A stretch of 63,998 bases of DNA, filler included, from Octopus bimaculoides (taxonomy: Eukaryota): NCBI RefSeq assembly GCF_001194135.2. It is 4 parts of 4 records of this genome, joined end to end, with 100 filler letters (N's around TTAATTAATTAA, not from the genome) between each part and the next. Parts side by side here need not be neighbours in the genome. Positions count along the whole stretch, not along the records: positions 1 to 28,610 come from NC_069005.1; 3 more parts are not named here. One strand, given 5' to 3'. Positions 1 through 63,998 of this stretch are shown here, in pieces. A model generated the notes under the pieces. It saw nothing but the letters and a program-made list of their open reading frames with translations, was not told the origin of the DNA and searched no databases. Each line of letters starts with the position of its first letter. Positions within the stretch are counted from its first letter, which is position 1. The translations under genes and the position numbers were made by a program.

Positions 1-311
1 GAGAGAGAGAGAGAGAGAGTTTTATAAGTGCCAACTCACGAAACTCGCGATCTTTGAGTCACTCTGTTACTTCTGCTAAATATTATTGGGTTGGTGCATA
101 ATTATTGTGGCTTTTTTTCAACAAATTTTATTAACAAAATTTTATTAACACAAACAATAACAATATTTAACAAAAACATCTGACCGTCTGCCAAGCAAAT
201 GGGAAGCAGTAATTGAAGTAGATGGTGAATATGCTCCGGAATAATCATTTAAAGATGTTTTTGTTACATGTTGTTATAGTTTTTTTTTTAAATAAAATTT
301 GTTGAAAAAAG

Positions 312-410
312 TCGGGGTCGATAAATTAAGTACCAGTGAAACACTGGAGTCGGTGTAATTGACTAGTCCACTCCCCACAAACTTCAGACCTTGTGCCTAT
401 AGTAGAAAGG
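312..410 (+). mobile_element. SINE family A, 3' fragment
   Basis: cggggtcgataaattaagtaccag..gaccttgtgcctatagtagaaagg, shared with many copies in the window. Confidence 0.75.
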
Positions 411-445
<35 letters not shown>

Positions 446-608
446 AAAGTTATTACATGCTAATTTGATTAACTGTGTACAATTTTTACCAATTGTACGA
501 CAAGACAAGATTGTACATATCAGTGTAAATTTTAATAAATATTTTTAACAACAATTTCAAAATCCAGACACTAATTTATTTATTTTTCTCTATTTTAATA
601 AATTTCAG

Positions 609-1918
609 GGCTCTTTGATATACACAAAAAAGGACCCACTCCATTTAGCTGCGGGGTCATTAACGATGAACAAGGATACCAGCTCGTGGAAGCGTTTAAT
701 TATGCCGTTGATTACGTTAACAGTAACCGAGGAATTTTTGACAATATCCTTCGAGGTGTCACAATTGGTTCTCTTGCTGTGGATGTCTGCCAAAGTCCAA
801 CCAAAGCTGGTAACATCGTGACAAATCTACAAAACAAGAACGCTCATCTCTTCGACAATGCCACCAACTCTTTCATCGATCCAGCAGATTTCCAGGTTTA
901 TGTCGGACCCTTTGATAGCGAATCTTCCCTACGCGTTGCAGATATTCTCACTAAATTAGGAATCCCTCAGATCAGCTACGGTGCCACTAGTGCCGAACTC
1001 TCTAGCGATCGGTACCAATTTTTTTCAAGGACTGTTCCGTCGGACAGCAAGCAGGCACGAGCGTTCGTTTCGTTTTTGAAACGCTACCAGATCAAATACG
1101 TCCAATTAATCAGCACTGAAGATACAATTGGACGGTATGGGAAAGAAGAATTTGCCAAAGTGGCCTTCGAAAACAAAATATGTATCACGCAGAACGTAAG
1201 CTTACCACGAGATGAGTTTCTAACTCAATTTGATGCTGATGTCGCAATCAATAAACTTGCCTTACAGGATGAAACAACGGTCGTTGTGCTTTTTGTAACT
1301 AACCCGCGTCTTCTGCTTGTTTCGGCAGAAAAGAACTACGTTATCACCTCGCGTTTTTTGTTTATAGCTACTGACAAATGGGGCGCCGACCCAGACATGT
1401 TACGAGACCTAAATAAACTGTTATCGAAACGCCAAATCGTTATATTTGATGTAGAAACGGCTGATCTACCGGACTTCGATAAATACCTTGATACGAAAAG
1501 TACAAGAGCGAACAACAATAAAAATTGGTTCAACGAGTATTACGAAGAGCTTTATAGCTGTACAACCACTTCCAACGCCTCCTCGAGGTTTCCTACAACG
1601 TGCAGTGGAACTAGCTATCGAACTTTACCTATAGCTCCGAAATATACTCAGGACCCTTACGTACTTTTTGTAGTCAATGCGGTCTTTGCGGCCGCCATCG
1701 GGATTCATGGGGCATTGCAAAACGTGTGTGGACGCGATTATAACATCATCTGTGATCGATTTATATCTTCCGACCAAAGACCTGCTATTCAAAGGTACAT
1801 TCTGTCATCCCAATTTATAGACCCAGGTCTGCAACCATTTTACTACATGAAAGGAAGCGATGACAGCATTCGAGGTTATCATATATATGAACCAGTTGAA
1901 ACCAAACAGTACACTAAC
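609..1918 (+). CDS. Exon 1 in window: nearly the whole first VFT domain (VFT-A)
   Basis: Acceptor tttcag|gg at 608/609 (phase 1), donor aac|gtaagt at 1918/1919. Translates GLFDIHKKG..SCG..VEAFNYAV..DVC..GPFDSESS..IPQISYGATS..FSRTVPSD..ATDKWG..WFNEYY..QDPYVLFVVNAV. Confidence 0.93.
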
Positions 1919-4900
1919 GTAAGTGACATTTTACAGATACAAATAAATATCCAAGTGGCTATGTCAGTGCACGTCATATTTCTCGAAAGGCATCATATAC
2001 AGCTATAATATCGAAGGTTACCTTGGATAGAGAAATTCGAAGGATTGCTTTGGTCCAATGGCAGGACGCTTGTTATATCTACAGGAGATCTAGGTTCGAG
2101 TCTCACGGGTAACCTTCGCCTTTCCCTATCCGAAAGAGTCTTTTTTTTTTCAAACCAATATTTTGCATGCTATTCTTTATAGTTGTAAGCTATGTGCTTC
2201 GGGAACCATTATTCCAAAACAGAATTATTTTATATTTCTCCAAATTCTTATGATGCCCGCAGTCTATCTATCTATCTATCTATCTATCTATATATACATA
2301 TATNNNNNNNNNNNNNNNNNNNNNNNNNNNNNNNNNNNNNNNNNNNNNNNNNNNNNNNNNNNNNNNNNNNNNNNNNNNNNNNNNNNNNNNNNNNNNNNNN
2401 NNNNNNNNNNNNNNNNNNNNNNNNNNNNNNNNNNNNNNNNNNNNNNNNNNNNNNNNNNNNNNNNNNNNNNNNNNNNNNNNNNNNNNNNNNNNNNNNNNNN
2501 NNNNNNNNNNNNNNNNNNNNNNNNNNNNNNNNNNNNNNNNNNNNNNNNNNNNNNNNNNNNNNNNNNNNNNNNNNNNNNNNNNNNNNNNNNNNNNNNNNNN
2601 NNNNNNNNNNNNNNNNNNNNNNNNNNNNNNNNNNNNNNNNNNNNNNNNNNNNNNNNNNNNNNNNNNNNNNNNNNNNNNNNNNNNNNNNNNNNNNNNNNNN
2701 NNNNNNNNNNNNNNNNNNNNNNNNNNNNNNNNNNNNNNNNNNNNNNNTATATATATATATATATGTCATTATTCAGTTTTAATCCAAGATTTTTTACCAG
2801 TAAAGAAAAATCTGGTTTCTAACCTAGATCCAAGGCTCTTTCATGGGAATTTCAACGGCATCTACAGAGTATGTATGTATGTATGCATGTATGTATGTAT
2901 TCGTATGTATTATAGAAAGCAAAAAGAAAATCAGTGAATGGTACCAGATATTTTTCTCTCGCCACAGATCGGCAGTTATAACGAAACCGATAATCTGAAG
3001 CTGGACGCCAGATACAATATAAACTGGTCGTCATCCTGCTCAGCAACCAGCTGCGCCAAATGTATTTTCCCTCCATCGGAACCAACCCATTTTATGACCA
3101 TGAAGTCGCCGAACGATCTCAACTTAGTCGCCGTCTTTGACATACATTTCGCAGACGATAAGGCGTTTAACCAATGCGGCAATTTAAACACGGCTTCCGG
3201 CTTTCAGCACGCTCTAGCTTTCTTCTATGCCATTCGAAACGTCAACAAAAACACTCGGAACAGACTAGCAAGCAGTCTGCAGTTGGGTGGAGTTGCCCTG
3301 GACACGTGTTCGTTACCGGTCACCCTCGGACTGGATGTCTATAGCCTCTTGACCGGAAGCAGTCGATGCAGAAAAAAAGGCGCTAACGAAATAGTGAGTT
3401 GATTTTTATTAGCTTTTATTTGCTTTATTTTTACTCACATCTCTCAGTTAAAACTACAATGATTTTCTTCCATAGCAGTTTATTCATTTATTCAGTTCAT
3501 TATAATGTAATAATAAGTTGTGCCCGTAATTCAAAGGGTCAGCCTTGTCACACTCTGTGTCACGCTGAATATCCCCGAGAACTACGTTAAGGGTACACGT
3601 GTCTGTGGAGTGCTCAGCCACTTGCACGTTAATTTCACGAGCAGGCTGTTCCGTTGGTCGGATCAACTGGAACCCTCGACGTCGTAAGCGACGGAGTGCC
3701 AACAACAACAACAATAATGTAATAAGAAAGGATGTTGAGCTGGCGGAAACGTTAACACGCCGGACAAAATGCTTAGCGGTATTTCGTCCGTCTTGCACGT
3801 TCAAATTCTGCCGAGGTCAACTTTATCTTTCATCTTTTCGGGGTCGATAAAATAAGCACCAACTAAGCACTAGAGTCGATTTATCAATTTGCACCTCACC
3901 CAAAATTTCAGGCCTTGTGCCCATAGTAGAATGGATTATTGTTGTTGTTGTTGTTGTTGCTGCTGTTGATATTGTTGCTGTTATTATTTCAATATTTTGT
4001 ATACCAGATCTTCCCGCCAGCCAGTATCGTCGGTTTCGTACCCAAAGCTAGCAGCAACGCAGTACCAATCGCAAACATGCTGAGAGACTACGGCATCATG
4101 ACACTCAGCCCAAGTGCTACAACGACCAAACTGAGCGACCAATCGATCTACCCTCACTTTCTCAGAACCGTCCCACCAGACGATCTTCAAGCGAAAGTAA
4201 TGATGGATATCCTGAAGAAAATGCAATGGACGTATGTGTCCAGCGTTTATTCGGACAACGAATACGGCAAAAGTGCCATCCAAACATTTCTGAAGGCGGC
4301 CGATAACGACACAGCGGTCTGTGCTACGAAGATAATTTCTATGCCAATGAACGCCACAAACAAGGAAGCCAAAGATATTGTTGAAAGGTTAAATCGCGAA
4401 GCTGGTGCCAGAGCCGTAGTTCTGTTTCTTAAAGACTATCAGATAAGGTGATTGTTTTTTTGGGGTTTTTTTTTAGTTTTTTTTTCTTTCGATTTTGTTC
4501 AATTTATTTAGACGCAGGATGAATGTGGGATTTGAAGGCATGTAAATAAAGTCGTTCTTAGCTAGACTTGCAATCAGGAACCGCCGACAGATTGTTCGAT
4601 TCTTAACACAACAATTGTTCAATTCTTGTCACGATCTCTCTTCGCCACGTCTCCTCTCTATCATAGACAGCATGGAAAAAAAACAGGGAAATTTTTCTTC
4701 TCTCTCACCGACATGACGTCATCTCCCCCGATGTGACGTCATCTCCCCCTGACGTGACGTTATCTCCCCCCTCTTCCGATCTTCCTTCCACCACAGAACG
4801 CCAGCTAAACTCCTTCCTTCAAAGATTTTTAAGACAGATGATGCGTTTTTATTTTCGTTTTCAACAGGCGTAGGAGTGGCTGTGTGGTAAGTAGCTTGCT

Positions 4901-5031
4901 TACGAACCACATGGTTCCGGGTTCAGTCCCACATCGTGGCATCTTGGGCAAGTGTCTTCTACTATAGCCTCGGGCCAACCAAAGCCTTGTGAGTGGATTT
5001 GGTAGACGGAAACTGAAAGAAGCTCGTCGTA

Positions 5032-5064
<33 letters not shown>

Positions 5065-5198
5065 NNNNNNNNNNNNNNNNNNNNNNNNNNNNNNNNNNNN
5101 NNNNNNNNNNNNNNNNNNNNNNNNNNNNNNNNNNNNNNNNNNNNNNNNNNNNNNNNNNNNNNNNNNNNNNNNNNNNNNNNNNNTATATGTATATATAC

Positions 5199-5242
<44 letters not shown>

Positions 5243-5381
5243 TTGCGTGTTTTTCCCCACCAACATCGCTTGACAACCGATGGTGGTGTGTTTACGTCCC
5301 CATATCTTAGCGATTCGGCAAACGAGACCGATAGAATAAGTCCTGGGGTCGATTTGCTCGACTAAAGATTATTATTGCTGA

Positions 5382-5436
<55 letters not shown>

Positions 5437-6308
5437 GTTCGTCCATTATTCAGACTATTATTGCAAGCAGCCAAGGACCTGGATTTGGTCAACCGTTTCG
5501 TGTGGATCGGCAGTGACACATGGGGAAACAACATGTATGTGGTCAGCAACGGTCTGCAAGAGACAGCAGCTGGTGCCATCACCATACAAATCAGATCAAA
5601 GGTACTGAACGGCTTCCTGGAGTACGTGAAACAACTGACATTAGAAAAACACGATGGAATTCCAGACGATTGGTTCTTCGACTTTTATCAGGATATTCAC
5701 AAATGTCGTCTGCTCTTTACTGACAGAGCGAAAAATTACGATAGAATCTGTACTAAAAATGAAGTAATAACAGACGATAAAATACAACAAGATGCATTCA
5801 TTTTCCACACAGTTTTGGCCGTTGAAATGATAGCGATTGGACTCAATAATATCAAAGAGGTAATTATAAGTCTTAGGTGGTTTTAAATAAGTTTGTTTCC
5901 CAACCACATGATGTTAGCTTCTCTCCCGCTACATGACACACACCTTGGGTAAGTGTATTAGCCCCTGCTATGGCCACTGGCCGATCAAGGCCCTGTGAGT
6001 GGATTTGCTAGGTAGAAACGAGCTGGCAGAAACATTACCCCGCCGGGCGAAATGCTTAGCAGTATTTCGTCTGCCGTTAAGTTCTGAGTTCAAATTGCGC
6101 CGAGGTCGACTTTGCTTATCATCCTTTCGGGGTCGATAAATTAAGTACCAGTTAGGTGGTTTTAAATAAGTTTGTTTCCCAACCACATGATGTTAGCTTC
6201 TCTCCCGCTACATGACACACACCTTGGGTAAGTGTATTAGCCCCTGCTATGGCCACTTTATGTTCAGCCCCTTGTGGGCAATAAAGAAATAAGAAATAAG
6301 AAACTGAA

Positions 6309-6341
<33 letters not shown>

Positions 6342-9300
6342 TGTATGTATGTATGCGTGCGTGTGTGTGTGTATTTCTGTTGTATTTGTCACCTACCACC
6401 GCTTGACAGCCGGTGTTGGTTTGTTTTCGTCTACATAGTTTAGAAGTCTTGTAAAAGAGACCGTTAGAATAAATACCAGTTTCAAAAACAAAAGTACTGA
6501 AGTCGATTTGTCCGGCTAAACCTTTCAAGGCGGTACTCCAGTATAGCTACAATCCAATGACTGAAACAAGAAAGCGAACAGAAAAACGATTAAAAGTATA
6601 TCTTAATTGAAAAGTCTTCTGCCACAGCACACTGGAATGGCTCGCAAATAACACACTTCTCAGAACACTTTGATTATTGTTTTCTATTTGAATTGGGGAA
6701 TCTTTTCCCGAAATATTCTAGGATCATTAAACAAGTTATGTAAGGTATTATCTAATCTTTTCTCTTTGTCTTCATTCATTGATATCATCTTACATACTTT
6801 GCCTCACCTGCATTCCTCAAAGATTAAAGTTTCTTTTTATGGAAACATTTGTCTTCTTTACACATAATACTGTAACGTTTCAAACCAACAGCAATTTTCT
6901 AAAATGTTTAGAGTTATAAGCAGATTTCATTTGAGATTCATATATTGAGACTGAAACAATTATAGTGTAGTAGAGTTGAAACTGGTATTTTAAAAATAAC
7001 ACACGTATGCATTATACATGTTTCATTGAGAAGGCGCGTAACTTATTAGCTAGGGTGTTCGACTCACGATCTTAATGTCATGAGTTCAATTCCTGGCGAC
7101 GCATTCTGTCCTTAAGCAAGACCCTTTATTTCACGTTGCTCTAGTTCATTCAGCTAGCAAAAAATAAGTTGTACCCGTAATTCGAAAAGGGCCAGCCTTG
7201 TCACATTCTGTGTTACGCTGAATCTCTCCGAGAACAATTTTAAGGATACGTGTGTCAATGAAGTACTCAACCACTTCTGCGTTAATTTCACGATCGTGTT
7301 GTTCTTTTGATCGGATCAGCTTGAATACTCGTCATCGTAACCGACGGAGAACCAGAGCCAGAACGTGGTCTGGAAGAGATTTTTAGCTGCTATTTTTAGC
7401 AAGTGTAATATGAGGGGGGGGGCCTCTAGGTAAAAGAAAATACAGGAGGATCTGTTAATTATTATTTCATTCAACATATGTCCCTCTCAGATTCACACAC
7501 TTATTGCAGTGGTCCTTAAGTTTTTCTAATCCCCGTATAAAAGAAGTCAGAAGACTGGACCTCCAACCAGGCCTTCCGCGAGACCCTTGAAGCCAGGAAC
7601 TTTTCAGCACCCCTTCGTACCACTATGTAGCATGCTTTCCCTATATTGTCTTTTATATCTCCATGCACATCCTTATTAACATTGCCTTTTCTAAATTCCA
7701 GTGTCGACAAGACAGTACGGTGAGCGTCGCCAGCTGCTTAGCGCTACAGAAGAACAAGAACGCCATAATCTACGACAGCGTTCGTAAATCTCCGTGGATC
7801 GATCTTCATTTAAGTGACGAAGACATTCCTAGTAATTTTTCCTTCAAATTTACGGAATCCGGTTACGGAGATATTGGTTACGACATTATGAATTATCGAT
7901 TCAATATCTACAAAAACAACTATGAATATGTCAGGGTAAGACATCTTCTAGAGTATTATTTACCGACATCGCCTTATATCCGGCCCTACCAGCCTTTTCT
8001 CCCTTCCTTCCTTCCTTCCTTCCTTCCTTCCTTCTTTCTTTCTTTCCTTCCTTCCTCACGCCAGTGTTGGGAGCAATAGGCTCGGGAACAGAAGGGGTGC
8101 AAGGAGAGTATGCCTCTTAAACTTTTGGCGAATGGGATGCAATGAAAACGCTTTTGNNNNNNNNNNNNNNNNNNNNNNNNNNNNNNNNNNNNNNNNNNNN
8201 NNNNNNNNNNNNNNNNNNNNNNNNNNNNNNNNNNNNNNNNNNNNNNNNNNNNNNNNNNNNNNNNNNNNNNNNNNNNNNNNNNNNNNNNNNNNNNNNNNNN
8301 NNNNNNNNNNNNNNNNNNNNNNNNNNNNNNNNNNNNNNNNNNNNNNNNNNNNNNNNNNNNNNNNNNNNNNNNNNNNNNNNNNNNNNNNNNNNNNNNNNNN
8401 NNNNNNNNNNNNNNNNNNNNNNNNNNNNNNNNNNNNNNNNNNNNNNNNNNNNNNNNNNNNNNNNNNNNNNNNNNNNNNNNNNNNNNNNNNNNNNNNNNNN
8501 NNNNNNNNNNNNNNNNNNNNNNNNNNNNNNNNNNNNNNNNNNNNNNNNNNNNNNNNNNNNNNNNNNNNNNNNNNNNNNNNNNNNNNNNNNNNNNNNNNNN
8601 NNNNNNNNNNNNNNNNNNNNNNNNNNNNNNNNNNNNNNNNNNNNNNNNNNNNNNNNNNNNNNNNNNNNNNNNNNNNNNNNNNNNNNNNNNNNNNNNNNNN
8701 NNNNNNNNNNNNNNNNNNNNNNNNNNNNNNNNNNNNNNNNNNNNNNNNNNNNNNNNNNNNNNNNNNNNNNNNNNNNNNNNNNNNNNNNNNNNNNNNNNNN
8801 NNNNNNNNNNNNNNNNNNNNNNNNNNNNNNNNNNNNNNNNNNNNNNNNNNNNNNNNNNNNNNNNNNNNNNNNNNNNNNNNNNNNNNNNNNNNNNNNNNNN
8901 NNNNNNNNNNNNNNNNNNNNNNNNNNNNNNNNNNNNNNNNNNNNNNNNNNNNNNNNNNNNNNNNNNNNNNNNNNNNNNNNNNNNNNNNNNNNNNNNNNNN
9001 NNNNNNNNNNNNNNNNNNNNNNNNNNNNNNNNNNNNNNNCTTAGCGATATTTCATCTGCCGTTACGTTCTGAGTTCAAATTCCGCCGAGGTCGACTTTGC
9101 CTTTCATCCTTTCATGTTCGATAAATCAAGTACCAGTTATGCACTGGGGTCGATGTAATCGACTTAATACCTTTGTCTGTCTTTGTTTGTTCCCTCTATG
9201 TTTAGCCCCTTGTTGGCAATAAAGAAATAAGAAACGTTAGCACACAAGGCAAAATGCTTAGCGGAATTTCGTCTGTCTTTACGTTCTGAGTTCAAATTCC

Positions 9301-11779
9301 GCCGAGGACGACCTTGCGTTTCAGCCTTTTGGGATCGATAAAATCACTACCAGTTGAGTATTGGGGTCCATGTAGTCGACTTACTCACTCCCTCACCCCC
9401 GAAACTGCTGGTCTTGTGCCAAGATTTGAAACCAATATGTTGGCTGTACCTCTACCTCCACCCACCCCCCATCATAATTTGTTACATATGTTCACTTAAT
9501 CTTACAAGATACTTTATTCTAAGAAATTGAAGAGAAAGTAATATTTTGATATTACATGAAAGTAATTGAAAAGAAATGCAAGTAATACAACTATTATAAA
9601 ATAAATTCTTAATTTTTATTTAATTTTCAGATTGGATCATGGGTCGACTCTTTGAACCTAAACATATTGGACTATCGAGGATCTGAATACGCGGATATCG
9701 CGATTATACCACTGTCACGTTGTCCTGTCGGAAGTACCTGCAACTGCCTGAATGCTAAAGCAGAGAAAGTGCAACAGTCAACACCTCAGTCTGATTTATT
9801 AACTTCGGGTGAAGACAAAATATACATTGACCCAGAAACGGGTGCTTTCGTCAATCTTCGGAGCCTCCCGTCTATAGGCGAACGATTCTCCAGCGTCTGG
9901 GGTACCATTGCAACGACATTGGCCGCTCTTGGAGCTTTTTTCTCGTTCTGTTTGTTCTGCTATTTCATACTTTTCTACCCGTTCCGAGGAGGCACAACCA
10001 TTCTGGGTTTCACGTTGATTATTGCTATTACTGGACTCTATTTAATGGTTATTCCGTTCGTCGCTCACGCCACTCCAGAAGTTTGCAGTATCCGAAGGGT
10101 GTTCCTAGGGTTCTTCTACGCTTTGGCCTACGCGGTGCTGGTGGTGAAACTCCTAGACGCCTACCGAAACATCGACAAGGAAGAACTGAAATACAAAAAC
10201 CTAGCACAACCTTGCGGCTTGCTGTTGATTACTCTCTTCATCGTGGCCATCCAGTTGATGATAGCCATCCAGTGGTTAATTCTACAGCCGCCAGAGGTCG
10301 TTAACGTGCCCGTGGCCGGCATGCTGTATCCTCGGTGCGCCCCGCACGACTTCTCCGACGAATCGCTGGTCATCTCATTCGTTTTCATCATGTTCCTTCT
10401 ACTCGTTAACGTTCTGATTGGTTCGGCTACGTGGAACAACCCGAACAACTGCTACGAATCGCAATGGATTCTGGGAATGGTTCTTCTCAGCATCCCCGTC
10501 TGGATAATTTGGTGCTTGATCTCCACTCTCAGCAGCTACAACGTACGAGACATCGCAGTGGCCGGTGGCATTTTGGTCAATGCCACCATATTGCTGGTTG
10601 TTGGACCACTTAACCGACTGAAACTCATGAAGAAGAACAACAACATGCAACCTTCTGAAAAAGACGATTATTATCTTTACGACAGCGGTGAGTAGAGTNN
10701 NNNNNNNNNNNNNNNNNNNNNNNNNNNNNNNNNNNNNNNNNNNNNNNNNNNNNNNNNNNNNNNNNNNNNNNNNNNNNNNNNNNNNNNNNNNNNNNNNNNN
10801 NNNNNNNNNNNNNNNNNNNNNNNNNNNNNNNNNNNNNNNNNNNNNNNNNNNNNNNNNNNNNNNNNNNNNNNNNNNNNNNNNNNNNNNNNNNNNNNNNNNN
10901 NNNNNNNNNNNNNNNNNNNNNNNNNNNNNNNNNNNNNNNNNNNNNNNNNNNNNNNNNNNNNNNNNNNNNNNNNNNNNNNNNNNNNNNNNNNNNNNNNNNN
11001 NNNNNNNNNNNNNNNNNNNNNNNNNNNNNNNNNNNNNNNNNNNNNNNNNNNNNNNNNNNNNNNNNNNNNNNNNNNNNNNNNNNNNNNNNNNNNNNNNNNN
11101 NNNNNNNNNNNNNNNNNNNNNNNNNNNNNNNNNNNNNNNNNNNNNNNNNNNNNNNNNNNNNNNNNNNNNNNNNNNNNNNNNNNNNNNNNNNNNNNNNNNN
11201 NNNNNNNNNNNNNNNNNNNNNNNNNNNNNNNNNNNNNNNNNNNNNNNNNNNNNNNNNNNNNNNNNNNNNNNNNNNNNNNNNNNNNNNNNNNNNNNNNNNN
11301 NNNNCATATATATATATGTATATACATATATATATATGTATATACATATATACGACGGGCTTCTTTCAGTTTCCGTCTACCAAATCCACTCACAAGGCTT
11401 TGGTCGGCCCGAGGCTATAGTAGAAGACACTTGCCCAAGGTGCCACGCAGTGGCACCGAACCCAGAACCATGTGGTTGGTAAGCAAGCTACTTACCACAC
11501 AGCCACTCCTGCGCCAATGTAGCACTTTCGCTACCTTATCGTGTCATCACAACCCGTAGTGGTTTTGGACAGGTCTAAGGCATTCGTTCGTGATATGGGC
11601 AATGGTTTCGTCTCCTTATTATCTATCATTGCTTCTATTTTTATTATTATTATTATTGCCATATTCTTCATGTGTGTGTTTTTTCTATTCTTTCAGGCTT
11701 AAATGATGACGATGTATTCTATGGCAACGGTTATAACACTGGTCCACGTATCAGAGATTACCCGGCATACCCCCAATAG
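609..11779 (+). CDS. Spliced gene (5'-partial): class C GPCR, mGluR-like, with two tandem Venus flytrap domains + 7TM; exons 609-1918, 2968-3393, 4008-4447, 5454-5859, 7702-7935, 9631-10687, 11697-11779
   Basis: All six introns are GT-AG and phases match (0,0,2,0,0,1). Exons sum to 3956 nt, about 1317 codons plus stop. Class C VFT motifs occur twice (FDIH, CG, DxC, SAT, RTVPxD, D-x-WG, WF-x-E/D, QD), followed by seven hydrophobic helices. Confidence 0.9.
2968..3393 (+). CDS. Exon 2: end of VFT-A, Cys mini-linker, start of second VFT (VFT-B)
   Basis: Acceptor ccacag|atc, donor ata|gtgagt, both phase 0. IGSY..SSCSATSCAKC..LVAVFDIH..QCG..GFQHALAFFYAI..LGGVALDTC. Confidence 0.92.
3512..3940 (+). 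mobile_element. SINE C tail (3512-3712) followed by a full SINE A (3737-3940) in intron 2
   Basis: First part matches 7150-7353. Second part has the head gagctggcggaaacgttaacacgcc and B-box-like gttcaaattc. Confidence 0.75.
4008..4447 (+). CDS. Exon 3: VFT-B lobe 1 and hinge
   Basis: Acceptor taccag|atc (phase 0), donor ag|gtgatt (phase 2). SPSATTTKLSD..YPHFLRTVPPDDLQA..WTYVS..DNEYG..VCA..ARAVVLF. Confidence 0.93.
4867..5366 (+). mobile_element. SINE family B (tRNA-like head, CCTTGGGCAAG-type core, internal TA/TG microsatellite spanning a gap)
   Basis: ggcgtaggagtggctgtgtggtaag..gggttcagtccc..tcttgggcaagtgtcttctactatagc; 3' half cttgacaaccga..ctggggtcgatttgctcgact. Confidence 0.8.
5454..5859 (+). 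CDS. Exon 4: VFT-B lobe 2
   Basis: Acceptor ttcag|a (phase 2, completes Arg), donor gag|gtaatt (phase 0). FVWIGSDTWG..AGAITI..WFFDFYQDIHKC..QQDAFIFHTVLAV. Confidence 0.93.
5873..6257 (+). repeat. Identical 106-bp direct repeat (5873-5978 and 6152-6257)
   Basis: ttaggtggttttaaataag...cccctgctatggccact is present twice, with no mismatch found by eye. Confidence 0.9.
5895..6575 (+). mobile_element. Diverged SINE B with nested SINE A (6020-6298)
   Basis: B sequence breaks at ggtagaaac and resumes at agaaactgaaa after an A copy. Confidence 0.7.
7033..7353 (+). mobile_element. SINE family C (tRNA-like head)
   Basis: ggcgcgtaacttattagctagggtgttcg..gagttcaattcc..ccttaagcaag..tttatttcacgttgctc; related copies at 16545-16762(-), 23900-24025(-), 34170-34445(-), 44425-44612(+). 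Confidence 0.7.
7702..7935 (+). CDS. Exon 5: C-terminal part of VFT-B
   Basis: Acceptor ttccag|tgt, donor agg|gtaaga, both phase 0. FKFTESGYGDIGYDIMNY..YEYVR resembles the mGluR F-x3-GD-x3-RYDIMN segment. Confidence 0.88.
9040..9437 (+). mobile_element. Head-to-tail SINE A dimer in intron 5
   Basis: Two gagttcaaattccgccgagg units joined at aataaagaaataagaaacgttagcac. Confidence 0.8.
9631..10687 (+). CDS. Exon 6: end of VFT-B, second Cys mini-linker, stalk and class C 7TM domain
   Basis: Acceptor tttcag|att (phase 0), donor g|gtgagt (phase 1). IGSW..SRCPVGSTCNC, then seven hydrophobic segments with class C hallmarks (TM3 C-x2-RR..Y-x5-K, TM4 IQL..WL..PP, ECL2 Cys, TM6 E and W). Confidence 0.93.
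11345..11515 (-). mobile_element. SINE B 5' half, antisense, in intron 6
   Basis: Reverse complement of the 4867-5035 sequence with about ten mismatches. Confidence 0.85.
11697..11779 (+). CDS. Putative terminal coding exon: GLNDDDVFYGNGYNTGPRIRDYPAYPQ*
   Basis: Polypyrimidine acceptor ttttctattctttcag|gc, phase 1 matching exon 6, TAG at 11777-11779. The preceding intron contains a ~600-N gap that could hide another exon. Confidence 0.7.
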
Positions 11780-12667
11780 TCCTCGAGAACACAGACACAC
11801 AGACACTGTATTAATGTAAGTAGATACAATGGCGTCGCTCTATTTCGGGTTTTGTTTTTACAACTTTCCTTATATAACATATATGTGAATGTGTGAGACA
11901 GCGTATGACTATGTATGCATATATATATATATNNNNNNNNNNNNNNNNNNNNNNNNNNNNNNNNNNNNNNNNNNNNNNNNNNNNNNNNNNNNNNNNNNNN
12001 NNNNNNNNNNNNNNNNNNNNNNNNNNNNNNNNNNNNNNNNNNNNNNNNNNNNNNNNNNNNNNNNNNNNNNNNNNNNNNNNNNNNNNNNNNNNNNNNNNNN
12101 NNNNNNNNNNNNNNNNNNNNNNNNNNNNNNNNNNNNNNNNNNNNNNNNNNNNNNNNNNNNNNNNNNNNNNNNNNNNNNNNNNNNNNNNNNNNNNNNNNNN
12201 NNNNNNNNNNNNNNNNNNNNNNNNNNNNNNNNNNNNNNNNNNNNNNNNNNNNNNNNNNNNNNNNNNNNNNNNNNNNNNNNNNNNNNNNNNNNNNNNNNNN
12301 NNNNNNNNNNNNNNNNNNNNNNNNNNNNNNNNNNNNNNNNNNNNNNNNNNNNNNNNNNNNNNNNNNNNNNNNNNNNNNNNNNNNNNNNNNNNNNNNNNNN
12401 NNNNNNNNNNNNNNNNNNNNNNNNNNNNNNNNNNNNNNNNNNNNNNNNNNNNNNNNNNNNNNNNNNNNNNNNNNNNNNNNNNNNNNNNNNNNNNNNNNNN
12501 NNNNNNNNNNNNNNNNNNNNNNNNNNNNNNNNNNNNNNNNNNNNNNNNNNNNNNNNNNNNNNNNNNNNNNNNNNNNNNNNNNNNNNNNNNNNNNNNNNNN
12601 NNNNNNNNNNNNNNNNNNNNNNNNNNNNNNNNNNNNNNNNNNNNNNNNNNNNNNNNNNNNNNNNNNN

Positions 12668-12726
<59 letters not shown>

Positions 12727-13126
12727 GCAAATATATTATTTATATTATATATATATGCATACACATACATACATACATACATACAAAGACATTCTTGTGA
12801 TCGGTAGCTGTTTGTGTACAATATAAACGTACCAATAACACATTTTTGCGTTATGAGCCAGTGCATGGGGTCTATCTTTCAATGTGATGGGTGCAGCACG
12901 TGAGTGCGTGTGTGTGTGTGTGTGTGACGCAACAGAATCACACGTTGCGATTTGGAATTCTTTAGACCTTTTCTTTCGTTCGATCTTTCTTGATATTCTT
13001 TGTTGCATGAACGGTTGACATAATGCACAGCGACAACAGCAACAACAACGATCCCGCTGCCAGACAATGACGTGTCTTCACGCTCCACAGCTTTCCTGGC
13101 GACAGCAAATGTCGGCTTCTTTCAGG

Positions 13127-13189
<63 letters not shown>

Positions 13190-14069
13190 GTCATTGTTGT
13201 TGCTGCTGCAACTGATGGTGTTGTTGNNNNNNNNNNNNNNNNNNNNNNNNNNNNNNNNNNNNNNNNNNNNNNNNNNNNNNNNNNNNNNNNNNNNNNNNNN
13301 NNNNNNNNNNNNNNNNNNNNNNNNNNNNNNNNNNNNNNNNNNNNNNNNNNNNNNNNNNNNNNNNNNNNNNNNNNNNNNNNNNNNNNNNNNNNNNNNNNNN
13401 NNNNNNNNNNNNNNNNNNNNNNNNNNNNNNNNNNNNNNNNNNNNNNNNNNNNNNNNNNNNNNNNNNNNNNNNNNNNNNNNNNNNNNNNNNNNNNNNNNNN
13501 NNNNNNNNNNNNNNNNNNNNNNNNNNNNNNNNNNNNNNNNNNNNNNNNNNNNNNNNNNNNNNNNNNNNNNNNNNNNNNNNNNNNNNNNNNNNNNNNNNNN
13601 NNNNNNNNNNNNNNNNNNNNNNNNNNNNNNNNNNNNNNNNNNNNNNNNNNNNNNNNNNNNNNNNNNNNNNNNNNNNNNNNNNNNNNNNNNNNNNNNNNNN
13701 NNNNNNNNNNNNNNNNNNNNNNNNNNNNNNNNNNNNNNNNNNNNNNNNNNNNNNNNNNNNNNNNNNNNNNNNNNNNNNNNNNNNNNNNNNNNNNNNNNNN
13801 NNNNNNNNNNNNNNNNNNNNNNNNNNNNNNNNNNNNNNNNNNNNNNNNNNNNNNNNNNNNNNNNNNNNNNNNNNNNNNNNNNNNNNNNNNNNNNNNNNNN
13901 NNNNNNNNNNNNNNNNNNNNNNNNNNNNNNNNNNNNNNNNNNNNNNNNNNNNNNNNNNNNNNNNNNNNNNNNNNNNNNNNNNNNNNNNNNNNNNNNNNNN
14001 NNNNNNNNNNNNNNNNNNNNNNNNNNNNNNNNNNNNNNNNNNNNNNNNNNNNNNNNNNNNNNNNNNNNC

Positions 14070-14620
14070 AGGGTAGGCCCGTTCACTTGCACTATGCTCG
14101 CCACTTTCCTTCACCTTTCAGCAAACTGGTCAGAAGACAACACTTCCCTCTCTAACCTTATTTTCCTTTTCAAGTGAAACTCGAAAAAGTTCATCAGGGA
14201 TTGGCCAAAGAGAAAAATGTTTGTCTTCAGCCCCTTCAGTTTCGTCCATCATACAACCTCTTTCGCCATGGCCACCAGGCATATAAAAACATCCTTTCCT
14301 TCACGGTTAAAAGGAGGCGGCGGGGCGATCTTCACGATGGATTCAGTTGACAGCCAGATCCGTCCCACACGCAACAGCAGGTGTTCGACATAAACCCGCG
14401 TCGTCCTACACGCATCTCGGACATGCTTGGCTGACGGCACTTCCGTACCAGTAAAGATTATCTCGAAAAGGCGGAGCTCCCCGGTAGCACTGCCAAGCCA
14501 GAGATTTTTGGAAATTATCTATCGGTCCCAGACCGAAAGTTCTCTAGAAAAGAGCGACCAGCTGATGTTCTTCAACGCCCAAGGTCTCCCCAAGAACGTC
14601 GTTGCACTTTTCCTCCACTA
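14070..14620 (-). mobile_element. Degraded LINE ORF2 C-terminus, L1/Tx1-like zinc-binding (zf-RVT-like) region
   Basis: Minus-strand translation with stops and a frameshift: KSLAWQCYRGAPPFRDNLYWYGSAVSQACPRC (14504-14412), then VEHLLLRVGRIWL..AKEVV*W. Resembles the W-x5-LP...CPxC motif. Confidence 0.6.
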
Positions 14621-14669
14621 ATCCTCTATAAAAGCTAAAGCAGACGTTCCATAATAATCCTTTGTGCCA

Positions 14670-14846
14670 AAGGCAAAAGGCCTGAAATTTTGTGGGAAGA
14701 GACTAGTCGATTACATCGACCCCAGTGTTTAACTGGTACTTATTTTATCGACCCCAAAAGGATGAAAGGCAAGGAATTTGAACACAGAACGTGAAGACGG
14801 ACGAAATGCCGCTAAGCATTTTGCCCGGCGTGCTAGCGGTTTTGCA
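14670..14846 (-). mobile_element. SINE A
   Basis: Reverse of the A consensus, followed by (AAT)n. Confidence 0.75.
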
Positions 14847-14848
14847 CC

Positions 14849-14909
<61 letters not shown>

Positions 14910-16358
14910 TCTTTCTAATGTTGGCATGATGCCAATATTTTGAGGAAAAAAGTCTGCTCTAAAATAATATTTTCTACATTTTTTTTATTGTCATTGTTTA
15001 TTTTTATTACTTTTTATTTGGCAGCCGGAAGACACAAACAGAAAAAGAACAAAAAATATAAAAGAACAACAAAGAAGAAAAACAGCCACCGAAAAAGGAG
15101 AGAAAAAAAGGAAGATAATCATCTGGCTGTCTTCGGAAATGGTGAGCTCAAGCGAAGAAGAGAAACTAAAATGGAATGCTGAAGCCCGCGTCAGTGATAA
15201 GAACCTACGATGTGTGCATGTGTGTGTTTGTGTGAATGTGTGTGTGCGTGTGTGGTCATGTGATAGCAGTTGTGGTGGCACGTGACTATATGATAGAATA
15301 GCAGTTTTGTATATAACAAAAAGAATAAGTGCTGTGGTTGCATTTAACCGTTTGGTTAAAGTGTGATAATGTTTTGTGATGTTGTTGTTGTTGTTGTTAT
15401 TTAACCCGTGGTCAACAGTGCTTGAGTAGACCTTTGATCATACGTCTGCTCAATCCAGACATGACTAACTCCCCCGCCCTTCTTGTCCCAGTTTGATATA
15501 GCAGCCAAATCTCCCTCAAACTACAGTTCATTGTCTTACAAAATAGAAGGCCACATTCATTAATGCAGTCATACGTACAGCAAGGTCTGAATAGAAGGCA
15601 CGGCTGGAACGTCTTTGATCTGATCACAGAACTGGACTGGGGTTACATAAAAGCAAAAACACCACGATCCCCACTGCTAACACCACTGGGGCAAACCGCG
15701 GTTCCCAGGGACGCATGTGGCCCTTAAGCATCCTTCCGGCGGCTCCCGACAGTCTTCCCTCTATAAATATAACAGATCTTTCTTTAATTGCGGCCCTCTA
15801 ACAAAAGCCCAGGTCTTGTATCTGGCCCGGATATTAAAATGGTCGAGAACCACTGCTCTAGGCAGTCACTGGGCCTGCTAGAAATAACAGCCAAACATCC
15901 CTCAAAATACAGCTTACAGTCTTAGAAAAGGAGAACACGTTGGATAATGTGATCGTGGATTTAGAAAATTAGATAAAGTAGCCGGTGATAAATAAACTAT
16001 GATTAAAATAATACAGGATGGTCATGACCAGAGTGCTGTTGGATCAGGAGCAACCCAGTACTAAACAATATCACACGTACATTGACACACCATCACTACC
16101 TCCGCCATCACCACCACTAGTAGCATCACAAGATTGTATATGTTGGTTTAATCTATCTTTAAGTAAGTTCTCTCTGACGTTTCGGTCAGAACGTTCCCCA
16201 GTTTCGTCAAAATTCAGTGTTTTTGTTTATTTGCTGCCCGTTTCTCTCCTGCCCTTTTTGCTGCTTTCGTTCGAACTCAACTAATTTAACATTCCATTCT
16301 CAAATTTTTGTATTTTAAATAAAGACTGTTTTCTATTTTTCAATAATTCGTTGTTGTT

Positions 16359-16360
<2 letters not shown>

Positions 16361-16453
<93 letters not shown>
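16361..16453. repeat. (CT)n microsatellite
   Basis: Direct reading. Representative of dozens of di-, tri- and tetranucleotide tracts in the window. Confidence 0.95.
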
Positions 16454-16455
<2 letters not shown>

Positions 16456-19400
16456 GGTCCACCTCACTCTCACCCTATCTAAACATATATCTCCAAACAC
16501 GCGTACATGGATGAGTGGAGGTATAGATAGACAGATAGATAAGCTTTCAAATGATGCCACCCCACTGGCTGAATGGATAGGCCAATAATCCCTCTGAACA
16601 GGACGCCTGTTTTTCGCGGTGTTACCTATTAACAGCCGAGTGAACCGGAGCGATAGGAAATGAAATGTTTTGCTCTAGAAGAGGAAGCACCGCTGGTCTT
16701 GGAATCGAAGCAATGATCTTGTGATGGCGAGTATAATACCCTAACCACTATGTCACGTGTCTTCAGAATTTAAAACACTGGGAGAAAAGTGGTGTCAGGG
16801 AATCTAGAAAGATCGATTTATTGATACATTTAAGAAAATTATAAAATTTGACATTTTGGAACACATCACCTCGAATCGGATCTGTCGTGTTAATGAGAGG
16901 AGAACTTATCTCCACTAAAAGAGAGCTGCACAGAGAACTATATCTTGGATAAAGAAGGAAAAGAAGGAAGTGCCGTCCACAGATGTTACGGTTATTCGAT
17001 ATGTAATCCCCTGGAAAGATATGGATGAATACGAGATAGGTAAATGGATTTCTACATTTACGAGTTGACTGTTGAAGTAGAAGCCGTGTGGCTGTATGTG
17101 ATTCTAGGCAGAGACGAATCTAGGAAAGAATAGCTGACCTTAACTTTGTGTATATCGAAAAGTTCACAGTATTTATTTTTCGGTGGGAAATGTCTTATTG
17201 GCGTCAGGAAAATTCCCGACTATGTTCATTAAAACAACTAAATTATATGGTAGATTACACCAGAATCCCTTTTTCTTCGTGTTTCACTTTTGGTGTTGAA
17301 TAAATGTTGAATGAATATCATAGTAAATACTTCTAATCAGCACATCGCCACAAAATGAAGAGGACTCGTTGAATAAGTCCGTCTGACGATAACTTGAAGA
17401 CTTAACTAACTGCGATTACGTGGTATATAAATATCGCTGGGGTGGGGTTAATCATAATTTTTTGTATTTTAATTTCGTGTTTTCATTTGACTTTCTATAA
17501 GTGTATTCATTACTCGTTTGTATTTAAAGCTAGTGATATAAGTAGGAAGTTGATTGTTAATAGCTTAAGTACAACGGTTAAGTTTAAACAAAACGCCTTA
17601 AATATTCCTGTTAAATATTTTCTAAACTTATGCATGGCGTGGTCTTTTGTTTTACGTGAACTTTCAAAGCCGTTGTTTCGGACACTCCTGGGATATTAGA
17701 GGTTGGGTCGCTTTTGAGGTATGTCAAGGATAAACAATGTATCTGTGCGTGTGCGCCTGCATGCGTGTATGGATGTATGTATTTATGTATTTATGTATGT
17801 ACGTAAACTGTTACAGATTTTATGACAAACAACCAAACGGTAATTTATTTCGGGAGAAAATATTTCACACAGAAACCGATTAATTCGTTGGTATATTTAC
17901 AAAACAAGAAACGTTGCTTAACATATTCAATAATCGTCCAGTCAAGATTCCCACACATTCCTTTTCTCATCCTTAGTTTTCTTACTTCTTTCAGATATTC
18001 TTTACATTTTTCTGCTTGTTATTTTGGTGTGGAGGAGGTTGAGGGCTGAAAATCTTTTATCATCCTTAATAAAAAAGAAATCGTTTATTTACCTTACCAA
18101 TTATATTCCTCCACGCTGGATTTGTTCGTTATTGTTGTTAACAACCATCTACTACAGCTGGCTAGGAATATATATATTCTAAGTCGTGTGAACCGAAAAG
18201 TGGTGACACTGCGGAACTGAAGGGGGAGCTGAGCAAGAAGGATCTGAGAGAACCTTTATGGCCCTTAAATTGGATAAGCACGCAGTTGCAGATTTTAGCG
18301 AAGACGTTTGCGGAAGATTAAAGTCTGTGGTCGGTAGTGTAAAAGAGAGGGCAAAAATCTGGTAGATATCCATCCGTGGCATCTCTTAGTAATTTACTCT
18401 AGTGATTTGATTTTATAAATATGGTACATATTTTATTGACCCACAAGGGAAACAAAAGGTGGAGTTGGCAACGGTGGGATTTGAACTCAGAACCTAAAGA
18501 CATATTTTCAGGATGCTGCTTGCTCAATTCACTGCCATCCTCCCACCACCACCACCACCACCCAACATCACCACCTCTCCTCTCGCTACGCCACCTTTCC
18601 TCTTTCCCTCTCTTGTCCCTTTCTTTGCATTCTGTCATCTTCTCCCCCTCCACCCTCTCTCTCTTTCTCTCTTACCGCCGTCACACTCACTGCTCTTCTC
18701 TCCCTCCTCCTTTACTTTGACTACTCCTACATATTCTTCCCCCCACTCTCTCTCTATTCTTTTACCTTATCATTTTCCTCTCAGAACTCCATCCTACCCC
18801 TATCCCCCCCATACCGCTCAATCGTCTCCATTTTATTCTTTACATCGCTCATTTCCTCTCTTTCTCTCTCTTTCTCTCTCTCTCCCACTCACCCTCTGTT
18901 CGCCTCTCCCTCTCTCAGTCTCCTTCTACCTACCTACCTACCTATCTATCTATTTATCCACTTACCTACCTATCGTTCTCTTTTCTTCATCTCTCCGTCT
19001 CTCTCCCTATCTCTCTCTCTCTACTCCCCTCCCTGCCTCTGTTACTTTCTCCCTTTCGCTCTCTCTCTCCCTCTCTATATTTTTATCTCTCTCTCTTTAT
19101 ATATATANNNNNNNNNNNNNNNNNNNNNNNNNNNNNNNNNNNNNNNNNNNNNNNNNNNNNNNNNNNNNNNNNNNNNNNNNNNNNNNNNNNNNNNNNNNNN
19201 NNNNNNNNNNNNNNNNNNNNNNNNNNNNNNNNNNNNNNNNNNNNNNNNNNNNNNNNNNNNNNNNNNNNNNNNNNNNNNNNNNNNNNNNNNNNNNNNNNNN
19301 NNNNNNNNNNNNNNNNNNNNNNNNNNNNNNNNNNNNNNNNNNNNNNNNNNNNNNNNNNNNNNNNNNNNNNNNNNNNNNNNNNNNNNNNNNNNNNNNNNNN

Positions 19401-19643
19401 NNNNNNNNNNNNNNNNNNNNNNNNNNNNNNNNNNNNNNNNNNNNNNNNNNNNNNNNNNNNNNNNNNNNNNNNNNNNNNNNNNNNNNNNNNNNNNNNNNNN
19501 NNNNNNNNNNNNNNNNNNNNNNNNNNNNNNNNNNNNNNNNNNNNNNNNNNNNNNNNNNNNNNNNNNNNNNNNNNNNNNNNNNNNNNNNNNNNNNNNNNNN
19601 NNNNNNNNNTCTTATAAAAGAATTCGTCCTATTATTGATTTTT

Positions 19644-19680
<37 letters not shown>

Positions 19681-19762
19681 ATATTTGTACATAAGTATTT
19701 ATCCACTTACCTATCTTTCTCTTTTCCACATCTTCCCCGTCTCCCAACTACCTCTTCCTTCT

Positions 19763-19809
<47 letters not shown>

Positions 19810-19974
19810 TCTTCACAAGCCACCAGTCGACCGTCCACCTCACAAAATTATATTCAAAATCCCATCGTTTAACCTTAAACTTCCATCACACAACTATTGT
19901 TCCATGCTCCAGTTCTCATTGCACTTCACCGCAATGGGCCGTGTTCCCATCAGAACTATCTCGATCTTCGAGAC

Positions 19975-20029
<55 letters not shown>

Positions 20030-33445: not shown

Positions 33446-34454
33446 AAGAAGAAGAAGAAGCAGTCATCATCTGGTTTGCTTTCATTTCTATCCACAATTC
33501 TGCTCACGAACTTGTGTGTTCACGCTGCAATTTCCGGCCGTCACGGCGTTTCTTCGCCCCATTTTATATGTCAGTCGCTTTCTTTCCTTACTTCTGAACA
33601 ACCAATGGGTGGAATGTGGTTTGAGTAATAAATGGGTAAACACTAACGTCCAAACAATCGAACAAATGCAAATAGATCTATTTGAACTATCTATGCCTTT
33701 ATTTAAACTGTTTCTCTCTCTCTCTCTTTTTCTCTTTCTCTCTTTCTCTCTTTCTCTCTCTTTCTCTCTCTCTCTCTTCCTCTCTCTTTCTGTCTATCTG
33801 GGGTTTTTTTCACTCTCCCTTCTGTTCACTTTCTCGTTCCCTCACTTATTCTGTCCCTCCTTTTCACTTGTTTCTGATTCGTAAGATTAACAATGAGCAT
33901 GACTTGAAAACAAAGCAAAAAGAAAAAAGAAAGAGAAAAGGAAGACAGACGAACCAACGAGAAAACCTCTACGCAAAGGCATTCGACCTTCAAATAGAAC
34001 AGTCAGACATATTCTGAAAGAAATCCGAACAAATGTTTAAGTGTTAAGAATGCTTGTTCCTATTTCGGCCATAACAACTGGCAACCTAAGCTACTTGAGA
34101 AGAACCTGCACAGAGTTGCACGAAATAGCAGCCTAATTTCCCTCAAATCACACTATACTGTCTTAAAATGAATGGACATAGTTGTAAAAAAAGTGAAGTG
34201 ACGTTCCTTCTCGAGTCATACAGACAAATAAGGCTGGTTTCCCGGTTTCCATGGCGTATAAATTCCCCACCTGGACGGGATGCCGGTCTGTCACCGGATT
34301 AATCATTTTTGCCAGCTGAGTGGATTGGAGCAAGGTGAAATGAAGTGTTTTGCTCAAGAATACAACGCGTTCCCGGTCCAGGAATCGAAATCACAATCTT
34401 ACGATCATGAGTCCAACATCCAAACCACTAAGCCATGCGCCTCCACGGACATAG

Positions 34455-34830
34455 CTGAAGATATACAAAATAATCGTCGTTGGCGGCGGCGGCAAGGACT
34501 CGTTTCTGAGTAACTAGTACATTTCAGTCTGGAGGCGGTCGGGGTCATTTATGCAGTCGGGGATGGTGGGCTTTCTGATGACTAAGTACAAAACGTGCTC
34601 TAAACAGCTTATTGCAAGAATCACATTGGGCTGTATGTGCTGGTTACGACGCTACAAAGACCACTTGAAAGAAATTCTGATGAGTACTGGTATAGACCAA
34701 AATTCCTGGGAAATGACAGCCAACCGTTTGGCGTAACTTGATCGAGACAGGAATATCCCGTTTCGAAGAAAACGGAAGAACGGATATCGGAATGAAAAGA
34801 TAACGTAAAAAAGACAGAGCATTCCAATCC
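34455..34830 (+). mobile_element. RTE-like LINE 3' remnant
   Basis: LRRYKDHLKEILMSTGIDQNSWEMTANR resembles the RTE tail RYKD-x-LK...ID-x3-WE-x2-A. Confidence 0.6.
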
Positions 34831-35297
34831 TAAAAGCAAAAATAGTACAAATGTGTAAAAGGACACATGATCTTGAGCTGAATCCAAATAGCAATAACAA
34901 CAACAATAGCAGTAGCAGCAGAAGCAGCAGCAGCAACTGGTACAGAATTATCCTGAGCTAAACTCTCTGAAATGCTGATTCCACAGTCTTGACTTCTGAC
35001 GTTCTCTGAAATAAGACCCTTTCGTGAGCTATTGCAGGAATCATATTGTCATATCTGCATTCAATATTTGGTTCTAGTTCACGATAACTTACATTAGGTC
35101 TTCGCTTATTCCTCAAACCGCATTTTACTTGTGCTTGTATGTGTATGTAATGCTTATATAATATACGCTACATACATATATATACGCACACACTATAATA
35201 GAATTAGTTGCATTAGCTGCAACAGGAAATGTCGAATGACACCATATAAAATGGTCAAGGAAAAGAATACGAAGTGGTAGATGTTTTATTAATAGTC

Positions 35298-35728
35298 TTT
35301 TCTATTATAGGTACAAGGCCTGAAATTTTGGGAGAAGGGACTAATCGATTACATCGATGCCAATGCTCAGCTCATACTTATTCTACTGACTCCGAAAGGC
35401 ACTATCGATCTCGGTGGAATTTGGACTTAGAACGTAAAACCGAAAAAAATGCCGTTAAGTATTTTGTCCGGCGTGCTAACGATTTAGCCAGCTCATCGCT
35501 TTAAAAACACTCAGTTTATATTGATTTAGAGTTTTGGCACAAGGCCAGCAATTTCAGAAATGTGTAAGTAGATTAAATCGACCCTAGTTGTCGATTGGTA
35601 CTTGTTTTATCGACCCCGAAAGAATGAAAGGTAAAGTCGATCTCAGCGGAATTTGAACGCGAAACATGAAGATGCACAAAATGCCGCTAAGTATTTTGCC
35701 CGGCGTGCTAACGATTCTGCCAGCTCGC
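35298..35728 (-). mobile_element. Two adjacent SINE A copies
   Basis: Both end in gtgctaacgatt..gccagctc. Confidence 0.7.
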
Positions 35729-37094
35729 TGCCCTACACTTCATTAATATTGCAGATTTTTTTTTTTCTCTAGCCAGAAAACCATTGTTCAATTCATGTCC
35801 AGTTGTTTTAATCAACTTTGCCTCTCTAAAATCGGATTTGGTATGAAATACTTACAATGATTCCTTAGCTATGCACGAAGCCTCACATTTATTGGGGGAG
35901 GGAGGTTCTAAGTCAACCATATCTTTCCGAAAAGAATTAGCGTTGTAAATAAAGAAATAGCTTTAATTGGAAATCGAAACTGGGTCGTAGTATTAAGCCG
36001 GTGAAGTGGAGGCGAAGGCTTATGTTTTCTCTAATACAGGAGACGATGTTATACTACTGAGGCATTGAATGTTGTTGTTTCGCCCGAAATTTTATTTTCG
36101 TGTTTCGCTCTCCTCCAAATATTTATTTTCCTTTTACAACTTTAAGAACTCCAGTTAATAGCTGACAGATTAGCGAAAATAAAGAAGGATGGTTAGTTGG
36201 GCTGGCTGAAACACAGTCCCTATACATTCTTCTCTTTTAACACCAACAATATTTTGACGGGAAGAGCGAACAATAAATAAACAAACTGAGCAATCGTCTG
36301 ACACAGCATTTGTGTCAATTTGGTGATGTTTTGTTTTTTATATTCACTATTGTGTTGTGGAAGGTTACTGACACAATATAAATAAGAAACTAATCTTAAA
36401 TCTAACCAAATACTTTCTTTACATTCTTTCATACCGCCATCTTTTTATCTAGTCATCCATCTTTTTATTTGATGAAGATAATTAAGAAAGAAAGAAAGAA
36501 AAAACGATTATGAACTGAGCTGCTTTTACCGCAAGCGAAAACTATTGGGTTGTTTCAGGAAATTAAAGTCCGACCCACCATTGTGTAGATGTTTCAATAA
36601 AATCGCTTACAAGGACGACTTTAAACTAAGCAAATTGAATAGCAAGAAGATATGTTAAAAATCGGAACATCTCCGAAACCAAGGTTCAATAGATAAAGGA
36701 ATTGGAACAAATATACCCAGCCATTCACTCATGAATTAAGGAAAAAAATGTAGGCCAAAACTTTTTTCTTCTTTTTTTGTTTTTAGATCATGTATATTGC
36801 ATAGTGGACCAAGTTCGTTTTCTATTACTTTTGCATAGCTATGAATATATACATTTACTTTAGCATGAATACATAGGACTATTAATCTGGTTGTCTGTGT
36901 TTCCAACTAAACCATACTTTGACCGCTATATAATTTCCGTTTATCTTCCCACGACTCTCTCAAACTAAAATGAAACCTATTACTTCAAAAATACTTCGTG
37001 CACTTCTAAATTGTGTTCCGCCACCGCCGCAACTTGCTTTTCCGTTTACGCTCTGCTTTTTATAATTTTGTGTGTGTGTGTGTGTGTGTTCCGA

Positions 37095-37570
37095 TAATTC
37101 AAGTTGTGGTTAAGATGCCTGCAATGCAACCGAATGGTTTCGGGTTCAGTCCCACCGCGCGGTAACGTGTGCAAATGCCTTCTATAGCTCCGGGCCAAGT
37201 GACACGTCGTAAGTGAATTTGGTAGACGGAAACTGTGTGGAAACTCGCTTTGTAGATAGATAGATAGATAGATAGATGGAGGAAGGGACGCGGGAGGGAG
37301 AGAGGGATGGAAGAATATGAACGAATGTTTATGTCTTTACGTTTGTCCTCCCAATGCTGGAAATCGGTGCTGGTTTGTTTACGTAGCCGTAACTAACTTA
37401 GAGGTTCAGCATACGAAACCAATACAATTAGTACCTGACTTTAAAAATGAGTAATGGTGGTGGTGGTGGTGGTGGTGAGAGGGGGTGAGGGGTGAGGATT
37501 TATTCGACTAAACACTTCAAGGCGATGCTTCAGCATGGCTGCTGCCGAATGACCGAAACAAGTAAAAGAC
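37095..37570 (+). mobile_element. Diverged SINE B with internal (GATA)n
   Basis: gggttcagtcccaccgcg..ggtagacggaaactg..aaggcgatgcttcagcatggc..gaaacaagtaaaaga. Confidence 0.65.
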
Positions 37571-39057
37571 ACATTAGTCACACCGCATTACTACACTTCT
37601 GTCTGTCTCTACATTTCAATGTCAACCGAACCTCAACCTGGTCTTGTAGAGAGTTTTAGTTTCTACTGCATCATCAAACGCTGGGCGTTTCAGTTTAAGG
37701 CATTGGCGTTATAAATGGTATTTTTTTTTTTCGAATACAGACAGAGATGGTGGAGGTGGGGCTGAAGTTGGAATGCGGGTGCTGGATCTATTAAAACCTG
37801 TTATCAAAGATGGTTGTAGACTATGCCATAAAAAAAAAAATGTTTTAGCAAATAAATCTTAATTTGGGGTTCACTAATCTATTTTATCGTTTTATTCTAA
37901 CGCTTTGACAAGGTGCCAATTAGGTTGAGTGGCGTTTGTGTGCGCGCGTGTGTATGTGTGTGAGTGAGTGCGTGCGCACCCGTATGTGCGCGTGCGCCAG
38001 GGCGTTGTTTCTTGTGTTTTATTATATTTGTAGAAATGAAAAGAAAAATATAAGTTGCGGCCATGATGTCGCTTTATTTTTTCCTCTCTCTTTTTGTCTT
38101 GCTTTTTTTTTTTGCTTGTTTTTGAGAAAAAAGAAAACCTAATCTTCGCCATCCATTACGTTATCATATATATCAAAATAGAACGTACTTGGTTTTTCAA
38201 TTTGTTCTCTCGAATTAAATCTATATTACGGTTTAAAGTGACAGCTAGCAAAAGAAAAGAACAATAATACCAACAACATCCTATATACAACCACCATCTC
38301 GCACAACAGCGTCGTCAACAACAACAACAACAACAACGACGACGATTATTGTTATAGGCACAAGGACACGCATTTGTGAGAGATGATAATCGATTATATC
38401 GATCCAAATGCTAGATCGGCATTTATTTTATCTACTTCGGAAAGATGAAAAGCACAGATGACCTCGGTTGAACTCAGAACGTAAAGGAATGTTGATAAAT
38501 ATCGCAACACTATACCAGATTCAGCAACTCGACAATTTTATCATCTACCTTTTTTCGCGGTTTCAGTTATTAGACTCGCTCTGAGTACATATAATTTTTC
38601 TTTAATNNNNNNNNNNNNNNNNNNNNNNNNNNNNNNNNNNNNNNNNNNNNNNNNNNNNNNNNNNNNNNNNNNNNNNNNNNNNNNNNNNNNNNNNNNNNNN
38701 NNNNNNNNNNNNNNNNNNNNNNNNNNNNNNNNNNNNNNNNNNNNNNNNNNNNNNNNNNNNNNNNNNNNNNNNNNNNNNNNNNNNNNNNNNNNNNNNNNNN
38801 NNNNNNNNNNNNNNNNNNNNNNNNNNNNNNNNNNNNNNNNNNNNNNNNNNNNNNNNNNNNNNNNNNNNNNNNNNNNNNNNNNNNNNNNNNNNNNNNNNNN
38901 NNNNNNNNNNNNNNNNNNNNNNNNNNNNNNNNNNNNNNNNNNNNNNNNNNNNNNNNNNNNNNNNNNNNNNNNNNNNNNNNNNNNNNNNNNNNNNNNNNNN
39001 NNNNNNNNNNNNNNNNNNNNNNNNNNNNNNNNNNNNNNNNNNNNNNNNNNNNNNNNN

Positions 39058-39100
<43 letters not shown>

Positions 39101-39528
39101 TAGAGAACCTTCCACAAAGTCTCCGTCTGCAAAATCCACTCGCAAAGTATTAGTCAGGCCAGGTCTATAATAGAAGAAACTTGCCCAAGATGCCGCCCAA
39201 TGGGACCGAACTCGAAACTACGTGATTGCAAAACAAACTTCTTAACCACACCATGCCAACATTCTTAATACGATCGCATTATGCGATGGGTTGGGCGTTA
39301 TTAGATTGTCTGTATATTTGAATGATATACTTCATTTCATCGATGTCTCACAAGAATGAGAGGTAAATGTAGACTTCGGCACGATTCGAAATCAGAATAT
39401 ACAGGGCTAACTAAGTACCTCAATGTATTTAGCCAGAGTTTCTACTGACTTTTGCCATCTCGTGATAAATTTTAACTTGAGTACAAAGGCATGTACGCGA
39501 GAGAAATAATATAGACTACGGATACTAA

Positions 39529-40460
39529 GGCAGCGAGCTGGCAGAAGCGTTAACACACCCGGCAAAATACTTAGCGGTATTTCACCTGGCTTTACGTTCT
39601 TAGTCCAAATGCCGCCAAGGTCGACTTTGCCTTATAACTTTTCGGAGTCCGTAAAATAGGTACGAGTTGAGTCCCGAGGTCATAGCCTTGTGCCAAAAAT
39701 TTGAAATCAATAATGATTCATCTCTGTGATACAAATGGTAAATTCAACCTCAGAGTGAATTGAACTCAGAACTTAAAAGAACATCACCGACTTCAAATTT
39801 CTCTCGGTTAAACATTGCCACATTCAGCCATGAGTAACTTTGTCTTTCTTCTCTTAGAAATCAGTAATGATTTTTTTATTTTTATACGGGGTCAAAACAG
39901 CACAATTAGTGGGTGTATAAGTGGTTGAATTAACCCCAAATTTACACTTGGGTCATACTCATTTTATTTAAGCTTAGAAGTCTGAAAGTCATTGCTCATT
40001 ACAAGATGTGAACTCAAAATAAAGAGATGGGTGACTAAATGTCTGAAGTGACATTTTGTTAGGCGCTCTACTATTTCCGGCATTCCGTTATTTCGTCGTT
40101 TGTCACGAGGTTAACAAGTACGTTAGTTATTACAAAATAATACATAGCATTGTTAACACAAAAACCCAACAAAAGTACTGTGTGTTAAGATGTAAAGTTT
40201 GCATTCGCTATTTAACGACATCAGGGCGGCAAGCTGGCAGAATCGTTGGCACGCCGGATTGAAATGCATAGCAGCATTTCGACCGTCTTTATTTTCTGAG
40301 CTCAAATTCCTGCGAGGTCGACTTTGCCTTTCACTCTTTCGATGTCGATGAAATAAAGTACCAGTTGAGCAGTTAAGCGCTGGCGTCAATATGATCAATA
40401 TGATCAACAAGCCTCCTCCCCAAAAATTTCAGGCCTTGTGCCCAAATTAGGAAAGGTTAT
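39529..40460 (+). mobile_element. Two separate SINE A copies (39529-39712 and 40224-40460)
   Basis: Heads gcgagctggcagaagcgtt and gcaagctggcagaatcgtt, with gtcgactttgcctt bodies. Confidence 0.7.
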
Positions 40461-40647
40461 TAATGGGGAATACAAATAAACTCTTGCTGGTTTTGAACTC
40501 AGAGTGTCAAGGGAGGTAATCAGATATCGCAATGGGTTTTTGTTCCGAGCTTTATTCAATCTGTCATCGATAGCTGTTCGAAAGAGCTGATTCATTGACT
40601 AGTCTTGGATCATGCCATTGTCGCTTGTCAGGTTTCTCGCATGCTCC

Positions 40648-40724
40648 AGAGATATAGTCTTACAGCTGTTTCTGCTGCAGGGATATCCATAATATCCCAG
40701 AAACAACTGTAAGACTATATTTCT
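40648..40724. other. ~77-nt hairpin (27-bp stem, pre-miRNA-sized)
   Basis: atatagtcttacagctgtttctg (40652-40674) versus cagaaacaactgtaagactatat (40698-40720) with one mismatch; inner ggatat/atatcc stem. Confidence 0.6.
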
Positions 40725-40892
40725 TTCCTTATAAATGGCCTGAAAACTCCTCACAGTCTTGGCTTTGTTATCTGTTCTTGTCTAATGTGTATGTATATAG
40801 TTGTGTATACATACTTCATCATAGACGTGATCAAGTATGTATTGGCGGCCATTATGCCTATTGTGTACTAAACATAAGATGTNNNNNNNNNN

Positions 40893-40929
<37 letters not shown>

Positions 40930-41414
40930 AGAGAGATAGAGGAAAAGGTGTAGTTGCTTATTTATATATATTAGTATATAGACGTGTCTCAGTGTGTGTG
41001 TGTGTGTGTGTGTGTGTGCGCATGCGTGCGTGGGTGTATGTATATAGTTGTGTATACATACTTCATCATAGACGTGATCAAGTATGTATTGGCGGCCATT
41101 ATGCCTATTGTGTACTAAACATAAGATGTGTGTTTGTTGTATTTTCCCCCCTTAAACATGTGTCAAAGTTGGAAACCTATTGAGAATTAGTGTAATTTTT
41201 ATTTATCTTATTTCCGTTGGTAATTTATTTTATTTCTAATTTCCCCCGCTTGCTTTTATTGAATTCACAGATTTAGTCGTCATCTCTTTTCAGCGAACAT
41301 TGATGAAAAAGTGTTTTAAGCAGATAATACATAACTAACTCAACAACTAAGAGTATAATATTATTGGCAATACATGTGTGTTTATATATAGAAATGTATG
41401 TGTGTATACATATC

Positions 41415-41485
<71 letters not shown>

Positions 41486-41664
41486 ATACCTATATGTGTT
41501 TGTGATATATATATAAATATACATATATATACAGAGAGAGAGAGTCATAGATAGGTAGATAGATAGATAAATATGCTATGCATATATGTGTATAGGCATA
41601 TATATATATATACATATGTATGTGTGTGTATATATATATAAGCATATATGTGTGTGTGTGCATA

Positions 41665-41703
<39 letters not shown>

Positions 41704-43311
41704 NNNNNNNNNNNNNNNNNNNNNNNNNNNNNNNNNNNNNNNNNNNNNNNNNNNNNNNNNNNNNNNNNNNNNNNNNNNNNNNNNNNNNNNNNNNNNNNNN
41801 NNNNNNNNNNNNNNNNNNNNNNNNNNNNNNNNNNNNNNNNNNNNNNNNNNNNNNNNNNNNNNNNNNNNNNNNNNNNNNNNNNNNNNNNNNNNNNNNNNNN
41901 NNNNNNNNNNNNNNNNNNNNNNNNNNNNNNNNNNNNNNNNNNNNNNNNNNNNNNNNNNNNNNNNNNNNNNNNNNNNNNNNNNNNNNNNNNNNNNNNNNNN
42001 NNNNNNNNNNNNNNNNNNNNNNNNNNNNNNNNNNNNNNNNNNNNNNNNNNNNNNNNNNNNNNNNNNNNNNNNNNNNNNNNNNNNNNNNNNNNNNNNNNNN
42101 NNNNNNNNNNNNNNNNNNNNNNNNNNNNNNNNNNNNNNNNNNNNNNNNNNNNNNNNNNNNNNNNNNNNNNNNNNNNNNNNNNNNNNNNNNNNNNNNNNNN
42201 NNNNNNNNNNNNNNNNNNNNNNNNNNNNNNNNNNNNNNNNNNNNNNNNNNNNNNNNNNNNNNNNNNNNNNNNNNNNNNNNNNNNNNNNNNNNNNNNNNNN
42301 NNNNNNNNNNNNNNNNNNNNNNNNNNNNNNNNNNNNNNNNNNNNNNNNNNNNNNNNNNNNNNNNNNNNNNNNNNNNNNNNNNNNNNNNNNCTATCAGAAG
42401 TACTCGATTACAAACGTTGAGCTCAACAGTATATTTAGTCCGGTTCATTGGCTTCTTGCTTTCGAATTTCCATAACGTGCCTCCGCTACTTCAAACGATC
42501 CGTAATTGTGCTTACATTCCACTTGTATGAAGACGTGGTTATACGTCATGTCGCTTCCCGAGTGAAAAGTGCTGCTGGACCAGCCTAGAAAACTGTGTGG
42601 TGAGGTGGGGGGGGGGGATGTGGTCTCTGTGTGTCTTTGTGAAAATTAATAATTATTTTAGGGAGTATGTTTATTTTTCCAGGGCTTTACTGCGTAATTG
42701 AATATTGTATGACATAGTTGTCTATAATTACTGACTTCAATATAATTAGTGACATTTAACTTACAAATAAATACACATCCACACATGCATGTAGGAACGT
42801 AAACAACAGTCGCCTGTGACTAACGAAACAATGGCAACAGGTGGACATTTTTTTTAAATTTTTTCTTTCAGCATAATACTTAACATCACCTCTGATAGTA
42901 GTTTTATGTTGTTTTATTTTTCTATATGTACAAAACCAACGAGCATTGTTTGAATAAAAGACAATGCATGAGAAAAGTTAAATACTTGTTTAAAACATTG
43001 CATAATGAAATATGTATGTATGGACGCTTGTATGTATATGTATGTTTATAGGCATGCGTATGAATACGTTTAACGTACACATACATACATACAAACATAC
43101 ATATATACATACGTACATACAAAAATGCATACATGCATGCATACGTATGTACATGCATGCATACATACATACATACATGCATAAACATAGACTAAACCCG
43201 TCTATTCTTTGTCTCTCTCCCTCTCTCTCTATTCTTTTTCCGTTCTCTATCTCACTTTCTCTCTCTCTCTCTCCCCAGATGTCAAGCAGTTGAGATTCAT
43301 TCTACTTGTCA

Positions 43312-43366
<55 letters not shown>

Positions 43367-45362
43367 TGCATGCAACCATACATACATAGGTATATATATG
43401 TGTGTGTATATATATATATATATANNNNNNNNNNNNNNNNNNNNNNNNNNNNNNNNNNNNNNNNNNNNNNNNNNNNNNNNNNNNNNNNNNNNNNNNNNNN
43501 NNNNNNNNNNNNNNNNNNNNNNNNNNNNNNNNNNNNNNNNNNNNNNNNNNNNNNNNNNNNNNNNNNNNNNNNNNNNNNNNNNNNNNNNNNNNNNNNNNNN
43601 NNNNNNNNNNNNNNNNNNNNNNNNNNNNNNNNNNNNNNNNNNNNNNNNNNNNNNNNNNNNNNNNNNNNNNNNNNNNNNNNNNNNNNNNNNNNNNNNNNNN
43701 NNNNNNNNNNNNNNNNNNNNNNNNNNNNNNNNNNNNNNNNNNNNNNNNNNNNNNNNNNNNNNNNNNNNNNNNNNNNNNNNNNNNNNNNNNNNNNNNNNNN
43801 NNNNNNNNNNNNNNNNNNNNATGCATGAGTGTGTTTGTATGTGTGTGAGTATGTATTATGTACGAGTATGTATTATGTACGAGTGTATGTACGAGTGTAT
43901 TATGTATGTATGTACGAGTGTATTATATACGAGTGTGCGTACGAGTATGTATTATGTACGAGTGTGTGTATGAGTGTGTTTGTGTATGTATGTGTGTGTT
44001 TGTAGCTATGTACGTAGATATGTGTATGTACGTGTATGTATGTATGTACGTGCATATGTATGTAGGCATTATGTATGTAGGTAGGTATATATGTATGTGT
44101 GCATGTATGTATGTATGTATGCATGCGTCTATGTATGTGTGCGTGTATATATGCATGCATGTACGTATGTTTGCTTATATGTATGTATGTATGTATGTAT
44201 GATGTTTAGAAGAGCTAAATGTCTTGACAATGTAATAAAAGATATACGAACCTTTACTGTAAGTTAGTTTGTATTTTGATATATTGGCAAATATCAAAAT
44301 ACCTCGGTAACCTACAAACGATTGAAACCCAGCATAGGCTCCTTTACATTACTTCTTCAGCATCCAAATACACATACATACATACATACATACATACATA
44401 CATACATACATAGGGGGTGGTCAGAGGTGTGTAGCTTCGTGGTTAAGGGCGTTGCACTCATATTGAGCGTAAGATTGTGGTTTGGATTCCTGAACCGGGA
44501 AATGCGGTGTATTCTTGAGCAAAAGACTTCATTCCACGTTACTCTTACTCAAACAGCTGGCAAAAGTGAGTAATCTTGCGGCGGGCTAGCGTCTCGTCCA
44601 GGAGGTGGAAAATTATACACGCCACAGATTCTAGATAGCAGGTTTTATGAATCTATGGCTTGGGAAGGACCTGTCATCCATTTTTGGATACATACATACA
44701 TACATACATACATGGTGATGATGATGATAGCCGTCCACTCGTGACCGAGGAAGACCATTGCCGACCTTCAGGAACATTGTGCGCTCTAGGGCTAACTTAT
44801 ATTTTGCAAACATTGCAGACCAAGCTTTCCCCATTCACTATACATACATACATACATACAATTATACCTACATGCATAAAGTTTTCTCCTACTTTTTTGA
44901 CTGCATAGTCTTTGATCAGATCCTCAAAATTAATCTTACATAACACATATGCTTCTATACTTAGTAGAGATAAAGCATCCTGAATATTAATTTAACAAAT
45001 TTTAGGTGATGTCTTTTGTGCCTTAAACCAATAACAATTTCTGTAGAACCTTCTCCATTTCCCTCATGCCCTATTCATGTGCTTATTTTGCTTAATGGTT
45101 AATCCAGCACTGCTTGTAAGTAAGCTTTAAGCTACTTCCTTCTTTTAGAAGACGAACACGAGAAGATGCTTTTGATGAGAAGACAACAACCGTCAGTGAA
45201 AACTAATCCAGTGATCAAGTTATTCTCAAGCAATCAATCCGTAACATTTCGTATTTCTCCAATGCAGGAAACGTAGGACTATATTATACAATGAATCGAG
45301 TAACCATGTAGAGGCACCCCCTTTGGGTCAAACTGTTTACTGAGTGTTATTTTCCAGAGAGT

Positions 45363-46062
45363 AATATTGGTTTCATATTTTGGCACAGAGCCTGAAAGTT
45401 TATGAGCAAGGAGTAAGTCGATCGCATTGACCACAGTACTCAACAGGTATTTATTTTCTCGACCCCTGAAAGATGAAAGACAAAATCGGCCTCGGCGGAA
45501 TTTGAACTCAGTACGTAAAGACGGGCGAAATGCCGCTAAGCATTTTGCCCGGCATGCCAACAGTTCTGCCAATTCCACGCCTCGAATATTTAAAAAAAAA
45601 AAAGAAAAAAATTAAAGCGGCTATCTGATAGAATCGTTAACATGCCGGGCGAAATGCTTATCGATAATTCATTCATCTTTAAGTTCTGAGTTCAAATTCC
45701 GCCGGGGTCGACTTTGCCTTTTATCCTTTTGGAGTCAATAAATTAAGTACCGGTGTAACACTGGGGTCAATGTAATCGACTTACTCTCTCCCGCAAAATT
45801 TCAGGCCTTGTGCTTGTAGTAAAAAGGAATGTTAAAAGAAAAAAAAAACATTAAAGCGGTGATCTGGCAAAATCGTTAACATACCGGGCAACATGCTTAG
45901 CGGTATTTCGTCCGTCTTTAAGTTCAAATTCCGCCGAGGTCGACTTTGCTTTTCATCGTTTCGGGGTCGATAAAATAAGTACTAGTTAACTACTAGGGTC
46001 GATGAAATCGTCTTACCTCCTCCCCAAAATTGCTGGCCTTGTACCAAAACTTGAAATCAATA
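45363..46062. mobile_element. SINE A cluster: 45363-45580(-), 45615-45830(+), 45855-46062(+)
   Basis: Three copies of the gagttcaaattccgccg(a/g)ggtcgact core or its complement. Confidence 0.8.
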
Positions 46063-46466
46063 TTTAAAAAATCAATGCCGAATTACAGAAAACACAAAGT
46101 AATAGGAGTAGGTGTGTGTGAATATAACAGTGAGATGTTTTATATATATTGCAATGGAAATGACCTTCAGTATTCAGTACGTTTTTATGGTACTTGATAC
46201 TACATATACTACGAGGCAGGCTGACCTGGCTGTCCAAGCCAGAAGTAACGAAATGTTTGTAAGTGTAGTCGTCATATTATTATATCGCGTGCGCAAGCGT
46301 GTGTGTGTGTGTCTGCGATTGAGCGCATGAGAGACACAGAAAGATAAGCAATCTGTTTTGTTTTGTTTTTTTTCACACGGATTTATGTATCAAATGAGTC
46401 ATAAAACGTTTCTTTATAATTGTCATGTTAAATCGTTCTCCAAATTAGGAAATTATACATACAATA

Positions 46467-46638
46467 GGCGCAGGAGTGGCTGTGCAGTGTGTTGAGAAGC
46501 TAACTTCTCAACCACATGATTCCGGGTTCAGTGCCATTGCGTGACCCCTTGCGCAAATGTCTTCTACTATAGCCTTGAGCCGTCAAGCTTTATGTGTAGA
46601 TTCTGTAGATGGAATCTGAAAGAAGCCCTTCCTGTATA

Positions 46639-46673
<35 letters not shown>

Positions 46674-46825
46674 CCGCTGCTTGAAAACCGGTGTTGGTGT
46701 GTTTACGCTAGAGAATAAGTTCCAGGCTGTAAAAAGAATATTTACCAAGGGTCGATTCATTCGACTAAAATTCTTCAGGGAGGTGCTCCAGCATGACACC
46801 GCAGTCTAATGACTGAGACATGTAA
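46467..46825 (+). mobile_element. SINE B
   Basis: Head ggcgcaggagtggctgtg, internal (TG)n, 3' gtgctccagcatgac. Confidence 0.75.
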
Positions 46826-47013
46826 ATATTATATAACACGCTCGCGCACACGTACAAATTCACACCCAAACACAAACACGTGGCTTTTTAACAATTCGAC
46901 CAGGCGTTTATTTCGAATTGTCAGAAGATATTCTGGAGATTTATCTAGTCGAAATTATTTGTTTCTCTTGACTGTTACCACCTACAAAAATGTCTTTATT
47001 TTTATTAATATTA

Positions 47014-47687
47014 GGATCTTGTTCAAAACGGGGGCACCAGTTTTCATTTATGTTTTATGTAGTGTTTTTGGTGCCGAAAGACTTTCAAACTTCGTATACT
47101 TATCTATTTTGTGTTATAGAACAGAAAAAAAATTTTGTATTCGAATTTATTTCATGTAAAAATTTGTCTTATTTCGATAATTTCTACTAATCACTGACGT
47201 CTATTCAGTTGAAAACAGTTAGCGCTGTAACGGTGTATATCGTATTAATCCCCTAACCCTAACTAGACTGTTAACCCTAACCCTAAAACTAACCCTAACT
47301 CTAGAATCTGAACTCTAAAATTGTTACACACATAGATACGCACNNNNNNNNNNNNNNNNNNNNNNNNNNNNNNNNNNNNNNNNNNNNNNNNNNNNNNNNN
47401 NNNNNNNNNNNNNNNNNNNNNNNNNNNNNNNNNNNNNNNNNNNNNNNNNNNNNNNNNNNNNNNNNNNNNNNNNNNNNNNNNNNNNNNNNNNNNNGTCAGT
47501 GATTGGTTGAAATTACAGAAATACGACAACTTTAACATGAAATAACTTGCGATGTAGGTTTTTTTGTTAAGAAGACTAAGAGTAAAAGATGTTTTATATG
47601 ACACATTCTACAAGTGTCCCAAGTTTCAAAGTGTTTCGTTAGTGTTTCGTTAAGAAAATACTGGTGCCCCCGTTTTGAACAAGATCC
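47014..47687. mobile_element. Non-autonomous TIR element with perfect 28-bp TIRs, possible 8-bp TSD TAATATTA, and CCCTAA-repeat core
   Basis: 47006-47041 is the exact reverse complement of 47660-47695. Inner diverged inverted repeats at 47147-47198 and 47495-47545. ccctaa repeats at 47251-47305. Confidence 0.8.
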
Positions 47688-48317
47688 TAATATTATTCCT
47701 TCATAACACAGTGTAGGCGAAAAATCTGTCATTATTATTTTTTGCTTTTCATGAAGGTCGATTAATAAATATCAGTTACGCACCAGGGTCGATGTAATCG
47801 ATTTAATCCCTTTGTCTGTCCTTGTTTGTCCCCTCTATGTTTAGACCCCTGAGAGCAATAAAGAAATAAAAATACATAAATTAGTATTATCACTTTGAAT
47901 CATTCACTATTAAGCGTTTATGTCACATTTAATAAGTGTTGTTTTGCGTGCGAGGAGATATTCTGAATTTATAGTTTTATTTATTTATTTATGGGATTCA
48001 GCCAAGTGGTTGCGGTCATGCTGGTGCACCGCCGTGAGTTGGTGACGAATTCGAGAAAGTTTTTTTTTAAGTCTTACTACGCTCCTCTACACAGGAGTAT
48101 ATGGGTGAGTGGCTAGAGGTAATAAAACGTGACCAGCATTGTTCTTTAGCGAGGAAATATTACAGGCTGTTGTAGGCGTTCAAATTAAATCATTGGTTGC
48201 TTTAATATTTTATATTTGGATTAGAAATCATTGTCGGCTTCGCCACTGTAACGATTTCCGTCCATAATCTCATATACAATAATTTGTTTAGAAAATAGTT
48301 GGTGAGTACTAACACTG

Positions 48318-48720
48318 ATTTCATATTTTGGCACAAGGCCAGCAATTCTTTCGGGAGGGGCTAAGTCAATTATATTGACATCCGTGTTCAACTAGTACCT
48401 ATTTTATCGACCTCAAGAGGATGAACAGTAAAGTCGACCTCGGCGGAATTTGAGCTCAGACCGTAAAGACGCAGAAATGCCGTTAAGCATTTTGCCCGGT
48501 GTGCTAACGATTCTTTTCTACACTAGGCACAAGGCCCGGAATTTTGGGAGAGGAGGTCAGTCGATTAGATCGCCCCAGTACGCAACTGATACTTAATTTA
48601 TCGACCCCGAAAGGATGAAAAGCAAAGTCGACCTCAGCGGAATTTGAACTCAGAACATAAAGACAGACGAAATACCAATTTCTTTATTACCCACAGGGGG
48701 CTAAACATAGAATGGTACAA
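48318..48720 (-). mobile_element. Tandem SINE A multimer (two copies plus a third tail)
   Basis: Repeated aaagtcgacctc(g/a)gcggaatttga, with junctions at heads. Confidence 0.75.
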
Positions 48721-48898
48721 AACAACTGATTGGGATCAGTAATGCGAATTGTTTACATAAAATATGACTTTAAAAATTTTATAAAATATAAAAAATCGAA
48801 TGATATTAACAGTACGTTAGACAACACAAATGAAGCGATGATCAGGCCACGCTCCGACCCCACAAGCCCCGATCTATCGCTGGCACCTTTTTTTTTCC

Positions 48899-48998
48899 NN
48901 NNNNNNNNNNNNNNNNNNNNNNNNNNNNNNNNNNNNNNNNNNTTAATTAATTAANNNNNNNNNNNNNNNNNNNNNNNNNNNNNNNNNNNNNNNNNNNN
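48899..48998. other. Artificial assembly linker N44-TTAATTAATTAA-N44
   Basis: Identical 100-bp spacer. Confidence 0.9.
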
Positions 48999-49082
<84 letters not shown>

Positions 49083-49510
49083 GTATATATATATACATAC
49101 ATACATACATACATATATATATGTATATATGTATGTATAATGTATATATCACAGGTAGCAATTCGCTTTTGTAATAGAATCAGCCACTAAAATTTCCACT
49201 TTGATATTTGCCCATACAGGTTGTTCCAATTCTCGTATTGAAATTGCTATAACGATTTCTCTTATTGTTGTTCTTGCTGCTATCGTTGCTCTACTTAATG
49301 TCGTTGTTGTTGTTGTTTATGCCGTCGACGTCATGGTTGTTGAGGTTTTTGCTGGTGTTGTTGTTGGTGCTGTGGGTAATGGTGCTGGTGGTGGTGTCGT
49401 CATTCCATGCAATTTTCGTTGCTTTACATATTTATATATTTATATAATTTGTGCATTTTTCATTTGTTAGTTTTGCTTTGTAATTTTCTGCCTTATGCCT
49501 TTAACAACCC

Positions 49511-49547
<37 letters not shown>

Positions 49548-50838
49548 CTCGTCCTTTCTTTCTTTCTCCCTTTTTCTCTCACTCACTCTCTTTATTCATG
49601 CGTATATATATATATGTATATATATATATGTATATATGTATATATATGTATATGCTCATATATATACATATACGTATTTATACATGTGTGTGCATGTATA
49701 TATATATATATACATATGTATATACATATACATACATTCATATACACACTTATATCTATCTTGTGTGTGTGTGTGTGTGTGTATGTTACTATGTATGTGT
49801 GTACTGCTTCTGTTTTTCACTTTCCATCACTTTAATGGTAACTCTGATTGTCGAGTCTGCGACATTTTCTGATCTTATTCCAATATCATATTTAGTTGCT
49901 TTCCAAAAATACGCCCGAATTTCTGTTTGGAATCCACGTTTATAAATGATTGCTAATTATTTGTTTCAAAGATCTGCCGGACTTGTCACCAATCTTATTT
50001 TCATGCCGCAGAAACCAGCGTAGTTTTTACTTAATTTTATTTATTTTATTTTATATTATCTTTTAACGTTTGGATCTGTGCCAGAGAATTTGGGCACGGA
50101 TTTTCGCTGAAACAAAGATTTCAATATATATGTACGCTCATGTCTGGTTTTATGTTCTATTTTTCAAATTTCTCACCAATAGAAAAGAGCTTGTTTCTAA
50201 CCTAGAAACAAGGCTTTTTCATTCGAATTTACACATCAAACACAATAGTATTGTATGGAAATATGCATGTATGTATGTATGTATGTATACATATATATGT
50301 GTGTGTGTGTATATATGCACGTCAGATCAAACAGACTCGAAAAAGACACGTGTTACTGCGTCGGCAAGACATGTTCTGCAGTAAAATCGATATAAAGAAT
50401 AGTAAACATATTGTGGTGCGTAGAAAATCCAAACTTTCGGACAGAAACGGTCTTCAGAAAAATTTCGTGGAAGAGGATTTCGTGAGACGCCTAAGATTTT
50501 TACATCGTTTCAATGAAAATAAATGCACGTATTTATATAACCACACATGTATGCGTACACGTATGCAGGTGCACATGTAAATGCATTGTATATGTAGATT
50601 TTTATCACATGCAAAACTTCATGGCTGTTTTACGTGTTTTCGCTGTATCTGCGACAAATTGTCACTGTAAAATTCTGCCTAGGTAACTAGGCGCGTTCCT
50701 TCTGTTTTTGTGACACTCAGCGTCTCCACATTGGTCTTCGAAGTTTCAGCGAACTAAGCTATGATCGAACAGTCCGAAGATGGCTTAGGCTGCCGGCACT
50801 TCAAATCAGTCAAAATTATTCTTATATATATACATATA

Positions 50839-50892
<54 letters not shown>

Positions 50893-50958
50893 AAATATAT
50901 ATGTGTATATGTATGTATATATATGTATATGTATCTATGTAGAAATATATATCTTTAA

Positions 50959-50990
<32 letters not shown>

Positions 50991-52274
50991 CTACACATGT
51001 ATAAGTACGTATTCATGTACTACCGTAAGAAAAAGTCCTAACGGGCGGCTTTTACGCTAGCCCAACAATGACACTTCATGCATTGAGTACATATTAAATT
51101 TTATTAAACCAATATTTTTCAAGCCATGAACAATTTTCATCAAAACAATGATATAATTTGTCGACTTGGAACTTATGGCAACGTTGCATTATAAAGAACA
51201 ATACCACCACCATCGCCACCACATCCGCCATACACACACCATTCAGACTACGGACGCCACCACTATCCATACCTTTAACTTCGCCGCCTTCCCTTCCACC
51301 ACCGTCACCACTGTCTTTCACATCGCTTACTATCGCCATCCTCCCTGACCGCCTCGGCTACAACCACCACCAACACCACCACCACCACCACCACCATCAT
51401 CACAGAAATTAGTTTTCGCATTTACTATATTAGATGTATGTATGTATGTATTTATGTATATAGGAATCTATGTATTTAGGTAAATATATGTTGAGTAACC
51501 CTACGTCGTAATCTACTTGCCGGAACCAAGATGTATATGATCTGAAAGTCTGAAACCATCTTTTGTCCACACTTCGTAACTATTACAACAATTTTCAATG
51601 TTACTTACAGAGCCGACTTAAACGTTTATCTGTACAGAATGCAACGCATAACAAGCCAAGTCTTCACGTTTTATCTCCTCAACAAAACCCGTGATAGAAT
51701 GTCTAATCAACTCAATGAATCTTCGGTTACCTCATTCATTTTGCTAACAATAAATTCTGGAGGAATCCTACAATTTTAATCGTATTTTATATTCTCAAGT
51801 TCGTAATTACATTTACGTTTATAAACATCTCAGCATACTTTTGTTCTACGTTATAAATAATACTGTGTATCTTCTTACAATGTTATCCATTCTGCAGTGT
51901 AGTTACTATAAAATGAATTGAACTGAATTAATCCTCATACAATTAATTAATTCTTTTCATCAGAATAAATTTTTAAAAGCAACATTTACGTTTTAATCTC
52001 ATTTGAGCTGTCCGCTTTCTTTTGCAAATTACTTCTATACAAATACACACACACACACATTTGACCATAATTATATTGATAGCTTTATATATATGTATAT
52101 GTGTGTGTGTGTGTATGTATCTGATGTATGTATATATGTAGTATGCATTTCATTTTCATTTTATCTAGTTTCAGCTTATGAGCTGCGGCCATGCTGGGGC
52201 ACATGTTTTTATATGTGTATGAATATATATCTATGCATATATATATATACATATATATATATATGTGTTCTTAT

Positions 52275-52480
52275 ATTCTTTTAACTGTTTCAGTCACTTG
52301 AATTTGACCATGCTGGAGTACTGCCTTCAGTCGAACAAATCGACCCCAGAACTTATTATTTCTAAGCCTAGTACTTATTCTATCAGTGTCTTTTTTCTGA
52401 ACCGCTAGGTTACGGAGAAGTTAACACACCAACATCGGTTGTCAAGCGACGGTGGTGGGACAAACACACACACACACACA
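52275..52480 (-). mobile_element. SINE B 3' half
   Basis: cagtcacttgaatttgaccatgctggag..catcggttgtcaagcgacggtgg. Confidence 0.75.
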
Positions 52481-52538
52481 CATATGTATGTCTATATTTA
52501 TATGTATGAATATATATATTTTTGTATATATATATATA

Positions 52539-52573
<35 letters not shown>

Positions 52574-52583
52574 NNNNNNNNNN

Positions 52584-52624
<41 letters not shown>

Positions 52625-53179
52625 TTATGCATATATATATTCTCCTTGTCAATTTTATTTACAATGATGTGGTCGATCCGTGGCTACAGTATAATACACT
52701 TGCCCAAGGTTCCACGCAGTGAGACTGAACCCGAAATTGCGATTTCGTAAAGCAAGTTCCTTCATCGCATGCGGGCGCCATTGTTATACATTTTCTTTGG
52801 TAATATCTTATTCAGCAATACAAATTCTACAGCGTTTCACTCGGTGAATTAATCGCTAATTAGTTCGTTCTTTAAATATAAATGATTTGAAAAGAAGCTT
52901 TATGTTGTAATCTTATTTGTTACTCTTCAGTGTTTTAAAGTTAGCTGAACTCTTTTATACATTCGAGCATAGGTATGTCCATTATAACATGTAACATAGT
53001 TTTTACGATACCCAAAATAAATTGAGATAGTGGTATCTCCTAGTCGTTTAAACACATATGTATCTCACATCACGATTCCCTTTTATTAGCTCTTAGGGCA
53101 TTTCAAGCCAAATTTCCATACAGCGAAGCTGTCCAATTCTTTCAATTATTTTATTTAAATTATAGCGGTTAAGGGGAAG

Positions 53180-54613
53180 ATAAATTAATGTGCCGGGCAA
53201 AATACTTAGCGCTATTTCTTCGGAAGCTTTACGTTCTGACTTCATCAAATTCGACGGACATTGATTGTACCATTCATCTTTTCGGGGTTGATAAAATAAG
53301 AACCAGTTAAACATTGGGTTCGATGTAATCGGCTACCCCAGTTCTAAAATTAGAAAGAACTTTTAAATCATGGATTTATAACACTTAATATGCTAAGCAA
53401 ATGCATTTGATAAATATTGAGGTCGTGGCGACGAACTGGCAGAAACGTTAGCACGCCGGGCGAAATGCTTAGCAGTATTTGGTCTGCCGCTACGTTCTGA
53501 GTTCAAATTCCGCCGAGGTTGGCTTTGCCTTTCATCCTTGCGGGGTCGATAAATTAAGTACCAGTTGCATACTGGGTCGATCTAATTGACTGGCCCCGTT
53601 CCCAAGCCTTTCAGGCTTTGTGCCTAGAGTAGAAAAAAATATTGAGGGCGTAATTTTAAAGTTTTTAAGCATGTTTTTTGTCTGTTTGTCTTCTCGATAT
53701 TTACCTGATTTCATATGATTGAGTTATCTTCGCATTTTTAAATAATTGTAAATAACGTTCTAAAGACGTTTATTGTTCTTGAGAATGGGAATCAGTGTCA
53801 TGATACACAACATCATCATCATCATCATCAATATTATAGCAGAGTCGTTAGCACGCCGGGCGAAATGCCTAGCGGTATTTCGCTTGCTGCTATGTTCTGA
53901 GTTCAAATTCTACTGAGGTCAACTTTGTCTTTCATCCATTCGGGGTCGATAAATTAAGTACCAGTGAAACCCTTGGGTCGGTATAATCGACTAGTCACCT
54001 CCCCAAAAATCTGAGACCTTATACCTCCAGCTGAAAGTATTATTATCATTATTATTATTATCAGGTTTTGTTAGAGCTCCTAGAGTCTTCCATGCGTAGC
54101 GGGCATAATACCTACAACCTACGGTAACATACTGTCCATTCCTTTCAGCTATCTAATACTTTCCTCATTATTCTGGCCGCGCCAAGGAGCCAAAAATTTT
54201 GTAATAGTTCTACTGGGCACTCTATTCAAGTAAAAGAGTATTATTCTTACTAAGATTACAATAAATAAGAATAAGATCACTACTAAAATGAATCTCATAT
54301 CTATAGGCTGAAAATTCATATTTTTATTACTGTAGTTAGTTCTGTCGTTTCTTGCTGAACAACTACACAAATAGTCTGTTTCTTATATCTTTATTGCCGA
54401 GAAGGGGCTAAACATAGAGGGGACAAACAAGGACAGACAAACGGATTAAGTCGATTATATCGACCCCAGTGCGTAACTGGTACTTATTTAATCGACCCCG
54501 AAAGGATAAAAGGCAAAGTCGACCTCGGCGGAATTTGAACTAAGAACGTAGCGGCAGACGAAATCCGCGTAGCATTTCGCCCGGTGTGCTAACGTTTCTG
54601 CCAGCTCACCGCC
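53180..54613. mobile_element. SINE A cluster: 53180-53355(+), 53428-53640(+), 53838-54045(+), 54392-54613(-)
   Basis: Family A core in each copy. Confidence 0.75.
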
Positions 54614-54806
54614 GTTTGTTTCTAGTGATCAAATGCGTGTGCCGTGTATCAACTCACTCTCTCCATCGAATCGACGCTACTTCAAAAGATGCAAGGTGTA
54701 CCAGCCGTTAGGTGTGGTAGTGTTAGACTCAAGCACACACCACACAACGCGGCCCAGGAACAGAAACTAAGACCTCGTCATCCTCAGTACAACAGATTTA
54801 GAAATA

Positions 54807-55100
54807 GGTACATGGCCTAGTGGTTAGAGCAGCGGACTGACGGTCGAGAGATCACGCGTTCGAATCTCAGACCGGGTGATGTGTGTGTTTATGAGCCAAA
54901 CACCTAAGCTCCACGTTGCTCCGGCAGAACGTAATGGCAAACCCCTGCTGACTCTTTCACCACAACTTGCTCTTAACTTTTCCTCCTGCACCTAGCAGCT
55001 CACCTGGGACAGACCGGCGTCCTATCCAGGTGGGGAACGTACAGGCCAAGGAAACAGGCCCTTATTATCCAGGCATGGCTCGAGAAGGTACAAACAACGA
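54807..55100 (+). mobile_element. SINE D with a tail shared with family C
   Basis: A box tggcctagtgg, B box gttcgaatc (54858-54866). Tail gacagaccggcgtcctatccaggtgggga matches the reverse of 34255-34295. Confidence 0.7.
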
Positions 55101-55755
55101 CATACCCTTCCACATCGGTGGCGATAGGAATAGTGGTGGCAATAAAGGGGGGGGGTAGTTTTGGAGGCGGGGTAGTGTTCGTGGTGCTTGTGGTGCTTGT
55201 GTTAACAGCAGTGGCAGTGAGGCTATGCTGCTGAGATTGATGACGATGATGATGGCGATGATGGTGATGATGACGATGACGTGTATGATGATGATGATGA
55301 TGATGATGATGGTGATAGAGAAGAAGGAAGAGGAGGAGAGGGGAATAAGAGGGAAAAGGACAACAACAGCCACAACAAGAAAACCAGCAAGGAGAAAAAG
55401 AAGAAGAAGAACAACAACAACAACAAGAGGAACAAGAAGAAGAACTTCCATAATAACATTTCTTTTCCGGTTATTTATCATTTTATTACTCGGTGCAAGT
55501 TGTGTTCGTTTAATTATTTCCTTATTTTATTGTTTATTGTTGTTTATTGCTTCGATAGTTTGAATTTCAGCATTTAGTCGTTTAGATATATTTTTATTTA
55601 ATTTTTGTTGATAGATGTTTGTTATATTTATTTTTATGTATTTATTACGTTTCGTTTACGTTCACAATTTTCAAGTTTTCCATTTCTAGATGTCTTTAAC
55701 TGCATCCTGCAGAAAGGTAAATTTAGAAGAATACAGTTGTGCGCTCGCACACACA

Positions 55756-55819
<64 letters not shown>

Positions 55820-56062
55820 TGCACACACATATATATTTATATATATATTTATATATATACATATAGATATATATGTATATATGCATACATAACTCGAGTG
55901 ATATATGTATTAATATACATATAAATGCATATGTGTGTATATACATATATACACTCATACAAACGTATAAACAAGCACATAGGTATATATATAATATATA
56001 TACATATATATATGTACAAATATATATATATGTATATATATGTACGTATATAATATAATGTG

Positions 56063-56113
<51 letters not shown>

Positions 56114-56892
56114 NNNNNNNNNNNNNNNNNNNNNNNNNNNNNNNNNNNNNNNNNNNNNNNNNNNNNNNNNNNNNNNNNNNNNNNNNNNNNNNNNNNNNNN
56201 NNNNNNNNNNNNNNNNNNNNNNNNNNNNNNNNNNNNNNNNNNNNNNNNNNNNNNNNNNNNNNNNNNNNNNNNNNNNNNNNNNNNNNNNNNNNNNNNNNNN
56301 NNNNNNNNNNNNNNNNNNNNNNNNNNNNNNNNNNNNNNNNNNNNNNNNNNNNNNNNNNNNNNNNNNNNNNNNNNNNNNNNNNNNNNNNNNNNNNNNNNNN
56401 NNNNNNNNNNNNNNNNNNNNNNNNNNNNNNNNNNNNNNNNNNNNNNNNNNNNNNNNNNNNNNNNNNNNNNNNNNNNNNNNNNNNNNNNNNNNNNNNNNNN
56501 NNNNNNNNNNNNNNNNNNNNNNNNNNNNNNNNNNNNNNNNNNNNNNNNNNNNNNNNNNNNNNNNNNNNNNNNNNNNNNNNNNNNNNNNNNNNNNNNNNNN
56601 NNNNNNNNNNNNNNNNNNNNNNNNNNNNNNNNNNNNNNNNNNNNNNNNNNNNNNNNNNNNNNNNNNNNNNNNNNNNNNNNNNNNNNNNNNNNNNNNNNNN
56701 NNNNNNNNNNNNNNNNNNNNNNNNNNNNNNNNNNNNNNNNNNNNNNNNNNNNNNNNNNNNNNNNNNNNNNNNNNNNNNNNNNNNNNNNNNNNNNNNNNNN
56801 NNNNNNNNNNNNNNNNNNNNNNNNNNNNNNNNNNNNNNNNNNNNNNNNNNNNNATATATACACATATATGTATATATAAATATATATCTATT

Positions 56893-56931
<39 letters not shown>

Positions 56932-57443
56932 GTTATATGAGTGCACAACTTTAGTGAATGTTCGTTCACACTACAAATTTTAGGATGTTTTAAGTGCATA
57001 CGTTCTGGTGGGTGGGTGCATGTTTGTGTATATATGCACGCATGTGTATATATGTGAGTGCGTGTATTAATATATTATGCGCTTGTGTTTATTCAAAGTA
57101 TTCTATATTGAGACATAGGTGATGGCAAAAACGTTGGTTTCGATCCTATTTATAAAGAATTTTAGCAATAATATGGTGTCTTAAAGTGATAGAAGAGAAT
57201 ATGACAGGGTCTGGAAGCAGGTAAGGAAAATATGGCGCCCTGCGAGTGCGAGGTGTGGCTGGAGTGAAGGTTGGGGTAGGGATGGTGTTATTTAAAAAAG
57301 AAATACATATCTCTCACATTTGATAACACCTGATACTAGGCTTTCATTTTTTTTTTTCTTCAAATAAGGGAAGCTGTCATGTTTGCATCAAACATGTGCG
57401 AGTATTCCGTGCAATTCTGTATGTATATGTGTAGAAGATAATG

Positions 57444-57483
<40 letters not shown>

Positions 57484-57570
57484 GTGCGTGCGTGTATACA
57501 CTGACATATATATATATTTGTGTGGGAGTATTCATGAACACATACATATGTATATGTATTTACATATATA

Positions 57571-57605
<35 letters not shown>

Positions 57606-57705
57606 NNNNNNNNNNNNNNNNNNNNNNNNNNNNNNNNNNNNNNNNNNNNNNNNNNNNNNNNNNNNNNNNNNNNNNNNNNNNNNNNNNNNNNNNNNNNNNN
57701 NNNNN

Positions 57706-57751
<46 letters not shown>

Positions 57752-58220
57752 AAAGTGGGAGAGAGATGGAAGGTGGATAAGCATGAGCAATAGTAGGAGG
57801 GAGAGCGAGAAAGGGAGGAGAGAGAGAAAAGAAAGAGAGACAAATAGAGTAAAGTAGGGATTAAATGAAAAAGTGAGAGACAAAAATTGAAAGGGAAAAC
57901 AATGCTCAAAAGAGAGAGGGGTGAGAGAGGAAGAGAGAGTCAAGAGAGAAGAGATAGAGAGAGAGATGAAATGGGAAGAGGGTTATATGCAGAGATAATG
58001 AGGGAGTATATGATTAAGTAAAATGAGATTGAGTCAATTAAATGAGAACAAGGAAACCCTAGATTTTAAACAAAGGCCAGCAAGGTACATGAAAATCGTC
58101 GACATTTCGAGAAATGCTCTAAAATCGGGGCATGTCTCCAATCTGATGTAGTGTTACATTGCACGCACTCGCTCACACTGTTGCAGATGAATGCATTGGT
58201 GCACTTCGACGACATCCACA

Positions 58221-58301
58221 TTATCTATCTATTTATCTATCTATCTATCTACCTACCCACCTATCTATCTTTTCTATCTGTCTATCTATCTATCTTTTTT
58301 C

Positions 58302-58334
<33 letters not shown>

Positions 58335-58482
58335 TCTATCTATCTATCTATCTTTTCTATCTATCTATCTATCTTTTCTATCTATCTATCTATCTTTTCT
58401 ATCTATCTATCTATCTTTTCTATCTATTTATCTATCTTTTCTATCTATCTATCTATCTTTTCTATCTATCTATCTATCTATC
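58221..58482. repeat. (CTAT)n tract with a 17-bp higher-order unit CTATCTATCTATCTTTT
   Basis: Direct reading. Confidence 0.85.
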
Positions 58483-59921
58483 TTAAATTTAAAATTATTA
58501 ATTACATAATTCCTCCCCCTCCCCCAAAGGTAAAGCATATTAATAAAGCTCTGATGGATGGAATCTTCTGGCGTGCTAACGGATGCACACTTTGTAGTTT
58601 CTCTGGTTTGTATTTTAATCAGCATTTTTTCTAGAATTTTTAATAAAATTAACCAGCTTTTAATTCAAGGAACTCGGTTTTAACATATGTATGTAAGTAT
58701 ATATATGCAGATTTCTAAATCCACTCACATGATATTGGACGGTCTGGTGCTAGACTAGAGGACAATTGTTCAAGATGCCATTCAATGAGAATCAAATACA
58801 AACAGGAAACGCTTAACCACACAGCCACGCATGCGATATATGTGTGCGTGTGTGCGCATATATATAGATATAGATAGATAAATACATATATATATATATA
58901 TATATATACATTCATATATATATGTATATATTTGTGAATATGTATCTATCTATCAATCTATATAATAATAATAATATAAATAATATATAAATATATGCAT
59001 ATATACATACATATATGTACATACCTACATATATATATATATATATACATTCATATATATATGTATATATACGTGCATATATGGGTACAGGACATCAAAA
59101 AATGTAGACTAAATGAGAAACGAGAACTTAAAAAAAACAAAAGCATAGAAAACGAATTTTTTTTTCGAACAACGAAAGAAACAAACAGAGAAACGAGACA
59201 TGCAACATAAAAAACATTCCCTTCCTCAGTTGTCCCCTGTTTAATCCACTCTGAGATAGACAAACAGACAGACAGAATGATAGATAGATAGATGGATGGA
59301 TGTCAATGTTTGAGTTTTGCCTTGTGTATATATATTTAAATGTGTGTGTGTGTGTGTGTCTGCTGAAGGGAAGTGCGTGTGTATGCGTGTGTGTGCGTGT
59401 GCGTGTGTGTATACATTCAGCGTAAATGCTCTGTTATAGTTATCCCGTGCATGTACATCCTTATATTCAGTGTCATACACCCTATATGGCTCAACCGTCA
59501 GTGGCACTTATCTAGGCTCACCGAGAATATATATGCAATATAAACATAAGCGAGTGAATATGCGTGTGAGAAATAAGAACAATTCAGGATCATGAACAAC
59601 CGTATATACACACACATATTTATCTCTCGATTTAACTATCTAGCGATCCGTCAAGCTATCGATTATTTTCTCTGCCTATATTTTTTTTCTGCTTACTAAA
59701 AGAAATACGCTTCTGTGTGCGGATGCGTTCCCATACATAGTTACATAACTGGAAACAGAGAGACATAGACATACACCTCTCTCTCTCTACCAATCCATCC
59801 AGCCATTCATCTCTCTGTCTCTCACTCTCTTCCTTACTGTGTCTGTCACTCTCTATCTACCTCTCTCTCTCTCTGTCACTCTTCCTCTCTCTATCAACCT
59901 CTCTCTGTACATATGGATACG

Positions 59922-60114
59922 TACGAAAAGGTGCTGGAAAGTTCCTTGCTTTGAAGGTGTCGCGAAAGGCCTGGTCGGAGGCCCAGATTTGGAATTCTTT
60001 TACAGAACTTAGAAAAGCTGAAGGACCGCTGCAAAAATGTGTGAATCTGAGAAGAGAATAAAATTGAATAAAATCATAATTACCCAAACCCAGGAACTTA
60101 TCAGCACTCCCTCA

Positions 60115-60118
<4 letters not shown>
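59922..60118 (+). mobile_element. Mariner-derived MITE (~200 bp)
   Basis: Imperfect TIRs tacgaaaaggtgctggaaagttcc / ggaacttatcagcactccctcatgta; internal match to 63042-63262. Confidence 0.65.
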
Positions 60119-60158
<40 letters not shown>

Positions 60159-62750
60159 CGTATATATGTATATGAAGGAAAATGTTCTCTATGTGGCCTG
60201 TGTGTTCTGTACTCTGGTTATTATTATTTTTTGTCTACGTTTTGTTTGCATTGTCCTGTACCCAGATATGCACCTATATATACAGGTAGACGTAGGCATG
60301 CACATACCTGTACGTATATATGCATATACTCATTTATTATTTGTTTTATATATNNNNNNNNNNNNNNNNNNNNNNNNNNNNNNNNNNNNNNNNNNNNNNN
60401 NNNNNNNNNNNNNNNNNNNNNNNNNNNNNNATATATATATATATATATATATACATTCACAGACAAATATGGTCTTTATAGAGGCAATCACTTGTAACTT
60501 TCATACACTTGTATGAGCATATATACGCTACTACAAATGTACATACATGCATATATACATTCATATATTTAAACACCTCTCAATCTATGTATCTGTTTGT
60601 CTGTCTGTATGTCTATCAAAATATCTGCATACCAAAGTATCCACACACTGCTGTAAAGGCGGATGCATCCACAACCATACGCACGTACATACAAGAGCTC
60701 ATGCAATCATGCATACACATAACTAGAAAATATTGAATTGACTAGAAGCGATGGTTAAATTTGAAGCCATTAGAAACAGGCCGGTAGCAATTAAACGCCG
60801 CCGCCATATTTTCTTATATTTTCTTCATTATATTTCTCTTTCTTTCTTTCACATATTCACATCTTTCTGCTGTTTCGTTTTATTGTTTTCCCAGTTTGTG
60901 TATTTGAACAAATATGAGTTAAGATCAATTTAGAAAATTAATAATAACACGACATCTTTTCCTCTTTATCACCCTCCACCGTTTTCGATTAAATTATTCG
61001 AAAAATGAAAACTTGAAGTATAACAACCCACCACCGCAGCACCACCCCTCTCCCTTATCGCCACCTCCTCCGCTTTTCTTACCCTCTACACATCCTCATA
61101 TCCCCCAGCTTTTCATCTCATTCAGCTACTCTTCCACCTCTTGTCTTTGTTTATTCACATAATTGTATCGAATTTTTATTTCATTTAGAAATTTCGTAAC
61201 AACATAAAATGTAAATATTTTGAATAATTTACCTTTGTTTGAAAAATACTTACATACACTCGCTCGCCTAAACAAACACTGCCCTTAGAAATGTGTGCAC
61301 ACTCACATACACAGCCACATACATACGCATATGTATAAATATATATGTATATCTATATACCTATATCTATCAATATAAATGTATATTATGCATATTGTAG
61401 CTATAAGTTCGTATATAAATATTAATATATATATACGAACTCATAAAGATATATGTATAATATACATATGTATAGAAACGAGACATAAGTTATACGTATA
61501 TAAGATATGTCTTCTTCCTAACGTTTCCTTACACACACACACGCACGCACACACACAACATATAATCGGCCTATATTTTCTCTCTATTCTTCTTTTTGCA
61601 GATGAAGGATTTAAATCCGAAAGGTCAAAATTCATTCTTTTCTCCTTTAAAGTGTGAAATAAATACTTTATCAATTTTGTGTTGCTTTCGTTACTCTGTT
61701 TGGTGTTTCTTTCACGAATCGAGAAGATTTATTCCATAATATTCTTTTTCAGTTCTCCGTGCATAGCGTATCTCAGCCTTTTGTAATCCTGATGAGAGTC
61801 CATCTTCTTCATTTGGGTTTCCATCCATTTGTCTTCCAAATACTTGGTAATTTCACACCACCCACTTACTGAAATTTATCTCTTTTTAACATTAATACAA
61901 TTTTTATCCCAAATTCCATTTTAATGTCCGTATTAGAAGAATTCACAGCATGAATCAGAGAGTTCAGCTGATTTTTGTTTTCCCCATAAAACTTCAAGTC
62001 CTCCTTAAAAATGTCGATGGCTGATCCTATTTTCATTTCTTTAAACTCTTACCGAACTTTCGTAATATACACAAGACAAAAAACAATGTTAAACAAAGAA
62101 TCTTCTGGAAGGATTCCATGTTTGATTTTCACTCCCTTCCGAATTCGTTTGCTTCTCTGGCAAAAGAGCCGCACGTTCTGGAAAGCTATATTTTACATCC
62201 GCTACGAGGCCAGAGTTAAGTTCCGCACGTGTTAGGCCTATAATTACTGACATCCAAATAAACTGAGTTCCAATTCCTCAACGGTCGACTTTACATTTTT
62301 ATCCTTTTGGGAACGGTAAAATAAAGTATCACTCAGCTATGCGGGTGAATGTAAGAACCTTCTCATTGCTGCAGTTGCTGTTTTATTTCTAAAACAAATG
62401 TCCAAGCAGCCTTCGGTCATCTGTTTATGATGCTATGGCGTGATTTGAGCGAATTTGGTCGCGATTTCTAACATATCTAGAGCTTAAATCGAGACTAAGA
62501 GAGTTGTTACTAACGTTATTGTTGATTATATTGATAAAACTGTGGCTGGCGTCGCTGCTGTTGTTGCTGTTGTAGTTATTGATGCAATTGTTATTTTCAA
62601 AATAAACTGCAGAAAAAATGTTTTACACAACCTGCCTCTAATCGGATGGCGTGTTAATTGCCTCCCTTGGTTGTGTGGCGGGGGAGGTGTTCTTACAGTT
62701 GTTTTTGTTGTTGGAGAACAAGGTAGAAGCAACTGGTGTATATATATATA

Positions 62751-62803
<53 letters not shown>

Positions 62804-62903
62804 NNNNNNNNNNNNNNNNNNNNNNNNNNNNNNNNNNNNNNNNNNNNTTAATTAATTAANNNNNNNNNNNNNNNNNNNNNNNNNNNNNNNNNNNNNNNNN
62901 NNN
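62804..62903. other. Artificial assembly linker N44-TTAATTAATTAA-N44
   Basis: Identical 100-bp spacer. Confidence 0.9.
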
Positions 62904-63041
62904 GCTCAGTTCACATCCTTGCTCGAATTCGTTGTACCTTCTCTTGAATTTCCTATGAAAAAAATAGTATCGGCTTACGAATGCTTCGTGTGATGAACAG
63001 CCTTCAGGAACGAAGTAAATTCGTAAACCGAGATTTCAATG

Positions 63042-63262
63042 TACGAGAGTGTGCTGAAAAGTAACTAGTTTTAATGATATTGCAAAAGGCTTGGTTTGAG
63101 GCTCAACATTTCAAGTTCTTTTGCAGGACTTAGAAAAACTGAAGAGCCACTGCAATACATGTGTGAATCTGAGAGGGGAATATGTTGGATAAAATCATAA
63201 TTAAATGATCCTCCTGTATTTTCTTTTACCTGAAGCTAGGAACTTTTCATCACCCCCTCACA
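63042..63262 (+). mobile_element. Mariner-derived MITE retaining the transposase C-terminus
   Basis: TIR-like ends tacgagagtgtgctgaaaagt / acttttcatcaccccctca. Internal LKSHCNTCVNLRGEYVG* resembles the mariner R-W-x-KC-x4-G-x-Y-x-E terminus. Confidence 0.65.
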
Positions 63263-63416
63263 TGTTATGGAAACATTAGCCAACACTCGTTTTGGTTAAG
63301 GGTTAAACCTATTTTGGTATCACTGAATTAAATAGACCATCAGTTTTGCTAAATCCGCTTTAATTTGGAATAGACAGCATATCCCTTTACAATAAGTTCT
63401 TAGGCTTAGGTAAGTA

Positions 63417-63726
63417 TGTACTATCACAGAAGTCACCTGACCTCTCGATGAGAATATCTCTTCGAAAATCAAGGAGAAAGAAGATAACTATGGACAACTT
63501 CTTCGAAACCTCCAGCTTCTATATCTGGATTACAAATTTACATTTCTACCGATGATAATTGGTACAGTTGGTTTTGTGAGTACTAACGATTCTGCCAGCT
63601 CGCCCCTGAGTGACAATAAGCTTGGATTTTCAGAAAAAGAAATCAATCAATAAACTCGCACGTTGCAAATACAATCTGTTAGAGGAACAGTGAAAACTAT
63701 GCAAGATTTTCCCAAGTTTAAAATGA
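63417..63726 (+). mobile_element. Degraded restriction-like endonuclease (RLE) C-terminus of an R2/R4/NeSL-type non-LTR retrotransposon
   Basis: CTITEVT*PLDENISSKIKEKEDNYGQLLRNLQLLY..FLPMIIGTVGFV..KLGFSEKEI..LQIQSVRGTVK, fitting the E-x3-P-x-D..EK-x2-Y..P-x2-IG pattern. A short SINE A head is inserted near 63582-63603. Confidence 0.65.
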
Positions 63727-63804
63727 GACATTCTTTTCCTTATCTACATTCCAACAATGAGCCTTCTTCAGAGCAAGAATTTAAACAATTATATATATAT
63801 ATAT

Positions 63805-63845
<41 letters not shown>

Positions 63846-63998
63846 GGAGAATTGCTGCTACTGCTGCTAAACCAAACTCCGAGCAGTTTAAATAAAATAA
63901 CGAAATCGGTGTAACTAGATATTTTTGGGACTGCTTCCTTCTGAGGATGTAAAACTTTCTGTATTGTTAGAACCTTTCTTTATTTTCCTTTTCTTATT

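Follow-up and report, generated by a model that had tools for sequence, protein, structure and literature searches.

A class C receptor gene of Octopus bimaculoides encoding tandem Venus flytrap domains ahead of a single seven-transmembrane domain

Canonical class C receptors (mGluR, CaSR, T1R, GPRC6A, V2R, GABA-B) carry one Venus flytrap domain (VFT) per chain. Ligand closes one VFT per subunit; reorientation of the VFT dimer follows, and the motion reaches the seven-transmembrane domain (7TM) through a rigid cysteine-rich domain. GABA-B subunits have no cysteine-rich domain, and a short stalk connects their VFT to the 7TM. Ionotropic glutamate receptors, whose distal clamshell (the amino-terminal domain, in addition to the ligand-binding domain) modulates rather than gates, and the importer GlnPQ have two clamshell domains per chain, in which they resemble the octopus receptor described here, but their output is a channel or a transporter, and their clamshells differ from each other in type or are bacterial. 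The BvgS/EvgS sensor kinases also place two tandem VFTs in one chain ahead of the membrane (PMC4352136); there they are described as an intertwined dimer in which distal and proximal VFTs differ in behaviour and the whole stack sets the output. These proteins are bacterial, with two VFTs and a histidine-kinase output, whereas the octopus output domain is a 7TM, and the likeness is an analogy of design, not kinship.

Gene model and domain content of LOC106868777

The window (the whole stretch of O. bimaculoides DNA that was analysed, 63,998 nucleotides with filler included) holds at positions 609-11779 the 3' part of one gene, LOC106868777, encoding two VFTs (V4 and V5), a stalk, the 7TM and a tail. 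A preliminary description of this DNA had proposed a phase-consistent spliced ORF with two VFT series, VFT-A and VFT-B, before one 7TM. Such an ORF was recovered as seven GT-AG exons on the plus strand (all acceptors AG, all donors GT), in a single frame to the TAG at 11777-11779; the product is 1317 aa long, with one further codon split at its 5' boundary. The model is 100% identical to RefSeq XP_052832771.1. Its features are as follows.

609..1918, plus strand: exon 1 of the stretch, with a phase-1 acceptor and AG/GT sites, encoding nearly all of V4 (VFT-A; model aa 1-436)
2968..3393, plus strand: junction exon, with the last V4 strands, the linker, about 20 linker residues, the first V5 strand and the start of V5 lobe 1
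3037-3063, plus strand: three-cysteine linker CSATSCAKC, in the junction exon
3100..3102, plus strand: internal ATG, the start codon in the first octopus annotation (UniProt A0A0L8HSW2, 837 aa)
3127-3147, plus strand: first V5 strand VAVFDIH, in the junction exon
Within 3358-3378, plus strand: V5 loop cysteine, in the junction exon
4008..4447, plus strand: V5 exon with the Ser/Thr/Asp/Tyr backbone-binding residues (from splice sites and phase, mGluR7 alignment and residue table)
5454..5859, plus strand: exon for V5 lobe 2 and the return to lobe 1, with the Asp318 equivalent in GSDTWG
7702..7935, plus strand: V5 exon, C-terminal part of lobe 1/2 (from phase and the mGluR7 and ortholog alignments)
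9631..10687, plus strand: exon with the end of V5, the three-cysteine motif, the stalk of about 50 aa and the entire 7TM
9721-9747, plus strand: three-cysteine motif CPVGSTCNC, after V5
9823-9852, plus strand: conserved stalk motif Y-x-DP-x-TG, in the stalk
9886-10599, plus strand: Pfam 7tm_3, mapped from model aa 1024-1261
10688..10695, plus strand: intron 6 donor GTGAGT followed by an in-frame TAG, read from the sequence
11697..11779, plus strand: last exon, with the 27-aa C-terminal tail and TAG stop (AG acceptor and phase; same exon in RefSeq)

Exon 609-1918 lies within an open frame at 602-2005, and an uninterrupted open frame at 2938-3399 encloses the whole of exon 2968-3393. The tail of VFT-A and the head of VFT-B share this exon, as the preliminary description had held for the A-to-B junction. 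Each of the four N gaps (2304-2747, 5065-5183, 8157-9039 and 10699-11304) is intronic in the seven-exon model. Alignment with five orthologs found no missing coding block at the exon junctions, the sole exception being a variable loop before the exon 1|2 junction that is up to 10 residues shorter than in bivalves; at gap 5065-5183 the coding sequence joins up as it does in the orthologs. With a phase-1 acceptor at 609 and a gap of 2369 Ns immediately upstream of the stretch, only the 3' part of the gene is present here. Just upstream, assembly gaps interrupt V3, hiding V3 itself and the V3-V4 junction, and at this point both RefSeq models have been patched; neither the octopus signal peptide nor the N-terminus of V1 was recovered. 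At the other end, the tail can be aligned with those of the Logan and Candidula orthologs over the motif YG-x-x-Y-x-x-x-P-x-x-x-D. If intron 6 were retained, the protein would end ...DSGE followed by a stop, as does a 334-aa Logan ORF from another Octopus species.

As the preliminary description had anticipated, Pfam placed ANF_receptor in two stretches of the 1317-aa model (E 1.1e-82) and 7tm_3 once (97.3 bits; cut-off 33.5), and NCD3G had no match at E <= 0.1 in the model or at E <= 0.01 in the orthologs. V4 and V5, each taken alone, align end to end with mGluR7 (V4 with residues 23-496, E 4e-54; V5, E 6e-54). The AF2 model shows both VFTs folded (pLDDT 73.8), and mGluR VFT structures were matched by Foldseek with TM up to 0.83, each spanning one VFT only; the inter-domain geometry of the model is not usable, with pTM 0.50 and linker and stalk pLDDT below 50. 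The best PDB match of the 7TM is the mGluR7 7TM (E 1.5e-13); the segments EVCSIRRVFLG, VVKLL, PRCAPHD and CYESQW align with their mGluR7 equivalents, so that the TM3 Cys, TM3 Lys, ECL2 Cys, and TM6 Glu and Trp are matched. The TM3-ECL2 cysteine pair and the TM3 Lys and TM6 Glu have roles known from class C structures.

The product of LOC106868777 is a very large class C (glutamate-family) GPCR. Its closest solved relatives, for VFTs and 7TM, are the mGluRs (best, group III mGluR7), with which it shares the VFT fold, the V5 loop cysteine and Ser/Thr/Asp/Tyr/Asp set, and the aligned TM3-ECL2 cysteines, TM3 Lys and TM6 Glu. Unlike receptors of the mGluR/CaSR/T1R type, which have one VFT per chain, the octopus gene, by comparison with full-length orthologs, encodes five (two in the stretch), and in place of the nine-cysteine NCD3G it has three cysteines per VFT, with CPVGSTCNC and the stalk of about 50 aa before the membrane. 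The short stalk without a cysteine-rich domain resembles GABA-B, but GABA-B has one VFT per chain, is an obligate heterodimer, and its 7TM similarity to the octopus receptor is marginal (E 0.008).

Relatives, unit orthology and pocket residues

Whether similar uncharacterised models exist, which the preliminary description could not check, can now be answered: besides the identical XP_052832771.1 there are dozens of relatives, and all models of the family are labelled "uncharacterized". No published description of poly-VFT receptors was found in the searchable class C and mGluR evolution literature. Proteins with a signal peptide, five VFTs and a 7TM occur in gastropods, bivalves and one nemertean, and brachiopod and flatworm models include all or most of these parts. 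Four-VFT forms were found in chelicerates, one crinoid and one hemichordate; a crustacean model is N-truncated, and amphioxus has at least 3 VFTs. Among the relatives named in the comparison there is no vertebrate or insect member. The gene family is conserved at one or two copies.

Comparison with these full-length orthologs indicates that the octopus ectodomain consists of a signal peptide and five tandem mGluR-type VFTs (V1-V5), VFT-A and VFT-B being V4 and V5. A short C-x3/4-C-x2-C linker comes after every VFT, and V5 with its linker leads into the stalk of about 50 residues, the mGluR-like 7TM and a short tail. The earlier picture of a multi-VFT chain with one class C 7TM and no cysteine-rich domain thus stands, with its VFT number amended: two in this stretch, five across the gene. 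A dimer, if formed as in class C receptors, would carry ten VFTs, where at least four had been proposed.

Over its 1317 aa the octopus model is 42% identical to bivalve orthologs. The inter-VFT linkers and the stalk motif are conserved across orthologs, as is the V4-V5 junction sequence in Dreissena, a Logan transcript, Candidula and Macrostomum (bivalves, gastropod, flatworm). Unit order is the same in independent genome annotations of more than ten species. Intron-free Logan transcript contigs of 6.4, 9.0, 10.2 and 8.6 kb, from species other than O. bimaculoides, have uninterrupted ORFs of 2027-2802 aa that span VFTs and 7TM (3.5-5 VFTs plus a 7TM). The VFT units form a clade of their own outside mGluR7, CaSR and GPRC6A (100% bootstrap), within which mollusc and flatworm units cluster by position (bootstrap V5 98%, V4 75%, V1 81%). 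In the 7TM tree, spiralian five-VFT and arthropod four-VFT proteins fall in one clade (95%), which also takes in a one-VFT Dreissena neighbour gene. By these trees the VFT units are orthologous by position, and the stacked architecture has been retained unit by unit at least since the mollusc-flatworm divergence. On the same comparisons, the octopus gene fits an unnamed poly-VFT family, defined in this analysis by criteria that include a signal peptide, with four to five tandem VFTs each with C-x3/4-C-x2-C, a single 7tm_3 and unit-by-unit orthology.

Pocket residues were compared in mGluR1 numbering, with Ser165, Thr188, Asp208, Tyr236 and Asp318 as the set for the amino-acid backbone and Arg78 and Lys409 for the glutamate side chain; the assignments rest on alignments at about 25-30% identity. 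Octopus V5 has the backbone set S-T-D-Y-D (5/5) and V4 has S-T-D-I-D (4/5). The glutamate-specific Arg78/Lys409 pair is absent from both (H/F in V5, L/Y in V4), in which they differ from the glutamate-activated mGluRs of classes I-III. Class IV mGluRs (Drosophila DmXR/mangetout type) likewise keep the backbone residues with Arg78/Lys409 replaced (PMC6307864). That paper uses the pair as its criterion for the glutamate distal carboxylate, and by the same residue reasoning its authors take the class IV pattern to point to an amino-acid ligand other than glutamate; tandem VFTs are not mentioned in it (no occurrence of "tandem").

The remaining pockets are less uniform. Octopus V2 is degenerate (T-M-H-Y-D), and V1-V3 differ widely among species and are degenerate in many; V1 is S-T-D-Y-D in Babylonia, Dreissena and Tubulanus, and in Tubulanus, the nemertean, all five units read S-[TS]-D-Y-[DE]. 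The V5 backbone-binding residues are degenerate in gastropods, Lingula and an octopus paralog, and V4 is the best conserved pocket family-wide; in most spiralians it reads S/T-T-D, usually with D/E as the Asp318 equivalent. The role of primary sensor may therefore not fall to V5 throughout the family. The lobe-1 loop cysteine (mGluR1 Cys140 region) occurs in V5 of every spiralian protein compared (13/13) and in none of their V1-V4 units, and it was not seen in the membrane-proximal unit of the sampled four-VFT proteins. The residue pattern allows two or more amino-acid-type sites and is silent on AND-logic or chemosensation.

Proposed working of the receptor and alternatives

We favour, as the probable reading, a V5-driven, dimeric, amino-acid-type receptor with V1-V4 as accessory modules of the five-VFT protein. 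By class C precedent the receptor would act as a dimer. Because only V5 keeps the loop cysteine of the mGluR interchain disulfide, the membrane-proximal V5 is proposed to make a covalent mGluR-like VFT pair through a putative interchain disulfide. Closure of the V5 clamshell would act through the stalk on the 7TM and so activate G protein. Since the backbone set is kept and the Arg78/Lys409 pair is absent, the ligands, at V5 and probably V4, are likely to be amino acids, though not glutamate, or small molecules resembling them. V1-V4, stacked on V5 as accessory sensor or allosteric modules, would tune, not replace, V5-driven activation. More tentatively, the gene may represent an undescribed, ancient, bilaterian-wide class C family (five VFTs in spiralians; four in arthropods and ambulacrarians) in which every one of several stacked VFTs has a small ligand of its own to bind, with the receptor integrating these inputs.

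It is doubtful that, as the preliminary description had suggested, the protein is a multi-ligand or coincidence detector, in which each VFT binds its own small ligand, firing occurs only or far better with several occupied, and the role is chemosensory. The backbone signature does recur in several units (octopus V4 and V5; all five in Tubulanus), and the bacterial ABC importer GlnPQ is reported to have tandem substrate-binding domains of differing specificity. However, the degenerate octopus V2 and the variability of V1-V3 between species do not suit it, it would require a hypothetical route from distal VFT closure to the 7TM, and the family is conserved at one or two copies, whereas chemoreceptors typically expand in particular lineages.

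In other receptors, domains far from the membrane act as ligand-free modules. It is unlikely that this applies here, with a single VFT sensing a small ligand and the distal VFTs having a structural or adhesive role, either as a rigid spacer or as a platform to which protein partners bind. Degenerate V1-V3 pockets in many species would agree with it, and the short, conserved, cysteine-containing inter-VFT linkers suggest a stiff stack. According to PMC4352136, the membrane-distal VFT1 of BvgS is mobile and the membrane-proximal VFT2 closed, default kinase activity being set by the intertwined periplasmic dimer. Yet V4, the most consistently conserved pocket of the family, is hard to explain without ligand binding, and V1 keeps its full set in three of the species compared.

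An annotation or assembly artefact, in which a VFT-only gene or duplicated fragment is merged by the splice path with an adjoining one-VFT class C gene, is very improbable. The first octopus annotation, A0A0L8HSW2, which begins MKSPNDLNLVAVFDIH, had VFT-B and the 7TM only, the assembly is rich in gaps, and merged class C models do occur elsewhere (Polypterus 'CASR, partial', 3927 aa; Dreissena XP_052236911.1, a read-through into the next gene). But that one-VFT model, starting at the internal Met, lacks a signal peptide, V4 tail and V5 head lie in one open exon without a stop, and unit order recurs across independent annotations. The concern over a two-gene merger is answered by the junction conserved across phyla, the contigs that span VFTs and 7TM, and the orthology of units by position. 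That the copy is decaying or non-functional is hardly credible: TM7 reads PLNRLKL against P-x-RKLY in orthologs and Tyr236 is replaced in V4, but the reading frame is open through all seven exons, whose splice sites are intact, the 334-aa large-7TM-exon ORF of the second Octopus species differs by only a handful of residues, and identity to the bivalve orthologs extends across the model.

The octopus receptor has kept a 7TM of mGluR type and a proximal VFT that may be able to form the interchain disulfide, with four more VFTs stacked and no cysteine-rich domain. We know of no GPCR in which stacked VFTs carry out combinatorial extracellular computation, and such computation is what these VFTs would perform if they integrate ligands. 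Ligand binding by the distal pockets would mean natural multi-input integration in a single GPCR chain, on which engineered multi-analyte biosensors could also be modelled; should those pockets bind none, the VFT fold would here be put to a structural use that is new. Under either reading, the poly-VFT family is amenable to standard expression and signalling assays.

Gene model and domain content

LOC106868777 is shown here to be one gene encoding a class C GPCR with five tandem mGluR-type Venus flytrap domains (VFTs; V1 to V5, two of them in the window), one 7TM and no cysteine-rich domain (CRD). The piece of the window that carries it is AT-rich (40% GC) and has 11 N gaps; its longest + strand stop-to-stop frames are 602-2005 (468 codons) and 9613-10692 (360 codons), with several others of 150-180 codons. 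Splice sites were set by inspecting the ends of the open frames, which gave the model listed below.

Exons of the model and N gaps within 609-11779
609-1918, + strand, exon 1
2968-3393, + strand, exon 2: last strands of VFT-A, CSATSCAKC (3037-3063), ~20 linker residues, first strand of VFT-B (3127-3147)
4008-4447, + strand, exon 3
5454-5859, + strand, exon 4
7702-7935, + strand, exon 5
9631-10687, + strand, exon 6
11697-11779, + strand, exon 7
2304-2747, N gap, intronic in the model
5065-5183, N gap, intronic in the model
8157-9039, N gap, intronic in the model
10699-11304, N gap, intronic in the model

All acceptors are AG, all donors are GT, and the phases are unbroken up to the TAG at 11777-11779, giving a product of 1317 aa plus one 5' split codon. 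Among 5.8 billion proteins searched, NCBI XP_052832771.1 ('uncharacterized protein LOC106868777 [Octopus bimaculoides]', 2189 aa) matched at 100% identity over 100% of the model, so the RefSeq splices are those of the model. The exon junctions were also checked by alignment with five orthologs, in which the residues flanking every junction were continuous; the sole length difference was a variable surface loop ahead of the exon 1/2 boundary, short in the gastropod and flatworm too. On this alignment, no coding sequence appears to have been lost in the four intronic gaps. The last exon is taken as real because its motif YG..Y...P...D matches the tails of the orthologs. At 10688-10695 the donor GTGAGT is followed immediately by an in-frame TAG, so that a retained intron would yield a protein ending ...DSGE. 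P0020, a 334-aa protein from Logan (assemblies of public sequencing runs) of another Octopus species, ends exactly in this way; it is the open frame of the large 7TM exon run through the donor, is probably genomic, and was therefore set aside as evidence on splicing.

Two stretches of the model matched Pfam ANF_receptor (E 1.1e-82) and a single one matched 7tm_3 (97.3 bits, cut-off 33.5); NCD3G, the CRD of mGluR-type receptors, had no match. VFT-A (V4, aa 1-472) and VFT-B (V5, aa 2-505 of its own segment) each matched mGluR7 end to end in a search of all PDB sequences (E 4e-54 and 6e-54), and mGluR7 was also the best match of the 7TM (E 1.5e-13), with alignment of the cysteines of TM3 and ECL2, the lysine of TM3, and the Glu and Trp of TM6. 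The junction exon lies inside a single open frame, 2938-3399. These results bear out the preliminary description, which had proposed two VFTs before one 7TM, an A-to-B junction within one uninterrupted exon and the lack of a full NCD3G. AF2 folded both domains when given the two-VFT segment (mean pLDDT 73.8), and Foldseek matched the model to crystal structures of mGluR VFTs at target TM-scores reaching 0.83; the query TM-score never exceeded 0.40, so each solved chain covers at most one of the two VFTs. The AF2 model was rejected as a guide to inter-domain arrangement (pTM 0.50, linker and stalk unconfident) and was used for the two folded VFTs only.

V4 lies almost wholly in one 1310-nt exon (609-1918) and the homologous V5 is spread over five (2968-10687); V2, upstream of the window, is likewise multi-exon (6992-10703 of L002, the genomic locus in its own coordinates). 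The difference suggests that the V4 unit lost introns or arose as a processed copy.

An interspersed element of ~190 nt occurs in three copies (4866-5063, 11319-11515 and 26194-26384; 93-97% identity), each adjoining an N gap and a TA/TATG-type microsatellite ('YIYIYI' when translated), a context that probably caused the assembly gaps. A second short repeat (~125-145 nt, 80-92% identity) is found many times, in either orientation, within the introns and past the 3' end of the gene, among the copies 6021-6154, 9040-9164, 9230-9355, 20575-20717, 26648-26797 and 27626-27755. Rfam and tRNA scans of the window gave no matches. At 11780-28610, tblastn with class C proteins found no class C exons or similarity on either strand; the open frames listed for its + strand translate low-complexity sequence or microsatellites ((CT)n, (CA)n, (ATT)n, His/Thr-rich), and this stretch has six further N gaps.

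The complete gene and its relatives

The acceptor at 609 is phase 1, and LOC106868777 therefore extends upstream of the window (locus GCA_001194135.2 CM046625.1:6174657-6209610). A 2369-N gap directly precedes the window start; in it lies the exon that finishes V3, encodes the V3-V4 linker and contributes the split codon's first base. XP_052832771.1 and the older RefSeq model, XP_014769682.1 (2444 aa), have ~870-1130 extra N-terminal residues, which local HMM segmentation resolved into a partial V1, a complete V2 and an incomplete V3, assembled only as its first ~80 residues and ~140 later ones. The count of two VFTs in the preliminary description thus holds for the window (V4 and V5), and for the gene it becomes five. 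The V3-V4 region is patched in both RefSeq models.

Within L002 12646-18175, the N-terminal ~80 aa of V3 are at 12646-12918 and a C-terminal piece is at 15071-15427; 13697-14672 and 15807-18175 are gaps. At L002 15042-15221 the current RefSeq model is out of the VFT-like frame and XP_014769682.1 is in it. A 241-aa ANF_receptor fragment at L002 1-2193, called as a separate gene upstream of LOC106868777, extends past the edge of the locus and probably supplies the N-terminal half that V1 lacks, along with the signal peptide. The first annotation, UniProt A0A0L8HSW2 (837 aa), begins at an internal Met in exon 2 (window 3100), a start that would give a one-VFT receptor without a signal peptide.

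An exhaustive HMMER search with V4+V5 against 1.84 billion representatives gave 397 proteins at E <= 1e-30. The top matches were named by cluster look-ups and segmented locally, and Pfam agreed for three of these.

Receptors with a tandem VFT array and a 7TM (poly-VFT) among the top matches
Signal peptide, 5 VFTs, one 7TM: gastropods Babylonia areolata (2871 aa), Physella acuta, Bulinus truncatus
Signal peptide, 5 VFTs, one 7TM: bivalves Argopecten irradians, Sinanodonta woodiana, Dreissena polymorpha
Signal peptide, 5 VFTs, one 7TM: nemertean Tubulanus polymorphus (2787 aa)
5 VFTs, 7TM, N-terminus incomplete or pieced from two models: brachiopod Lingula anatina; flatworm Macrostomum lignano (two overlapping models jointly give signal peptide, 5 VFTs and 7TM)
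Signal peptide, 4 VFTs, 7TM: Centruroides; crinoid Anneissia; hemichordate Saccoglossus
~3.5 VFTs, 7TM, N-truncated models: Limulus, Procambarus
At least 3 VFTs, 7TM, N-truncated model: amphioxus

Database labels for these proteins are 'uncharacterized', 'hypothetical' or, loosely, 'mGluR3-like'. In the 7TM tree, one clade (95%) unites the receptors of spiralians and arthropods, with two mollusc paralog groups. Octopuses have a second, paralogous 5-VFT receptor at 29% identity, which is annotated as 'glutamate receptor 3-like' (P0184, O. vulgaris CAI9740512.1, 2570 aa; P0048, O. sinensis XP_029653751.1); its 7TM clusters with Sinanodonta and Argopecten, which indicates two ancient paralog lines in molluscs.

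Three Polypterus 'CASR protein, partial' entries (3927, 3171 and 2496 aa; 7-10 stretches) were rejected as vertebrate poly-VFT proteins: the 3927-aa protein consists of partial VFT segments, nearly identical and strung together as a merged tandem array, and the two shorter entries carry the same name and lie on the same contig. P0012, a Pinctada imbricata protein, has two VFTs, an apparent single-pass TM helix (by eye) and a ~600-aa low-complexity tail, with no 7TM match; P0013, from Patella caerulea, combines a 7TM with about three VFT-like units. Residues 2860-3852 of P0023 (Dreissena XP_052236911.1) read through into an adjacent ordinary one-VFT class C gene, the 7TM of which falls inside the poly-VFT clade (95% bootstrap) and the VFT near V5, weakly (38%). 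This neighbour may be a secondarily shortened poly-VFT derivative.

Pocket residues, stalk and putative mechanism

The equivalents of mGluR1 Arg78, Ser165, Thr188, Asp208, Tyr236, Asp318 and Lys409 and the Cys140 loop were read first in a MAFFT alignment and afterwards in an HMM alignment covering ~80 VFT units. The lobe-1 loop cysteine is in V5 of 13/13 spiralian proteins and absent from all their V1-V4 units, which fits V5 as the membrane-adjacent unit that would form an mGluR-like disulfide-linked pair. Between V5 and TM1 there is just CPVGSTCNC and a ~50-residue stalk with the conserved motif Y-x-DP-x-TG-x-x-V, and coupling to the 7TM would have to occur without a canonical CRD. GABA-B, also of class C and without a CRD, is the nearest known precedent.

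The backbone-binding residues in octopus are S-T-D-Y-D in V5 (5/5) and S-T-D-I-D in V4 (4/5). Of the five pockets, V4 is kept most consistently in the family and V2 is usually degenerate; the V5 pocket is kept in the cephalopod, bivalves, nemertean and flatworm and is degenerate in gastropods and Lingula. Arg78 is replaced in all aligned units but one, and Lys409 in all; these residues grip the distal carboxylate of glutamate, as described in an excerpt of PMC6307864. On the favoured reading, the receptor would dimerise via V5 and would bind non-glutamate amino-acid-like ligands there, and probably at V4 too, with V1-V4 as putative accessory modules and output presumably via G proteins.

The coincidence detector suggested in the preliminary description, with several ligand-binding VFTs, is unlikely; the Tubulanus protein (P0033, XP_074641006.1), with the signature S-[TS]-D-Y-[DE] in 5/5 VFTs, favours several active pockets and is therefore the best candidate for testing ligand binding by every unit. 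That the distal VFTs are structural only agrees with the degenerate V1-V3 pockets but is at odds with the conserved V4 pocket, and we regard it as quite improbable. In the bacterial kinase BvgS, stacked VFTs can set output through whole-dimer conformation (excerpt of PMC4352136).

Single polypeptide, age and novelty

It is very improbable that a splice path merged a VFT-only or duplicated fragment with a neighbouring one-VFT class C gene, since there are no in-frame stops from the V4 tail to the V5 head and the V4-V5 linker is conserved (octopus C..C..CIFPPSEPTHFMTMKSPNDLNLV; Logan bivalve-like transcript C..C.CVFPEYQPSRYMNMPSPNDLNIV; Dreissena, Candidula and Macrostomum similar). All inter-VFT linkers of the full-length proteins are alike: C-x3/4-C-x2-C, ~12 residues, then the next 'PGD..I.G.F.VH' strand. 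Also against a merger are intron-free poly-VFT contigs from assemblies of public sequencing runs, one of 6404 nt / 2027 aa with 3.5 VFTs and a 7TM (61% identity to Dreissena) and others of 9030 nt / 2802 aa, 10192 nt / 2730 aa and 8611 nt / 2376 aa; they were taken as spliced transcripts because the octopus gene is split by introns. L001, a Logan transcript contig, was rejected as a guide to the true N-terminus: an in-frame stop lies 30 nt before its first Met, so it is 5'-incomplete or partly unspliced.

The VFT units cluster by position rather than species in an NJ tree of 32 units, which further opposes a merger and makes the array of LOC106868777 older than the mollusc-flatworm split. Bootstraps were 98% for V5 (flatworm, bivalves, octopus), 75% for V4 (molluscs 98%) and 81% for V1, and the poly-VFT units together formed a 100% clade outside human mGluR7, a CaSR-like protein and GPRC6A. 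The poly-VFT architecture is thus shown to be old and conserved.

The gene itself is not new, as its sequence is already in RefSeq. Full-text literature, with subscription journals mostly outside it, yielded no account of class C receptors in which VFT or ANF_receptor domains are tandem, multiple or repeated, and none of a tandem-VFT class C receptor under mollusc or cephalopod GPCR repertoires or the locus name; nor did excerpts of PMC6408891, PMC3971589, PMC6307864 and a choanoflagellate GPCR preprint. Given that journal coverage, this negative is no proof of absence. The only tandem cases to surface were bacterial BvgS/EvgS and GlnPQ. What appears to be new is the architecture, that of an uncharacterised CRD-less class C GPCR bearing 4-5 VFTs in an array, which is conserved across Bilateria.

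Follow-up and report, generated by a model that had tools for sequence, protein, structure and literature searches.

An octopus class C receptor with five VFT modules keeps most amino-acid anchors but replaces the glutamate-selective Arg and Lys in its two membrane-nearest pockets

Are the two ligand-binding Venus flytrap (VFT) domains encoded at positions 609-5859 of this Octopus bimaculoides sequence glutamate pockets, and what kind of receptor carries them? The interval holds four plus-strand exons of LOC106868777 and lies in a window of 63,998 nucleotides (filler included). An earlier note, made from the sequence alone, described the domains (VFT-A and VFT-B) as pockets that keep alpha-amino-acid anchors but have lost the glutamate-selective Arg and Lys. 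The explanation we favour, at a probability of roughly 60%, is that the interval encodes module 4 (VFT-A) and most of module 5 (VFT-B) of a five-VFT receptor, in which the amino-acid clamp is kept, Arg and Lys are replaced and module 5 is mGluR-like.

The exon model is given in Table 1. Its junctions are AG/GT throughout with compatible phases, and the spliced 1292-aa product is 100% identical to NCBI XP_052832771.1 along its full length. About 10 residues at the start of module 4 are encoded upstream of the first listed exon, outside the window, and assembly gaps remove the N-terminal end of the protein and the central part of module 3. Both N gaps listed are intronic, and HMMER alignments to mGluR7 cross both junctions with no segment absent; the codon split across exons 3 and 4 (AG-A) encodes Arg. 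The bridging exon at 2968-3393 is contiguous gap-free DNA and runs from the end of VFT-A through the 3-Cys linker into the start of VFT-B, so the tandem is genuine and was not created by joining in the assembly.

Table 1. Features of LOC106868777 in the window. Residue positions in the first column follow rat mGluR1 numbering.
Feature	Position	Strand	Basis or remark
Exon, nearly all of VFT module 4 (VFT-A)	609-1918	+	phase 1 entry; AG acceptor 607-608, GTAAGT donor 1919
VFT-A Leu at R78	683-685	+	Leu in 12/12 spiralian module-4 sequences
VFT-A Ser at S165	917-919	+	alignment
VFT-A Thr at T188	986-988	+	alignment
VFT-A Asp at D208	1043-1045	+	alignment
VFT-A Ile at Y236, sole lost anchor	1127-1129	+	alignment
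VFT-A Asp at D318	1373-1375	+	alignment
VFT-A Tyr at K409	1658-1660	+	alignment
Assembly gap, intron between exons 1 and 2 (phase 0)	2304-2747		donor 1919, acceptor 2967; TATC/TA microsatellites either side
Bridging exon: last VFT-A strand, 3-Cys stub, first ~110 residues of VFT module 5 (VFT-B)	2968-3393	+	one gap-free ORF, phase 0/0
Module 4-5 linker SSSCSATSCAKC, C-x4-C-x2-C stub	3028-3063	+	Cys pattern
VFT-B His at R78	3208-3210	+	alignment
VFT-B loop Cys, aligned with mGluR7 Cys136 and mGluR1 Cys140 (inter-protomer disulfide Cys)	3367-3369	+	alignment
VFT-B exon with S165, T188, D208 and Y236 equivalents	4008-4447	+	exon model and alignment to mGluR7
VFT-B Ser at S165	4050-4052	+	alignment
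VFT-B Thr at T188	4119-4121	+	alignment
VFT-B Asp at D208	4179-4181	+	alignment
VFT-B Tyr at Y236	4263-4265	+	alignment
Assembly gap, intron between exons 3 and 4 (phase 2)	5065-5183		donor 4448, acceptor 5453; TA/TG microsatellites either side
VFT-B exon with D318 and K409 equivalents	5454-5859	+	exon model and alignment to mGluR7
VFT-B Asp at D318	5515-5517	+	alignment
VFT-B Phe at K409	5797-5799	+	alignment
VFT-B exon, C-terminal part of lobe 1	7702-7935	+	beyond the range 609-5859 of the earlier note
Exon: last VFT-B strand, 3-Cys stub, ~60-aa linker, entire 7TM	9631-10687	+	Pfam 7tm_3, E 1.5e-27
3-Cys stub RCPVGSTCNC after VFT-B	9712-9747	+	within exon 9631-10687
7TM (7tm_3)	about 9886-10597	+	Pfam 7tm_3, E 1.5e-27; best PDB match mGluR7, E 4e-14
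Last coding exon, (G)LNDDDVFYGNGYNTGPRIRDYPAYPQ-stop	11697-11779	+	agrees with XP_052832771.1 C-terminus

To speak of "both pockets", as the earlier note did, implied a two-VFT receptor, and this had to be revised: the LOC106868777 protein has five VFT (ANF_receptor) modules and one 7TM, and VFT-A and VFT-B are the two modules nearest the membrane. In the window model Pfam places two ANF_receptor stretches (PF01094, E 1e-82) and a 7tm_3 domain (PF00003, scoring 97 bits where the cutoff is 33.5); the fuller octopus model (P0018/P0001) has five ANF_receptor stretches. VFT-A and VFT-B are complete mGluR-type VFTs, with HMMER E values against mGluR7 of 7e-54 and 1.4e-54 (the VFT-A match covers residues 1-449), and the best 60 matches listed for each are all mGluR, CaSR or T1R. 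In the 7TM, a K, an E and a W align with the mGluR7 positions K3.50/E6.35 and W6.50, which we take to be the class C TM3 Lys/TM6 Glu lock and TM6 Trp toggle. With its 7tm_3 domain, VFTs and lock residues, LOC106868777 is a class C GPCR.

The NCD3G cysteine-rich domain (PF07562) has no Pfam match in the window model, the fuller octopus model or the nemertean and Saccoglossus homologues; just a C-x5-C-x-C stub precedes the 7TM in place of the ~100-aa cysteine-rich domain, and the ~60-aa linker that follows it carries a conserved DPxTG motif. In the seven species examined, such 3-Cys stubs, C-x(3-5)-C-x(1-2)-C, come after most of the modules that were read, with a few deviating linkers (e.g., C-x2-C-x2-C in the nemertean). 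Among the five modules the dimer-loop Cys is present in modules 1 and 5 only, and the lobe-2 Cys (C254 equivalent) is kept in all spiralian modules.

Pocket residues were read against rat mGluR1 33-518, which is identical to PDB 1ewk_A, in three MAFFT L-INS-i alignments (24, 29, and 83 sequences) and in pairwise HMMER alignments to mGluR7, all of them concordant. At R78/S165/T188/D208/Y236/D318/K409, VFT-A has L/S/T/D/I/D/Y and VFT-B has H/S/T/D/Y/D/F. These calls are identical to those of the earlier note, and every motif string that it cited occurs in the translated sequence. Formal alignment had been set beforehand as one check on the loss of the selective Arg and Lys, and the loss is borne out in both pockets: neither module has a basic residue at the K409 position in the MAFFT or HMMER alignments, and the R78 position is Leu in VFT-A and His in VFT-B. 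The same procedure returned R and K for canonical mGluR-like sequences, Q and A or T for GPRC6A, and W and N for CaSR.

The five anchors (S165, T188, D208, Y236, and D318) are all present in module 5, which is 29% identical to mGluR1 overall; computed against that identity, the hypergeometric P is 0.002. Module 4 has four of the five (P = 0.014), and module 2 of the same protein has two (P = 0.36). An AF2 model of VFT-B (pLDDT 89, pTM 0.90) superposes on glutamate-bound mGluR1 (1ewk_A) with TM 0.82/0.90 and an rmsd of 2.7 A, and slightly worse on open or antagonist-bound forms (0.74–0.75); this closed-like conformation does not itself count as ligand evidence. The block with the loop Cys (V5 residues 101–110) has a mean pLDDT of 55, falling below 50 at 106–108. 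A non-glutamate amino-acid ligand for module 5 is plausible because the module combines the full anchor set with an mGluR-like dimer-loop Cys and a confident closed-like model. For module 4 the case for such a ligand is weaker.

Under the explanation we favour, module 5 would dimerise through its loop Cys in the manner of mGluRs and close on a ligand that resembles an L-amino acid and whose side chain is neutral or aromatic, not acidic, and its movement would reach the 7TM through the lobe-2 Cys and the 3-Cys stub. In module 4 the pocket would be a modified relative of this one, with Leu unvarying at the R78 position; the module would probably bind another ligand or act as a modulatory or mechanical element like modules 1 to 3. 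That the two sites may differ, as had been suggested, agrees with the presence of the loop Cys only in VFT-B and with the variability of the VFT-A Y236 position among homologues. Most gastropods have I or V here and Bulinus has Asn; among bivalve, nemertean, brachiopod, and flatworm sequences most have Y, Dreissena having Asp instead.

The homologues with five modules come from molluscs, a nemertean, a brachiopod, and a flatworm, those with four from chelicerates, a crayfish, and a hemichordate, and the annotation calls each of them uncharacterised. By Pfam, the nemertean homologue has five ANF_receptor stretches and the Saccoglossus one four. Full-length five-VFT proteins with a single signal peptide and a single 7TM occur in several phyla, and modules 1 to 5 each form a separate clade across phyla. 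The octopus protein shares with this group its tandem VFTs, mostly 3-Cys stubs, one 7TM, and no NCD3G. Module 5 reads S-T-D-Y-D in the closest relatives (Dreissena, a Logan sequence, Tegillarca, and Argopecten), S-S-D-Y-D in Sinanodonta and the nemertean, and S-T-D-F-D in the flatworm. The anchors are gone in the gastropods Babylonia, Physella, and Bulinus and missing almost everywhere in the arthropod four-module homologues; across 12 spiralian module-5 sequences they are no more conserved than average columns, with Thr at the T188 position in 33%. The claim that both pockets keep the anchors thus stands for the octopus, apart from one residue of VFT-A, but does not extend to the module-5 set across the family. 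Since some homologues have lost these anchors, their retention in sequence is weaker evidence for ligand binding than the earlier note implied. Retention could also partly reflect fold constraint, because some anchors sit in structurally conserved motifs.

The same losses and the merely average conservation of the anchors argue for regarding the pockets as vestigial. Modules 4 and 5 would then owe their mGluR-like residues to descent and fold constraint and serve as a stiff stalk, as a scaffold for dimerisation or adhesion, or for mechanical transmission; a ligand, if there is a small-molecule agonist at all, would bind at module 1 or 3 or at the 7TM. Module 5 is retained in the three gastropods and in all arthropod homologues examined although its anchors are degenerate. 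The BvgS/EvgS kinases provide an analogy, and only that, for serial VFTs before a membrane-spanning transducer with the membrane-proximal VFT as a mechanical relay: a study of BvgS describes a closed VFT2 and a periplasmic moiety that strains the transmembrane helices conformationally (PMC4352136). These prokaryotic proteins differ in having a histidine kinase output and two VFTs of another PBP subclass. Against vestigial pockets, octopus modules 5 and 4 hold their anchors at only about 25–29% identity while module 2 has lost them, the closest bivalve homologues hold the full module-5 set or S-S-D-Y-D, and the module-4 Leu at the R78 position is invariant in the 12 spiralian sequences, which argues for constraint on the module-4 cleft itself. 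We regard this alternative as unlikely, though a serious one.

A ligand other than a free amino acid is improbable. Here ions, peptides, or metabolites would be primary and amino acids co-agonists at most, as in CaSR, which senses Ca2+, has cations as its main stimulus and binds L-Trp as a co-agonist. CaSR has S/S/D/Y/E at the anchors, and CaSR, GPRC6A, and T1R resemble the octopus modules in that they keep the anchors but have no basic residue at R78 or K409; five modules would also allow several ligand classes. However, similarity to these receptors is far lower than to mGluRs (E about 1e-22 vs. 1e-54), and CaSR-type cation-site residues were not identified. In architecture, CaSR, GPRC6A, and T1R have one VFT with a cysteine-rich domain (PF07562 in P0015–P0017). 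Still less probable is that glutamate or aspartate remains an agonist by way of substitute basic residues in module 5. By alignment, His517 at the R78 position and the Lys of LFLKDYQ at the E292 position fall at cleft-lining sites and could still contact an acidic group, but both modules have an aromatic residue at K409, module 4 has Leu at R78, and at R323 module 5 carries Asn and module 4 Asp. Glutamate, moreover, reportedly fails to activate class IV receptors that have undergone similar losses (Mitri 2004, as cited in PMC6307864). Finally, an in silico fusion of adjacent single-VFT genes is scarcely credible: the locus is rich in N gaps, some long database matches (P0039, P0042, P0044, and P0062) are clearly fused vertebrate V2R/OlfC-like arrays and the Dreissena RefSeq model is joined to a downstream gene, but the gap-free bridging exon crosses the module 4-5 junction, module order, one signal peptide, and one 7TM recur in independent genomes from at least four phyla, and each module has its own cross-phylum clade.

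Among known receptors, mGluR1-8 are the best match in both sequence and structure (TM 0.8–0.9), sharing three intradomain Cys pairs, the lobe-2 Cys, the module-5 dimer-loop Cys, and the 7TM lock residues. The octopus receptor differs from them in having five VFTs instead of one and in lacking Arg78/Lys409, the C289/C291 pair, and the cysteine-rich domain. With L/Y and H/F at the two selective positions, it lacks the pair that binds the gamma-carboxylate in glutamate-binding mGluRs of classes I-III, and five VFTs with no PF07562 match set it outside the mGluR/CaSR/T1R architecture. A VFT-to-7TM junction without a cysteine-rich domain recalls GABA-B receptors, but the octopus VFTs are mGluR-type and a 3-Cys stub is present; the 7TM matches GABA-B1 at E 8e-3 over ~100 residues, compared to 4e-14 for mGluR7, and GABA-B identity was rejected on this marginal 7TM similarity and on the 60 best VFT matches.

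The closest precedent for the pockets is found in class IV mGluRs (DmXR/mangetout), which likewise replace R78/K409 non-conservatively and keep the backbone contacts, and for which a non-glutamate ligand has been inferred (Ramos-Vicente et al. 2018, PMC6307864). The earlier analogy with insect mXR, CaSR, and GPRC6A is apt in this pattern and inference, which match mXR, but not as membership in any of the three groups. In Lottia class IV the R78/K409 residues are A and Q and the anchors S-T-D-Y-D. Class IV proteins (459–1472 aa) have a single ANF, a second extracellular domain of ~100 aa, read as Cys-rich, and a 7TM. Octopus module 4, module 5, and 7TM score 116/133/27 bits against Lottia class IV, in contrast to 125-157/177-181/40 bits against class I/II mGluRs. 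Architecture and these lower scores led us to reject class IV membership, the affinity being provisional as one class IV sequence was compared.

The residue pattern alone repeats this known class IV theme. In the usual description of class C GPCRs each protomer has a single VFT, which connects to the 7TM either directly or by way of a cysteine-rich domain. Just three class C architectures, ANF+NCD3G, ANF alone, and Cache+EGF, appear in a 2025 survey (PMC12716839), and we found no description of a multi-VFT class C GPCR family in the literature. It is possible, and we propose it tentatively, that LOC106868777 belongs to an undescribed class C subfamily, probably pan-protostome and possibly pan-bilaterian, of multi-site sensors, and that in octopus modules 4, 5, and perhaps 1 would take different non-acidic amino-acid-type ligands with one G-protein output. 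Because homologue searches returned no vertebrate members, the family may serve invertebrate-specific chemosensation or neuromodulation. The pocket pattern in modules 4 and 5 offers separable targets for mutagenesis and ligand screening, and a serial five-VFT receptor raises the questions of how clamshell closure travels along the chain and whether one GPCR reads several ligands simultaneously. If the proposal is true, five VFTs chained by disulfide-tethered 3-Cys stubs would act as a coincidence or mixture detector; chemotactile and neural tissue are examples of where it might work.

The seven exons of LOC106868777 listed in the table below have canonical AG/GT borders and consistent phases, and their spliced product matches XP_052832771.1 (“uncharacterized protein LOC106868777 [Octopus bimaculoides]”) at 100% identity over its whole length. 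The earlier note assumed a receptor with two Venus flytrap (VFT) modules, which is not borne out: Pfam finds five ANF_receptor stretches and one 7tm_3, with no NCD3G, in the full octopus protein. The modules called VFT-A and VFT-B are the fourth and fifth of these, the two closest to the membrane. The 7TM is nearest to that of mGluR7 (E 4e-14), with marginal similarity to GABA-B (8e-3), and its TM3 Lys, TM6 Glu and TM6 Trp align with the mGluR7 positions.

The mGluR cysteine pairs C67-C109, C378-C394 and C432-C439, together with the lobe-2 cysteine (C254), occur in nearly all spiralian modules; the exceptions are the 432/439 pair, often missing from module 5, and C254, mostly missing from arthropod module 3. 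C289/C291 are absent from all modules read. After most modules comes a C-x(3-5)-C-x(1-2)-C stub, or in a few cases a variant of it; its first and third cysteines correspond in alignment to the first two in the cysteine-rich domain of mGluRs. The lobe-2 cysteine of mGluRs forms a disulfide to that domain which is required for coupling, and the stubs may be minimal versions of this tether. A single lobe-1 loop cysteine near mGluR1 C140, the residue of the inter-protomer disulfide in mGluRs, is found in spiralians only in module 1 (10/10) and module 5 (12/12), and in arthropods only in module 1. These calls rest on cysteine counts in the loop segment and pairwise HMMER alignments, which replaced the C140 column of the large alignment, unreliable in this variable loop. 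Loop cysteines in the first and last modules would imply either a dimer disulfide-zipped at both ends or pairing of modules 1 and 5 within one chain.

HMMER, run exhaustively against 1.84 billion representatives, recovered numerous full-length relatives; these are 2730-2872 aa long and carry a signal peptide, five VFTs and a single 7TM. A word-index search with the 7TM exon gave one match only. Five modules are present in the nemertean Tubulanus, the gastropods Babylonia, Physella and Bulinus, the bivalves Argopecten, Sinanodonta, Potamilus and Dreissena, the brachiopod Lingula and the flatworm Macrostomum, and four in Limulus, Centruroides, Ornithodoros, Dinothrombium, Procambarus and the hemichordate Saccoglossus. 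Branchiostoma matches of 1846 and 1307 aa have three and two matched stretches, counts that refer to the search rather than to modules read. Most full-length models are named “uncharacterized” or “hypothetical”, and a few relatives are labeled “metabotropic glutamate receptor 3-like”, “glutamate receptor 3-like” or GRM3. Very long matches (P0039, P0042, P0044 and P0062) were left out, being arrays of vertebrate V2R/OlfC-like genes fused together.

In a neighbor-joining tree of 83 modules, indicative only as it has no bootstrap, modules 1 to 5 each form their own clade across spiralian phyla; of the arthropod modules, the first clusters with its spiralian counterpart and the fourth with spiralian module 5. 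Molluscs have two paralogous multi-VFT genes, the second octopus copy being O. vulgaris CAI9740512.1 (P0191), in the other mollusc subgroup with Bulinus, Argopecten and Sinanodonta. This divergent paralogue, labeled “glutamate receptor 3-like”, is also represented by O. sinensis XP_029653751.1 (P0051), about 30% identical to the VFT-B plus 7TM query from the window. A separate observation concerns Dreissena XP_052236911.1 (P0023), a RefSeq model that joins the five-VFT receptor to a downstream gene (residues about 2760-3852) that encodes a separate signal peptide, a single VFT (S-T-D-Y anchors; N/F at the R78/K409 positions) and a 7TM; it may be a related single-VFT paralogue in tandem.

Binding-pocket residues were called from three MAFFT L-INS-i alignments of growing size and from pairwise HMMER alignments to mGluR7, all of which agree; the rat mGluR1 reference (33-518) is identical to PDB 1EWK chain A over 486 residues. 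At R78, S165, T188, D208, Y236, D318 and K409, VFT-A has L, S, T, D, I, D and Y, and VFT-B has H, S, T, D, Y, D and F, exactly the residues read in the earlier note. The formal alignments thus place no basic residue at R78 or K409, apart from the weakly basic His of VFT-B. As a positive control, the same procedure returned R and K for canonical mGluR-like receptors, Q with A or T for GPRC6A, and W with N for CaSR. Retention of the five alpha-amino-acid anchors (S165, T188, D208, Y236 and D318) exceeds chance in both modules: VFT-B keeps all five at 29% overall identity to mGluR1 (hypergeometric P = 0.002) and VFT-A four (P = 0.014). In module 2 of this protein two are kept (P = 0.36).

An AF2 model of VFT-B from a 30-sequence alignment reached pLDDT 89 and pTM 0.90, with values below 50 only at both termini, at residues 106-108 within the Cys loop and in another short loop, 431-433; a model from only 4 aligned sequences was unusable (pLDDT 50, pTM 0.46). 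Foldseek matches the better model to mGluR ectodomains. It superposes on glutamate-bound 1ewk_A with TM 0.82/0.90 and rmsd 2.7 A, and slightly worse on open/antagonist-bound chains (0.74-0.75).

With its clamp complete, its distal pocket hydrophobic/aromatic (His and Phe, with Ser at the Y74 position), a cysteine in the dimer loop and a fold like that of mGluRs, module 5 is the strongest candidate orthosteric site, which would take a non-acidic amino-acid-type ligand. Module 4 keeps S/T/D/D and has lost the Tyr at the Y236 position, which is the cation-pi partner of the alpha-amino group; these retained anchors, together with the invariant R78-position Leu (12/12 spiralian sequences), suggest a cleft that is constrained but different. 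Judged from sequence, ligand binding is plausible in the octopus and bivalve lineage. A serious rival is that the modules serve a structural or relay role. The distribution of anchors across the multi-VFT family, a mosaic, tells against over-reading: the set is kept in some species in modules 1 and 3, rarely in module 2, and has degenerated in module 5 of arthropods and of three gastropods. Taken over the whole family, the anchors of module 5 are conserved no better than average columns.

The earlier interpretation, an amino-acid receptor probably not selective for glutamate, is partly supported; it amounts to the argument made for class IV mGluRs, including Drosophila mangetout/DmXR (Ramos-Vicente et al., 2018; PMC6307864), applied to a new protein; its framing of the receptor was incomplete, as there are five VFTs. 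The residue pattern is shared with class IV, but class IV proteins are 459-1472 aa long and have one ANF module only, plus another extracellular domain of some 100 aa that we take to be the Cys-rich domain (PMC6307864). Octopus modules 4, 5 and the 7TM score 116, 133 and 27 bits against the one class IV sequence compared, from Lottia (PMC6307864 alignment), vs. 125-157, 177-181 and 40 bits against class I/II sequences. Class IV membership is rejected on the differing architecture and these lower scores.

An assembly or annotation artefact as the source of the tandem VFTs is likewise rejected, given recurrence across phyla and the uninterrupted second exon of the table, which runs from the final strand of VFT-A through a linker with cysteines to about residue 110 of VFT-B, so that the layout lies in contiguous DNA and does not stem from scaffolding. 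The window is AT-rich, microsatellite-rich eukaryotic DNA with numerous N gaps. HMMER alignments of each VFT to mGluR7 cross both gap-bearing junctions of the gene with no segment missing, orthologues likewise, and no pocket codon of either VFT adjoins a gap.

Exons for modules 1 to 3 lie upstream, at 1-23175 of the same locus fetched from GCA_001194135.2 (L001; chromosome CM046625.1), where position 23176 is window position 1 and is immediately preceded by a 2369-N gap. Assembly gaps take in the middle of module 3 as well as the opening residues of module 4; the 2369-N gap is expected to cover where module 3 ends, the 3-Cys stub that follows it and some 10 residues at the beginning of module 4. 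The absent N-terminal part is probably supplied by L001 3090-7193, where a 241-aa ANF_receptor gene has been called separately. Residues 813-872 of XP_052832771.1, which bridge the gaps, map to L001 20042-20221 in a frame that differs from the one showing module 3 homology; L001 20038-20436 matches the C-terminal half of a homologous module 3 (36% to P0002) and is read better by the older model XP_014769682.1 (2444 aa). The newer stretch thus looks mis-framed. The 7TM exon has two possible ends, splicing at G/GTGAGT (10687/10688) to the last exon or a two-codon read-through to a TAG at 10693-10695. P0020 and P0198, ORF-only predictions from related cephalopods, stop at the read-through TAG (...DSGE and ...DSGK); being genomic single-exon ORFs and not transcripts, they were rejected as expression evidence.

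Features of LOC106868777 and repeats in the window (window positions).
Feature	Positions	Strand	Remark
Exon	609-1918	+	
Exon	2968-3393	+	
Exon	4008-4447	+	
Exon	5454-5859	+	
Exon	7702-7935	+	
Exon	9631-10687	+	
Exon	11697-11779	+	
Gap in intron	2304-2747		between GTAAGT donor at 1919 and acceptor 2966-2967
Gap in intron	5065-5183		between donor 4448 and acceptor 5452-5453; split codon AG/A = Arg
3-Cys stub	3028-3063		
3-Cys stub	9712-9747		
SINE-like repeat	3799-3880		
SINE-like repeat	6012-6169		
SINE-like repeat	9073-9154		
SINE-like repeat	9290-9371		
SINE-like repeat	26639-26796		
SINE-like repeat	27588-27745		
SINE-like repeat	20510-20907		inverted copies
About-196-nt repeat	4866-5063	-	
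About-196-nt repeat	11319-11521		
About-196-nt repeat	26194-26389		
Short ORF	24209-24391		...RPRGRPRMRW...
Tandem array	24388-24634		about 10 copies of 19-nt unit GAGGTGCCTCAGGACTCTA
Low-complexity DNA	24720-25090		ACC/ATC-rich

Two repeat families were also seen. The SINE-like one, which is interspersed (about 80-280 nt, 71-88% identity), occupies introns and downstream DNA, often beside microsatellites; tRNA and Rfam scans gave no matches in the window, this family included. Every copy of the second (93-97% identity) has a TA/TG microsatellite and an assembly gap beside it, a placement suggesting that the repeats help create the gaps. At 24209-24391, a short ORF resembling a LINE/retrotransposon ORF tail is probably a transposon fragment, and the low-complexity stretch after the 19-nt array has long spurious ORFs on both strands.

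Literature searches for class C GPCRs with several VFTs, and for the locus and accession names, returned nothing relevant beyond bacterial tandem-VFT kinases. Such sensor kinases, BvgS among them (PMC4352136), have tandem VFTs too, a mechanical analogy only. The class C architectures listed in a 2025 survey (PMC12716839) are limited to ANF+NCD3G, ANF-only and Cache+EGF. The pocket residue pattern is a known theme, and its host appears to be an undescribed five-VFT class C architecture, conserved across phyla, which is the more interesting result of the two.

Follow-up and report, generated by a model that had tools for sequence, protein, structure and literature searches.

In class C GPCRs, a rigid nine-Cys domain (CRD; Pfam NCD3G) is regarded as essential for passing closure of the VFT on to the 7TM domain; the classic exception is provided by the GABA-B receptors. 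The mGluR CRD is tied by a disulfide to lobe 2 of the VFT. The side chain of glutamate is bound by Arg78, which contacts the distal carboxylate, and by Lys409 (mGluR1 numbering). Class IV mGluRs possess one VFT and an ordinary CRD. In proteins of this class (e.g., Drosophila DmXR/mangetout), Arg78 is replaced and the backbone contacts are kept, which points to a ligand that is an amino acid but not glutamate; their sequences are well conserved overall, and a multi-VFT form is not mentioned (PMC6307864). A recent survey assigns the ANF-only architecture to the GABA-B receptors (PMC12716839).

Gene model and domain order

The window (the whole stretch of DNA that was analysed, 63,998 nt) contains the 3' part of LOC106868777 from Octopus bimaculoides, which codes for an mGluR-related class C GPCR. 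This part specifies VFT4, VFT5, a stalk, the 7TM domain, and a short tail (Table 1). The joined model comprises 1292 aa and shows 100% identity to the NCBI protein for LOC106868777 (P0001). The gene has five tandem VFTs, and not only the two (VFT-A and VFT-B) that had been recognised in the preliminary description; VFT-A is the fourth and VFT-B the fifth. Scans of the window gave no Rfam or tRNA match.

Table 1. Coordinates of exons and protein features of LOC106868777 in the window
Feature	Position	Strand	Description
VFT-A exon	609-1918	+	Nearly all of VFT-A; stop-free frame, splice sites, Pfam ANF_receptor match, 100% identical to P0001
Lobe-2 Cys of VFT-A	1181-1183	+	NKICIT; aligns with the lobe-2 Cys column
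Junction exon	2968-3393	+	Last VFT-A strands, mini-CRD A, connector of ~25 aa, first ~110 aa of VFT-B; one frame
Mini-CRD A	3028-3063	+	SSSCSATSCAKC; Cys codons 3037-3039, 3052-3054, 3061-3063
VFT-B exon	4008-4447	+	Backbone-binding KASS, SATT, VPPD, EYG; lobe-2 Cys TAVCAT
Lobe-2 Cys of VFT-B	4320-4322	+	TAVCAT; within exon 4008-4447
VFT-B exon	5454-5859	+	…FVWIGSDTWG…; joins 4008-4447 over an intron with gap 5065-5183
VFT-B exon	7702-7935	+	CRQDSTVSVASCLALQ…NYEYVR; followed by an intron with gap 8157-9039
Large exon	9631-10687	+	End of VFT-B, mini-CRD B, stalk, whole 7TM domain to …YLYDS-G; donor 10688
Mini-CRD B	9709-9747	+	PLSRCPVGSTCNC; Cys codons 9721-9723, 9739-9741, 9745-9747
Cys-free stalk	9748-9891	+	48 aa; conserved (I/Y)-x-D-P-x-T-G hairpin-like motif; juxtamembrane P…R-F…W motif (alignment A2)
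7TM domain	9892-10644	+	TM3 Cys (EVCSIRR) and ECL2 Cys (YPRC), typical of class C; Pfam 7tm_3
Last small exon	11697-11779	+	(G)LNDDDVFYGNGYNTGPRIRDYPAYPQ and stop codon; joined over an intron with gap 10699-11304

The first of these exons follows an acceptor at 607-608 and begins in phase 1, and the exon preceding it lies in an assembly gap upstream of the window. The junction exon leads from the end of VFT-A (IGSYNETDNLKLDARYNINW) through a three-Cys motif to the start of VFT-B (…LNLVAVFDIHF…). Exons 4008-4447 and 5454-5859 are connected by a phase-2 split codon (AG plus A, Arg). In the large exon, the end of VFT-B (IGSWVD…IIPLSRC…) is followed by the second motif, 48 Cys-free residues, and seven TM helices. 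The DDVF motif of the last exon also occurs near the C-terminus of two relatives (P0002 and P0003).

Pfam matches the model twice with ANF_receptor (PF01094, E = 1.1e-82) and once with 7tm_3 (PF00003, E = 1.5e-27; 97 bits compared to a cutoff of 33.5), and AlphaFold2 places seven helices at H555-H805. The Cys residues of TM3 (C619) and ECL2 (C703), a putative pair, are invariant in alignment A1. The best solved relatives by sequence are mGluR7/8/4 (E ~1e-72), and the best Foldseek matches are full-length mGlu3/8/5/2 (E ~1e-45). In both types of PDB search the mGluRs are followed by T1R3 and CaSR, and no GABA-B chain is found among the matches listed (60 by sequence, 50 by fold).

All five residues which bind the amino-acid backbone (S165, T188, D208, Y236, D318) are kept in VFT-B and four of the five in VFT-A, as read from a MAFFT alignment; the S165 and Y236 columns were shifted in some units aligned by hmmalign. 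The Arg of classes I-III at position 78 is replaced by Asn in both VFTs. A Cys in VFT-B (SSRCRKK, codon 3367-3369 in the junction exon) aligns with the loop Cys of mGluR7, and we take its position to be that of the inter-subunit disulfide of mGluR1 (C140). This dimer-type Cys is invariant in the last units (C99 of A1) and absent from the others, and the membrane-proximal VFT is the only one which carries both the dimer Cys and the full set of backbone-binding residues. Judged by these residues, VFT-B is the most mGluR-like module.

Three-Cys clasps, lobe-2 Cys, and the Cys-free stalk

The preliminary description had proposed that a three-Cys mini-linker follows each VFT and that a Cys-free stalk of about 50 aa leads to TM1. 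Direct translation of 3028-3063 and 9709-9747 confirmed the two motifs (mini-CRD A and B, here also called clasps), and the stalk in exon 9631-10687 proved to have 48 aa and no further CRD Cys. Mini-CRD A was correctly located and reads S-S-S-C-S-A-T-S-C-A-K-C; it has 12 aa, and one Ser had been dropped from the earlier 11-aa spelling. Mini-CRD B reads P-L-S-R-C-P-V-G-S-T-C-N-C. The nine-Cys domain of about 60 aa which mGluR, CaSR, and T1R have between VFT and TM1 is absent, only three Cys residues following each VFT. NCD3G was detected neither in the whole model (Pfam, no match at E <= 0.1) nor in five mini-CRD segments (no match at E <= 10), while a rotifer CRD used as control was found with 2.9e-13.

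The clasp has the form (P)-x-S-x-C-x(2-6)-C-x(1-2)-C, is about 12 residues long, and is found exactly at the position where NCD3G starts in mGluR, CaSR, and T1R. The regular expression C.{2,6}C.{1,2}C has two matches in the model, both at VFT ends, compared to a mean of 0.10 in shuffled versions (P(>=2) = 0.0045). In mini-CRD B, the Ser and the three Cys residues are invariant in alignment A1 (10 last-unit segments). The counterparts of mini-CRD A in the two closest relatives, which are probably cephalopods, read TSCPETTCPKC and TSCQEPSCPKC, and the motif is also kept in P0002, P0003, and P0019, among others.

Both VFTs keep the lobe-2 Cys, as had been noted before (coordinates in Table 1). 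In the first alignment of units, the corresponding column holds a Cys in 21 of 21 cases, as it does in the canonical class C proteins. Across the family, 128 of 144 units have this residue, including both VFTs in the window. Exactly three linker Cys residues are found in 116 of the 128 units with the lobe-2 Cys, compared to none of the 16 units without it, eight of which have two linker Cys residues. The totals are odd, and unexplained by simple pairing, in four units with a single linker Cys and in eight units with four linker Cys residues plus the lobe-2 Cys. In several lineages, loss of the lobe-2 Cys is accompanied by loss of one linker Cys, and the 16 cases may correspond to 5-7 independent losses. 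The shared fate of the lobe-2 Cys and the third linker Cys supports a putative disulfide between lobe 2 and the clasp, which we infer from this co-variation. The earlier view, in which the repeated module is a VFT with the shortened beginning of a CRD that is tied to lobe 2, is thus supported by the sequence context, by the recurrence of the motif, by the absence of NCD3G, and by Cys co-variation.

Distribution of the architecture among animals

A search for homologues with the same motif, as suggested in the preliminary description, was successful: in 43 multi-VFT relatives there are 133 complete VFT units, and 104 of them terminate with S-x-C-x(2-6)-C-x(1-2)-C, which is expected 8.8 times in shuffles over all 88,831 aa. 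The trait is not peculiar to the octopus and is widespread in the family, which has members in molluscs, a nemertean, a flatworm, Trichinella, chelicerates, Saccoglossus, and amphioxus. The nine-Cys domain was detected in none of the 43 multi-VFT relatives; the pattern occurs in eight of the 169 retrieved relatives, all of them canonical receptors with a single VFT. The orthologues with five VFTs have 2730-2925 aa with a motif every ~490 aa, and the connectors from a clasp to the next VFT have ~15-25 aa. Across phyla, the units cluster by their position in the protein, and for position 4 the best match is position 4 itself in 132 of 132 cases.

Transcript-like evidence comes from species other than octopus. 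P0002 is encoded by one uninterrupted ORF on a Logan contig (its translation was confirmed), and the Logan contigs for P0023, P0028, and P0045 (8.6-10.2 kb) have the length of one ORF. Cephalopod relatives show close conservation, which includes the exon boundaries: the orthologous exons P0177 and P0178 begin at the same IGSY position as exon 2968-3393, and the orthologous exon P0176 is 59% identical to exon 9631-10687.

A word-indexed search with the last exon found one protein, and the family was revealed by an exhaustive search of representatives. Its members are annotated as "uncharacterized" or "hypothetical" or carry automatically assigned mGluR names. Searches of the literature, which included locus names and papers on GPCR repertoires, found no published description of class C receptors with tandem or multiple VFTs, and the multi-VFT mini-CRD family is apparently undescribed so far. 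As a tentative and rather speculative proposal, it may represent an ancient, bilaterian-wide fourth architecture of glutamate GPCRs (beside ANF+NCD3G, ANF-only, and Cache+EGF), in which clasps stapled by disulfides would link lobe 2 of one module to lobe 1 of the next in chains of up to five, which would allow a single receptor to integrate several chemical cues allosterically.

Signal relay and comparison with known systems

The data as a whole are best explained by a class C GPCR with five VFTs, a clasp after each module, and a relay anchored to lobe 2, for which we estimate a probability of about 75%. One Cys of each clasp would be disulfide-bonded to the lobe-2 Cys of its own VFT, as in the mGluR CRD, and the other two would be bonded to each other. 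The chain would thus leave each VFT fixed to lobe 2 and enter lobe 1 of the next VFT or, after the last one, the 48-aa Cys-free stalk and TM1. The receptor is most likely a disulfide-linked dimer. VFT-B, which keeps all five backbone residues and lacks Arg78, would sense an amino-acid-like ligand other than glutamate, and the distal VFTs may be accessory or modulatory binding modules. Movement of lobe 2 would reach the 7TM domain through the clasp and a short stalk, probably flexible or docking to ECL2, in place of a rigid CRD rod. It is reasonable to assume that the relay to the 7TM domain would differ from that of mGluRs.

Two readings question the basis of this model. Mis-assembly or gene prediction might have merged two or more adjacent class C genes, or a pseudogene in decay, with the CRD exons hidden in assembly gaps. 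The octopus assembly is indeed rich in gaps (11 inside the piece), none of which is filled in GCA_001194135.2 (L001; same contigs, same gaps), and the NCBI model is clearly wrong near VFT3, where junk residues span a 2.4-kb gap; this gap is located immediately upstream of the window and conceals the end of VFT3 with its clasp. However, all assembly gaps fall in introns and the frames join correctly; those at 2304-2747, 5065-5183, and 8157-9039 are inside GT-AG introns with matching phases. Both VFT exits are within single uninterrupted exons, and since each clasp is part of one stop-free exon, no CRD can be spliced between the motif and the part which follows. The 1292-aa model is colinear with a homologue which a transcript-like contig encodes in a single unbroken ORF, and departs from it only by a loop of 10 aa close to one of the junctions. 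The intron which matches octopus 7936-9630 has just 105 nt in a gap-free orthologue contig from a cephalopod (L003). With more than 40 proteins of many phyla sharing this architecture, an artefact is largely refuted and we consider it extremely improbable. Quite unlikely, though less so, is that the three-Cys motif is an independent small knot, a metal site, or a source of inter-chain disulfides at the VFT exit, being neither a CRD remnant nor tied to lobe 2. This would agree with the failure to detect NCD3G, with the low confidence of the AlphaFold2 models (see below), and with a weak zinc-ribbon-like match in the segment of one relative (E = 0.024, below the cutoff). It would also agree with the alignments: in the comparison with canonical CRDs that the preliminary description had called for, hhalign (profile-profile, applied to the stalk) aligned the juxtamembrane/TM1 part alone and found no homology to the CRD core, and MAFFT is ambiguous in that it can match the last two Cys residues of the clasp with CRD Cys 2 or, alternatively, with Cys 5 and 6. 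Likewise, hhalign gives no support to the view of the stalk as a CRD core that has lost its Cys residues and can still be recognised, and a colinear phmmer alignment to solved relatives is driven by the flanks. The P-x-S-x-C context, in contrast, stood up to the comparison, as it is that of canonical CRDs and is separated from the last VFT strands by an equal distance; together with the position of the clasp, it supports a probable homology to the CRD start. The paired losses of lobe-2 and linker Cys residues also argue against a motif which is independent of lobe 2.

A further reading concerns the relay itself: all five VFTs might bind ligands, and the closing of a distal VFT might be transmitted mechanically via its clasp, anchored to lobe 2, into lobe 1 of its neighbour and in the end to the 7TM domain, so that several ligands are integrated. 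The clasp and the lobe-2 Cys occur in nearly all units and at every position, the inter-module connectors are short, VFT-A has four of five backbone-binding residues, and each of the five positions has been conserved since before the mollusc/nemertean/flatworm split. On the other hand, octopus VFT2 has lost most of its amino-acid-binding residues, the dimer Cys is confined to the last unit, and AlphaFold2 predicts no rigid coupling (pTM 0.53 in the run which covers the inter-VFT clasp; 0.53-0.59 across runs). We thus regard such a serial relay as unlikely and prefer a relay from VFT-B with accessory distal modules. The AlphaFold2 runs were based on shallow alignments (8-10 sequences) and gave pLDDT values below 50 for clasp A, 61-69 for clasp B, and below 50 for the stalk, in which a weak beta-hairpin is seen; at this low to moderate confidence on the clasps and low confidence on the stalk, the disulfides, the geometry between domains, and the signal relay are matters of inference.

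In a family close to the mGluRs, the nine-Cys domain is cut to a three-Cys clasp, the lobe-2 anchor Cys is kept, and the module is multiplied up to fivefold, an architecture which is conserved in flatworms, molluscs, chelicerates, acorn worms, and amphioxus. This provides a natural experiment on the portion of the CRD that relay requires and on how tandem VFTs might combine signals. These large orphan receptors are candidates for chemosensory or neuromodulatory roles in cephalopods and other invertebrates.

Among more distant systems, the bacterial sensor kinases BvgS and EvgS have serial VFTs before a membrane-embedded signalling domain (PMC4352136, PMC5573083). They belong to an unrelated periplasmic-binding-protein lineage with histidine-kinase output and have no Cys clasp, so that the resemblance is an analogy only. 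Class C-like VFTs coupled to other outputs are known from Venus kinase receptors (PMC3703292); these differ from the octopus protein in having one VFT and a kinase domain, and no 7TM domain. Two multi-VFT proteins from bivalves (P0011 from Sinanodonta, P0012 from Pinctada) have the module of VFT and three-Cys clasp before a single TM helix and no 7TM domain. As in GABA-B receptors, the VFT of the octopus protein is connected to the 7TM domain by a short stalk without a nine-Cys domain, but by sequence and fold the protein is nearest to the mGluRs, and it has a lobe-2 Cys, a Cys clasp, and five VFTs. With class IV mGluRs it shares the lack of Arg78 and the retained backbone-contact residues. 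Like mGluRs in general, it has the VFT fold with three conserved intradomain Cys pairs, the lobe-2 Cys, the P-x-S-x-C exit, a dimer-type Cys in a lobe-1 loop of the last VFT, the residues S, T, D, Y, and D in VFT-B, a juxtamembrane P…W motif, and a 7tm_3 domain that includes the Cys pair of TM3 and ECL2. Unlike mGluRs, which have one VFT and NCD3G, it has five VFTs, a three-Cys clasp for each of them, a Cys-free stalk before TM1, Asn at the equivalent of Arg78, and a very short C-terminal tail.

Gene model and continuity across the assembly gaps

Translation of the plus strand gives SSSCSATSCAKC for the first three-cysteine motif and PLSRCPVGSTCNC for the second, each inside a long stop-free stretch. 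A gene model built on GT-AG splice sites joins to 1292 aa (see the table). The exon carrying the first motif runs in unbroken frame from the last strands of the upstream Venus-flytrap domain, VFT-A (IGSYNETDNLKLDARYNINW), through the motif to the start of the membrane-proximal VFT-B (…SPNDLNLVAVFDIHF…). The exon carrying the second links the end of VFT-B (IGSWVD…), via the motif and a stalk of 48 Cys-free residues, to all seven TM helices. Because both motifs lie inside single uninterrupted exons, the DNA excludes a skipped exon for the nine-cysteine domain (CRD; Pfam NCD3G) between motif and downstream part. The expectation that no such exon is skipped was thus borne out, with intron phases matching.

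A phase-0 intron occupies the equivalent site in both VFTs (1918|2968 and 7935|9631), directly before IGS(Y/W), where exons of the cephalopod orthologue also begin; otherwise, VFT-A is encoded by one 1310-nt exon and VFT-B by five. The donor GTGAGT at 10687-10695 overlaps an in-frame stop (…DSG-E-*), and retention of the intron after 10687 would end the protein four residues on, without the conserved DDVF tail (11697-11779).

All four assembly gaps in the gene are intronic, and intron phases agree across each (e.g. AG|A = Arg over the intron with gap 5065-5183). The newer chromosome-scale octopus assembly has the same gaps, none of them filled. Over its full length, the model is 100% identical to the NCBI LOC106868777 protein of Octopus bimaculoides (P0001; 2189 aa, named "uncharacterized protein"). 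A single unbroken ORF on a Logan contig of 6.4 kb, probably a transcript, encodes a colinear 2027-aa homologue (P0002), which near the gap-spanning junctions differs from the model only in a 10-aa variable loop. The closest relative found (53-61% identity), on a gap-free ENA contig (L003) probably from another cephalopod, shares the octopus exon boundaries, and its counterpart of octopus intron 7936-9630 is only 105 nt long. We conclude that the mRNA should be continuous across the gaps, with no CRD exon concealed in them.

Two interspersed repeat families were seen. Each copy of the ~190-bp family (three copies, 93-97% identical) abuts an assembly gap, so that this repeat is the probable cause of the breaks in the assembly. 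The second family (83-92% identical) has two copies in introns of the receptor gene and more at the larger octopus locus (L001). Window positions 11800-28610 yielded no convincing coding sequence, tRNA or Rfam match, and consist mostly of microsatellites ((TATG)n, (CA)n, (GA)n, (ATT)n) and low-complexity sequence, with seven assembly gaps.

Coordinates of features in the window and at the larger octopus locus (L001)
Feature	Sequence	Coordinates	Remark
Exon	window	609-1918	+, GT-AG model
Exon	window	2968-3393	+, GT-AG model
Exon	window	4008-4447	+, GT-AG model
Exon	window	5454-5859	+, GT-AG model
Exon	window	7702-7935	+, GT-AG model
Exon	window	9631-10687	+, GT-AG model
Exon	window	11697-11779	+, GT-AG model
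Three-Cys motifs	window	3028-3063, 9709-9747	+
Inter-subunit-type Cys	window	3367-3369	in SSRCRKK
Assembly gaps	window	2304-2747, 5065-5183, 8157-9039, 10699-11304	intronic
~190-bp repeat	window	4866-5063, 11319-11515, 26194-26384	second copy inverted
Second repeat family	window	6021-6154, 9040-9383, 20566-20907, 26648-26847	
Second repeat family	L001	13556-13806	
VFT3 exons	L001	9226-9441, 10646-10918, 13038-13436	
Region with the bridged 2.4-kb gap (LOC106868777)	L001	9226-16175	upstream of window; P0001 residues ~835-872

The three-cysteine clasp and its predicted partner

The three-Cys motif ending each VFT, here called the clasp or mini-CRD, recurs in homologues, as the preliminary description had asked of its S-x-C-x(4-5)-C-x(1-2)-C pattern. 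The regular expression C.{2,6}C.{1,2}C matches only at VFT ends in the first 13 family proteins. Among 43 multi-VFT proteins (88,831 aa) it matches at 104 of 133 complete VFT C-termini, with 26 further matches elsewhere, some of them at junctions with an incomplete HMM envelope; the shuffled set gave 8.8 matches in total. For the octopus model alone, 2 matches compare with 0.10 expected from shuffles (P = 0.0045). The spacing is kept in the two closest relatives, probably cephalopods (TSCPETTCPKC, TSCQEPSCPKC, SHCATGGTCNC).

Alignment with the mGluR CRD places the clasp at its start: the first Cys follows the same (P)-x-S-x-C context, and in seven canonical receptors the consensus reads PxSxCSxxCxxGExK…CCWxCxxC. 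The remaining CRD cysteines are indeed absent after each VFT, as first noticed. NCD3G did not match any of five mini-CRD segments even at E <= 10, and detected a rotifer CRD used as positive control (2.9e-13). The nine-Cys pattern occurs in no multi-VFT member and in 8 of 169 retrieved proteins, all canonical single-VFT receptors.

In mGluRs the nine conserved CRD Cys form internal disulfides and a single one with the VFT (PMC9138782). The VFT partner, the lobe-2 Cys, is invariant in a first alignment of 21 units (VFT modules with linker), beside three VFT Cys pairs common with mGluRs. Where it is present (128 of 144 units), 116 of the 128 linkers have exactly three Cys; in the 16 units lacking it, the linker never has three Cys, but two in eight units, one in four and no Cys in the other four. 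These losses are phylogenetically clustered, amounting to roughly five to seven independent events, among them two Trichinella units, one Logan-contig unit and unit 3 throughout the four-VFT clade of chelicerates (P0045, P0048, P0049, P0050, P0052, P0070). This unit 3 lost its third clasp Cys along with the lobe-2 Cys, leaving S-x-C-x5-C. This even-number rule (3+1 or 2+0) is indirect evidence: it would be expected if the lobe-2 Cys were bonded to one of the clasp Cys, with one disulfide within the clasp. Chelicerate unit 3, in effect a double mutant made by nature, could serve to probe the proposed bond. Units off the rule are the single-Cys units and a C-x3-C-x2-C-x2-C variant.

This four-Cys variant (e.g. 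CTAWCPKCYTC) is found at inner junctions of a three-VFT clade (P0013, P0079, P0128, P0134, P0139) and is similar to CCWxCxxC, the core motif of canonical CRDs; with the lobe-2 Cys its count is odd, outside the simple pairing scheme.

Stalk lengths within the family range from ~25 to 75 aa. In the octopus subclade it has a conserved (I/Y)-x-D-P-x-T-G-x-x-V and, just before TM1, P…R-F…W; AlphaFold2 places a weak beta-hairpin at D-P-x-T-G (pLDDT below 50, shallow alignment). When compared with the canonical CRD-TM1 region by hhalign, only the juxtamembrane and TM1 part aligned (probability 82%), which points to a CRD middle that is missing or beyond recognition, its first residues and juxtamembrane segment alone apparently being kept.

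The octopus receptor and its modules

P0001 reaches ~900 aa further upstream than the window model, and exons of three further VFTs were located at L001 by tblastn with P0001, P0002 and P0006. The third VFT is partly missing in assembly gaps. The NCBI model bridges a 2.4-kb gap by apparently meaningless residues (…RRSSRFLKNLSHGSLKRPQATVKTKLTLGLTSTSRSTTGAIWVQTAPSAIRLWTIG), so most of VFT3, together with the clasp that ends it, is absent from P0001. The first half of VFT1 probably corresponds to a gene called separately further upstream (L001 1-193, ANF_receptor). Read in this way, the octopus gene encodes five VFTs, VFT-A being the fourth and VFT-B the fifth, and the full protein is likely to have ~2,800 aa, as in orthologues.

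In mGluRs, a Cys forms the inter-subunit disulfide (PMC8310541). A Cys of this type is invariant in the last, membrane-proximal unit and never occurs in units 1-4 of five-VFT proteins. The backbone-contact residues (S165, T188, D208, Y236 and D318 in mGluR1 numbering) are all kept in VFT-B, four are kept in VFT-A, and most are lost in VFT2. Both VFT-A and VFT-B have Asn in place of Arg78. Replacement of Arg78 with the backbone contacts kept resembles class IV mGluRs, for which non-glutamate amino-acid ligands have been proposed (PMC6307864). From these residues we infer that VFT-B may act as the main sensor and as the dimerising module, and that the distal VFTs would play an accessory part. 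An AlphaFold2 model of the tandem VFTs (pLDDT 80, pTM 0.53, clasp A below 50; shallow alignment) did not pin down a fixed VFT-VFT geometry.

Family distribution and relation to known receptors

The last exon, used as query in an exhaustive search (E <= 1e-10), retrieved 128 representatives, which a unit HMM parsed into proteins with five VFTs (2730-2925 aa; Babylonia, Physella, Bulinus, Argopecten, Sinanodonta, the nemertean Tubulanus, the nematode Trichinella pseudospiralis, two Logan contigs), four (2200-2390 aa; Limulus, Centruroides, Ornithodoros, Dinothrombium, the hemichordate Saccoglossus), three (about 1600-1850 aa; Branchiostoma, Mizuhopecten, Patella) and two (about 1250-1410 aa; Branchiostoma and others). 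Further members come from the flatworm Macrostomum lignano, Dreissena, Tegillarca, Candidula, Elysia and Plakobranchus. In databases the proteins are named "uncharacterized" or "hypothetical", or carry an automatic mGluR label.

Units cluster by position across species (32% mean identity for the same position vs 23% for different positions; units at position 4 match best among themselves in 132/132), so that the five-module layout is older than the mollusc/nemertean/flatworm split. Between octopus VFT-A and VFT-B, identity is 25%. Two bivalve proteins, P0011 (Sinanodonta) and P0012 (Pinctada), have two VFT-clasp modules followed by a single TM helix and no 7TM; the module is thus also in use outside GPCRs. 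Both have a cytoplasmic tail, of about 600 aa in P0012.

Pfam finds two ANF_receptor domains and 7tm_3 in the octopus model, and no NCD3G. By sequence, the closest solved structures are mGluR7/8/4 (E ~1e-72), with T1R3 and CaSR much weaker. A GABA-B identity was rejected; no GABA-B subunit is among the 60 solved-structure matches listed. The AlphaFold2 model from VFT-B through 7TM (mean pLDDT 76.8, shallow alignment) has full-length mGlu3, mGlu8, mGlu5 and mGlu2 as best fold matches. We found no description of tandem-VFT class C receptors or of these loci in the open-access literature, and one may exist elsewhere. mGluRs are the nearest relatives, and the octopus protein may work in a comparable way. 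A recent survey (PMC12716839) recognizes three metazoan architectures and no others: ANF+NCD3G, ANF-only and Cache+EGF. Because it lacks NCD3G, the octopus tandem-VFT receptor is not placed in the ANF+NCD3G architecture, nor is it a GABA-B receptor.
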